Source of the DNA: Basidiobolus meristosporus CBS 931.73
Taxonomy: Eukaryota; Fungi; Basidiobolomycota
NCBI GenBank assembly: GCA_002104905.1
Contig: MCFE01000006.1
Span: 204,250 to 268,249, forward strand
Length of the DNA: 64,000 nucleotides
Direction: 5' to 3'
Shown: positions 1 through 64,000 of the stretch, piece after piece
Layout: each line of letters starts with the position of its first letter
Position numbering within the stretch: the stretch's first letter is position 1
Program-made: the position numbers and the translations under genes
The notes under the pieces: model-generated
What the model saw: the letters and a program-made list of their open reading frames with translations, nothing else
What the model was told of the DNA's origin: nothing
Databases searched by the model: none

Positions 1-2152
1 ATGTCATTTTTTGTGAAAATTTAAATTTTCATCAAACAACACATCCCTGGACTTGATCTGCTTCTTTGCTTTAGTAATGTAGAGTCTGTATGCCTTACTC
101 TCATTGCAGTAGCCCAAAAATACGCATTTTACACTTTTTGGCTCAAATTTTGACTGATTTCTGGTCAGTTTTTGGCATATGCTGTACACCAAAATATTCT
201 TAGATGCTCCACACTTGGTCTGTATCTGTACCATGCTTCAAATGGAGTAGAATCACAAAGCATTTTGTAAAAACTTCTATTTTTAAGGTATACAGCAGTG
301 GCAACTGATTCCGCCCAAAAATCATAGGATAATTTTTGATCATGGATCATAGATCTTGTCATTTCAATTATTGATCTGCTAGCACGTTCTGCTACTCCAT
401 TTTGCTGTGGGGAGTATGGTACAGTAGTCTCTTGCTGTATCCCATGAATTTTGCAGAAGTGGATGAAGAGTTTTGAGGTATATTCTCCACCATTATCATA
501 GTGTATTTTCTTGATTTTTGACCAGTTTCTCTCTCCACAATGGCTTTAAACTCCCTGCGCTTAGACAGAGCTTCTTCCTTTTTCTCCATGAAGTAGACCC
601 ATGTGTATCTTGTATAATCATCAATAAAAGTGATTAAATACTTCATCCCTCCTAAGGGTAAATTTTGCATAGGTCCACACAGATCTGAGTGTATAAGATC
701 TAACTGTTTCTTAGTTTTGATTAACCCAGAGCTCTTGAGTGGTTGTCTGGCCTGTTTCACATATATGCAGGCTTCATAGTGCTCCAAATTAGCTGGGGGA
801 TCAGTTTTCACTCCAGAAATTAGCTGATCTTTGATCATTTTACGCAAATAATCAAGATTGATATGTCCAAATCTCCTGTGCCAAAGCATTGGTGTTTCTT
901 CATTTAAGTTACTTATATTGGCTTCCAGATATGATGGAATATAAGTCAACCTGTATAGATTCTGATCTCTGATGCCCAAAGCAATGTGCGCACCATTTGA
1001 TCAGTGATCCTGCTTCCAGAATTGTCAAAACTGAAACTGAGTCCTTCTGCTGTGGCCTTGCTTACAGATAGTAGGTTCTTGGCAATATCTGGTACATAGA
1101 GTACTTCTTTAAAGGTCAGTGTATGGCTTCCTTCACTGCTTCTAAGGTTTACTTGGATAGTTCCTTCCCCCACTGCATCAAGTGTTTTATTGTCACCCAT
1201 GAAAACCTTCTTAATTTGAATTTCTTGATATTTGGTAAAAAGTTCTTTTTGGTGTGTAAAGTGTTGAGAAGCTCCAGAGTCAATATACCATGTCTGAGAA
1301 TCCTTGTTTGTGGTCATATTTAGTGCTGATATGAATAGTATACCTTTGGTTGCTTCATCATTCCCATATTCAGTCTTCTTTTGCTGATTATCTTTCTTTT
1401 TGAGACACCGGTCTGATGTGTGTCCTTTCCTATTGCAGTAGTTGCAAAACAGGTTGCTGTTGCCTTTGTAGGGTCTTGGGTACCTCCTTTGTTGGTTATC
1501 ATAGCTTATTAAAGCATTTTCTTCTTCCTTCTTATTGCCGCTTTATTTTCTTAATTTTTCATCCAGGAGCCTTCCATATATGTAATTTAAGGTCAAATCT
1601 TCAGTTCTGGACTCTAGGGTTGATACAAGGCCATGAAACTTGTCTTTCAGGCTATTCAGGTTGGTAACTATCACATTCTCATCAGTAGTTGGTACACCCA
1701 CTGATTCTATCTCATCTACCAGCAGGGTAATTCTTTTAATTAGATTTTTCATTTCTTCTCCTGGCAGCATCTTTGTAGTAAAGAATTTTTGTCTCAGATA
1801 CATTTTCGTAGCAGCTGAACATGACTGGTAGGTGTCTTCTAATGCCTTCCAGGCATTCTTTGCCGTTTTTACACTTGAGCATTGAATTAGCAATTTGTCT
1901 TTAACATTATGGCAAATGCAGTTAAAGAAACTTTGTTCTTTCTTCTGGTACTTCAAGGCTTCCTCTCCCACATTTTCAGGAGGGCATTCTTCTCCCATGA
2001 CAATATCTCAAAGGCGTCTTTCTTGTAGCAGCAACTTTATTTTCACCCTCCACACTTGATAGTTAGATCCATCCATCTTTTCAGCAGAGGGGAAAATTCT
2101 AGTAATAGTAGTAGTGGACATTGCAGAGAGTGACAGCTTGGGGCTCATAGCC
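1..2152 (-). mobile_element. Ty1/Copia LTR retrotransposon, 5' internal region (gag, zinc knuckle, protease, GAG-pre-integrase, integrase); disrupted and running off the window edge
   Basis: Minus-strand ORF pieces: gag 'KMDGSNYQVWRVKIKLLL' and 'KNAWKALEDTY...MYLRQKFFTTKM', protease 'WYIDSGASQH', 'LWHRRFGH', integrase 'IHSDLCGPM...FIDDYTRYTWVYF'. Copia domain order, with stops and frameshifts. Confidence 0.95.
2141..2152 (-). promoter_or_regulatory. Primer-binding site GGCTATGAGCCC directly abutting the 5' LTR
   Basis: 11/12 match to GGTTATGAGCCC, the complement of the tRNA-iMet anticodon arm, as used by half-tRNA-primed Copia/Ty5-type elements. Confidence 0.75.
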
Positions 2153-2500
2153 TGTTGTAAGAGTCTTGGAGATATTGGAAGTGATTGGGAGGACAAGTAG
2201 ATTGTGTGGTTTTCACTTGATGATTTATAGAATGTAAAAGTAGTATTGATACTTTTACATGGTCTTGGGATAACAAGCACGTAGAATAGGTTAAGGAAGG
2301 TCCCAAGAACATATGTGCAAAGTTTGGGGCTGCTTGGACAACTTTGAGAATTTTCATGTTCTGGGTACCTGGTATTTTGGTAAAAATATTCTAGGTAAGT
2401 CCCAACAAGGAATTTGGTCAGTATTCTCTAGGATTTGAAGGTAATGATTTAAGTGACTAAGTTAGGTGAATATTCAGGTGGAAATACAAATTTTACAACA
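2153..2500 (-). repeat. 5' LTR of the Copia element (348 bp, TGTTG...CAACA)
   Basis: TG...CA termini. The same sequence recurs at 10144-11829, 15329-15677, 42402-42751 and 57804-57925. Confidence 0.9.
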
Positions 2501-2559
2501 AATTCAACAATCACATTATTTTTCATATATACTTTTATAAGACAAGATTGATGCTAATA

Positions 2560-3755
2560 TAGAACTGTATAAGTATCCACATCCATAACAATGGTCCTTA
2601 TGCCAAATCTCAACTCATCTTTAATAATACTTGTAAACAACCTATGTTCCAGCTCACAAGAGTGGTCCACACCAGAAAAGTTGATGTTAGATGCATTCAA
2701 GTTCTTGCCAAATGATTTTAGTACAGCCCAAATGTCTATGATAAGCCCTCATACAGATATTTTGGCACTGCTCATTAGTCTAGCAGAGCTGAATACCTCA
2801 GAAAGTCAACACAGATGGAAGAATCTCAGCAGACAGCTGTGGCATTGATTCTACATCTAAATGCCAGCAGATATATATAAGCAGATACATAACAAGAGAA
2901 GTATTCAAATCAAGAATGAGCTGATAGTGAAAGTATTTGATGAGGAAGCCGTTGCAAACAGTTCTGCATCAATTTGCATAATACAGGCTGGACATGTCCA
3001 TTTGTGTCTCACTTTGGGAACCAAAAAGATTTGGAATGAGTTTTTGTCTCAAATGACTAAAGGACTACATGATATATCAGTAGAGCTAAGGGGCTTCCAA
3101 GAGCAATATACATAAGACTCATCAAGGCAACAGTTCCAAAGTATCTAACAGAGGGCAAGTGAATACCTTTGGGAATCAAAAGGTGAGCTTCAAGTGGAAG
3201 ATTACAGACCTCAAGCAACTGCATATATCTTATGCCAGCACTCCTTGCTGGATCCCTTACCATCTTTTGCAATACCAGATTGCTGGCACATATCAGTTCA
3301 ATCTATGTAAACACCTTTGACAACAGCACCCTGCATCAAGTTGATGTGCATTGGGTCAATGCACTTGCTTGAGGGCAAAACTACCAGAACTTGCCAAACA
3401 GCTCATTGAGACAGAGTTTCATTAGAGCAAGCCAAGTTGCAACAGCATGTAGCATCACATCAAGCTCAGCTAAGAGCCATGTCAATGCATCAAGTTGCAC
3501 CTGAATGTGCCATTACACCTGACCATCAGCAAGTTACTTCTGGTGAGTGGACTGACAATAACTCACTTGAAGTGCCTCCACCACTAGAGCCTTTGGAAAT
3601 TGAAAGAGCATGTCTGCGTGTTGCACTCCAGACCAGCTCTGTAACATCACCTGGAGCAATTCAGCACTGCCAATCTTCAGCACTGCACTCATCATCTAGG
3701 AGGCAAAATACTGACTACAAGTACAAAGTAGTCAAGATGTATTTAATAAGGGAGG
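2560..3755 (+). mobile_element. Inverted fragment of the PHIS-family element's accessory-ORF region
   Basis: ORF relics 2591-3115 and 3437-3790 are reverse-orientation homologues of 4907-5479, 6655-6921 and 7555-7880. Confidence 0.7.
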
Positions 3756-5650
3756 CAACTTGTTTCATTGTACCATGCCAGTGCATGTAGGGCAATGTAT
3801 GGTTGCTGAGAATATTTGGGCGTAATATTGTATCTACTAGTAGGCAGGATTGCTCTTGGACAATTTTGAGCTATGTGTGACAGTTTTGCCCACTATGGCT
3901 CATTGCCAAACACACAAGCTACCTGAGTTGCCATGAAATATCACATTTTGCCCACTGAGCTTGTAAATCCCTGATCTTAGTAATTGAATGAGGTGTCATG
4001 TTGAGCATGCAACCAATTGTGTAGACACAAATCAGACCAAATAGCTTCACTGGTGTTACAGATGATGTATATATGCGGAGTGCTTGTTTCCTGGGGCTCT
4101 GTTGCAAATGTGAGACAGCCTTGATATTACTTATAACAAAAATTTAGTGATCACTGATTTATAATGGCTCAAGTTGAATAGCAAAAAAAATGAGTTGTTT
4201 GGATTGTAACAAAAGGTAATGGTTTAATGCACTGCATCATCTTCTCCTAGGTTTATTTCTCAAAGGGATTGTGACTGAAGCATTTGGTAGTAATTCCCCC
4301 TGCATACCTGAACTACTTCCTTGTTGACAATCATCTTTGCTACTTGTGTTCTTGTAGTAATTTTTTAACCTCCAAGCTGATGAGTGTAATGCTGGAACTT
4401 GACCATGCTGAAATGCTCCAGAAGATGTAGAGGAACCAGCCTGAAGTGCCACATGCTGATATGTTCATTTACCTGCCAAAGGCTCTGGTAGTAGAGGCAC
4501 TTCATGTGGGTCATTATCAGTCAGCTCACCAGAAGTAACTTGCCAATGGTTGGGTATAACAGCACACACAGGTGCAACTTAATGCATTGCATAGCCCTTG
4601 ACTCAGTTTGATGTGATATTACATGTTGATGTGACTTGGCTTGCTCCAATGGATCTTTGTCTAAATGAGCAGTTTGACAGGTTCTGGCAGTTTCGTTCTG
4701 AAGCAAGTGTTGATCTGATGCACATCAACTTGATGTGGGGCACTCCTGTGAAGGGTGTTGGCATAGGTTGGACTAATGTATGCTGTCATGCTAGTGTTGC
4801 AAGATGATGGTAGGGAGTCCACAAGGCATGCTGGTATAATCAAGACAATGTTGCCTGCATTCTGTATTCTTCCTCTTGAAGCTCACCTTCTGATCCCTTA
4901 AGCTATTCACTTACCCTCTGTTGATACTTGGAACTGTTGCCTTGATGAGTCTTGTTTATATTGCTCTTGGAAGCCACTTAGCTCTACTAATATATCACAT
5001 TGTCCATTAGTCATTTGAAACAAATACTCACTCAAAATCTCTTTAGTTCCCAAAGCTGAGGCACAAACAGACACAGTCAGCCTGGACTGTGCAAAGTGCA
5101 TGCAAAATTTTTCTTGTGCAGCTTCCTCATCAAATCCCCTCATTCTAAGCGCATTCTTGACTTCCATACATGTCTTGCTACATATCTTCTTACAAACATC
5201 TGCTGGCATATTGATGTAGAACTCTCACCACTGCTTTCTACTCAGCTTCCTCCATCTCTGTTGACTTTCTAAGGTATCCTGTTCTGCTAGATTAATGAGA
5301 AATGCCCAAATTTCTGTATTAATGCTCATCACAGACACTGAGGCCATATTGAAATTATTTGGCAAGAACTCAAACAGATCTGAAATCATATTTTCAGGCC
5401 TGGACCACTCTTGTGAGCTGGGGGATGGGTTTTGTTTAGGTTGTACTAAAGATGAGCTGAGACTTGGCATAGGGACCATTGTGATGGATATGGATACCTA
5501 TACAGTACTATATTGGCATCAACCTGGCCTTATATGAAATATATATGAAGACCAATGAAATTTTTAATTTCCTTATATTATGCATAATGCTTCTTGGATT
5601 GCATTGACACAGATCAGCTCACAGCAATTATGGATTTCCCATTACATTTT
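3756..5650 (-). mobile_element. Truncated copy of the PHIS-family element (left TIR-like end plus accessory ORF relic)
   Basis: Starts AACTTGTTTCATTGTACCATGCC and is colinear with 5691-8090. Confidence 0.7.
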
Positions 5651-5690
5651 GGACTTGTGGGCAAACCATCAAACAAATCACCAAGTCATT

Positions 5691-8600
5691 AGACTTGTTT
5701 CATTGTACCATGCCAGGGTATGTGGTGCAATCTGTGGACTCTAAGAACAATTTGGGGCAATAATATATATACTAGTAGGTAGGATTGCTCTTGCACTATT
5801 TTGCACCATTGTGCACCATGTGTGACAATCTTGCACACTATGGCTCAATCTGACATAATGTGGTTGGCATGGATGATTGTGCCAACTTGTATTGCTTGCA
5901 TCAAGTACACAATTTGATACTACTATTGTGGTAGGTAAGATCTGGTGTTTGGATATGTTTCTTCAAAGTGAATGAAATTAAATGCATCTCACACCATAAA
6001 CTACACTGATACTTTCCATTTTGGTTACCATTACTCCAATTGGATGGTATCTCAGCAGTTATTTGGTCCAAAAGTATCCTGAAGCTGTCAGCCCCCCATT
6101 GGCTCTTTGGCCAATACACAAGCTACCTGATTTGCCATCAAATTTCCCATTTTGCCCATTGAGCAAGTAAATCCCTGATCCTAGTGATTGGACAAGGTGG
6201 CATAGCTAGCACCCAACCAATTGTATAGGTGTAACACAGATTAAATGGCTGCACTGGTGTTAAGATGATGCATAAATATGCAGGGTGTTTAATTACACGG
6301 GTTCTGTGTCTAATGTGAGACAACCTTGATATTGCTTATATCAAGAATTTAGTGACCACAGACTTGCAATGGCTCAATTTGGATTGCAAAAAAATATGTG
6401 GTCTGGATCATGACAAATAATAGTGATTCAATGTTTCCTGGGGCTCTATTGCAAATGTGAGACAGTCTTGATATTACTTATAACAAATATTTAGTGACCA
6501 CTGATTTATAATGGCTTAAGTTGAATTGCAAAAAAAATGAGTTGTTTGGATTGTAACAAAAGGTAATGGTTCAATGCAATTGCACCATCTTCTCCTAGGT
6601 TTTTTCTAACAGGGATTACTACTGAAGCATTTGGTGGTGATTCACTTTGCACACCTAGGCTACTTCCTTGCTGACTATCCTCTTGGCTACTCTTGTATTT
6701 CTAGTCAGTGTTTTGCTCCTAGTTGATGAGTGCAATGCTGCAGCTTGGCTGCACTTAGTTGCTCTGGATAATGCTACTGAACTGGCCTGCAGTGCTACAT
6801 GCTGACATGTTCTTTTACTTGCCAAAGGCTCTGGGGGTAGAGGCACTTTATGTGGATTATCATCAGTCAATTCACCAGAAGAAACATGCTGATGGTAATG
6901 TGTAATGGCACATGCAGACACAACTTGATGTGCTGGTATGTCCCTTGGCTGAGTTCAAGGTGATGCTGCTGGTTGATGCAACCTGGCGCACTCCAATGGA
7001 CTCATGTCTAAATGAGCAGTTTGGCAAGTTCTGGTGGTTTTGCTCTGAAGCACACTCATTGACCCAACATACATTGACTTGATGCAGGGTGCTCTAACAA
7101 TGGGTATTGGCATAGTTTGGACTGATGTGTGCCATCATGCTGAAGTTGCAAGGGATGGTAAGGAATCCAGCAAGGTGTGCTGGCTCAATCTAGACACTAT
7201 TGCTTGTGGTGTAGTGGGGTCACAGTGACACCCACTAACAGATGTGCTCACTCCTATATTTTCTACTTCCCTATTACACTACTCCACTTATTTTAGTTTT
7301 ATCCCAATTGTCTTACCTGATCAGTACTATCCCATAGGCCTGTTGACTATTGCACTGGCTTACCTTATTGCATATGTTATCCCCCACTTTATGTAAGATT
7401 ACTAGCAGTAAGTGCTTATGTATTAGGCAAGTACCCACACCAGTGCCTGTACTACATGATTAACCTGTGTCACCATCCCTACCATTTCCATACCATATTA
7501 GTCTTACACTCTCAGCTCATTCTTGGTTTTAATACTTGTCTTATTATATATCTTCTTACATACATCTGCTGGCATCTTGATGTAGAACTCCTGCCACAGC
7601 TTTCTACTTAGGTTCTTCCATCTCTGTCAACACTATGAGGTATCTAGTTCTGCTAGATTAATGAGTAGTGCCCAAATATCTGTACAAAGGCTTATCATAG
7701 ACACTTGGGCCACACTAAAATCATTTGGTAAGAACTCAAACAGATCTGACATTGACTTCTCCAGTCCAGACCATGCTTGTTAGCTAGTGGATGGGTTTTG
7801 TCTGGGTTGTACTAAAGATGAGTTGAGACTTGGTGTAGGGACCATAGTGACAAATTTGGATACTTATACAGTGGTGTTTGGCATCAACCTGGTCTTATAT
7901 AAAATATATATAAAACTAATGAAATTTTTAATTTCCATATATTATGCATAATGCTTCTTGGATTGCATTGACACAGATCAGATCGCACCAATGATAGATT
8001 CCATATTTGATTATAGACTTGAGTGTAAAGCATTAATAAAAATACCAAGTCATTGTTTGAGGATGACTTTTTTAACATAATGATGGATTAAATGACAATT
8101 GATGGAGATTTAATCATAATGCATGGAAAATCAGATAAATAAAGCTTATTGCTCCAAGTTGCATCAATTCACCTCAGCCCATTCACCTACCAATTTTAAT
8201 ATGATTTACTCATCTGAATGGTCTTTTCTCATCAGTCCCATCACTACCACTGGATTTCCTTTTTACACACTTGAGGAGATCTATACCAAGTGCTGTGGAC
8301 CATCTACCCCAATCTACTCAAGGAGATCCCTTGTTAAGCCTCTCTGCTAGTACAAGAAGTATTGCCCCACAAGGTTTGTCCCTCCACCCATGGCAACAAA
8401 AGTCCTAGAAGGTTTTATTCCCAGCTGAGAGCAATGGAGAACCACCTTGCAGAGGGTATGAATGACTTAGAGCAAGCTTTGAATACCAGGTTCAGTAGCT
8501 CCAATAGACCTCCATATCCCTGAGTGTTCCACAACAGGTTCCATATAAGGAGTGTTCTGGATACCTTCCCAGTCAAGATTAACAGACCTTCTAGAGGGCA

Positions 8601-9265
8601 GAGGTACTTTTATTCTGGTAAGTACAAGGCACACTGTGCAAAGTTTCAAGCACTATCTGGCATTGATGGTAACATCATTTGGTTTAGTGGGCAGTTTGCT
8701 GGAAGTAGGCATGATAGAGTACTCTGGGTAGAGAATCATCCAGAATTTGTAGAGGGGAGAAATATATGGCAGACTTAGCTTATACAGGAGGGGATTGTCA
8801 AAGATTAGGATGTATTACATCATACAGGAAGTAAAGGAATGGTGTGCTTAGCAAGAAGCAGAAGCTCTACAATGAGATACTTATTTATTTCAGAGTGAGG
8901 GTAGAGGATATATTGGATATCTGAAGCTATTCAGCATATTGGCAGATAAATACAGAGGAAAGGCATAAATAGGAGAAAACAGCACAATAGGTAAGATAGT
9001 TGAGATACTTATCAATACACAGCATATTCAAACAAGATGACATCCACTGAGAGAAATGTGTCTGGTGCATTATGAAGAGTAAATAGAGTAAGGAAAGTAC
9101 TATTCTGAGCAACAAATGTCAGATTAAATAAAATTACCAGTAACTATATCCTACCACTGGCATTATGGTAGAAATTATAGTACCAGACAGTGCCATACAG
9201 TGCCAGATCAATCCAGCACTATAAACAAGCTGGCACTAGGTGGCACTATCCAATGGAACAAGTCT
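5691..9265. mobile_element. PIF/Harbinger-like (PHIS) DNA transposon, ~3.6 kb, with two divergent ORF relics
   Basis: TIRs AGACTTGTTTCATT (5691) and AATGGAACAAGTCT (ends 9265). Transposase relic on + strand; unknown accessory ORF relic on - strand (~6560-7880). Confidence 0.75.
8123..9100 (+). pseudogene. DDE_Tnp_4 (PIF/Harbinger-type) transposase pseudogene
   Basis: Motifs 'LDTFPVKINRP...QRYFYSGKYKAHCAKFQ...GSRHD' and 'ADLAY'; several stops and frameshifts. Confidence 0.85.
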
Positions 9266-9560
9266 ATCTTACCTATTCTGCTGTTTTCTCCTATATATGA
9301 CTTTCCTCTGTATTTACCTGCCAATATGCTGAATCTCTTTTGATAGCCATATATATGCTCCACCCTCACTCTGAAATGAATAAATATCTCATTGTAGGTC
9401 TTCTGCTTCCTGCTAAGCACATCATTCCTTTACTTCCTGTATGATGTAATACATCCTGGTATGGTAGTATTATTCATTGCTAGATGTAGGCTACTGTACT
9501 GCTATTACAGTGCCAGCAGAGGTGGTAAAGAGTCCATCAAGTCACTGGCATATTTTTATC
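9266..9560 (-). pseudogene. 3' fragment of a second Harbinger-type transposase copy, inverted
   Basis: 'KQKTYNEIFIHFRVRVEHIYGYQKRFSIL'; reverse-complement homologue of ~8780-9000. Confidence 0.75.
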
Positions 9561-10202
9561 ATATAAGGCAATTAGATATATTGGCCAGTTAGGTGCACTC
9601 TAAGAAATGTATAATGCATTAGAACCATCAAAAGCTATGCAATTCTTGCCAAAAGACCACTGAAATACTACCATGTTTTACTTTGATATACTTGACAGCT
9701 GATCTAGATTAGATCCACCTAGAGGATCAAATTATTGTTCATTGGGTCTCTGTTTGATGCACTGGTTGTGAGTATGAACTTTCCTCTTACAGTAGCCATA
9801 AGACAGGCTGTTATTGCCTTTCAAGTGTCTTGAGTACTTTCTTGAGTGGCTGATGTTGCCTATAGAAGCATTTCTTCTCCCTTTTTGTTGGCACTGGATT
9901 TTTATATTCCCACTTAGGGGTTTTCAAAATATGCATCTTATGGTGATATTGTCAATTTTGAGCTCTACGTCTTTACAAGAAGCTGAAACCTATGTGTCAG
10001 GCTGTTCATGAAAGTAACTAGCACATTTTAATCAGTAGCTTGTAAACACATTCATTCCATCTCATTAACAAACAGGGTTCTCCTGACTATTATATTTATC
10101 ATTTCTTCTCCTAAAACCATCTCTATAGTAAGCAACTTCTATCTGTTGTAAAAATCTGTCATTCCATCTAAACATTCACCTAACTTAGTCACTTAGATCA
10201 TT

Positions 10203-11536
10203 AGACTTGTTCTGTTGGATAGTGCTATATTGGACCATGAGTGCTAAATGATGCCATGGTGTGCCAGGGAGGCCAAGTGAAGCTATACTTTGCCACAGAG
10301 TGTGAAACATAGCTCTGCATCTTAATGCAAAGCAGCCTCTGTGTTTCACCTATTAGACTTGTTCTGTTGGATAGTGCCACATTGAGCCATGAGTGCCAAA
10401 TGATGCCATAGTGTGCCAGAGAGGCCAAGTGAGCCTCTACCTGGCCACAGAGTGTGAAACATAGCTCTGCATCTTCATGCAAAGCAGCCCCTGTGTTTCA
10501 CCCATTGTGTTGGAGAAAATCCATTTTTTGACCTTTTTTTTTGAATCAATGTTGTGCAGGATGTGTTAGAGCACAAGCAGATTGAAGATATGCATCTGGT
10601 ACTCAATACCCATGGCACTCTAAATCTAGCTCCTGTAGCTTGTATCATGTCACAAAAATGAATGGCACTATCTTGGTCCACTGGTACTGTCTGGCACTAT
10701 AAGTGCTTTGTATAGATCTTACATTAGGTCTAATATTTAAATATAGTGCCAGATAGTACCAGTGGACCAAGATAGTGCCATTCATTTTTGTGACATGATA
10801 CAAGCTACAGGAGCTAGATTCAGAGTGCCATGGGTATTGAGTACCAGACGCATATCTTCAGTTCTCCTGTGCTCTTACACATCCTGAGCTACATTGATCC
10901 ACAAAAAAAGGTCAAAAAATGGATTTTCTCCAACACAATGGGTGAAACACAGGGGCTGCTTTGCATGAAGATGCAGAGCTATGTTTCACACTCTGTGGCC
11001 AAGTATAGGCTCACTTTACCTCTCTGGCACACTATGGTATCATTTGGCACTCATGGCTCAATGTGGCACTATCCAACGGAACAAGTCTATTGTGCTGGAG
11101 AAAATCCATTTTTTGATCTTTATTAAGACCAATGTTGTGTAGGATGTATATTTAATTATTAGCCCTAAAGTAAGACCTATTCAAAGTACTTATAGTGCCA
11201 TATTGTACCAGTGGACCAAGAGGGTGCCATGCATCTTTGTGAAATGTTACAAGCTGCAGGAGCTAGATTCAAAGTGCCATGGGTATTGAGTACCAGGTGC
11301 ATGTCTTCAGTCCTTCTGAGCTCTTAAACATCCTACTCAACATTGATCCACAAAAAAGGTCAAAAAATGGATTTTCTCTTGCATAATAGGTGAAACACAA
11401 GGGTTGCTTTGAATGAAGATGCAGAGCTATGTTTTACACTCTGTGGCCAAGCTTAGGCTCACTTGGCCTCTCTGGCACACTATGGCATCATTTGGCACTC
11501 ATAGCTCAATGTGGCACTATCCAACAGAACAAGTCT
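10203..11536. mobile_element. Outer MITE (AGACTTGTTC TIRs) with ATT target duplication
   Basis: ATT on both sides (10200-10202 and 11537-11539); TIRs shared with the 5691-9265 element. Confidence 0.8.
10355..11088. mobile_element. Inner MITE (734 bp, almost fully palindromic) inserted in the outer MITE
   Basis: ATT on both sides (10352-10354 and 11089-11091). Arms of ~345 bp are near-perfect inverted repeats around ~10700-10742. Confidence 0.85.
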
Positions 11537-11829
11537 ATTACCTTCAAATCTTAGTGTATACTAACCAAACTCCCTGTGGGGATTTACTTGGAGAATTTTC
11601 ACTAGCATATCAGGTACCCAGAACATGATTACTCTCAAAGTTGTCCAAACAGCCCCAAACTTTGCACACATGTTCTTGGGATCTTCCATAACCTAATCAA
11701 TGTGTTTGGAATGCCAGGACCATTTAAAGTATAAGAACTACTTTTACATTCAATAAATAATTAATTGAAAACCATATGATATACTTGTCCTTCCAAGTCA
11801 CTTCCAATATCTCCAAGACTCTTACAACA

Positions 11830-12760
11830 TTATCTACAGCACATTTTCTCAGCAGCTCAGCATGACTAAAAGATTTCCTTGAGTACCTTCCAGGCACTCT
11901 TTGGTATTTTGGCTCTTTTCCATTGAGCAGCAATTTGCCTCTAATATCAACCCTAAGAGAATAAAACAACAAAAGGCCAGCAGGATACTGTCATGGAATC
12001 TGCTGAAATCCAATTTTCATAAAGGCAACATCTTTCAATACCTCATGTGCCAGCTTGACAGCACACAAGCAAAATTCTTTTTTAAGTGAGTCTTGGCCAA
12101 CTGGTGCTCTTACCAAAATTAGTAATTAGCTACTCATTGTGTCTGCCAAGAGTTGCAACTGAAACCTGAAGAAGAAGCATCAGCTGAAAAACCAATGAGT
12201 TACAACTTCATTATTTCTCATAGGGTAAGGCAGGTGTAGCTAAGTGTGCTTTTTTCTTTCTTTGAGTACTTTTAGGTCTCTTCTCTTGCACCTTTAGGAA
12301 GGCATCCTTCCCCCACAATTGTATCCAAAAGGTCTTGTGCCTGTAATAGAATCTTGAAGTGCACCTTCAAGTCTTGGTAGTTAGTTCCATTCAACCTTGC
12401 AGCAGAGAAAAAATTTCAGTATCAACAGTGGTAGGCACTCCAGGGAGTGATAGCTCAGGGTGCATAACAGTTTTAAAAGTCTTGGAGTTATTGCAATTAA
12501 TTGGGAGAGCAAGTAGATTTAGTGGCTTTTACTGAGTCACTTATTAAATGTAAAAGTTGTATATGTGCTGTTATATGATCTTGGCCAAATAAACATGTAA
12601 AATATGCTTAGAAAGGTCTTAAGTGCATGTGCACAATGTTTGGGGCAGCTTGTAAAACTTTAAGAAAATCCTTGTTCTTGGTACCCATATTTTGGTGACA
12701 ATACTAGATTTGTGTATCATGATCTGAGGGCTAAGTTGGGGAAAGGCCTAACTATAAGGA
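11830..12760 (-). mobile_element. Degenerate Copia gag 5' fragment plus LTR remnant
   Basis: Diverged homology to 1790-2450 (NGTNY-type gag start followed by LTR-like sequence). Confidence 0.55.
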
Positions 12761-15700
12761 CTGCTTTAAGAGTCCTGGGAATACTGAAAGTGATTGGAAA
12801 AACAAGTAGATTAAGTGGTTTTCACTTAATGATTAATTGTGTGTAAAGCAAGATATACACTTTTGCTTGGTCTTGCAAAATAACCACATAAAGCATACTT
12901 AGAAAGGTCCCAAGAACATGAGTGCAAGATTTGGGGCAGCTGGGACAACTTTGAGAATAATCATGTTCTGGGTACCTTATATTTTGGTGAAAATACTCCA
13001 AGTAAATCCCCAGAAGGAATTTGGACAGTATTACTAAGACTTGTAGGTAATGGTCTTAGTGGCTAAGCTAGATCAATATTGGTAAAACTACAAGCTTTTA
13101 TAACACTGCCACTCAACTAAATGTGCGTACTGAATAGTCCTAATTTTGACCCAAGATATTCAAGTTTGTTTCTAGCTAATGATTTGGTAAATATGTCTAA
13201 AATCTTTTATTAGTAGGACAATACACAAAGTTAACTAAGTTACTCTCTACAGCTTCACATTTGAATTATATCTAATATCTGTGTGCTCAGTTCTGGCATA
13301 AAAAGTTGGATTTCTACCTAATTGTATGTATCCATGATTATCTTGTAATAAAGTAACAGATGTATCTTGACATAAGGCTAAATCTTGAAATACTTTCTTG
13401 ATCACATTGCTTCTTTTGTAGCTTCACAGGATGCCATATACTTTGCCTCTGTTGTAGAAAGTGTTACAATTGGTTGCTTTCTGGAACTCTATGAAATTGC
13501 TCCTTTACAGTAAAGAAAGGTGCACCCTGTAGAGGGTTTTCTGTCTTCTATAATTTCCTCCCAATTAGTATCCAAGTATCCACAGAATCCTGTTTTGGGT
13601 CCTTATAGGCGCACCTTAAGCAGATATCAACAGTTCCTTTTAGGTATCTAAAAATCTGGGTAACTGCTGTAATAAGATCAGACTTATAGTTCTGATTATG
13701 CTGGCTGGCAACTGCACTAAATATGAGATATCTGGGCATGTTGCAAGCAATATTGACATTAAACTGTTGACTATAGAATGGTAAGGGAATTCTGAACTTT
13801 CAGATGGCACCAAACTCTCATGATTTGGTTGAATCTTGACCAAGTTATGTTTTGTCTCCATTGATGTGGCTGCCAATCCATAGTTCTTTATTTGGTACTT
13901 CCTTAGTATAATTTGAATAGACTTCAATTGACTTAGATGAGAGTCTGGGTATCTCTGTGGAGATCTTTTTCCCCAAGTAGTAATTGTGTACTTCCAGATT
14001 AGACATCTTGAACTCCTTAAAGAGACTGGATTTAGTTTTTTCCAATGTTTCTTAGTTATTGGTGGCTGCAATAAGATCATTCACATATATGGCTTATAAA
14101 ACTAGGTTTACTCTATCTGGCTTATAGTAGATACTTTAGCAAACCATACTCCTTTGGAAATTCAATGATTTCAAATTTCAATTCCAGTCTCTTGGTGATT
14201 GTTTCAGGCCAAATAGAGGTTTTTTAAGCTTGCAGACCAAACAGGAGTAATATTGGTTGATAAACCTGTCAGGCTGGTGCCTGTACACATTCTCATCAAG
14301 ATCTGCATTACAAAATGCAGTTTTACATCTATCTGATAAATTAAAAGCTTATATTTGGCTGCAATAGCCAATATCAATCTGATGGAGTTGAACCTTACTA
14401 CCAGTTCAAAAGCCTCCATGTATTCAGGTCCTTTTGTTTAAGAGTATACTTTGGCCACAGGTCTTGCTTTGTATCTTTCAGTTGTACTATTAGTCTTGAG
14501 TTTCATCTTGAACACTCATCTGCATGCAATTGATTTTGGTTGATTAGCAATTTGACTAAATCCCAAATCTGATATTCCAGCTGGCCCAGAGAATCACCAG
14601 TCATTTCAGATCTCCATATTTTGTCTGAAGTCTATTTAGTGCCTCTTTCACACCCTGGGGATCATCAGTGTGGCCTGAATATGCATATGCTAAGTTACAA
14701 CCTTTGTTGATATAGCAATTTGGGCTATTTCTGGTCAGGTTGGATTTTCTAGCTTTTAATACTGAAAGGATCACATCTGAGATATCCCTGAGCACCAACA
14801 CAGGCTTAACCATGGTTTTAAAGTCCCCAGAAGTGAAAAGAGCTCTATTGTTTTGCTCTGATTCAATCTTGACTATTAGTGGACTGGAGATCAGATATTT
14901 ATCACTATCTGATGTATCTTTGATGCAAATTTGGAATTTCCATGACACAACACTTTCCTGGACTTGGTCATCTTCTTGGCTTTGGTATTGTAGAGTGTGT
15001 ATGCCTTACTCTCATTGTAGCAGCCCAAATACATGCATCTTACACTCATTGGCTCAAATTTGACTGATTTCCAAATAGGTTCTGAGCAAATGCAATGCAC
15101 CTGTATATTCTTAGATGCTATGTATCTGATCTGCATTCATACCATGCCTCAAGTGAAGTAGAATCACAGAGTATTTTTCTATAACCACTCTTTCTGAGAT
15201 ATACAGCTATTGCAATGCAAGAATCATTGTCTAATTTCTGATCATGGGTCATAAATCTTGTCATATCAGTTATTAATCTGTTTGCACATTTGGCCTCTCC
15301 ATTTTTCTGTGGGGAGTATGGTAAAGTGTGTTGTAAGAATTTGTATTTCCACCTGAATATTCACCTAACTTGTTCACTTAGATCATTACCTTCGATTCCT
15401 AGAGAATACTGACCAAATTCCTTGTCGGGATTTACTTACAATATTTTCACCAAAATACCAGGTACCCAGAACACAAAAATTCTCAAAGTTATCCAAACAG
15501 CCCCAAACTTTGCACACATATTCTTGGGACCTTCCTTAGCCCATTTTATGTGCTTGTTATCCCAAGACCATGTAAAAGTAGAAATACTACTTTTACATTC
15601 AATAAATCATTAAGTGAAAACCATATAATCTACTTGTTCTTGCAATCACTTCCAATAACTCCAAGACTCTTACAACAAAGTGGTCTCTTAATTTATCCCA

Positions 15701-17320
15701 TGAATTCTGACAAAGTGGATGAAGAGTTTAAAGGTATATTCTCCACCATTGTCAGAGCATATATTCTTGATTTTTTCACCAGCTTCTCTCTCCACTTTGG
15801 CTTTGAGCTCCTTGAGCTTAGACAGAGCTTCTTCCTTTCTTTCCATCAAGTGTACCCACATGTATGTTGTTTAATTATCAACAAAACTAAATAAATACTT
15901 TATCCCACCCAGGGATAAATTTTGTATAGGTGCACACAGATCTGGGTAGAGTATTCAGCAGTATTCTGAGGAGTATCAGAAGTAATGTGGAGCACCAGAG
16001 AATATACATGTTACTCACTTGTAGATTTATTGATCAGAAGTATGGTAATTATACTTTTGGTAAAGTAGATCAAACAAGTGTGTAGAGTTTGTTCAGGAAG
16101 ATCCCAAGAATATATGTGCAAAGTATGGGAGCTATTGGATAACTTTGAGAAAGATCACAGTTGGGGTACATGATAATATGGTGAAAATATTCCAAGTAAA
16201 TCCTAACAAGAAATCTGGTCAGGACAGAATGCTGATCAAAGAATAAGATCTATGTGTCTAGGTTAACATGAATACTTTGGTGACAACCTATTCATTACAA
16301 CTGAATGATCCAATTTTCTCTTAGTTTTGATCAGCCCAGAGCGCTTGAACAGCTGTCTGGCTTATTTTCCATAAATGCAGGCTTCAAAGTGCTCCAAATT
16401 AGCTGGGGGATCAGCTTTTACTCCAGAAATTGGCTAATCAAAATTGATGTGTACAAATCTACTCTGCCAAATCGTTGGTGTTTCTTCATTTAAGTTACAT
16501 ATGTTGGCTTCCAGATATGATGAAATATAAGTCAGCTTGTATAGATTCTGATCTCTGGTACCCAATGTAATGTGGGCACTATTTTGATCAGTGATCCTGC
16601 ATTCAGAATTGTCAAAATTGAAACAGAGTCCTTTCACTATGGCCTTGCTTACAGACAGTAGATTCTTGGTAATTTCTGCTACATAGAGTACTTCTTTAAA
16701 GGTAAGTGTGTGGCTTCCTTCACTACTTCTAAGATTCACTTGGATAGTTCTTCTCAAATTGCATCAAGTGTTCCATAGTCACCCATGAAAACTTTGTTGA
16801 TTGGAATATCTTGATATTGGATAAAAAGTTGTTTTTGGTGTGTGATGTGTTGAGATGCTCCATAGTCAGTATATCAGATCTGAGAGTCCTTGTTTCTGAT
16901 CATACTTAGGGCATATATGAATAGTCTATCTTCAATTGTTGCAGCATTTCCATCTTCAGGCTTGTTCTACCTACTATCTCCCTTTTTTAGGCACCTGTTT
17001 GATGCACATCCTTTCCTTTTGCAGTTGTTTCAAAACAGATTGCTGTTGCCTTTAAAGGACCTTGAGTACCTCCTTTGTTGGTTATCATTGCTCATTAAAC
17101 AGTTTCTTGTTCCTTCTGATTGGTGCTTAATTTTCTTTGCTCTTCATCCAGGAGCCTTCCATATACATAATTCAAAGTCAAATCTTCAGTTCTGGACTCT
17201 GGGGCTGATACAAGGTGCTGAAACTTGTCTGTCAGGCTATCCAAGCTGGTAACTATCACATCCTCATCAGTAGTTAGTACTCTCACAGATTCCATCTCAT
17301 CAATCAACTGTGTAATTCTT
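12760..17320 (-). mobile_element. Second, more decayed Copia element (gag-PR-IN-RT-RNase H plus degenerate 3' LTR)
   Basis: RT relics 'LVVRFNSIRLILAIAAKYKLLIYQIDVK' and 'SLMSILLATCPDISY', RNase H region ~13200-13500, homology to 1-1750, LTR-like 12760-13105. Confidence 0.85.
15329..15677 (+). repeat. Copia solo LTR with perfect 5-bp TSD (AAGTG), inserted into the integrase of a related element
   Basis: AAGTG at 15324-15328 and 15678-15682; TGTTG...CAACA termini. Confidence 0.9.
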
Positions 17321-18400
17321 GTTGTAAAAGCTCATAATTCCACCTAAATGTTCACCTAACTTGGTCACTTATATCATTACCTTCAAATTCTAGAGAATAC
17401 ATACCAAATTCCTTGTTGGGATTTGTTTAGAATACTTTTACCAAAATATGAAGTACCCAGAACATGAGAATTCTCAAGGTTGTCCAAACAGCTCCAAGGT
17501 TTGCATACATGTTCTTGGGACCTTCCTAAGCCTATTTTATGTGTTTATTATGCCAAGACCATGTAAAAGTATAAACACCACTTTTACGTTCAATAAATCA
17601 TTAAGCAGAAATCGCATAATCTACTTGACCTCTGGATGCCTAATACTTTGGTGAAAATACTCCAATTAAATCCTGACAAGGAATTTGGTCAGTATTCACT
17701 AAGATTTGTAGGCAATGATCTAAGTGACTAAGCTAGGTGACTATTTAGGTGGAGTTACTAAGTTCAACAAGTAAAAAATTTACAATAAAAATAAGGTATT
17801 TATATTTCTAGGAAGATTTTCCAGACTCTTAAAGAGAATGCTTTGAGAAAGGGCCCAGGAATGTTTGCCAAGTGTGGGGGATTTTTGACAAATTTGGAGA
17901 TATTGTTACCTCTATGGTCACTAATTGTAAAATCCAGTTAATATTGTAGTCAATAAAACTACACAAGTAAATAGTAACTTGGCAATAAGCTCACTGGAAT
18001 CTTATGTTATATGAATGGTCTAGGTGTAAACAAAGCATTTACAACACAAAGACCCCCAGACCTAACACATGCTTTTAGAACCTTCCTAAGCATATCCCAC
18101 AAACTTTGTTTGCCAAAACTATGTATATGTATAAATCCTACTTTACATTCAATAAATCATCCAGTGAAAATGACTTTGATTACTTGTTCTCCCAATTGCC
18201 TCCAACATCTCCAAGACTCTTAAAAAGCAAAAACCCACTCCACCATTTCTCAGGAGCATCAAGGGGAGATATAAGTAGGTGGAAATGCAACCACTTATAC
18301 TAGAGCCAAGTGCATATATACTTGAAGCAGCTTCATCTGGGAAGCTATAGTTGATTATGTGGCTTTCACTTGATGATTAATTGGATGTAAAACATTCAAT
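17320..18400. repeat. Cluster of partial or degenerate Copia LTR fragments
   Basis: Repeated LTR motifs (ttagtcacttatatcattaccttc, ttttacattcaataaatc, ctccaagactctt) in both orientations. Confidence 0.6.
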
Positions 18401-19250
18401 ATGTTTACGGTCCCAAGAAGGATGGAGATACAAGTTTGGAAATCCTGCAAACAACCAATTTAGACGGAGAAACCACGAAATATTAGGAAACCTGAAGGGC
18501 TTTCATTAATCATTGCGCACAAAATTCCGAGCGATTATTTTTCGTTGCCATTCCACCTCACCCGTTGCCCACCATTAGGGTGAAAGCCAGTGGCTAGGCT
18601 TCATAGGTATAGTACAGAGTAGATGGGAACTTACTTGATGAACATGGCATTCCACCTCAATAAGGCCCCATGTCCGGATATTTGGAAGTTGTAGATCTAA
18701 ACAAAATTGGGTGTGTGCTAGTTTTGTATAGCGTTCCGATGGTGCGGATCCGAGATATCCACTAGAGCGCTTATTGTGCCACGCGATTCACCATGAGATA
18801 CAACATATGCTATGTGGTGCTCGCTGAACCATCCCAACATCCGAATTTCATGACAGACAAGATATTGGGGCTTGATGGGATAAAAGTATTTGCATACTAG
18901 TGACCCTCAACATCACGACATAACCGTTCCCCACGTCTGGATAGGTCAGAAGGGCCAATGTTTGAATCATCACCCATCCGCACAGGCTTGGATACTGAAC
19001 AATAATACCTGATGCTGGCAAAGATGGCGCCAAGTCGGCCTCGAGATGTACTGGCCTACGTAGCAGCACCTACCAATGTTGCCTACCCAATTGAAACTGG
19101 TACCCTTCCCAACTAGCTAAGAAGTAAAGCGCAGATAGGGTCCAACTTCCGACGTTCCGTCTCCCAACCAGTAGAGCATGTACAGGTCAGCATAGAGCAT
19201 ATGGTCAATTCCCAACTTTATTGTACCACTCGGTCAGGAAAATGAGGGAA

Positions 19251-19867
19251 TTATTGGTCAGTCTTTCTTCTGGGGGCGCGACGACCACGGTTAGCACCAG
19301 GAACGAAAGATTGAACTGGAGCACTGACGGTGACTCCGGGAAGGTTCTCCATGTTGAGGGCCTTGAGGAGCTCCTTGGTCTCGGGATCAACCTCGATGTT
19401 GGAGACATCCAAAGCAGAGAATTCAGGGACGTAGTTGTCCTTACGCTCACGCTCTTCTTCTTGAAGCTTGAATGAGATACCGCGGACGGGACCACGTTGA
19501 ATACGCTTCATCAAATGGGTGGTGAAACCGGCGATCTTGTTGCGAAGACGCTTGCTGGCGATGATGGCGACCTCATCACAGATCTTCTTGTTGGTTTGGA
19601 AGTCCAAAGTGAGACGAGGGTAGTACTTCTCGATGATGACTCTGGAAGCCTTCTTAACGGTCTTAGTACGAACGCGACCCTAATACCAATGAGACGTTAG
19701 ACACAAGCGACCGAATGGACCTGGCCGATCAGTCGACCCCGGGATGGATGTATCGTGCGATTTCATAGATGACGGGGCGTCCAGGCCCCATCCACACGAT
19801 GGCACTCGCGCACGCGACATACGCCACCGACGGACCCCGACTGATCGTGCTCTTGGGGACTTACCAT
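19251..19867 (-). CDS. RPS17: 40S ribosomal protein S17 (eS17); exon 1 is the ATG alone, intron 19680-19864
   Basis: Spliced product [21 protein letters not shown]...[53 protein letters not shown] donor, CTAAC branch point, TAG acceptor. Confidence 0.97.
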
Positions 19868-20372
19868 TGTTTATGTGGAATACAGCAAAAGGATTGCTTG
19901 CCCGTAAAAGTAAAAGAGAAAGACTTCTGGCGAGTTGGCTCAGTCCTTTTGTTGCGACCGCCTAGTCCCTCCGTACCTCCCGGTTCGGCCCCGGGTATTT
20001 TTCTTTCGGGATTTCTTTTTTCAGCCCTGATTCGATGGATCGTGGGTGCCTCTGGGCGGGTGGATGGCGCCGAAATTCGGTAGATATCGACTTGTTTATT
20101 GCATTGTCCGAATAGCATGAATACATCTTAAATATACCGCAATAAAGCTAGGGGTTCATAGGGATGCCAACGAGGTGCTACAAAAGGGATGCTCAGTGGA
20201 GGGGTGGTTTGTAGGCACTGGGGTCCGCGGCGTGGTGGGGCGTCCCGGGAGAAATGGAGAATCTACGCAGGAGCTCCCCGCCACAATGCTCGCCGTTGGC
20301 AAATAGGGCCATATTGACTGAAAAACGTACATTTCTATAAACAGTTCGATGAAGGGACCGTTGCGGCGGGCC

Positions 20373-22626
20373 TCAGTTATTCACAATCTTGTCGCGGTAC
20401 TCGGCAATATTCTCGTGGGTCAATAACACCAAGTCACGCTTGGTGAGGGGCTTCTTGGTCAAGGGGCAGATGTTTCTCTGCGCATCCGAAGTCAAGCACC
20501 GAACCCAATTCTCATAGCCCATCACATGGCCGTAAGGGGAAATGGCGGGCTTCACCACTTCGTCAAGAGTAATGGGGTCAACGAAGCCAGGCAGTGGGTT
20601 CTCTGGATCATGATCGGCCTCCTCCTCCTCTTCCTCCTCCTCGGCTTGCTCGGATTGCTCTTGAACTTCTTCGCCGGGCGCGGCATTGCGCGCTCTAGTG
20701 CGTCGCGTGGTGTTCCAGGATGCATACCCCAAGACGCCCGAGTCGTTGTCGTCGTAATTATCGGACGTCTCCTCATCCTCATCATCGTCGTCACTGCCAT
20801 AGAAGTTTCGTCGCTTACGCTTAGCTTTGGTTTTGCGGATTGGACGGGAGCTTCCACCGCCCGACTCGCTGTCGTCAGCATTGGATCGGCGGCCTGTTCC
20901 GTGCTTCGAATGGGTTCGGAATGTATGCTCGACGGTGCCATCCTTTTTCTTCTTCTTGAATAGAAAGTGGGCCTTGCCTTTCTCATCCAGAACGTAATTT
21001 GGATCATGGATCTTGCTGGTTTCAATAAGATGGCGGTAGTAGTTGGAGCACTGATGGTAAAGCAGCGTTGAGTATCTAGTGACTACGCAGCAACCGTATC
21101 TTACTCACCTGGTACCCGACTCTGCCTGGGATGGTCATCGAGAAGATTCCCCATTGACCATTGGCCCCAATCTCTTTCAGACGGGCATGGAAAAGCTTTT
21201 GCTCTGCCGACGACCATTGGCCGGTCCTCTGCTCCTCCCCGGGCGCATTGAATCGGTAATAGTAGGCATTTGGGTTTTTGTCAATCATTCTGTAGGCTTT
21301 TATACGTGCCTCTGACCATCCCTTCATGGCGTCTTCAGGGTTGACCTTGTTCTGTTGGATTTGCTTCAGAGCATCATCTAGAGCCAGCCTCCCGCACCGC
21401 TGATATTTTCTTGGCAACAATGGTTAGCAATCATACGATTCCACGTTGTTGACTCGGTACTTACTGCTTCGCATCCGCAGTGGTGGACTTCTTGAGGGTT
21501 GAAGTACGCTTACGCACCAACTGCTCGTAAGCCTCCCTCTGCTCCTCTGTCATGGTTTGTGCTTTTTGAAGGACCATCAGGAATTAGAGCAGCCGAGAAA
21601 GGTCATGGATACGATGCTTACACTGTGCGGAAACGGTTTCCTCGTTTTTTTTCGCAAGTGCTTTACGCAATCTAGATAGATACCCAGGCTGGGCAAACTG
21701 GACGATCACTTCGTCCTGACGAGAGGCCGAGGAGAATCAGTATAACACGCATGCGGTTGATGCACTCTAGATGAAAACAATCCGAGTACCTCGTCGTTGG
21801 ACCATTGCTTTAACGCGTGCTTGATTTCATCATCTGAAAGATAATCGAACATCGTTCGAATCTTGCGGGCTTTCTGCTCAAACTCTCTACGCTCAAATTC
21901 AGCAAACTAAAGGTCGGGAATGTTGTTTAGGATGCCCCGTCTGGGTGCCGAATGGGAGCTCGTCACTTACTCGACGTTGCTGAATAGCAACCCGTTGGGC
22001 AATTATGTCCATCTCCTGCTCTGTAACCTCCCCGCTAAACATGTTGTCTTTACGAACAGTGGCGATCTCTTGGTTACTGAAAAGCGATATAAGTATTTCT
22101 GTAAATAGAACGATATTGAAAAAAGTGGGATTACCTCTCTAACGTAGACATGGAAGCACCCTCGGGCTCACACGCTTTGTATATGTATTTGCTGGGAGAG
22201 GGTGGGCCTTGACTGCGTAGTTGCTCCTAGAAACAGAGAGAATGAATCGTTGAGGAGCAGCTGAGAAAAGTCAGCCGACGTTTGGAGAAACCTTTAATTT
22301 CTGGAGCTTGTTCAGCCAGGTTTCCGTATAAAGACCGCAATAGATAGAATAGACCGCCTTTTTTAGTCTAGGTATATCACCGCTCTCTAAACCCGGTCGA
22401 ATGTGAAAAGAAAACGGTTAGGCTTGCGTGAAATGGCCAGCAACCAACAAGCCACTCCGAAACTACCTTCGGGGAAAAACTCCGAGCACTTTCGTTTCTC
22501 CTCCACCGTGGGCGAAGCGGCCTTTTCTTTTCCCTTGGGGGTTGGCTCTTCCTTGACGGCTTCCTTGACCTCCACCATTTCCAAAGAGACGTTTTCTGCA
22601 CCCTCTGCCATCATCACTTCCGACAT
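20373..22626 (-). CDS. Multi-exon protein with a Myb/SANT-like domain, an acidic linker and a C-terminal U-box/RING-like domain
   Basis: 'YYYRFNAPGEEQRTGQWSSAEQKLF...WGIFSMTIPGRVGYQ' and 'FVDPITLDEVVKPAISPYGHVMGY...ICPLTKKPL'. Exon boundaries only partly resolved. Confidence 0.75.
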
Positions 22627-23139
22627 GCTTTCTGTGTATTTGTGGCGGCAATGGTTCTCCGGAGACCCAATACAAAAAACAGGAGCAATCTCTATTTTCG
22701 ACAGAATGCGGAGTAGGCGTCCTTGTTTGTGTTTATAGTGTGAATCATTTTATGAAGCATCCAATCAAGACGCTTCCATTGGTCCGATGAGGAATCCACG
22801 CCCTTCTTCATGTCATATTGTTGAGCATGTGGGCCAAGTGAATTTCTGAGCCAAAATGCTGCGAACTACCTGAAGATCCTGATAGAATAGGCATGCCATC
22901 CTGATGGGTTTGGGTCATCGTCCATCCATTTAAGTAGAATACTACCCCGTATGAAAAGCTAATGTTTATTTAAGTAGAATTCAATTTCCAAACTAAGATA
23001 TACTCGATACAGATTCGGTGGAATATGCGAGATTCAAGCTTCTACTAAGGATTGCACCAATCCTTGCGATATTATATTACAGTACAGGCTGCATACCTCG
23101 ATGCGTTTTCTTTTCTGAGCACCGTTTAGCAGGATATCA

Positions 23140-25756
23140 CTAGTATGCCAATGGATCAGTGAAGTACCCGGTAGCCCTAGATACATATCCTTTGGGAAGC
23201 CATAAATACGGTAGCTCGCCAACCAACGCTGGATGATGGTAGGTGGTGTCCTCCATATCCAACACACCTGGTACCCTTGTGATTGATTGCCAAGCTTCTG
23301 CTCTGACCGAGGGGTCAAATGTTGCGGGCGAGACGGGGGTTGATTCCCTGGGGTAATAAGGGTCACTGAGGTCCTCGGACTCGGCAACTGCAGTGGCGTC
23401 CAGATCGCTGGCGACATCCAAAGATAGCACATTTGCGTACTCACCAAAGTTCTGTTCACAGAAGTATCCGAAGATCACTGAAATAAACACCAGAGGGAAG
23501 GTGAATCCGGAAAGCCATCTGACACCCTTGAGAAGGGAAAAGATAGCGGTCATGGTAAGCTGGAACAAGATCAGCCCCCAGAGCAAGCGCTGAAAAACAC
23601 AGGGCCAAATGCTTCCACCAGAGTCGTAACGAGTACGATAAATATAGACGAGGTGGTGACGATAGATAGTGAATCCGATCAAGAAGTACAGAGTGCCGAA
23701 CACCGTAATCAAAGGGGCGATGATCGAATAGGTGAGGATTACAATGAAGAGCAGCATTGGCATCGAGTACAATGACCCATAATTCACGAACACGGGGGAG
23801 AAATACTCCGAGCGGTCGCGTGGAGTTTGCCAGGTGAGTTTATTGATCCATCCAAATATCAAGCAATCGATGCGAGTCAACTCGACGAATGGCAGGACCA
23901 CAAAGCTATGAAGGATAACATAATTGATGAAGAAGGACGAGACCTGAGACGAGGGTTAGGATGTGCCGGAGATTTTGGTCTGCAGTAGATGATGCTTCCA
24001 TACCTTTGGCAATTCTTCGCCCAGTTTGTTCAGCAGCTTTCCAATCCAAGACAGCAGATCCTCCGGGTTTTTAATCCCTTCAAGTGCTTTGAAAGTTGTA
24101 CCGGCAATCATGAATACAAGAAGGATATTGATGAAGATGAACACAAAGTATCTAATATCCCATGTTACTACACATCAGCACGCAACGAATTTAAAGCCAC
24201 TTACTTGCTCATTTGCGCATTCTGAATACTGCTGTACGTTCGCAAGCCTTGGAATCTGGAGAGCCCAGCCATCAGATGTGGTACCAAACTGGAGAACCCA
24301 GCAACCGCTATCGTTGGAAGTGAGCCTTGAATAAGACCCAGGGTCCAAGGTGATAGGATTCTGTTGATATTCGGGAACAAACGCTCCAGGGTATTACTGC
24401 TGAGCAGACTGGAAATCAGTGCAGATGGTATGGTCCAGAACAGCACAATTAAAGTAACCGCAATGTGGACAAACAACGTGTGGAAATTCTTCTCCATCGG
24501 ATGGATAGTGGCATTGGGCCAGTAAATGTCACGAGGCTCACGGGCCATTCTGGTCACAAACTCATATGGCTTGTGGCTGTTGAGTGTCTGGGCAGCAATA
24601 TTGGCTGCGTTTTGAGTGGCGAAGGTTATGAAAGCTGAAGACGCAGGTGGATAATACTGGCTCCGTTTCTCGGTCACTTTTTGATCGTAAAACTGGAATT
24701 TTGAGTAATAGTAATCAAGAGCATCGACTCGGTTACCAAAAAGCCCCAAGAATCCTGTCCTGGTTGTTGGGCGTCTACTGGCTACTTGATCGAGATCGAA
24801 GGCATCATTGGACTGTGATAAAAGCGGCTGCTCCAGTGTAAAGTCGACCTCGGACGCAATCTCCGAGCTCGATCGTTGAGTCGACCGACGAATAAGCTTC
24901 ATATAGGTTCGCTCAAGCTTATCCAGGTATTCAAAGCGCTTCTTGAGCACAGCTTCCAGTTCACTGACCTCCCTATTCAAGACCACCTGATCTATGGTGC
25001 CAATGCTCAGACCGTTGAAATAGGCCGTTAAATTTTCCTCCGTCCGATAGCGAGATGGAATCCCGGTAACCAGAACGGTGCGCGATCGGATATCTATGGC
25101 AGAGTCTCGGAGAAACTGCTGGCGCAAAATAATGAATTTTCGATAGTTGCGGTAGAGCAGGTAGTATGCGAAGAACGAAAACATCCATGTGAAGACCATG
25201 TGCGTAATATAATATGGGCGTGTGACGCTACTCTGGTCCGAAGAGTCGTCCGACGACTGAGAATCCTCCCTCTTATCTGGTGGAGTAACCAAGTCAAGCG
25301 GAATGAGAACAAACACTGCCCAAAACATCAAGAAGCTGAAGAGGACTAGCCCCATCTTCCAAAAGCGAAGGCACTAGATAACACGTGAGTCTCCTGAATG
25401 TTCCGGTAATGTTGGAAGGTCCATAAATACCATGACTGCGTCTAAACCAGCGGAACTCATGATGTCGTTTTCCTTTATGCGATACAAGGCAGGAATCCAA
25501 GAAAATATCGTTCTCGGTAGAGGTGGCAGTGGGTTCTGCGGCCTAGAAATCGGGATGTTCTTAGAAAATGGGGAATATCGTAGGCACCTATGGTGCGCAC
25601 ATACCCTCTCCAACTTGTTTTAGGTGAGTAGAACTCCTTCCATCGGTTGCGCAATAAGCAAAAAAACAACACGCAAAATATGAAAACAGGGGTTGTGATG
25701 GTCAACTGGGTGATTAGAGGCGTGGCCTTATGCTTCGTATCCTCCGTAGCTTCCAT
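23140..25756 (-). CDS. CSC1/OSCA/TMEM63 (DUF221) family mechanosensitive cation channel
   Basis: Multiple TM segments, 'SRTVLVTGIP', 'SAFITF', 'AREPRDIYWPN', 'YSIIAPLI', 'YDSGGSIWP'; several introns. Confidence 0.92.
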
Positions 25757-26341
25757 TCTTTCCCAAATGGCGTAAAAAGGTCGGGCTATGGTACGCGCAC
25801 TTCACAGAACAGAATGTCCAGGAAAATGTTTAAAAGCAATCCAATATAAAAGAGATGGGCAGCAGTGATTTGCCAATAAAGCTTGTATAAGCCATGAAAT
25901 TCATTAAATCTTTCAAAAAGGAATATTTATAGTGTCGAATAATCATTTCGTATCACAGCATCAGATTAGTATGAATGTTGATAAAAAACACGCTGTACAT
26001 GCTTATGCGGTGCACTATTCGTTGCTTGGGTTCCCTGAGCAATCATCATTTGATAACACTCTAAGCACAGAAATACTCCGGCTAGCTCCCATTACGACTG
26101 AGAAAACCGGACATTAATCCGTTTGATGATATGAGGGTCAATATGTCTCGGAGAGTGGATCTTGAATAGTACTGACTATATGTTTACTTGGTATGATGAC
26201 GTTGGATATATGCACAATCAATCACTCACCGATGACGGATATCTGATTATTGTATGGTATGATGTAAGATTTAGATAGCAGTGTGCCCGTGCAAGACACG
26301 TGTTAAGTTGGTATCATTTAGCGACCAAGAGAGCAAAGGCC

Positions 26342-27818
26342 TCAGTTGTATAACATGGTGATGACGAACGTGGAGATTGTGAACATAGCCAGAAAAGCAT
26401 TGCTGTCGAACAGCGAGGCAGTTTGGGAGATGGAGGCGGCGTGAACGGTATCTAGAGAGGTGAATAGCTGGAATGGCTGGAACAGCCTTGTGATGTTGTA
26501 TGTTGGTCTATATGCGTCTAGAATCTCCTTGCTGGCCTCCAAGTATCTCGGGTCGTTGTAGATCACGTACGCGCTTTGTAGAGTACGCACGTACTGGAGA
26601 GTGGATTCGAAGCCGCCCACATTTGGATACGGCCAGGTGCTTTGATTCAGCGAATACGGCAAGAGATAATCCAAAGCACGCTTTATGCTCTGCCCACTTG
26701 CACCCTTGTAGTGATATAAATCAACGCCAACCTTGGCGCTCAGCGCGGCCAAATGGAATAGTCCGTTCAAGTTGAATATGGAATAAAACCAAGAAGTGGC
26801 TCTTAAGGTTTCGTGGGGCTGTGCTCCTTCAGGGCTAATCTGAGTATCGATTCTGCAACTTGTGGCATTTAGCGCTACCTTTGAAGCCAGGTCATCCCGG
26901 CCAAGAAATAGAGCAATGGCCATGTATTGGACATCGAAGTAGGTGGCTATTTCGAAATGTTAGTCAATGGCAACGGAGTGGCCGTGGTTTTTGCTTACCG
27001 TGATTATTGTGAGAGGTACGTTCGAGAAAACCAAGCTCGCTCTCGTCCAACCATGTCATGTATTCAGTAAACCATTCGCGCAAACCATCCGATAACTCAT
27101 CAGTCCATTGCGGCGATTCTTGCAGATACGGAATGACATTGAACAGATCGGGTAACACATTCAAGTCAATGATTCCCTGTCGCCTGCCGAGCTTTTCCCC
27201 ACGAATGTATGATGCGTATTTCAGATGCGGATTCATTCGGGTTGAGTTATCAACAAACCAAGCTCGAATATGCTCTATGGCTTTGACCGCATACGCATCA
27301 TTCTCGAGGAAGTAATAGGCCAGACCCAGTGATTGAACGTCCCGTACCTATATCATGACAGCGTTATTAAAGGACAACCAGTCAAAGATGGGGAAAGGTG
27401 CACACACCAGGGAGCGAAATAGCTGGTAGTCAGATACGCTATTTATCTCTGGATTGGGGTATCCATCACGACGCTTGTATGGAAGACCGTCTGGGGATTT
27501 CTCGTTTGGCCAGTAGTACCTGGCGAGCGATAGATAGTCCTGACGACTCTTACTAGGAGGCAGCTGTGTTTTGGTACTGATGGTGTAGATCGTGTCATTG
27601 CCACAGGCCCGATCAGCCTTCTTTTTCAACGTGTAGAACGCATCCTGGAGATTTGCGTCGTATGAGTTTAACTGCTGCTTATTTTCGGCCAGAACGTACG
27701 GGTCTATGCTAACGAATGGAAACCTTTCCATGGTGTTGGCGCTATCAACCATCACCATGCCCTCGAACAATCTCAGAGAAACCAACAGAGCCAATGCACC
27801 CTTCGACTTGCCAACCAT
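26342..27818 (-). CDS. Secreted, probably GPI- or membrane-anchored alginate lyase domain protein (PF05426-type)
   Basis: Hydrophobic N-terminus, 'YLSLARYYWPN...DGLPYKRRDGYPNPE', 'MNPHLKYA', 'NNHG' motif, hydrophobic C-terminus; introns present. Confidence 0.88.
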
Positions 27819-28877
27819 GGTGGTCAATAATACACTCAAAAAACTGGAGGCGTTGAGAAACAATCTATTGAGGGCTCTGCGCGATATCACTCCAACAACA
27901 CCAAGGAAAACGTGGATAAAGAGCTGGTCGTAGTGGAGCGAACGCTTTTGAACGATATATACCAATAACTCTGTCAGTAGTGACGAAAATCTTTTATATT
28001 TGTTTAGAACTGCCTCATGGTTCATGAGCTTCTCGGCGGCAGAGCTGCTCGGAATATCCCCGTGATCAGACTATTACAAAGGACTGGATATAATCGATGC
28101 TGGGGAGTTGCGCTTTTGACAATATCATGACAGTGAGGGGAATTCGGCGGGGATTATTCGGGATCTTCCAGGCGTGTGATCTCGGATGTTATTGTGTTTT
28201 TACAGTGCGTGCGGATTGGTAAAGACGATAGCTTGACACCATGCCATTGTCGGGCGCATGAAGTAACCAATTTCGCAGCATGTGCTACAATGGATATGTC
28301 CCTTCGTTCTTCTAAAGCGCACGCAATGCTTCAAACTGCCTGATCCAATTCACAATTCTTGAAGGCTAGGCAATGTAGACGAGCCAGTTGATCAGGAGCG
28401 GCTCACTGCATTCATTGGGATCCCAAGTGATCATCTTTGGGAGTGCTCTAAGGAAAGGTCACATGACGACGCCGTACCGATGTATTTCCGCAGAGATCGG
28501 GATGCCCGGAATGAGTAGGTTAGACAGATGCCCCTGGATGATCTTAACGAGGCACCCTTGGCTGGGCTAGCCTTTTAGGCTTCCGCCCTTCCAAATCCAT
28601 CCACAATGGTAAATTGCCACATGTGGCATGCATGATCTATTGGAAAAATCCGTTTCAGGGATGTATTTATTCTAGCTTGAATCCTGCTCAAAATCCGGTT
28701 CGACACTATATATGACCTAGTGACAAAACCCAAGCTATCACCTTAGGGTCGATAGATATACACCTTGATGGTGAATTCCCATGGGGAAGTGAGTACCTTG
28801 AAGTTTGATAGATGTATGGTACAGAGGGATTTGGGTCGTGGGGATCTCACTGGATGGAGGCGACCTCGGACATCACT

Positions 28878-29778
28878 TTAACGGAACTCGAAAGACGAAG
28901 AATACGGCTGTGGGATGTGCTGCAGTGAGAGTTGCTGGAACCATTCCGAGTTCTAAAAAGTGCAAATGCAAGTCAAGTCAGATCAGTTACGCGCTGACAA
29001 AAAGAATCAATCGAGGTTCGAACAACCTGGTGGTAGTAGAAGCCTAGTATTGTTCCGGTGGAGCGCTGAAAGCAAACATAATAGAACCCGGCAAAGCTAG
29101 CACCGTGGATGGAGCGGACATGGTGGTCAGGCACTAAGAAATGCTCTTTCCAGCGCATGAAGATGAAATCGTTGTCCATAAAATTGTACTGGAACCCATC
29201 CTGGTTGAACACGGTCGAAAAGTCCCCGAACGCAGGGAATTTAAGCTAGGTGGTTCGAAGGCCAAAGGTTCAATACTATACTGCAACGGTTGTGTTTGAG
29301 AGAAAGTTTACCCAGTGCTGCTTATCGATAAGTTCATCAGCTTCCCACTTTCTTGTTAAAAACGGGTACTTTGGGCCAATAATTTCCGCGTCAAAGAACG
29401 TGGTCAGTTCAGGAAGGTCGTCGGTCAGCCCCTTGATGTGCAAATAGCCACACAGGTAGGAATCACTTAGGTCAACATACTACTCGAGGTTTTGGACCAG
29501 CTTAATGAAAAGGATGGAAGCAAATTCACAATCAATATGCGAAGTACCTGTAAATGCACTTGCACTTCGTAACTGCTTCTTCCGCTCCGTTGTTGTCCCT
29601 GGAACTTGCTTCCCGAATATAAGGAGCACGTCCCACTAGAGGTGAGTCTTACCGAGGAAATATTGGTAAGAATCCGTTTTTTAGATATGTGTTCCTCCTC
29701 GCGGTTATCCTCCACCGAGACGGGTTTCCGTCCAGAACCAAAACCAGTTCTCGAAACGAGACCTGAACTTACTGGCAT
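28878..29778 (-). CDS. GID4: GID complex substrate receptor Gid4/Vid24 family
   Basis: '[22 protein letters not shown]', '[11 protein letters not shown]', '[31 protein letters not shown]', ending 'SSFEFR*'; three introns. Confidence 0.92.
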
Positions 29779-31127
29779 TTTTCGCGACCCGTAATGAAAT
29801 TTGCTCACGATTTCAAGGAACGAGTGTAGTACTGTGATTTAGACTGGACTTGGGAAATGTTTATAAAACGAAAAACGCCAGTCACGTACCGTCATTCGCA
29901 AAAAAAAATGGTTGTTCGAAAAAAAATGATCATAACAAATAAAACCAATCCACCTGATCATCGGGGTTTTCCATGGATATTTGGTATTCGCTATGCGCTC
30001 GTCCAATGAGCCGTCACAGCAATCGCCCCAAATAAGCGATCGATGATTAGAGGATTCTGATACCATCACTCATACCTCGACCGTGAGAGCTGGGCTAGCG
30101 TGATGTGTTGGGTAGGCCATGCTGACTTCACGGATCCCGGACGAACGCTGGATAAGAAACCCACCAACCCGTCCAAGATCCTTCTTGTTTGTAAATATCC
30201 TGGCTATGCAGTAATCCTACAGGGTTTGGGAAGTATCGCAGATAGGGCGGAGGCGTGGATTTGAAACCTGACGAGGCACATCCTCAAGTTCGAAACTGAC
30301 CTAGCAATGAATATGAACTATGCTTGTTGTTGACTCTACGAAGCATAGATGGGCTTAGAGCCCATTGTATGGGTGGTGCGCCGAGTGTTTTGGGTCGTTC
30401 GATATGTAGGCACCTCTGGGGCGCTGGATTTCTGAATATACTGGAATGATGCGTCCATGGGTTAGTCTGTGCCATATCACACATGCTGAGCCAAGAGCTT
30501 AGATGGCCATGTTTTATTGTGTGTGTTTAGGTTTTATCTGTCAGAGGTGATCAGAGAAAGTGGAGTATTGTTTCTTCCCAGTTCACATGGGTGTAGTCAT
30601 TTTGAATCGATATAATGTCTGGTTGGATGTTCCAGATCTCTGTATAGGTGAGTTTTTGTAATTGTATCGTTTCATGTGTTGGTATGTGTTAAGGTAGATG
30701 GTGAATTTTCTTTGGAATATATGCTGAGCCAAGAGCCTGCCAGCTAGCAGCGCGATCTGTGCATCTAACTAGATCTCGGATATCCCACTCCCACGCCAAT
30801 CACGTTCTCGATATATATTAAAACTCGCCCATAATCAATCGGCCGGATCTGAGGGAGCTGATTGGAGACGAGTGGATGCTTGGTCAGTAAGCGTAGTTGA
30901 AACGAAACGACGTCGGTGTTGACTGCATGAAACTCTGTGTTAATGTCATTAAGTATTACGCAAACTATGGCACTGATTGAACCCCTCACCCCAGGTTGTA
31001 TACCACCGCCCCGTGCTATTCGATTTGAAGCACCCTCGGATGTTTCATCATGGAACAGTGTAATGGGTGATCGGCATATATAACAATCGAATAATGCCCG
31101 CGTCCACATTGGAGCCAGATGGGTGCG

Positions 31128-31307
31128 AACATGAGAAGATCTATTCCGTGGCTCTTCTTCGGCGGCGTTCTGTCGGTCACCGTAGCATTCCCTTTGGAGC
31201 TCTCGAAGCTCACCAAGCTAGTCCCTTTTCTAGATCCACCTTCGTACGTCTTGCATGACGACTACATCACCGCTGATAATGTTAATGGTCTCGCCATCAA
31301 TCTTTGA
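31128..31307 (+). CDS. Possible small secreted peptide
   Basis: Signal-peptide-like 'MRRSIPWLFFGGVLSVTVA' followed by ~40 aa; no recognised family. Confidence 0.25.
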   Translation, partial: NMRRSIPWLFFGGVLSVTVAFPLELSKLTKLVPFLDPPSYVLHDDYITADNVNGLAINL

Positions 31308-31802
31308 ATGTCTGTAATGAAATTACCCACGGATAAAAGACCGGCTAACCATACTGAGCTAGCGTTCGAATGAATACAGTTAAACCAGTCACCTAATACT
31401 CCTCCACATATCAGGTTTGTGATTAGGGCGGTAGAGGAACCTGGCGAGTGTAGTGTCGATGGATGGCTGAGGGCAGCAGTGCCAGTGTTAAGAAATGATC
31501 AACTGTAGCAAGTTTCATGAACCTGATTCATATGACTCAATTTGACTGATGAATCCCTATGGGATGTGTAAGGTACCAAGTGCTTACCTAATCTTTCCCT
31601 TCAAACACAAAGAGGCTGACAACATAGAACAGATACGATGAAAGTTTAATGAATCTACCCCTGGTATTGGTTCCTGACCATTACATATTTGGGTTTGAGT
31701 TCGGATCGATTTCACAGAATTGATCATATATATAATATCATAATACAATATACATCTATTTACATCCATGGTTTACATCACACATTCGAGTCCATCCCGA
31801 GA

Positions 31803-32309
31803 CTATACACTTTGGTCGTTGAGAAGAAACTCCAAGCTCATTAGTGAGGAGCTCGCGGTATCAGAAATGGCAGGTGAAGATGATCGTTCAGAGCCAGAGT
31901 GGTAGGTCTCGTAGGATTCGCTGTCGGAGAAGGGTTTTTCTGAGCTCAAGCACAGAGGCAATCTCTTCCCGGTGTTGTATGAGTGGATACGCTGATGTCT
32001 GGCGAGCTGATCAGTTCTAGCGAATCGCTTATTGCAACCGATAGCCTCGCAGATGTGCGGGCGCTCACCTGTGTGTGTGCGTAGATGCCGGGTTAGGTTA
32101 TCATATCTAAAGAACGCTCTTTTACAGATATGGCAGTGAACCAACTTGCGACAATGCTTGGAGGCTCTTCCAGAAGCCTTTCCATCATCTGGTGTTGATG
32201 TATTGTGTTGTAGTCGAAATACACGGATGGGCACATCTTGTGTGTCAGTTTGAGAAGAGCTATTGGTAATCCATCTGGATTGAGCAACTTGGTCAATTTG
32301 CAGCATCAA
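31803..32309 (-). CDS. Two-finger C2H2 zinc-finger transcription factor (Mig1/CreA/EGR-like fingers)
   Basis: CHICKRAFFRYDNLTRHLRTH-TGERP-HICEAIGCNKRFARTDQLARHQRIH; Ser-rich tail ending 'MSLEFLLND'. Confidence 0.88.
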   Translation of the reverse strand: MMLQIDQVAQSRWITNSSSQTDTQDVPIRVFRLQHNTSTPDDGKASGRASKHCRKLVHCHICKRAFFRYDNLTRHLRTHTGERPHICEAIGCNKRFARTDQLARHQRIHSYNTGKRLPLCLSSEKPFSDSESYETYHSGSERSSSPAISDTASSSLMSLEFLLNDQSV

Positions 32310-35300
32310 GAGTTGGTGAATGATGAGTTGGTAGGGAGCTGAAGTCAGGTCCAGCTAACTCTTTATATCCCTGTAGCTAGGGATTGATGGCCGATCAGAG
32401 CGCATAAGCCGCATACAAATATAAAGATCTTCTTAATCAGAGGGTCACCCAATGATGCCTCTTCATTCTTGGGGAGGCGGCTAAAACGGCCTAGTTTCGA
32501 GGGGATGGGCTCATAGTGACATCACCGGAAAAGGAAGTGCATGAAACAACAATAGGCGTGCATTATAGGCAGATTAAATCATGCTACTAATAACCTGTTG
32601 TAATCAAAGATGGCCTACTCGTATTCTGAATTGACAGAGTATATTGCCAAAAAATGGAATAACTACTTTCGGTGTTATAATTCCGCCTTACGCAAGAAAT
32701 ACTCAAGATCATTATCCTATGGCAGGGTTGGAGGCAGTCTGCCCTTGAAATCGTATGATATCATTGTGATGATGTCGGGAATACCACTGACCTTGACGTC
32801 ATTGATAAACTACCCACCCAGTAGAACAGCTAATGCGATGCCTAATAACAAGCATACCAGGTAAATCATGATCCTTATAATTCTCCCCTAGAGTTTACTG
32901 AAACGGATCACTTGCTCTATCTCAGCTAAGAACCAGGTTTTGATCATCATTCATAGGGCTGCAGTGTCAGTAGAGAATATAGCGCTTTCCAAGCGTCTCT
33001 CGGCTTGTTATGGAGGTGTAGTTTCAAGCTGAATGCGTGTACCCTACTGTCTGCCCCATGATGCTTCACATAATGCTCACCTAGAGGTTACGTCATTTCA
33101 GGATCTCTGGACTATTACTGCCCGGTAACTGATCTAATCAAGCCGGGCTTTCCCTATCTCACTCTAACAAAATATGATTGCTGGTACTACCAGAGTGTGT
33201 GCTGCGACAGCAGAATCAGATCGGTTGAATACGCCCAAGTATGATGTATACAAACCGCAACTGATATAGCATGGTAATAACGTATGCTGGCGAGGGTTCG
33301 CGACGCAGTTTCCTTTGCAATGCCCTTGGACGTATTTGCCTAGACAATCAACTAGTTTGGAGTGTACTCTGATTACCTAATTACACAAACGCAATGCTGA
33401 CATACCGGGACTTCATCGTGATTAGGTCACTGATAATCACTATTCGGATTCTCAGAAGGATGCTGTTGCAGATCCGGTTCCAAACAGCTACAAAAGTGGT
33501 GTTGTGCCGCAAATTACTGGAAAATTTACCCATCTGCAAACGCCAAGAAGCCTTTTTGTCTACATCTATGGATTACGATATCCGCGTGTGACCATGCGAA
33601 CCTGTTCAGGTGCAAGAATGGTGTAGATAATGCACACTAGGGACCCGTTTGATTGGCGCTCCGTTGGTTTGGTTTAATTGTGTTGTAACCTCCATTCTCT
33701 TTACTCCCTTTTGGTGAGGGAGGCCTGCCAGAACGTGCCATTTCTCGAGGAATGATCTACAACAATGGGAAAGTGGATCCGGGTTAACTGTATGTGTGAA
33801 ATTCGGATTGGTGTTCAGCTCATATATTAGATCCAAAACTGAACGATGCCAATGGATTGCAATGGAAACAGAGAAATCAAAGGAATCTGCACCATTTCCG
33901 AGTATGCTATCCATCAGTGGTCACCTGTATCAAACAAACCAGAATTGCCGAGTACATTTCATTCATTCAAGACCATAAATTGCCACACAAATTATCAGAT
34001 ATGCGGTTTTTTACCAGGCTTCAGTGGTCACTTACAATGACACAGGCCTGCTGAACCCAGGGGTTGTTGGATAAGAGCGCAATCAACATATATATATATG
34101 TTCGTGGGACTTGCCCCAAGTTTGGCTCTTTTCGTCGATTATTCATGGCCACTAGAGGGAGGCATTGGTAAGATGAAGCTGTGCAAGTATTGGTCCGAGG
34201 CTGTTCGTCAACTCCGCATTTTGAAGTGCTGCGATCTCTATCTCTATACTATTCCCATATCCGTCCCTTTCCAGTTTCCACTGGCACCTGGTGCAAATTC
34301 CACAAAGATCCGTCAGTGACCATGTGGCTTGTTAGATTCAAATCCATGATAAATACACTGGTCTGGATGCACCCTGCTAGCTGGGGTGCTGGTAAGTGAA
34401 TGAACAGTAAATGGTCATGAGACTCTACCGTTATTTGGTCAACCACAGAAAGAAAGAAAGACCTTGGGGGCGCCGTGCAGTTGACGTAGGTAGCATCGGG
34501 AACTTGGTTCTGCTCCGAGATCAATTGAAATTAGCTGACCACTAATTTCAAGCCAATATTCACTCCTAATTAATCGACCACATGCAAAAAGATGTTCATG
34601 AGCAACCAGGTGCAGAGTCGACTGTCTGCAATAGTCTCGTTCTTTTCTTGCTCGAAAGCTGTCATCCAATACTCACATACACTCTGCCATTGAGGTTATG
34701 TTTCTGAGATCGTATCATGGAACAGCTGAGCCGTATGGCCAAGAAACTGTGAGATCAACCCGCCCAAAGAGTACTAATTCATATGCATGCTTTCCGATCA
34801 GGATTAAACTTTCTTTCCTAACAGATCATACGATGTGATTAGCGTTGCTCTTGGTTATTTATTTATCTCGATTCCGCGTTTTGTAGATGGAAATTAATTG
34901 AGAAACAGATCTTGCATAATAAGATCGCTCCCTGCATTACACAATCATAGTTTGGCAGAATTCATCAATTATACAGGTAGATTACCTTTATTCCAGTGAC
35001 CAATGTGTGATCAATAAAGGAAAAGCCTTAAACGTTAGGAAAAACATTTTTATCATTTTCCAAGACATATTTGTTTCTAGTCTTTAATGTGTGTGTATTA
35101 TTACACTTAGCAACTTCAGCTCTGAAGTGATTCATGTGGACTTCTCTTAGAGTTAATTTCATGTGATAGATAAGAATTCTTTAAATTATTGAAATCCCGG
35201 ATATTGCCAAAAACCTTAACTCATTCAAGGACCCCAATTGTTGCTCCCTGGGACCTTCTTCAAAAAACACTCATCAATGGCTGCATGAAATGCTGCTGTA

Positions 35301-35479
35301 TTCAATAATACTTCCTTTATTAAATAAGACTAGCAAGAACTGCATGCACTTTTAATCGCTAACCATTAGAAGTTACACAATAATTCTGAAGCAATTAGCA
35401 CACTTTGTATCATTTATATGTGATTCTGAACTTGTTAATATCAAGGGGAGCGGGCTTGGTACCTATTATGTAGCTGTAG

Positions 35480-36620
35480 CAAATAAGATTACAATACGGG
35501 TCATAAACAGTGCAGCCATCTAAGCAATAGTAGTGCTGTATTCAGACTAAGCTTGTATGTGTTGTAAGAGTCTTGAGTAATACTGGATGTGATTGGGAGA
35601 ACAAGTAAATATAGAGCTTTCACTTGGTGATTTGTGAAATATAAAATGTTATTAATACTGTTGCATGGTTTTGTCAATGTTGCATACATATTACACTTCA
35701 GAATTCCTAGACAGTTGTGTGCAAAATTTTAAGGGTTGTTGTTCACTGCAAGAGTTCTCATATTCCAAACACTTAACATTTTGCTGAGAGAATCCAAACA
35801 AACTCAAACAAAAAGGTTAAGCCAGGCAATAGTACAGTACATAAGCTTTGGTCTATGTCAATTGGTCAAATATAGATATTCTAACATAAATACAAAACCA
35901 GCAATCCTCCCACACTACTAATTACTTGTATTAACCAAACCTTATGGTCTAAGGTATCTAGGCAAGTTTATGACAAACAATTTTTAAGTAAATCCATACT
36001 CCTCATAGGCTAGAGAGTAATCTAGGCTACACTTGTTTTCCCTTATAGCTTTAAATATATATGCAGTGATTTCTTAGGATAACAGCTAGTAACTAAGCTT
36101 AGTGATAACCTAAGGTTATCAAGATTTTTACATACTTGTCAAAAGCCCTCAGACTTTTGTACATATGCCTGAAACATCCATTAAGTCATTATCATCACCA
36201 TATTTATAGGGCATGCATAAGTACTCAGATGCCTGATCTCAGCTTGGTAAGCAAAGCCAGAGCCACTAAATGTTGTAAGAGTTATGAGGCTATTGGAAGC
36301 CATTGGGAGAACAAGTTGAACATGTGGTTTATGCTTAATGATTCATTCAATTTAGAAGTAATATATATTCCTTTACACAGTTTTTACAAAGCAAACACAT
36401 GGAATATGTTTGGGAAAGCCCTAAGAGCATGTGTTTTGGGGCTGTCTGAGCAACTTGAAGATATTTCATGTTCTGAATTCCTATTTTTCTGGAGAAAATA
36501 TTCTTAGTATATCACAAGTAGGAACTTGGACAGAGTTCTCTAAGAGTTGCTGACAATAGTCTTATTAACTAGGGTAGGCAAATATATAGGTGTATTACAA
36601 AATGGGCAACAGCCTCACTT
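35480..36620. repeat. Degenerate Copia-family LTR remnants
   Basis: 'tgttgtaagagtcttgag' and 'tgttgtaagagttatgagg...gggagaacaag' resemble the reverse LTR. Confidence 0.55.
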
Positions 36621-36696
36621 AACTACTCACATTGACTGGTCTTAGCTTTGAACTGAGATTTTCAAGGTTGTCATTAGTCAAGAGCTTAGTGAATAG

Positions 36697-36905
36697 ACTT
36701 GTTCCATCATTCCAGCTGATCATAGTGCCCAATAGTGCCATAGCATGCCAGATGGTGCTGGATCATGCCACAGAGTGCCAGATGGTGCCATACAGTGCCA
36801 ATTTGGGATCAAAATTGGCATGCATATGACCCTAAAATATCAAATTAATAACAAAATATACAGCACTTTCTGGCACTATGATCAATGGAACAATGGAACA
36901 AGTCT
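36697..36905. mobile_element. Short (209 bp) MITE of the AGACTTGTTC family with AAT target duplication
   Basis: TIRs AGACTTGTTCCAT and ATGGAACAAGTCT; AAT on both flanks. Confidence 0.85.
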
Positions 36906-36959
36906 AATATGTTAGTAATCATTTCATCTGTAGGACTGTAGGACATGTTCACTAAGTTA

Positions 36960-37760
36960 TTCTTGATAGCTTCCCATATAAGATAATGTCTAGTATTCTT
37001 GTGCCTAGTTCAAGCATGAAAAGTTTTATTTCCACTTAATTGTATACATTCATGGTTTTCTTAAAAAAATGCAAAGGTAGTTTCTTAATATAAGCCCAAA
37101 TCCTTGAAGAGCTTTTGTAGTCACATTGCTTTTCTTACCACCTCACAGTCTGCCATATACTTTGCCTTTGAGGTGGAAAGTGCTTCAGTTGGTTACTTTC
37201 TAGAAATCTGCAAGTTTGTTCTATTAAAATGCAGAAAAGTGTGTGCTGTGGTGGTTCTTCTGTTGTTGGGGTTTTGCCCCAATCAGCAGCAGAGTAGCTC
37301 CAAAGATCCTGTTCTGAATCCTTATAGGTGTACTTAAAGTAGATAAGAGCAGATTGTCATGAGTACCTGAGAAATCTGATCAACTGCTGCAATATACTCA
37401 GACCCTTAATTTGGGTTATTTTAGCTGACAATTTCCTCTGCATATGAGATATCTAGATCAAACTGCTAATTGTAGATGGGCAAGGGAACTCTGGGCTTTC
37501 AGATTGCACCAAACTCTCAGGATATAGCTCAGTATTAACCAAGTTGAGCTGGCTCATGGATATGTCTTCTTCAAGCTTCCCACTGAGATTCACTCTTTAC
37601 ATTCATTTGATAAATAAAGAACTTACACCTGTCTGCAAGAGCCAATGCTACTCTGATGGTATTACACCTTCCTACCAATGCAAAGGTCTTAGTGTAGTTC
37701 AGTCATTCTGATTAATGGGCTATTGGGCACAAGTCTTGCTCTATATCTTTTGATAGTACC
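36960..37760 (-). mobile_element. Decayed Copia RT/RNase H fragment
   Basis: Homologous to 13250-13900 (tctgccatatactttgcctttg, gaactctgggctttcagattgcacc). Confidence 0.65.
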
Positions 37761-39319
37761 ATTAACTTTCCCTATTAAAAATAATTTGGTCCTGCAGGTA
37801 GATCCAATCTGGATCAGCCATCAAGATCCTGTCAGGAGACCAATTTTCTCACTTTCAGATCCCAGACACTGTATCACCTCCTGCAGTTGTGTGCATTGAT
37901 TGGCTATTGCCTCTTTTTTACACTGCTTACTTTCTGACTCAACTGTTTCTCTTACTTTTCATGTCTAATAATTGATTTATTTCCATTGAAACTTCAGTTG
38001 TACCTCAATTGCCAATTGTATTGACCTATACAAGTCCCTATAACATACACTAACTTTGAGCCCAACCTCACATTCAACAAGTAACTCCATTAAAATCCAC
38101 CACTCAATAAGTATTTCTGTTGTGATGCTTGGTTTCCATGACTTTGGTAGGAAATGGGCGGCTTTATGCCACTGTTCATTCACTGGTTCCCATATGTCCT
38201 GTTCTTCAGCCAGCACTACAAGGTCTAGCACCTCATCTGCCAGTCATTGCAGTAAATCTTTGCAATATTCAATTCCATTTTCTTGAGCACTGCTCTTGAA
38301 GAAGCACTGCAACCTCTTGGTGTGACTATTAATGTTCTAAAATTCCACTGAAGGCATTGTGATTACCTTTTGAGTTCTTGGCATTGTTACTTGGTCTGTC
38401 AGTGGGATCTCCATTCTGTCAGCAATGAAGAATGTGGAGGCTGTGGGAGACAAATTGCCTTTCTCTGCAAACTCATCTATCTCACTGGAGTGCAGCTCAA
38501 CTGGCTGCGCTTCCAAATCTTGCAAAAACTGCTGTTTCCTTGTTGGTAGTTCTTCTTGGCTATGATGGGGTTCAGTCTGTTCAAGGCTTACAGCATTAAT
38601 TGGCAAGAACTGCATTTGTTTCTCATGCGTCCATGTCTCTGGCTTGGGAAGACTTTTCTCCCTCTACCTTTTCCTTTATCACTGCCAGGATTTTCACTGC
38701 TACTTTGTCTGAGTGCCTCTTGTATTGAACTATATTTTCTCCTTGATAAATGCTGCTCTGATGCATCTGTTTTGGCCTGCTTGTCCCTTGTTGGCACTAT
38801 GCAGGCAACCAGATGCTTCATTCCTGCTTGTTTTGTGCTCTCAGCTCATGCTGTGATGGGCTCCCAAGGTAGACACTTGTGTTTACCACTGCCAGATCCT
38901 TCACTGCTACTTTGAATGATTGCTCCTTGAGTAGAAATATGCCTTTAACTTGATAATTGTTGTGCTGGTGCACCTGTGTCTGCCTGCTTTTCCATTATCA
39001 GCACCCTTTCAGCTACCTGTTGTTGCTTTGATGCTTGTATGGAGCTTTTGGCCCTGCTTGTAACAAGCTCTGGAGGAAGCTGCTGGTTTTTAGCCATTCC
39101 ACCCTTGTACTACTGCCTTTGATAGTTTCTTCTACTCTTGAGATACTTTCTTAGCATACAAAGGCTGGCCCACAAACTATTTGCTTGTTTGAATCCAGGA
39201 TAATGCTCATGGAACGAGTCAAGTGCATTCTGCTTGGCCTTGAGTTCCCAATGGTCCCATTGAATGCCAGCCTAAAGGTATTGGTGTGCTGAACTTCCAA
39301 CAGCCTGTTAAATGTTGAC

Positions 39320-40069
39320 TTACTCTTCCTCATTGCACTCAAGAGCTTCACAGATATTCAATGTCTTTTGATTTTCAGGCTTTGGTATAAACAATATATT
39401 ATCTCCCTTCCATGCTGTGATGGGTTTTCCTGTGGGCTTTATCTTTGGGCACTGTTGTTGTGCTTCAAAGACTATATGATGTTCCTTGGCTGCTTCATTT
39501 GGAAATGGCGCAATTATTGGCTGTGACATTGAGCTACTTGAGTTCCTTTGTTGCAGCAAAGATACTGCTTTCTCTACCTGGGAAATTGATTGCTCCACAC
39601 CTTTTATCCGCTCATCCTGTTTCTGGACTATTTCCTGACTTCTCTGGGCCATTGCATCTATCCTATCAGCCAATGCCATTAATTGCCACATTAGTGCTTT
39701 GGTATTAGCTGACAACATACTTACTAATACAGGTGGTGGTGATGCTATGATGGCCACTTGCTGGTCTTCAACTGAAGGTACTGCTTTTGCTATATTCTCA
39801 TCTGCCTCAGCATTATGGTCTGGTTGCAGCCCTGCAGAGATTCCCAATTGCCTACTTGACTGAGAGTGTGAGGAGTCAGCATTATTACCTTCAGTGGGCA
39901 CACTGTCCACAGGACCTTTTTTAGTTGTTGCCCCACTTGTTGCACTGAATATCAGAGCAAGCTGCTGTCCAACTGCTCCTCTGCTGCTGTCAGCAGTGGG
40001 GTTTGGTTGGGAACCAGACAACTTTGCTTTATTTTTTGGTGGCATATATATGGAAGTGAGTCCAACCAA
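39320..40069 (-). CDS. Unknown coiled-coil ORF, probable accessory gene of the En/Spm-like element (continues as relics to ~38000)
   Basis: 249 aa open frame inside the TIRs, CpG-depleted like the surrounding TE DNA. Confidence 0.45.
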   Translation of the reverse strand: MVGLTSIYMPPKNKAKLSGSQPNPTADSSRGAVGQQLALIFSATSGATTKKGPVDSVPTEGNNADSSHSQSSRQLGISAGLQPDHNAEADENIAKAVPSVEDQQVAIIASPPPVLVSMLSANTKALMWQLMALADRIDAMAQRSQEIVQKQDERIKGVEQSISQVEKAVSLLQQRNSSSSMSQPIIAPFPNEAAKEHHIVFEAQQQCPKIKPTGKPITAWKGDNILFIPKPENQKTLNICEALECNEEE

Positions 40070-40319
40070 AGGGGAAGTTGTGTTACATATATGTGTGTAT
40101 GTGGTGCCACAACTTTATTTATAATGCTTATTATGGTGGATCATCATTGAGTCTTACATTCATGTAGGTGCAATGTCACAAATACAAGACTGTCTTAAAT
40201 ACACATGAGTAGTGACAAAAAAAATTATATAATAACATTACATTGTTAATTGTCAAATTGTTTGCCCATGGGCAAGATTACTTTGATACAACACCATAAG
40301 AGAAGAGAAAAAAAACTAT

Positions 40320-41636
40320 GTGGCTTGTTGTGCATCAACATTCAAAACTTAGCCAATTTTACTCCGTTTGAAAATCTAGTACCCTAACTGATTTTCCCTA
40401 ACCCAAACATAACACATCCCAGTTACAGTTTATTTTATCCCACCTCAGAATATATTTTTAGCCATCATTGATGATGTAATTTTCATTTATCTTATGCACC
40501 TATGAACACCCAAATTGATTTCAATCAATCCAGTCCCTTGGCGCTTACTAATTCAACTTGATCAGAAAAGTATAAATAAAGTTTACTGAACCTTTTGGTT
40601 TAGTGTGTGTCTCAACAAAATTAAGATTCTGTCTCAGCAAAAATAAGAATCCAACAATTCTGTTCTAGTTTCTATCCAAGCCTAGTACATCTAGCACTCC
40701 AAAGAACACCAAGCCTAGCCTGCCTAGCAAACAAAAATCATTGTCTTTATAGCCAACCCAGCTATATCCAAGACCAATATTAGATCAGAATCTTTCTGCT
40801 AATATTTCTGCCACTCTCTGACAATTCTAAGATTCTGCACTTAATTGTCCCTTTGGTTCAGTTAAACCATTCAAGAGTTTTATTACACTTTCTCTTTGAT
40901 AGAACATGGCTAGTGTAGCAAGCCTCTTGGCCATTGATGTATCCAAGAGAAAAGTGTACTAAACTCTTTAATGAGTTACCTGAACATAAGTGACAACTAA
41001 GTGCAGAATCTTAGAATTGTCAAGAGTGACAGAAATATTAACAGAAAAGTTCTGGTCTAATATTGGTCTTGTATATGGCTGAGTTGGGCTATAAAGGCAA
41101 CAGAGTTGGTTTGCTATACAGGCTAGGCTTGGTGCTCTTGGGAGTGCTAGATATGCTAGGCTTGGGCTGAAACTAGAACAGAACTGCAGAATTCTTAACT
41201 TTGCTGAGGCACAATCTTAACTTTGTTGAGACACACACTAAACCAAAAGGTTCAGTAATCTTTATTTATATTTTTCTGATCAAGTTGAATCAGTAAGTGT
41301 CAAGAGACTGGACTAATTGAAATATGTTAGGGTGTTCATAGATGCATAAGATAAGTGAGAAATTGTATCCTTAATCAGCTAATGTTTTGGCAACTGCTAA
41401 GTGGTGGATAGATCTCAGATGACTAATAACTTGGAAAGGCTTAGCAGATCAGTTGAGGATGTAGTGACCACATGAAAATCAATCAGGTGTGACAGCTAAA
41501 AATAGATTCTGGGAAGTGATAAAATAACCACAACTGGGATTAGTAATGTTTGGGTTAGGAAAAATCAGTTAGGATACAAGATTCTCTAATAGAGTAAAAT
41601 AGGCTAAGTTTTAAATATTGATGCACAACAGCCATG
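40320..41636. repeat. Large imperfect palindrome or foldback element (~600 bp arms, centre ~40920)
   Basis: 40320-40460 is the reverse complement of 41485-41636, and 40490-40905 of 40945-41355; ~120 bp extra in the right arm. Confidence 0.85.
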
Positions 41637-41784
41637 AAGCATGCAGACAGCATTGGAAGCATTGCAAGGATGATAGCTAGTGTTCTGCCAAACAAGTCAC
41701 ATTTGACCATTCACCAGTCACTATTATACCAGCAATATCTTGCCAGCCACTTGATAGTTCTATAACAGCACCAGGCTGTACTTG

Positions 41785-44330
41785 TCACTTTGTGCAAACT
41801 GAGCCAGGTGAGTTTGTGATGCCCTTAGGCTCACCCCAGCCTTCTGAATATGGTGTGCAGAATGCATGCTCTGAAGAAGCAGGCTCACTGATGGATTGTG
41901 AGTCTTTCTTCCCTAACAACAGTACCCTGCATGAGCCCAGCAAAATCCCTTTATGTAATGAGACAACACCCATGGAAGAAAAGGCCAAGGACACTTTATT
42001 GAGTCAAGTGAGCCCAGTAATTCATCTTTTAATGAATGATGCAATGTTGTGGCTAGAGAAGTGGTGCATATCCACTAATATCAGTAATGGGGGCTTTGAG
42101 GATTTACAACTACTTCTTGCCAAAATCATCCTGGGATGCAACTTATCATATACATAGTATAAATGAACAACCATCATGCAGCCAGCAACATATGACCCAG
42201 AGACCATCCTGATACCAGCATGTGTTAACAGCTGCATGGCATTCACATCAGAAAATGCCACCATTGCAAGGGGTCCTACTTGTCAGGAATCCACCACTGT
42301 AGGAGGACAACATTGCTTGCACTCCAGATATATCCCAGTGATACCCCATCTATAGAAGCTCATGCAGTCCAACAAATATTGTGAAGCTTTGAAGTACCAC
42401 ATGTTGTGAAAAATTTGTATTTCCACCTAAATATTCACCTAACTTAGTCACTTAGATCATCACCTTCAAATCCTAGAGAATACTGACCAAATTCCTTGTC
42501 AGGATTTACTTAGAATATTTTTACCAAAATACCAGGTACCCAGAACATGAAAATTCTCAAAGTTGTCCAAACAGCCCCAAACTTTGCACACATGTTCTTG
42601 GGACCTTCCTTAACCTATTCTACATGTTTGTAATGCCAAGACCAGGTAAAAGCATAAATACTACTTTTACATTCAATAAATCATTAAGTGAAAACCACAT
42701 AATCTACTTGTTCTCCAAATCACTTCCAATATCTCCAAGACTCTTACAACACCACACTCAGTATCAATCAAGCACAAACATACCCAATATGTTCAATGGC
42801 AAACATTACACACAGCTAAGAAGCAAGGGCTACTTTGAAGATATGTATAACCATGCCTTTGCCATGGCACTTGATGGATTCTCATTAAACAGGTATGCTG
42901 ACAGCAAATCATGCTGGTCACTGATTCTCATCAACCTGAATATACCACCTATCTTATGGTATCAGAGCAGAAATCTGATGGTAGTCTTGCTGGTATCTGG
43001 ACCTAAATCAATATCCAACCTGGACAACTACCTCTATCCATTGCTGGATTAATTTTGTATGCTTTCCGGCAAGATAACAGTGAATGGCTGTCAAGACAAA
43101 GTGCATATTGTTATTTGCATTGGAGATACTCCAGCCATCAACAAGATAGCTGGCCTTTCTGGGCACAATGGACTGTATTGCTGTCAAATGGGCAAGATCC
43201 AGGGGACTTACTCCATAAGCCACACACATTATTATTATCCAAACACAAACACTATGAGCATCAAATTCCTGCAGAGAGAACCTACAGAAGTCAGCATGCC
43301 ATTGTAGCAAAGCTGGTAAGCTATAAGCAAGGGGCAAGAATATGGAACTAATCAGAAACCAGAGATATTTGAGATAGAGGGTATCTGTTGGAGCAAAAGC
43401 CTTCCACTAAGAGCAATGCATTTACTCTTCAACCATATCCCTATACTGATGCCAAAGTTGTACATAGCAAGGACTGCATGAACTGGATATGAACTTATTC
43501 AAGTGACCTTCTGAAGCCATTTCTATCAAGAGTACATTGGAAGCATTGGGAGTCATTTGTGTACATTGTAGGAATATTTATCCAGAAGCATATCACCAAT
43601 GCCAACTTAATGCATCTACAGCTTTTGTGCAAGGAGTTTATGACAGGATTTGAGCAGCTATACTACAAACATAAAGCTGAATACATAGATCTCTGCTGCT
43701 ACTGTATCCATTTGCTACTACATCCTGCTTGGTGTGTTGATAATATTGCACCTTGCTCCACCTTTTGGGAGTTCCCTATGGAGCAGATGTGTGGGGAGAT
43801 AGGAAGACAAGTCAAGTTGCAGGTGCTACCATATCCCAATCTCATCAAGAATACTACCTTCAAGTCTGTCATGGATGTGATGAGTCAGTGCATGGAGGAC
43901 AGCCAGGAAGAGTTGGAAAATACTAATGACAGATATGCACATGGAGATGCCTATGCCTAGGGCATTAAGAAGCTAAGCAGCCCCAATGTGTGTGTAATCA
44001 GTTAAGTAATGCAAAGTTGAGTTGGGTGCAACAAGCAACTAATTTTTAAGAGAAAAACTCTACCAAGGTATGCCAGATTTCTCATGGTCACAAGCCAACT
44101 TCTACACCTTTCTATACAGAATTCACTCAAACAAGAGCCAGAGCGCACCTGTAAGGGGGACTAAAACCCAGCAGGGACAAGGAATATATTGGCTAAATAA
44201 CAAAACGTTCTTTGCAGATATTCAGGAGGTATTCATGGTAGAAGTGGCAGCAACCAAGCATATGTTTGTAAGATGTATATGGCAACTTTGCAAGCTTCAC
44301 ACTAAAAAGCCATAAAGTTGAGGTGTTAGA
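41785..44330 (+). pseudogene. Tnp2-family (Transposase_21 plus DUF4218-like) transposase pseudogene
   Basis: 'AMALDGFSL...SCWSLILINLNIPP...VSGPK', 'IGDTPAINKIAGLSGHNGLYCC', 'IHLLLHPAW...FWEFPMEQMCGEI'. Confidence 0.85.
42402..42751 (+). repeat. Copia solo LTR with perfect 5-bp TSD (CCACA) inside the transposase
   Basis: CCACA at 42397-42401 and 42752-42756. Confidence 0.92.
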
Positions 44331-45100
44331 AGTATGTCAATTGCAGCAGGTGTGCATATGTGTAGAGGTTAGTGAGCAGGATGTCATAGTATATTTTAAT
44401 TCAAACTATAGGTGAATTACTCAAGATAGTAGTGTGTAAGCAAATACAAAGGGGTGATTTTACAGAGAAATATATGAATTGTGCAAGGGGAGGTAGAAAA
44501 GAAAACACCATTTAGCAAATTAGTATGGTAGCATTATACAGAACTAGCTGTAGGTTGCTTACAGCTGTGATAATGCCATCAGAAGCTTGTAAAGAGGCCG
44601 CCAAAACACTGTCAAGTTTTTTGCCATATAAGGCAATAGGATGTACTTGCCAGTTAGATCCATTCAGATAGTTTTAAAGCACACCAAGTTAGCAACAATG
44701 CCATGCAACCCTTGGCAAAACAATTTACAAAAACTGTTATATTTTATCAGCCTTATTTGGCTGTAAAATTAGCAAAATGCTGTTGTGATCCCATCACAAG
44801 ATTGTGTAGATGGTCATTGATTCCAAGCTGCTGGTATTATAGTGATCTCCTGATGAGATCTTGCCAGCTGATCTGGATTGGATCCACCTGTGGGACCAAA
44901 CTGTTTTTCATTGGGATATGGTAGTACCTGCAACTTGACTAATCTTCCTATCTCCCCACACATTTGCTCCATAGGAAACTCCCACTAGGAGAAGCAAGGC
45001 CTCATATTCTCCACACACCAAGCAAGATGTAGTCAAGGGTTGATGCAGTAGCAGTCAAAGAGTACTATGTATCTAGTGATAGATTAACTAAGCTTAGTTT

Positions 45101-45174
45101 ATTGGTAGATATATCTAATTCTAATCATTGGTAGATATCTAATTCTAATCATTGGTAGATATCTAATTCTAATC
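45101..45174. repeat. Minisatellite, 3 x ~24 bp (ATTGGTAGATATCTAATTCTAATC)
   Basis: Directly visible tandem units. Confidence 0.9.
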
Positions 45175-45659
45175 TAGCACTCTATGGCTTGGCAATCTGT
45201 AGCCCTAATGCAAGTAATCAATGCAACTCAAGAGGTAGCTTACATCTATCAGCTTGCCCAAGTGATCACAATTATTTTGAACTTTGTCTGTGAGAACATA
45301 TTAATTTTTTTGCATTGGATACAACCTATATTATGCCCTAAAACGCTAGAATGAAATCAGTTAAAAAAATTGAGTAGAGCAACCTCCTGCCTAACTACAC
45401 TGAGTTACCTGATATAAGACTTTTAATAATCTGAAAGTAGCTACATTGCCAGTACCATTCAAGGTATCAGTACCATATTTATATCAAATATGGCTGGAGT
45501 CAAGATTACCAAGTATACAGTTGCTCTTTACAACTTCCAATTAAATGAAAGCTACTCCAGTACACTTGAATTGAGTAAACTAATTTATTATTGTAGTGTG
45601 CCACATCCAAGTATATCTGAGGCACACTTGCATACATATAAGCAGCCTTATGTTATATA

Positions 45660-46040
45660 ATGCTACTCACCTGACTTAGTCACTTAAATCATTACCTATA
45701 AATCTTAGAGTATACTGACCAAATTCCTTGATGCATCTATACACTCGGAATATTTTCACCAAAAAATAAGGTACCTAGTACTTGAAAATTCTCAAAGTTG
45801 TCCAAGCTGCCCCAAACCTTGCACACATTTTCTTGGGATCTTACTGAACATATTCTTTATATTTGTTTCTCCAAAATCAGGTTAAAGTATAAACTCTACT
45901 TTTGCATTTAACAAATCTTAAGTGAAAACCACATACACTACTTGCTTTCCCAATAACTTCCAATATCCCCAGAACTCTTACAACAGACCACATACTCTAC
46001 TTGTTCTCCCAATTACTTCCAATACATCCAAGACTCGTAC
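45660..46040 (+). repeat. Degenerate Copia-family LTR
   Basis: 'ttagtcacttaaatcattacc...ctcaaagttgtccaag...ctcttacaaca'. Confidence 0.65.
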
Positions 46041-47220
46041 ATTTGTGAATAATTTCCTTGTGTCTAAGCAAGTGCATGTGTTTTAAGACTCTACTCAGCT
46101 TATTCTTGTATTCCAAGCTACTTATTTACAATATAGCTTGTATAATATCACCTATTTTTCAAGATAGTGGAAGTCTGGAGCTACTGAAAGATATTTGCAG
46201 AATTAGTGCTTTATGCTATGTACACCAATGATACAGGGAAGTTAAAGAATCTATAGTGAGTGTGTCTTTATCAATAGTGATGGAAAGTCCAGGGAGAATG
46301 TCATGACAATCTGGAGCCCTTTGGATGACATTGGAGTATCTGATAGCATCAACTTCAAGTATTCCGATTTTGAGTATTTGAGGTTAAACTTAACCAGAAG
46401 TTTGTGGGGACTTGAAAGCTGATATAGTAGGATCTGAGTGGCCAAGTCAGTAAGTATATATAGGCATAGCCAAATAATCTACAACTGCATCTGTACCCAT
46501 TTAAGAGATTGTACTAGAAAGTAGTACAACAGTAGAGAGAAGTGGTAATCCTGAAAGGGATATTGATTCAATATGTGTCAAGGCTAACCCAAACAAGTCA
46601 TGATGCCAATATACCACCGTGAGAATTTTAGCAAAGTAGTGAATGGGACTCCATTGAACCAAACTATGAGGCACTGACTGCTGTAGGTTTTCTCAACGAT
46701 CACCAACAAAATACCCGACACAAATGTGCAAAACCATAAATCAAGTAATAGATGTCACACCCATTGGCAAAACGTTAGGACCACTTGGAGTCAACCCTAT
46801 GTCCGAGATGCAATGAGTCAAACCTCACTAGAGCATGATCAAAAATATGCATCCTTGAGCCTGTATAACTTTCACCAGTAAGTAACGCAACATATTAGAG
46901 AGATTTTACCAGGATTACTGTATAATATATGGCGTACAATATATTATAGAATGATACCATAGGGAGGCATTGCGATTTCCTCCACTTCACAAACTCATAC
47001 CGCTATAAAATGTGAAGGGAATATGGCTGAAATGTAATTCGATTGAACAGCAATTGCATTGTAGAAAGCAGGTACTAAACATACCATACTCTGCTGATGG
47101 CAACTATGGCTCTGCATATTGAAAGGATATCCACACCACTCAATGGTACAAACCAATCGCCATTGATGTGATGACGCTGTTTCATTTGGTAGCTTGGTGA
47201 GATTCATCTTGTGAGATGTA

Positions 47221-47727
47221 TTGCGAACGCTACGGAGTTGGCCAATCATCAAAATAAAGATCGCAAATTCCAATCCCCCCGAATCACTCGTCTATTGTTC
47301 CGCAACCGGCTTAGCTATCCTGCAGATGCTTCCGCAATGCTTCACCAGAGGCATGAGCACATCACTTCCAACCAAACAATCCAACGGCGAGCATCTCATT
47401 TTCGCGGAACCATCACGAAACCAAGGGACAATTCTACCAACTTTGGAACCATGGTTTAGACTGAGTCATGAAGCAAGTCGAAACAATCATGATTTTACAC
47501 CTAACCAATTAGTTGGTAATCCATTGTGTACAACACCTTTGCTCATTCTTCAGAATCATGGTGGGATCGAGGTCAAACAAAGGATCAGGAGCACTGGATT
47601 CACCATCCCACTAAGCTCTAGATGCAAATATACACCCGTTGTGCTCGCCTTTGACCCCCTCCACTACTCAGCAGCTATAGGTCAACCCCCTCCCCCCGAA
47701 TATATTACCACCGGTGAGCTGAAGTGA
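47221..47727 (+). CDS. Hypothetical ORF ending in a PPPPEY motif
   Basis: 168 aa open frame in CpG-normal DNA; no family recognised and start uncertain. Confidence 0.25.
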   Translation: MRTLRSWPIIKIKIANSNPPESLVYCSATGLAILQMLPQCFTRGMSTSLPTKQSNGEHLIFAEPSRNQGTILPTLEPWFRLSHEASRNNHDFTPNQLVGNPLCTTPLLILQNHGGIEVKQRIRSTGFTIPLSSRCKYTPVVLAFDPLHYSAAIGQPPPPEYITTGELK

Positions 47728-49708
47728 GCACCAGAGTAAAATCATAGGCCAACTCCACATCGAGGCACTTGCTTTGTTCATAAGCCCATCCTTCAAGATG
47801 TCAAGTGACAAAATATCACGTATGTTTCAACTTATCCACCACCGAACTCCACTTGAAACCTTGGAAACCTCCGAAATCACCCACAAGAAAGTAGGGAGTG
47901 GTTCGCATGGTTGTTCCGACCTAGTCTGCAGAGGGATTACCACCCCAACCACCTATGGGTCACTCTGGCGGTAAGAGAACCCCTCGTTTTGTATGCTGCT
48001 CGTTCATGACATCCCGCACCCCGTAATCCCTAGGTCAGTATTCAATTGCATATCTCGACCCCGATGGGGCTAGGTTTCACTCGAGCTTTACTGGACAGAA
48101 AATCGCCTCTCCCGTGCGGTATCATGAGAGTGATGTTATGTTACCCATAGATTTCCGAGGCCGATCTCAGAGAGCGAATACTGCCAAGCTCCAGTGAGCT
48201 TCACCGTCAAGAGCACTGATAGCTAAGGATGCGCCAGTTAAGAGCCTGTCTGGATGCATATATAGCATAGCACGGCGCCTTTTGGCGGACGCCAAACCAT
48301 CTGGATCCTTTAGAACTGCAGGCGGCTGAGGTACGGCGGGTCAGGACTGGTTCAAGGGGAATGAAGCTGTTTCGGGTTGAAAAGCATCCTACTCGCCTAA
48401 AGGGCTCGCGCCAGCCTTGAGCCTCGAGAAGTCAGGTTTCTGGTCGAGCCATGAAGACAGTCTCATCATCTTACCCGCTTACTAATTCGTTATCCCTAGT
48501 TCATTCTAGTACAAACCAAAATAACCGGAACCCCCATGTTGACCGAGCTTACCATCTTCGAATCATGTGAGTCTACGGGAGGGGCCGAGGTCGGGTCACT
48601 GAACGTGATGGGATCATGAAGCAACCAAGATGAGGCGAGTTCCGCTTGACTCACGATTCGATGAGGGCTGATCAGGTCATGAACCAGTTGGCTGATTGTA
48701 TGATTAGGGCGATTCGCATCATCATGAGTCTTGCTGGGCAACAAATTTTAAGGGGTTCGGAAGAATTCTAGCGATCAGCTGTGGAGAATTCTCGGAAATG
48801 CCATGCAAACACCGCATCTCGAAGAGAAACCACTCTAGTAAAGCACGCGTTCGAAGCAGAACAATTGTGGTTCAGACTGGAAGTCATGGCGGGGCATCCG
48901 CGTGTCCGCCGCCGCCTATGGGCTGGCATCTGGGCCCCCATCCAAGCGCCATGCCCTCTTTTCTTGATGATATCATTTGCAATCAAGCATTACCATTTCT
49001 CAGGGAATTTCCCCGAGATACCATGAACAAATAACCCTATGGATCTCGGAATAGTTCGCTAATTGACACTCAGCCTCTGTAATCTGTTTGCCTCATGGCT
49101 GGTATGGTGCACTCACTGATCACGCTGGCAATTAGTTGTGGCATTCCAATCAGAATTCTGCCTTGATTCACATTCTTTCCATCAGTGTCATTCCCTATTT
49201 CAACCAGGATTATAATGACCCCAAGTTGAACACAAACCACCGGCCCAATGGAGGTGGCGGTTGATGTTGTGTGGGTCGTCTTGCGTATGGAGTCGAGGCG
49301 CGATCCTGGTGTGTATGCTCACAACGCCACAGGATCTACCGGTGAGTTCTATGATGGCCGTATGGCTGGCCAAACGCTCGCTGGACATCGTTGCTGAATG
49401 GGCTTGAAGCCCATAGGTGCAGATTGCTCCTTGTCCAAGAATGCCGCTTGTGCTGGCAGTCTTACACGGGCTGATAGGCCCGCTGCAGGGTTATTATTTC
49501 ATCGAATCTTAGGGTCAGAAACCGGTTACTCTAAATGACTGATACTTCTTCCTGACAAAAATGAGATGAATAATGATTCGTGATTACTATGGTAGGAGAC
49601 TGCGGATGGCGTTTGACCTCCACCCTCGGGATCTAGCCTTTCCCTATAAATACCCAGCACTTGAAAGATTGATCAGATCGATCCAAGCGTTAGAAGGCTG
49701 TTTTATAG

Positions 49709-50191
49709 ATGTTGATGTTGTGCTTTCTGTCGTTACTCATTGCTCTGCTCAATACCTCCCGGGTTCAGGGTGAATCGCCTCTGTCGCCTCCCACACGGGA
49801 TACGCCTGGCAACACATCGTCCAAGAAATCGGGGGTTTCGTATTGGTTTCTGGCCGCTCTGCTCCTAGGGGTCACTCTGATTGGCATAGTGGTTTACTAC
49901 GCGCGCCGGAAATTCAGACATTTCAGAGCAAATCGAGAGACAAAGCGTCGAATCAACATTGCCATTGGGAGCCATATTTACAAAGAAGATCTCCCTCAAC
50001 CACCCGAGGTACTGCCAAGATACTCCATGAAAAGCTCTCAAGTTACATTGGCCCCGCCCATAGTGGACGCAATCACTTCTGTTGCCATGAGAAGGCCACT
50101 TCATGATTCCAATGGCGAGTCTGTCCTGGTGGTTGTCCGGAACTCGCTGGATTCTGACGTAACTGTTGCGCCTCCATGCTATCGTGCCTAA
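49709..50191 (+). CDS. Small type I membrane protein with PY motifs, paralog 1
   Basis: Signal peptide, one TM helix, LPRY and PPCY; aligns with 51153-51629 and 53197-53724. Confidence 0.8.
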   Translation: MLMLCFLSLLIALLNTSRVQGESPLSPPTRDTPGNTSSKKSGVSYWFLAALLLGVTLIGIVVYYARRKFRHFRANRETKRRINIAIGSHIYKEDLPQPPEVLPRYSMKSSQVTLAPPIVDAITSVAMRRPLHDSNGESVLVVVRNSLDSDVTVAPPCYRA

Positions 50192-51152
50192 ACCCCATGT
50201 ACATCCGCTTCTTTTTGTTTCCGGGCGAACCGCTCTCAATAACCACGTTATGAGAAATTCGTGGCCGTTGTAAATAGCAGTCCGTGGCGATACTTGGCTA
50301 TCCGCTTTTTGGAGCGACCGGACTCTGTATCTACCATTTCTTGAGACATTGTTGATTTCGAACTGATAACTAATCCCGACCACTACCTACCAATCATTTT
50401 GTTGAATACCCTCTCATAAACCCAATAAACCGCGAGCAGTCCTCGTTATCCTCTGACATCGCCGTTGGATGCATCCTTTTTACGAGTGATAAGCCGGAGT
50501 CGGGTATTTACAATGCTCTGTGGAACGAACAAAACGTGCGTGGCCTGGATCTCTAACCAGAATACCAATCTGTGCTTAGATCCTTAAATTCACAAATTAG
50601 ATGAGCTTGGATCCGGAATCTATCCATCCCATGCTTAGTCAAGGTTTGCTACGCCTCTCCTGCATCGCTATTTGCCACTCTCGATGGATAGGAAGCGGAT
50701 CGTTTCTTTCGCAAAGCGAATGCTCGATGATGCTTTCTGGGGACTGTGGCTAGAGCGTAGATTGGCTAGGTTGCAACAGACATTCCCTACCATCGGCGAA
50801 TGATGCCCCACACATCCTCCTGGGTCCATGCTAGCCACGTTAACAAGCATGACGGAATGGTTGTTGCTTAACGATCAACTTTTATCACTAGCTGGATGCA
50901 CCCAATGACACTTTGGACTTGACAACGAGTGCGACGCTGTGATGCATGCCAGATTCGATGCCCTATTGGGCGCATACAGATGGTCTCTGTGTTTGGTGAG
51001 GCAGAAATTATCGCGATTTACCTGGATACAGAATTGCCGCACTGCATGGACGGCTGATCGTCGTAATATGACTCATTTGGAGTGATTTCGTGTTCCTGGT
51101 AGCGCTGCTATATAAGGAATAAATCTGGTCGGTAGATTTAGCGTAACACACC

Positions 51153-51629
51153 ATGCGATATCTCTTTCTTCTAACATCAGTGCTTTCTTGCAGTTTGTTA
51201 GTTTCATGCCAATCGTCCCTAGAGGTCAACAAGCAGCTCGAGAAGTCCTCTATCAAGACCCCGATCACCTACCTGCTTGGTGGTCTTCTATCGATAGTAG
51301 TGGTGGTTCTGGCCATCATGTATTTTGCCTATCGGGGCTGGAAGAACCTTCTAAATCGCCGCGAGTGTCAGCGCAGAATTCGACTCGCTCTGAACGACCC
51401 CAAGCTGTATCCGTCAGTGAATGCCACTGAGCTGCCCCCATACTCGTTTCGAGCATCGCAAGTGACGCTACCCAGCAATATGGTGGAGGCAATATCCGAG
51501 AAAACCTTGACTAGTTTAATTAGCGGCACCACATACGCATCGCAGGAACGTTTGGAGGTGATCATTGATAACTTTCACGGCCTACAGCAATCAACTGTAG
51601 TGCCGCCTCCACCTGTATATAATGCATGA
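51153..51629 (+). CDS. Small type I membrane protein with PY motifs, paralog 2
   Basis: Signal peptide, TM helix, 'RECQRRIRLAL', LPPY, 'SQVTLP', PPVY. Confidence 0.8.
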   Translation: MRYLFLLTSVLSCSLLVSCQSSLEVNKQLEKSSIKTPITYLLGGLLSIVVVVLAIMYFAYRGWKNLLNRRECQRRIRLALNDPKLYPSVNATELPPYSFRASQVTLPSNMVEAISEKTLTSLISGTTYASQERLEVIIDNFHGLQQSTVVPPPPVYNA

Positions 51630-53196
51630 TCCTCTACCTCTCTGTTATATATAGATTGTGCAACACTAGGGGATCCCCGAATCTTAGCTTACAAACCGCG
51701 CCCGTTATTACATTAGTAACCATGGATCATGCTTACTCATTGTACATTTGTGTTGATGCTGATTATAAATATCGAGAACTCAGTGCTAGTCCCGTCAGAT
51801 CACTTGATTGGTTTTATGGGAAACATGCCTGCGATAGTGGGCTAGGGTTAGGGTTGGGGTTGTGGGAGATCAGGCATCCATTAGAATTGGTGGCACAAGG
51901 TAGTACCGAGGACAAACAGTAAAATCCTAATTTGGCTGACTTGAAAGGAGGTGCCAATGCCCTTTGGATATATCAGACATCCTGGTATGAGATCGAAATG
52001 CATCTGTGATATCGACGTGCCACTGGAGTATGTCTTCCCTGATCTTGAGGCAAGCTGCGAAGTGATCTGGTATTCAGGCTGGGTGAGCTCATGACTGGGT
52101 ATGTTACGCTTGCTATGCTCATGCTCAATAATCCAATGTGTATCCCCTCCTCTCTGGACCTTGCTTGGTACAAACGAATAAGAAGTTCTCGATTCGTAGC
52201 TCTGAATCTCATGCATGAAGCTTGGTTGGACAACGCTCGCATAAGCTATGAACATTGTAATGGGACGAAATATCGTCATTGTCGCTTTGTTCGGTTTTGC
52301 GCAAACTCCATCGTGAGGTTGCTAAGGTTGATTTGCTCAGCATCATATGGTGGCAAGCTCAGTAAACGTTACGATTCCGTCGGAATATTGCATGATTTCC
52401 TGTCTTTAGGTCATGGGAAGTCAGCGAGGTGACAACATCATTTGATCCGAACGGTATTGGTGGCTGAGATTCACCGGGACCCTTGGATTATCTTTAAATC
52501 TTTCCTAGGATGAATAGTCCCTTGGGGGGTTTTAAGGGGTGTAATGGAATTTCCAAACTCAAGATTATTCGTCGTGAGAACCTATGTTCTATTGACTCAT
52601 CTTGAGTGCAGCTTGCATCTTCGATTCCCCCGTGACTGACGAGGGGATCAGCGGGATGGTTTGGAAATGGAAAGCCCAGCAGTTGCGGAAACAGCCAGCG
52701 ACGCATCAATTTCGAGGCTTCATTCGGGCCAGTCACTTGATGCATTTGGGCAGCCAGATACACTACAAGCTTCGAAGCCACGCTGGCCTTTGATTCACAC
52801 GTTAGTCACGGAAATGTTCAACTGGGTTTTTCATTTCGATGGTGGTGCTATGAAACTAGAAGCAACTACCTCCTATACCTCGCATACCGCCATGGAACTT
52901 CGTCTCATCAACATTAATTCACTTCTTCCAGGCAGCTATGGAGGCCTGAGATTAAACGCATTCTCAGTGAGGTATGGATGAGCCAAAAGTTTACTTATGG
53001 ATGGTATGCTCCCTCAGATGTACATTAGATTAAGGAATTTATGTTACACGGAGATTAGAAAATTGAAATCTACATAACAAAAGGGTTCATCGTTCATAGG
53101 GCTTGGCCAGGCCGTTGTTAGGCACTCCGTCACGCGTGTCTCCTGATAATTCCTTCTTCAGGACCACAGACAGGCCGATGTAGAAATGATTGCATC

Positions 53197-53724
53197 TCAA
53201 CGAGAGCAAAAGCTGATCTGTGCGATGGGCTCTTCTACCGTGTTGTACGATGGTGGCGAATTTATGGCCTCCGAGGTCTCTGGATTCCTCGAGGTCGAAG
53301 GTCGATATGGATCAATAGTGATTACAACTTGGTGAATACCGGAAGACCTGCTGAGCGCCTTCTCAGTGATCTCTGTGACGGTGTTTAGTGGCAAAGTCAG
53401 TTGTGAGCTCTTCTTTAGGTAATTGGGTGGAGTCTCCTCATCCCGCGTGTTAACGGCACTCCCGTTGTAGACGTGTCGATCAAGTGCTATCTTGACTCTA
53501 CGTTGGATTTCCCTTTGCAGGCGATACTTCTTCCACCAAAAGTACGCAGCAACAAATAGAGCGAGGCCTGCCAAAGTTGCACCGGCCACCACGAAGAAGA
53601 GGGAGTCGTTGGTGGAGGCAGTGGATGCGGTGTAGTCTGGGGAAGAATTTCTGGCGATAGTGGATACATTGGAGCTGACGGACATTCCTTGCTTCGAAGC
53701 CAAATCCATTTCACCCTTCAACAA
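53197..53724 (-). CDS. Small single-pass membrane protein with PY motifs, paralog 3 (5' end uncertain)
   Basis: TM helix, 'REIQRRVKIAL', PPNY, 'SQLTLP', PPSY. A CTGAC...AAG element just upstream suggests a missed 5' exon. Confidence 0.78.
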   Translation of the reverse strand: MLKGEMDLASKQGMSVSSNVSTIARNSSPDYTASTASTNDSLFFVVAGATLAGLALFVAAYFWWKKYRLQREIQRRVKIALDRHVYNGSAVNTRDEETPPNYLKKSSQLTLPLNTVTEITEKALSRSSGIHQVVITIDPYRPSTSRNPETSEAINSPPSYNTVEEPIAQISFCSR

Positions 53725-55421
53725 CTTGTAAGTCAGAAAGAATCAGCAACAATCTAGAAGAGAATGCGCACACTTTTCATTTGAAAGCAGACCACCTGTA
53801 GATATATATCAGGTTGCTCAGACTCGAGTATTGACATGCGGGGTGAGGGGCAGGGATTCGATCCGGCCGACAGCTGATCAATTAATCACATTGAAAAGTC
53901 TTTGGGCTGATTGAAATCCTTTGTGATCTGCATACTCTATCAACTTGTCCGGGAAGCACAATCCGTTCACCCACCAAGATATGGACTGTTCAGCGGGCAA
54001 ACTCACACTAGTCACAAGAATCGTTGGGTGCTATATTGTTAACTACACCATCATCAGTTATATTAAAATGAAAGACCGCGATCATTTCGATCCAGAAAAT
54101 CTAATGAATGTCTAAGCGAATAACGTACTACTGTATTGCCCATCTACTCTAATCGATGTATTAAAGTCATCTCTGAGGTCTTGTGTAATATGTGGTCTTA
54201 TTAACTCCTGGAAGTCTTGTGCTTTCCGTCTGATTGAAATCTATTCAGTGACCTCGAATCAGGATGAGTTTGGTTTGTGGGCTACAGGTTCTTGACGGCT
54301 CATCCCGTCCATGGCCGGCAAGCGAATCAAACCATTAGCAGCTGCTTTTAAAATGTGCAATTGTTCCTTGGCCTGCGCAGCCCTTACCGCCATCGATTTG
54401 TGCGGCTGTATGGCGCATTCTATGTTGCGAGCTATCTGGCACTCGGGCAGCACGATCCCAAGGAAGCACCAAAGAGATTGCGTTCTAATTATTTCTGCTA
54501 GGATGCTTTAGGTATAGAGATTGCAGTTTCGGGACCGGGTGTTCAAGCAGTATGTACGCAAATGATTTCCTCGCTTCCTTAAAAACTTGGCTCAGCTACC
54601 TATATAATTCCTCAATTTTTGGCAAAGCGGCTAGTGGGGGAGATGCAGATCGGGAATAACAGAGGGTAGAGTGCAATTGTAAGAGATTCAGCTGACTTGG
54701 TCTGGTGTCTGTTTGGCATTTAGAAAAGCAGATAAGAAAGCCCTGGCCAATGACCTCATCACTCCCCTATCGGGCGCTGCATATGTCTGATTGATATTTG
54801 GGAAGGCCAATATGGTTTGACTCAACACATAAAAAGGATGGAGATGCCTAGCTACATATCGTTGCATTAGAATGGTCGGAGTGCATATGCCATCAAAGCC
54901 TTAAACCGAATTCCACTAATAATTCCGCAGCAGGGATTTGTGCTCTACTAAGTGAAGTTTGAGCCATTCTTATTTGACCCTGCTCCTTGGCATTTCGTGA
55001 AAACCTACTAGACTCTAGGATCATGTCGTCAGTAAAATGGATCTTAGAATAGCACTTGCTGCGTATCATGGGAGGGTTCCTACATTGCTTATATTATTTG
55101 TACTGGATACACATTAGCTAGTTTCCATGCTGGTGTGGATTCCTTGTTAGCCCAAGATCATGCTAGAACACCCATTCAACAGGCCCTAATCATGAATATT
55201 AATTATTAATGCCCTTCATCTAGATCCAATTCAGGATTTACTTATGATCGCGAGCGATGAAATTAGCCGAGGCAACATCCTATCACTTGATCACAGCTTC
55301 CGCATCATCCGATTATTCATTGATCCGCTTAGCTACGGTACTTCCATTGATCTAGGATCGCCATTGTCATGTGACCTGATCACGCCTTTTTATTGTATCC
55401 AAAGTGACAATAGGGAATTCC

Positions 55422-56134
55422 ATGTCGCACCTGCCCATTCAAATGCAAAGCCAACGCAATTCAATAACCACACAAGAGGGCGCGAGCACTGAATCCCTGG
55501 AAAATAGTACCTCCGGGCTAAAGTACTACGAAATACCAGTTACCTTTATACAAGCCGGGGATCAAGGAGTCACCAAACCGAAGAAGAAAAGCGTGTCTGA
55601 GGATGTGAGCGACTTCTATTCAAATCTCATCGGGATCCCTTCAACGAGTGAGGAGTGTACAAAACAAGAATCTACATGGTGCGATGTTTGCTCCATGAAT
55701 ATTCTCTCGGAACGGTATGAGGAGCATATTCGGGGGACCGGCCATTTAGTGGCTAGACCGAATTTGGCCCCTACTCCTGATCCCATCTTTTTGAACGAAA
55801 AAAATATTGGTTATATGATGTTGAAAGATTCTGGTTGGGAGTACGAAGATGGTCTTGGGAAAAACAAGTCCGGTCGTAGACATCCTCTGCCCACAAAGTT
55901 AAAGTTAGATAAACTTGGACTGGGGCATAAGTACAAGAAGAAATATGTTCATGAGCAACAGGATATTTATGAGGCTGAGCAAAGAAAGGTAATTCCCAAT
56001 TATATTCTCGTCGCTCAGATACTAACTCTAAGAAGCAGAAACTCGACAGAAGAAAAACCCGCAAAGAGATCGTAGAGGAGCATGAAAGAGAACGGCGGAA
56101 ACGTATGGCGATGATAGCTTATATGAATCGTTAG
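55422..56134 (+). CDS. G-patch domain protein with a zinc-finger-like motif (GPANK1 C-terminus-like)
   Basis: 'WCDVC...EEHIRGTGH', G-patch 'NIGYMMLKDSGWEYEDGLGK...LGLG'. A short intron (GTAATT...CTAAC...CAG) leads to the last exon 'KLDRRKTRKEIVEEHERERRKRMAMIAYMNR*'. Confidence 0.85.
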
Positions 56135-56424
56135 ATTTTACTCCATGGTTATGTAAGCATATTTCGAAAAACAAATTGATCTTCGACTTTTTTGTTCATA
56201 AACTTCCTTGAATCGTAGAAAATGGATTTTTCTGATATCACATCACCACACTGTGGGGGTTACTCTAATAGAAAACTTGAGTGTGGTGTTGTTCCTTCGA
56301 CATCCTATTAGATATTTCCAACTGGACACCGTCTCATCCTAAAAGTTACCGTTTATTTCATCTCAAATCCGAAGGGCTCCAGACATCAATTGCAGAAGGA
56401 CAATGTAAATGCAAGGAGTATATT

Positions 56425-56658
56425 TTATGTAGCGATTTCTACGAACCCAGGGAAACATTGATCCAATGGTTTCCCATGCTTATTTTCAGAGTGCTCAGTC
56501 AGTGCTTTTGCTCTAATGGTGCACAAGAACGTTTGTCTGCAAGTTTGACAAATGACGGTTTGTGCTTTAGCGTTGGCCTTGAGTTGACTGGTTGCTCCTT
56601 TGCCAGCTTTCGCGGCATTGCGTTCGCGTTTGTGCTGGGCTTTCTGGCCGTTACCCAT
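56425..56658 (-). CDS. Small zinc-binding protein of the ZNF706 / At2g23090-like family
   Basis: MGNGQKAQHKRERNA...SQLKANAKA...CQTCRQTF...EHSENKH. Confidence 0.88.
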   Translation of the reverse strand: MGNGQKAQHKRERNAAKAGKGATSQLKANAKAQTVICQTCRQTFLCTIRAKALTEHSENKHGKPLDQCFPGFVEIAT

Positions 56659-57740
56659 GTTGGAGTATGAAAGCAGGTCAACTAAAGAAAGGAATGTTGA
56701 TTTACTCGAACAAGTCAGAACGCATTTATAGTCTGCACCTGGTTGCCCCCTTTTTGCCTTTCAAAAATAGAGCTACATCAACCAGTTTGATTGTAAACGT
56801 GTTCCACCGTTGGGACGGATTCCCCTACAGTCTTTTCGTACATAAAAGGAAAATATTAGGGATTAAGTGGGGCATTTCTGCAGCTTAACTTGCTACCCCT
56901 TAAGTAGTCAGGGGAACCTCCATGACGTTGTTATCAGATAACCCTGAACTTAATTGCGTTTCAGGAGTCTGTGAATTTCACCACATTGCTCTAAGCCTTG
57001 AAGTAGCGGGCTTTAACTGCTTGATGTGTATCTAGGACAATGATAATATGGAGATATAAACTAATAGGAATCCCTTGTAGAGTTTTCATTTGTTGACAAT
57101 CCCTTGATATCCTCACCCTAGTCCACTGTTTCAGAGTACAAACTAGGTGTGGGTTTCCAAAACTGGTTTTGTATACAAAATCAAGCATCAATGCACTAAG
57201 CCAACGGAACAACTATGCATATTATCACAAGATAAAGCTGACAGTAAATGAAAGAAAATATTGTAATACTTGTTCTAGCAAAAGTATAACATAGTGTGGC
57301 TGGCCAACTTGCCTACAAAAGGAAAATTAGCTTAGAATAAGAATTGAGTGAGGAAGCTAAGATATACCACCAAAGGAAATCAAATGTATGATATAATATC
57401 TGAGAATGGGCTTTGGCCACTGAGAAAGTGTGAATATTGCATTTTAACCTAGCTTATCAGCAAGTGAGAATCATACCCTCTGCCATATAATATATTTCAC
57501 TTTTAAATTCTTGCTTTGATTTCAACAAAGTATCCTATCTATTACACCACTAGCAGTACACTATCAACCTAGCAGTGTTAGTGTAGCAAACAGGAAACAT
57601 TGTGGAAGTTATGAAATAGTAAAAGAACTATACTATAGGGGCAGGATGACAATAGGTAAGAAATTGTGGTTTTAGTAACACAAGATTCAGAGGCTGCACA
57701 TTACAAGAGAAGTTATTTTCAAGCAAATAAGGGAATGATC

Positions 57741-57803
57741 AGGAGAGAGGGAAAGCTGTAAAGTGGCAAAATCTTTATCTACTAATGATAAGTATCTAAA
57801 GAC
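57741..57803 (-). mobile_element. Old degenerate 3' tail of SINE module B
   Basis: 'aaatctttatctactaatgataagtatctaaaga' versus B 'aaatctttatttacttatgacaagtatctaaaga'. Confidence 0.6.
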
Positions 57804-57925
57804 TGTTGTAAGAGTCTTGGAGATATTGGAAGTGATTGGGAGGACAAGTAGATTATGTGGTTTTCACTTAATGATTTATTGAATGTAAAAGTAGTATTTA
57901 TACTTTTACATAGTCTTGGCATTAC
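57804..57925 (-). repeat. Copia LTR truncated at the junction with the terminal array
   Basis: Matches 2153-2275, stops at ...GGCATTAC and is followed directly by TTAGGG. Confidence 0.9.
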
Positions 57926-58705
57926 TTAGGGGGGAGACAGTCACCAACAGGTGAAATCTTTATTTCAGTTGAAACAAAGAAGCCAGCGCTACTGTTGTAG
58001 CTTTGATACAAGAGTGTGTAGCTGAGGGGAATTTGTAGGTAAGTTAATAAGAAGTGATGATAGTTCTTCAGTGCTCAAGACACTGTTCAGTGGGAAGGGG
58101 GGTAGCAAGAGAGGTAAGAATGACTTGTGAACAACATTACTGAGGGGAATGTGATAAGGATTGATATTCATCATAAAGGGAGTGTGCTGCTGCAGATATT
58201 GCTGCCAAAGGTCTGTCAAGTACTTCAGGTAGGCCAGCTTGGGTTTTTCTGACTGCAGAATATATTGAGCAAACTTCCTGACTTCAGGATCTCCAAGTAT
58301 AGTTCTCCAGCAGGAGCCAGGTGTTGTGTGGTGTGTTCTCTTCCAGGCCTTAATCAGTGGGTTGTTGCAGTTGTGAAGTCTGAGGTATAATCTGGTTCTA
58401 AGGTAGAGAAGTCTGATCTTATAGGGCATAAACCTAAAAGCACCAAGAATAGCATGTCTGTAGGGGCATTCAGGCAAATGAGGCACCAGGGAGGTAATGC
58501 ACCATACTGCAAACTTGTCAAGCTTAGTGCAGTCTCTAGAAGTAAGAGAGAGATGTGGTAAGCCAAATTCCAGGACAGGGAAGACAAACTGCTTGAGTAG
58601 AAGGAGGCAGCTGGGAGCTGAAGTGGTGGGAGGAGTAATGGCCAGTAGCTTGTGGAGTGCCTGGCTTGCCAGGATAATTCTCTTCTTCAGGTGTGCTCCA
58701 GAGTC
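57926..58705 (-). mobile_element. Module A copy 1: 5'-truncated non-LTR (LINE-type) retrotransposon 3' end
   Basis: Frame 58705-57989 is open for 238 codons and carries the RT thumb signature 'HLKKRIILASQALHKL...LLLKQFVFPVLEFGL...KLDKF...ILGAFGFMPYKIRLLYLRTRLYLRL'. Tail AATAAA-GATTTCACC-loop-GGTGAC...CCCCCCTAA. Confidence 0.85.
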
Positions 58706-59232
58706 TTAGGGGGAGGAAAGTCACCAAATGGTGAAATCTTTATTTACTTATGACAAGTATCTAAAGAAGCCATGTTAATCTGAACTAATTCCTAGAAAGG
58801 TAGGTCTGAAAGATATCTTCCTGGTAAGCCAGGTCTGAGAGTTGAGAAGGTGAGTGGTACTATATTTCCTAGTTAGCTAGGTCTGAGAGAGGTTTCCTGG
58901 AAAGCCAGGCCTGAGAAGTGAGAATCTGAATATATCTGAGCTAAGTTATACTGGTTTGCGGTAGCTGGATTGTGGCCGGAAAGGCCAGTAGACTGGGGGA
59001 ACTCAGATGTATTTCTGGGCAATCACTGGCCAAATATACCAGGCAAATCTGGCCATTAGCATTTAAGGATTTCAGCCAATCAGAGCCTTTACTTTGCCCA
59101 ATGGTTGATCAAGCCATCTCCCAATGAGCACACATCAATTTATTAATCAAATTTTTTGCTGGATCCAGGATTTGAACCCACAACCATGGGTATGGAAGGG
59201 TTAGGGATAACTACAAGGCTAAGTGTTCTTGG
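58706..59232 (-). mobile_element. Module B copy 1: full-length tRNA-derived SINE (~527 bp)
   Basis: A box at 59211-59221 and B box GGTTCAAATCC at 59168-59178 with tRNA spacing; 3' tail shared with A and D. Confidence 0.8.
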
Positions 59233-59263
59233 TTAGGGGAGACAGTCACCAACAGGTGAAATC
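59233..59263 (-). mobile_element. 31 bp stub of the module A 3' end
   Basis: ttaggggagacagtcaccaacaggtgaaatc followed by a new TTAGGG. Confidence 0.85.
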
Positions 59264-59460
59264 TTAGGGTGTAGGTGTTATAGTAAGGGCTAGGAAAAGG
59301 TTAGAAGAGCAGGGGGTCAGGGGGACGCAGTCCCCTAGAGAATAAAAAAGCAGGGGGTTTGGGGAATGCAATCCCCCATACTCCTCCCATACTCTTTAAA
59401 TTCCCGTTGGATTACTTTTCTCTCATTCTTGATTCTGGTCACTTAGGGTTAGAATTCCTC
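59264..59460 (-). repeat. Module C copy 1 (truncated)
   Basis: Same left end (TTAGGGTGTAGGTGTTATAG) as 60800 and 61762. Confidence 0.85.
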
Positions 59461-59644
59461 TTAGGGGGGGAGGAAAGTCACCAAGTGGTGAAATCTTTAT
59501 TTACTTATGACAAGTATCCAAAGAAGCCATGTTAATCTGAAGTAATTCCTAGAAAGCTAGGTCTGAGAGATATCTTCCTGGTAAGCCAGGTCTGAGAGTT
59601 GAGAAGCTGAGTGGTACTGTATTTCCTAGTTAGCTAGGTCTGAG
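59461..59644 (-). mobile_element. Module B copy 2: 5'-truncated SINE
   Basis: First ~185 bp of B on the + strand. Confidence 0.85.
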
Positions 59645-60000
59645 GGTTAGGGGGGAGGGGAAGTCACCAAAGTAGGTGAAATCTTTATTTGATTTCAGAC
59701 AAGTCTAACTACAAATAAAGAAGCCAGCTGGGAATAGAAGATTCCCAAAGTAAACACTCAGTTGAATATGAATAAATCTAAGCTAAAGTTAAGGCAGTAT
59801 CCCAGAGTACACTGGAGCTCAGGTTCATGGGGGAGTGAAGTAGATAAGCTTGAGAGATATAATAATCTTTCAGGAAGTGGGTAACAGCAGGTGAAGGGGA
59901 GTTTTTGATAAGTGAAGTGAATCTTGAGAGCAGAGATTCCTCTAATGAGAAGGTCTTGTAAACTGGAGAATCAGGAAACTCTTTAAAGGCATGGTCAGTA
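59645..60000 (-). mobile_element. Module D: 3' end of a second, diverged LINE-type family
   Basis: Same tail architecture with a 6-nt loop. Its ORF end 'PDSPVYKTF...FTSLIKNSPSP...LKDY...LH' resembles A 'PGSCWRTI...FAQYILQSEKP...LTDL...QH' only weakly. Confidence 0.6.
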
Positions 60001-60799
60001 GTGTCAGGATACGTTGCACGTTGTGTATATGTTCTTCTACATTGGGGGAATATATCGTGATGTCGTCCAGATACACGAGGGCGCATTCCCATCGTAGATT
60101 TCCTAGCACCTTGTCGATCATCCTTTGGAATGTAGCGGGGGCATTGCACAAGCCAAAGGGTAGTTGGTTCCATTTGTATAATCCAAACAATGTTATAAAA
60201 GCGGTTTTGGGTTGATCTTCCAGGGCTACTTCTACTTGCCAATACCCAGAGATTAAGTCAAGAGAGCTAAAATATTTAGTTCCAATTAATCTGTCCAAGA
60301 GGTTGTCTATTTGCGGTAGCAGATACACGTCCTTCCGGGTGACAGCGTTCAATTTCCGGTAGTCAATGCAAAAGCGTCACTTTCCGTCTTTCTTTGGGAC
60401 TATCACTACGGGGGAGGCCCACGGAGACTGGCTCTCTGTAATGATGTTGTCTTTTAATAAAGTTTCAATCGTCTCTTTGATATAGTCTGTGTCAATTTTC
60501 AAATTCCTATAGGCTTTTTGCTTGATGGGGTATTTGTCGGCAAGGTGGATTTGGTGATATACCCCAGGTATATGACCAATTACTTGGTTCTTAGAGAATA
60601 CTCAGGCAAGCGGACATATTCCTTCTAGGAATTTGTCTTGTAATTTAGGTGGTAGACCAGGGTCCACATCTAGTTTGGGGAGTTCTTCTTCTGGTTCTTC
60701 ATTTGGAGGTGGTCCTTGGTCGTTTCCGTCAACTTCCTCTAAGTTTAACAATGGCACTCCTCTAGGCAATGCCACCGTGTGTTGCCCGTTGTTAACCAC
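60001..60799 (-). mobile_element. Internal Ty3/Gypsy pol fragment (linker plus RT up to YLDD); no LTR
   Basis: '[29 protein letters not shown]', 'FSSLDLISGYWQV', 'LPFGLCNAPATFQR', 'VYLDDI'. Confidence 0.93.
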
Positions 60800-61015
60800 T
60801 TAGGGTGTAGGTGTTATAGTAAGGGCTAGGAAAAGGTTAGAAGAGCAGGGGGTCTGGGGGACGCAGTCCCCTAGAGAATAAAAAAGCAGGGGGTTTGGGG
60901 GATGCAATCCCCCATACTGCTCCCATACTCTTTAAATTCCCTTTGGATTACTTTTCTCTCATTCTTGGTTCTGGTCCCTTAGGGTTAGAATTTCTCCTCC
61001 TAACCCTTATCACCC
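60800..61015 (-). repeat. Module C copy 2 (truncated)
   Basis: Same left end as the other copies, truncated after ...CCTTATCACCC. Confidence 0.88.
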
Positions 61016-61706
61016 TTAGGGGGGGAGACAGTCACCAACAGGTGAAATCTTTATTTCAGTTGAAACAAAGAAGCCAGCGCTACTGTTGTAGCTTTGATAC
61101 AAGAGTGTGTAGCTGAGGGGAATTTGTAGGTAAGTTAATAAGAAGTGATGATAGCTCTTCAGTGCTCAAGACACTGTTCAGTGGGAAGGGGGGTAGCAAG
61201 AGAGGTAAGAATGACTTGTGAACAACATTAATGAGGGGAATGTGATAAGGATTGATATTCATCATAAATGGAGTGTGCTGCTGCAGATATTGCTGCCAAA
61301 GGTCTGTCAAGTACTTCAGGTAGGCCAGCTTGGGTTTTTCTGACTGCAGAATAAAGTGAACAAACTTCTTGACTTCAGGATCTCCAAGTATAGTTCTCCA
61401 GCAGGAGCCAGGTGTTGTGTGGTGTGTTCTCTTCCAGGCCTTAATCAGTGGGTTGTTGCAGTTGTGAAGTCTGAGGTATAATCTGGTTCTAAGGTAGAGA
61501 AGTCTGATCTTATAGGGCATAAACCCAAAAGCACCAAGAATAGCATGTCTGTAGGGGCATTCAGGCAAATGAGGCACCAAGGAGGTAATGCACCATACTG
61601 CAAACTTGTCAAGCTTAGTGCAGTCTCTAGAAGTAAGAGAGAGAAGTGGTAAGCCAAATTCCAGGACAGGGAAGACAAACTGCTTGAGTAGAAGGAGGCA
61701 GCTGGG
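61016..61706 (-). mobile_element. Module A copy 2: 5'-truncated LINE 3' end
   Basis: Near-identical to 57926-58616 with scattered substitutions; frame open from 61706 to 61080. Confidence 0.88.
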
Positions 61707-61761
61707 GTAGGGGGAGGGAAAGTCACCAAGGTAGGTGAAATCTTTATTTGATTGCAGACAC
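61707..61761 (-). mobile_element. 55 bp stub of a D-type 3' end
   Basis: gtagggggagggaaagtcacc-aaggta-ggtgaaatctttatttgattgcagac. Confidence 0.8.
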
Positions 61762-63220
61762 TTAGGGTGTAGGTGTTATAGTAAGGGCTAGGAAAAGGTT
61801 AGAAGAGCAGGGGGTCTGGGGGACGCAGTCCCCTAGAGAATAAAAAAGCAGGGGGTTTGGGGGATGCAATCCCCCATACTGCTCTTATACTCTTTAAATT
61901 CCCATTGGATTACTTTTCTCTCATTCTTGGTTCTGGTCCCTTAGGGTTAGAATTCCTCCTCCTAACCCTTATCACCCTAACCATAAATATTTTTACCCTA
62001 CAATTGGCACATTGTCTGCTCATATGGTGGGCATGTCTGGGCCAATATTTGTCTCCCTATACTGTCCATACGCTCTGTATAAGTCTTGATGACTATTTAA
62101 TTAATAAATTGTTATTTTTAATATATATCTAATAATTAATGGGATTCATCCCAATCTGACCACAATCCCATATTTTGATAAGCTTCGGGCACCATAAATT
62201 GCGCGGCCCTAATATGATAAAAAAATTCATGGCCAATACAAATTTTCTGTAACCTGATTGCTTTTACCAAATATAAAGTGTATCCAAAAGTTCAATATAT
62301 ATTATGGCTATAATAGAAACTTTATTGGACACCATCGCAACTACTACTTATGTTCTATGCGCACATGTATCCCGCGGGAATTGTAAAACTTAGCCACGTG
62401 GTACAAAAGTGCTTTAATTTTTCATCATGATAGTTTTACATGAGTTCCTAACGCACTTTGAAAGTACGCAGTAGCCATACCCCAACAGGTTTTAAGGATG
62501 TCCACTAGCTACGTCTACTTGTGTCTAGCGGGAGCCATCAATCATCAGCCGCGCAATACTGAAATGCTTTTATTTTTCATCATGCTAGTTTTGTATGAAT
62601 CCCTAACGCACTTTCATAGTGCGCGGTAACCATACCCCAACAGGTTTTAAGGATACCCACTTGCTACGTTTACTTGTGTCTAGCGGGAGTCATCAATCAT
62701 CAGCCGCGCGGTAAAAAAGTGCTTTTATTTTTCATCATGATAGTTTTACATGAGTCCCTAATGCACTTTTATAGTGCGCGGTAACCATACCCCCAGAAAG
62801 TAGTGTGGATGCTTACTTTAAACGCTCACTTGTGTATTGTACGGAATATCAAGAAACAGCCGCGTGGGAATGGAACATCATAGAAAAGCATTGCTTTGTT
62901 GTTAGCAAGTATTGATGCGCAAATAGTGGTACTATGTGAATTATTGAGTAACTATTTACTCTAGTTGGTTCCAAGATATTCCTAGACAATATGCTCAAAA
63001 TCAATATTAGCATCAATAGCTTGCTCTTTGATCACTAAACCACCGCACCCAATATGCGGTGGCCTTGGTTTTGTCTAGCCGTCAAGGAATGAAACCAGAG
63101 TACAGTCACAAGAGAGGCAAAAGTGAAATGTGATGAAGTAAGTGTATATGAAAGTAATATAAATCTACAGGACAGAAGAGAACAACTAGTAGTTAAACAG
63201 CACTCACTGACACTCCACCG
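61762..63220 (-). repeat. Module C copy 3, the longest (1.46 kb), apparently non-coding
   Basis: Variant telomeric left end, paired GC hairpins and 155 bp tandem repeats; no convincing ORF. Confidence 0.75.
62406..62875. repeat. Three tandem 155 bp units within module C
   Basis: TGCTTT(T/A)ATTTTTCATCATG anchors at 62410, 62565 and 62720. Confidence 0.92.
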
Positions 63221-63242
63221 AGGGTTAGGGTTAGGGTTAGGG
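63221..63242 (+). repeat. Interstitial telomeric tract (~3.5 TTAGGG units)
   Basis: agggttagggttagggttaggg. Confidence 0.95.
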
Positions 63243-63766
63243 GGGGGGAGGAAAGTCACCAAGTGGTGAAATCTTTATTTACTTATGACAAGTATCTAAA
63301 GAAGCCAAGTTAATCTGAAGTTTTTCCTAGAAAGCTAGGTCTGAGAGATATCTTCCTGGTAAGCCAGGTCTGAGAGTTGAGAAGCTGAGTGGTCTATATT
63401 TCCTAGTTAGCTAGGTCTGAGAGTGGTTTCCTGGAAAGCCAGGCCTGAGAAGTGAGAATCTGAATATATCTGAGCTAAGTTATACTGGTTTGCGGTAGCT
63501 GAATTGTGGCTGGAATGGCCAGTAGACTGGGGGAACTGAGAGGAATTTCTGGGCAATCACTGGCCAAATTTACTAGGCAAATCTGGCCAATTAGCATTTC
63601 AAGGATTTCGGCCAATCAGTGCCTTTACTTTGCCTGATGGTTGATCAAGCCATCTCCCAATGAGCACACATCAATTTATTAATCAAATTTTGCTGGATCC
63701 AGGATTTGAACCCACAACCATGGGTATGGAAGGGTTAGGGATAACCACAAGGCTATGTGTTCTTGG
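63237..63766 (-). mobile_element. Module B copy 3: full-length tRNA-derived SINE capped by the telomere
   Basis: A box TAGCCTTGTGG (63745-63755) and B box GGTTCAAATCC (63702-63712); same 5' end as copy 1. Confidence 0.82.
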
Positions 63767-63768
63767 TT

Positions 63769-64000
63769 GGGTTAGGGTTAGGGTTAGGGTTAGGGTTAGG
63801 GTTAGGGTTAGGGTTAGGGTTAGGGTTAGGGTTAGGGTTAGGGTTAGGGTTAGGGTTAGGGTTAGGGTTAGGGTTAGGGTTAGGGTTAGGGTTAGGGTTA
63901 GGGTTAGGGTTAGGGTTAGGGTTAGGGTTAGGGTTAGGGTTAGGGTTAGGGTTAGGGTTAGGGTTAGGGTTAGGGTTAGGGTTAGGGTTAGGTTAGGTTA
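63769..64000 (+). repeat. Telomere (TTAGGG)n, right chromosome end
   Basis: Perfect G-rich-strand repeats to the window end; the last ~10 nt are TTAGG variants. Confidence 0.98.

Follow-up and report, generated by a model that had tools for sequence, protein, structure and literature searches.

The chromosome end that we analyzed lies within the window, a 64,000-nucleotide stretch of DNA from Basidiobolus meristosporus CBS 931.73, and consists of 11 modules in uniform orientation (57926–63770) with 39 TTAGGG repeats beyond them. We consider it fairly probable that this array is made of head-to-tail 3′ pieces of three families, A, B, and D, each added singly by a LINE reverse transcriptase (RT) onto the chromosome's G-rich 3′ end. 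Self-BLAST and a listing of the junctions bore out the module order of the preliminary description, A-B-a-C-B-D-Gypsy-C-A-d-C-(TTAGGG)3.5-B-telomere. All on the minus strand, these are A1 (57926–58705; 780 nt of a LINE 3′ end), B1 (58706–59232; 527 nt, full-length and SINE-like, with A and B boxes at its 5′ end and the common tail), a (59233–59263; a 31-nt A tail matching the start of A1 at 30/30 positions), C1 (59264–59460; 197 nt of element C, 96% identical to C2 and C3), B2 (59461–59646; 186 nt of a 5′-truncated B, 95–96% to B1 and B3), D1 (59647–60001; 355 nt, the 3′ piece of a third family sharing the tail), a Gypsy pol fragment containing RT (60002–60799), C2 (60800–61015; 216 nt, 98% to C3), A2 (61016–61706; 691 nt of a LINE 3′ end, 98.4% to A1), d (61707–61761; a 55-nt D tail, 94% to the start of D1, whose first letters are the variant GTAGGG), C3 (61762–63221; the longest C, about 1.46 kb), and the terminal module B3 (63237–63770; full-length, SINE-like, with A and B boxes, 94.5% to B1). 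On the plus strand lie an interstitial tract, (GGG)(TTAGGG)3 (63222–63242; 3.5 units), which is the sole tract of more than 1.5 repeats, and the terminal telomere (63771–64000; 39.2 TTAGGG units with 98% matches).

The junctions carry the signal expected from target-primed reverse transcription, as had been proposed. Ten of the 11 telomere-type junctions have 1–1.5 repeats, one of them being the variant GTAGGG, and the joint between D and Gypsy has none. The left ends of the modules are fixed and the right ends variable, with all truncation points different; the earlier claim of truncated right ends does not extend to B1 and B3, which are untruncated and share the Pol III-type head at which they stop. 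The minus-strand orientation was confirmed by the reading frames of A, D, and Gypsy and by the promoter boxes of B. A T run derived from poly(A) is absent at 11/11 junctions, none having more than two Ts before AGGG, and no target site duplication beyond telomere letters or common module sequence was found at any of them. Since the distal remainder of a module never follows the next module, the modules are not nested insertions. The exact tail motif is present in eight copies in the last 6.1 kb and in none in 1–57925 (8/8 within the last 6075 bases, binomial p = 7e-9); when the 16-nt tail core was scanned with three mismatches allowed, a single degenerate copy, at 57765, came to light in addition, along with three weak matches upstream and none on the opposite strand. 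Copies of one family differ by scattered substitutions, as previously noted (A1/A2 10/687, B1/B3 23/521, and C2/C3 4/216).

An array produced mainly by DNA recombination between chromosome ends, through break-induced replication (BIR) or microhomology-mediated template switching following a few old insertions, appears rather unlikely to us: no multi-module block recurs within the array, the truncation points all differ, and each switch lands on the 3′ end of a module. On the other hand, the differences between A1 and A2 cluster near one site, suggesting exchange between subfamilies, the joint of D and Gypsy is free of repeats, and MoTeR arrays are extended by BIR (PMC7367193).

By its sequence, module A represents a LINE 3′ end. 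The terminal part of the A1 open reading frame occupies 57989–58705 (a thumb/linker region of 238 aa) and is followed by a 3′ UTR of 63 nt with two hairpins; on the telomeric G strand, A contains 16 GGG and no CCC. The closest proteins to A are from B. meristosporus, and the relatives P0004–P0007, with 42–63% identity to the C terminus of A, combine an apurinic-type endonuclease (APE) with an RT. RVT_1 is present in P0003–P0006, with the best PDB sequence matches to L1 ORF2p (E 1e-21). No CCHC/RLE domain was found either in the copies from the window or in five relatives, the reading frame stopping about 240 aa past the RT core, and this supports the view that the A lineage is distinct from MoTeR1 and Cnl1. 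The top three matches of a C-terminal model of A were R2 and L1 RTs at modest scores (VIA Z 7.2–7.8, below 8); a Foldseek search with the A C terminus gave no match, and the ESM Atlas gave matches to unnamed clusters only. In an RT tree without labelled R1 references (248/257 proteins, FastTree, midpoint root), the A family formed a long branch of 1.29 with support of 1.0, its sister group having 0.76. A metagenome scan with the A2 alignment returned 28 loci from 311 candidates, all of them distant RTs (24–36% over long matches) and none of the A family. Two gene models of B. meristosporus, P0001 and P0002, stitch together three and two same-strand A ends, which indicates tandem A copies at other loci. 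P0001 and P0122 begin with an 80-aa fragment of a different LINE RT, which matches P0111, P0146, and P0155 at 36–40% and is a candidate lead for the parent of D.

The endonuclease is known from the relatives, as the window copies are truncated and the closest relative with a full RT, P0003 (72%), starts after the endonuclease region. The question of whether A encodes an APE, an RLE, or neither is answered by full-length relatives, which have an N-terminal APE that retains the majority of its catalytic residues (Pfam Exo_endo_phos, with an E of 7e-5 that is slightly under the curated threshold) and no RLE; we thus rejected A as an endonuclease-free element. N, Y, GDxN, D, and SDH are retained across subfamilies, and the conserved core residues suggest that the APE may still cut. 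A model of the domain (pLDDT 85) matches the APE1, L1, TRAS1, and R1Bm endonucleases with E values of about 1e-8 to 5e-7. The metal-binding E is replaced by D in 3/3 sequences, E being present in 97/122 other endonucleases, and both the conserved T and the hairpin loop preceding the catalytic D are missing.

With an APE in the full-length relatives, endonuclease-led insertion stays a live rival. In a TRAS-like process, which we regard as possible although clearly the less favored, the APE would nick the G strand within a telomerase-made tract, and breakage would later remove long spacers and leave one-repeat junctions. The conserved core residues and fold fit this, as do the 3.5-repeat tract in the array and, according to PMC7265360, the APE and identical polarity of TRAS, a polarity that canonical insertion into the tract yields. 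Furthermore, PMC7367193 describes MoTeR interstitial tracts of at least three repeats as breaking and being lost, with stable junctions having single repeats; short spacers may therefore be survivors, and single repeats are no proof of terminal addition. The features opposing TRAS-like insertion are the altered metal-binding residue with the lost T and hairpin loop, the recurrence of variant junction repeats across different joints, the need of SART1 for at least three repeats (PMC7265360), and the 3–7 repeats that the RLE-type FoTeR retains at its 3′ junction (PMC12857005), compared with 1–1.5 in 10/11 here. The earlier preference for terminal addition over endonuclease insertion is plausible but unproven, given that the endonuclease seems to be conserved and that breakage may eliminate long spacers.

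Module B, of about 530 nt and with two full-length copies, is likely a SINE, a short passenger whose RNA is made by Pol III and that the LINE family also carries, as its sequence features indicate. The A and B boxes, identified with consensus patterns, are 32 nt apart, and the pair occurs in the 64 kb only at the two B heads (10/5000 Markov shuffles). B has no ORF of 120 aa and, on its sense strand, no U4 run (p 0.05–0.09). A tRNA-type head was not called by ARAGORN with default settings, matched by an Rfam tRNA, or seen as a cloverleaf in folds, and CpG loss may mask it. The two-hairpin 3′ tail is common to A, B, and D, with fold z scores of −3.7, −2.3, and −4.4, respectively, and the stems are conserved while the loops vary. 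LINE/SINE pairs of the eel UnaL2/UnaSINE1 type share a 3′ stem–loop, the SINE joining a tRNA-type head to a LINE-derived tail, and are dispersed, whereas in this array the telomere complement forms the end of the tail and the copies stack at the tip.

The other modules are more heterogeneous. The open frame of D1 spans about 73–74 aa and ends at 59778; no protein homolog was found, with 0/47 candidates at E ≤ 1 and a score of −1.0 against the A-family profile. D continues natively beyond 60001 in contigs of runs X1 and X3, and an X3 contig aligns to Gypsy starting exactly at 60002. The Gypsy piece has a Pfam RVT_1 match (E 1.7e-24) and two in-frame stops. Element C has a TTAGGG start in common with the other modules but lacks the hairpin tail, and its ten U4 runs make it not Pol III-like, features that lend some weight to recombination. 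C3 shows a degenerate telomere-like start, GC hairpins, an inverted telomere-like tract, and a 155-bp repeat in 2.5 copies, with a fold z of −3.5 and no CpG depletion beyond 62000. C was rejected as the SINE of the array, having no boxes and many U runs.

At its left edge, the array starts at the broken end of a minus-strand Copia-type LTR (57804–57925), 122 of about 350 nt being present. Further copies of the LTR are found at 2153–2500, adjoining gag/integrase ORFs, at 42402–42751, and elsewhere, and its native continuation is unlike TTAGGG. The first array junction heals this broken LTR without a telomere seed (overlap 0). Just left of the LTR, and cut by it, lies a decayed B-type 3′ tail on the minus strand (57741–57802), which we take to be the remnant of an earlier end; it matches B at 79–81% across 53 nt, with E values of 3e-8 to 4e-9. 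The changes in its stems are partly compensatory, as seen in this single sequence.

Short-read contigs contain the same type of junction. Among the best 15 of 44 joints in X1 contigs, 15/15 led from a module interior or a B head to a module start, and 14/15 did so among the best 15 of 187 in a second comparison; runs X1, X2, and X4 represent one sample, maybe the source of the window, and are not independent. Known contig linkers have 0–3 repeats, several of them variant (GTAGGG and CTAGGG), as against 98% perfect repeats in the terminal tract, and no T run is seen at the loose ends of the contigs listed. Joints that contain long repeat tracts are concealed in short-read contigs. Run X3 appears spliced across a G-patch gene, and its having A, B, D, and Gypsy on contigs of their own is at most a weak hint.

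A chimeric assembly of short repeats seems a highly improbable source of the module order, as this junction type is abundant in the contigs, the copies bear private substitutions, and 2.8 kb of flank show no differences to X1 (which may be the window's source). The array is nevertheless spanned, and its own junctions bridged, by none of the contigs listed, the unique contig stops at 57829 inside the LTR, and the last 10 bases are irregular. The preliminary description had taken identical multi-module blocks at other ends as a sign of spread by recombination, and this was found in part: the top joints, with identical truncation junctions, are at 3.2–7.4 times single-copy depth. Some junctions have thus been copied between loci, and pieces are spread through recombination or read-through RNAs as well. 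The weakest of the best 15 of 44 joints has a depth of 207, and the other 29, ranking lower, likely exist in one or two copies, in disagreement with a mainly recombinational origin.

In the favored reading of single additions to the chromosome end, the RT would bind the hairpin tail of an A, B, or D RNA ending in CCCUA(A) and prime on a free G-strand 3′ end with a 0–5-nt overlap with the telomere phase, so that the single junction repeat would mostly be copied from the RNA. The free end could come from erosion or breakage, or from a nick that the element's APE itself would make close to where the telomere cap begins, followed by distal loss. Synthesis may then stop early, giving 5′ truncation, or switch template (D to Gypsy and possibly C), after which telomerase likely recaps the end and the cycle would repeat; some junctions may later be copied onto other ends via recombination or read-through RNAs. 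The mean telomere-phase overlap was 1.9 nt, in comparison with 0.38 for random phase (0/20000) and 1.38 for the best phase (p 0.04), in 15 clear-phase junctions comprising 7/11 from the window and 8/18 of the contig linkers listed. Left out were four window junctions (a B head, a variant, an extra C, and the C3 end) and ten contig linkers (one a duplicate, the others with B heads or with letters that were variant or untemplated). Telomerase healing also uses short overlaps, and this, like the best-phase p of 0.04, counts against the end-addition reading.

Among known telomere elements, A is neither of the MoTeR/FoTeR/Cnl1 (RLE) type nor an Athena/Coprina element. MoTeR1/2, FoTeR, and Cnl1 are likewise fungal and telomeric, with the 5′ end nearest the tip and 5′ truncations; MoTeR2 is a shorter partner with a common 3′ end, as B is here, and LTR elements insert into such arrays. 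They nevertheless have a C-terminal CCHC/REL (PD-D/ExK) and group with CRE/R2, whereas the endonuclease of the A family is an N-terminal APE and CCHC is absent. The endonuclease-lacking, Penelope-like Athena and Coprina attach to exposed G-rich overhangs via short reverse-complement telomere stretches, as proposed here (PMC8557442), but their RT is of the PLE type and they contain hammerheads, in contrast to the LINE-type RT and APE of the A family. Rfam gave no match at E ≤ 1 and no ribozyme over 56000–64000, a search that divergent ribozymes can escape. HeT-A, TART, and TAHRE of Drosophila also lie head-to-tail with 3′ ends centromere-ward and a G-rich antisense strand (PMC10088271), yet they have poly(A) tails and no telomerase repeats, while this array is capped by TTAGGG. 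In anatomy and polarity, TRAS (R1 clade, Bombyx) is the closest: it has APE and RT, coexists with telomerase-type repeats, and is sense on the C-rich strand with the 5′ end distal (PMC7265360). TRAS and SART differ in having poly(A) ends and two ORFs, the A family having a hairpin tail without any sign of poly(A), a protein of about 920 aa that lacks CCHC, and a partner SINE.

The telomere-targeted fungal LINEs MoTeR, FoTeR, and Cnl1 all use an RLE endonuclease, and no APE-type endonuclease among fungal telomere elements was found in the literature searched. That literature, including few subscription papers and no Repbase, also held no SINE confined to telomere arrays and no relevant report of Basidiobolus telomere retrotransposons. 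As a tentative and less probable extension, the APE-type LINE of Basidiobolus could be an end-healing, template-jumping polymerase with a blunted endonuclease that directly extends broken or eroded ends, sustains both a Pol III SINE that is the first with telomere specificity and a second tail-mimic family, captures unrelated RNAs (Gypsy and C), and works alongside telomerase as another means of maintaining ends, within a genome whose small chromosomes are very numerous. Basidiobolus is reported to possess small chromosomes numbering anywhere between roughly 60 and many hundreds (PMC3281927), and if the numbers are so high, many ends per nucleus would be available for sampling. If true, an APE-type telomere LINE in an early-diverging fungus would mean an independent origin of telomere targeting. 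The system would be intermediate between TRAS-like nicking and Athena/HeT-A-like end attachment with the TTAGGG cap still present, and the shift of a LINE from inserting into telomeres to extending them would thereby become testable.

The last 6 kb of the window read A1-B1-a-C1-B2-D1-Gypsy-C2-A2-d-C3-(TTAGGG)3.5-B3-telomere (array 57926–63770), where A is the 3' end of a LINE, B a SINE-like element, D a third family sharing their tail, C an element of another type, a and d short tail copies, and Gypsy a pol RT fragment. The module coordinates, fixed left ends and tail counts bear out the polarised modular array proposed in the preliminary description. The left end of each family began with TTAGGG or a variant, and the right ends differed in length, copies measuring 780, 31 and 691 nt in A, 527, 186 and ~534 nt in B, 197, 216 and ~1460 nt in C, and 355 and 55 nt in D; the postulated right-end truncation thus holds in part, as B1 and B3 are full length. 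As first described, ten of the eleven telomere-type junctions carried a single TTAGGG or variant (1 to 1.5 repeats), and copies of one family differed by scattered substitutions (1.5–4.4% of sites). The tail motif occurred eight times in the array and had no exact occurrence in the first 57.9 kb (P = 7e-9). The array starts in a Copia LTR broken at 122 of ~350 nt and, because a decayed B-type tail adjoins this LTR on the left, the position was likely a chromosome end earlier too.

A, B and D have in common a ~45-nt tail that, read on the minus strand, forms two hairpins and then continues with a C run and UAA (z −3.7, −2.3 and −4.4, respectively); its small stem is constant and the loop variable. 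The 5' end of B contains an A-box/B-box pair at 32 nt spacing that matches the consensus patterns, and the two B heads hold the sole such pairs in the 64 kb. B showed no long ORF and no U4 run, the latter being weak evidence, and since tRNA finders made no call on it, we term it SINE-like, with a tRNA origin at most putative. Lacking a terminator, a Pol III transcript of B would be expected to read through the tail into the following module. Between the two boxes, the B head contains a 9-nt telomere complement (59198–59206 and 63732–63740), at which one contig joint falls. D has a short frame, for which no homolog was found, and is joined in the same sense and with zero repeats to the Gypsy fragment; as contigs show D continuing natively beyond 60001, this is a clean switch. 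The two-hairpin tail is absent from C, which starts with degenerate telomere-like units and has an inverted tract folding back near both truncation points (z −3.5). Two GC-rich hairpins with G5/C4–5 arms (60848–60915; also in C1 and C3) presumably resemble the double-hairpin elements of early-diverging fungi. At loose ends 59460 and 61011 in sequencing run X3, the inverted tract of C continues into a different LTR-like start, and LTR elements therefore insert into such arrays too.

Structure prediction places the 238-aa frame of A in the thumb and linker region of a non-LTR RT, R2 and L1 RTs being the three best VIA matches of the C-terminal model (pLDDT 87; Z 7.8, 7.4 and 7.2; rmsd ~5). The closest proteins are B. 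meristosporus gene models (96% and 88% identical), and longer relatives (P0003–P0007) form a tight family at E 1e-230 or better, with next matches falling to 1e-46; a second search gave a similar gap except for a tandem-repeat RT at 1e-102. P0004 (923 aa; N-terminal Exo_endo_phos and RVT_1) ends where A ends and has no CCHC, in agreement with the suggested LINE-type lineage lacking a C-terminal CCHC/RLE. Compared with 122 other endonuclease (EN) domains, that of the A family has N, Y, GDxN, D and SDH intact but is missing the conserved T as well as the loop preceding the catalytic D; in all three sequences covering the region it has D for the usual E (E in 97 of the 122). Its model (pLDDT 85) matches ExoIII/APE1, L1 EN, TRAS1 EN and R1Bm EN. 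Domain match, motifs and fold thus answer the question of endonuclease type for the full-length relatives, predicted to be APE, neither RLE nor missing; the window's own subfamily is seen short of its 5' end. The RT phylogeny proposed earlier, built from 248 domains, set the A family on a long branch (length 1.29; support 1.0) whose sister was neither named nor well supported. Ahead of A ends and on their strand, P0001 and P0122 carry at residues 1–80 part of a second LINE RT family, which is a candidate parent of D.

Junctions of the array type are common in this genome. The best 15 of 44 joints in X1 contigs all link a module interior or B head to a module start, as do 14 of the 15 listed (of 187) in a second set; the strongest connect a B head to another tail. 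Linkers contained 0–3 repeats, several of them variant, and none of those listed had poly(T), though contigs conceal long repeat tracts. Same-strand A ends are also fused in gene models, three in P0001 and two in P0002. Runs X1, X2 and X4 come from a single sample, which may be the window's source; the contigs confirm the array flank up to 57829 and none listed spans a junction of the array itself. The listed truncation joints had 3.2–7.4 times the unique-flank depth and some junctions are therefore present at several loci, which counts against a pure one-event-per-junction model; the 29 lower-ranked X1 joints likely represent one or two copies. Recombination contributes, but as the builder of the array it leaves unexplained why each switch lands on a 3' tail.

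Across 15 junctions whose phase is clear, 0–5 nt of the extended end coincide with the telomere phase (mean 1.9, against 0.38 expected under random phase and 1.38 under the best phase, P = 0.04). This is consistent with brief pairing between an RNA template and a free 3' end, of which telomerase and a LINE RT alike are capable. At all seven junctions starting at the first T of TTAGGG (57925, 58705, 59263, 59460, 60799, 61015 and 61761) the preceding base is C (C frequency 0.18), although three are C modules that may bring their own; the C may reflect a G at the template 3' end or a nick preference. Terminal addition, as proposed from the single repeats, is plausible. We favour the LINE RT copying the junction repeat out of its own RNA, because the first junction heals an LTR without a seed, variant repeats recur while the telomere cap is near perfect, and RLE-type FoTeR keeps 3–7 repeats on the corresponding side (PMC12857005) and SART1 needs at least three (PMC7265360). 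The rival, a rather improbable but serious one given the conserved EN core of the A relatives, is ordinary TRAS-like nicking within the telomere tract and later purging of long spacers, tracts of three or more repeats being prone to break in MoTeR arrays (PMC7367193).

CpG observed/expected was 0.05–0.11 in repeats and 0.8–0.9 in genes, with sharp borders between repeat blocks (1–18000, 35000–46500) and gene blocks (19000–34000, 47000–56700), which suggests methylation-driven decay of repeats. Depletion extends to A, B, D and the initial 220 nt of C and spares the Gypsy piece and the remainder of C. Unlike the window's other repeats, the multi-copy Gypsy piece (60002–60799) and distal C (62000–63221) retain CpG (0.68–0.75) and are possibly young families. 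A decayed CACTA-type Transposase_21 element adjoins an LTR copy at 42477–43960, and three small ORFs (49709–50191, 51147–51629, 53197–53742), which resemble one another in their arrangement of a hydrophobic helix, a basic stretch and a PPxY-like motif, form a subtelomeric gene cluster.

Neither Basidiobolus telomeric elements nor a telomere-specific SINE was reported in the literature searched, which left many journals and Repbase outside its coverage; the list of telomeric elements in a review names MoTeR1 as sole fungal entry and leaves SINEs unmentioned (PMC10088271). The A family, which resembles a blend of TRAS and Athena/Coprina in its working, shares APE and polarity with TRAS but lacks the poly(A) of TRAS/SART, and without CCHC or REL it falls outside MoTeR/FoTeR/Cnl1. 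Athena/Coprina attach to ends via short telomere complements (PMC8557442), like the step proposed here, but are excluded by the LINE RT with EN. The array is a real feature, in a genus whose chromosomes are reported to be small and to number between roughly 60 and many hundreds (PMC3281927).
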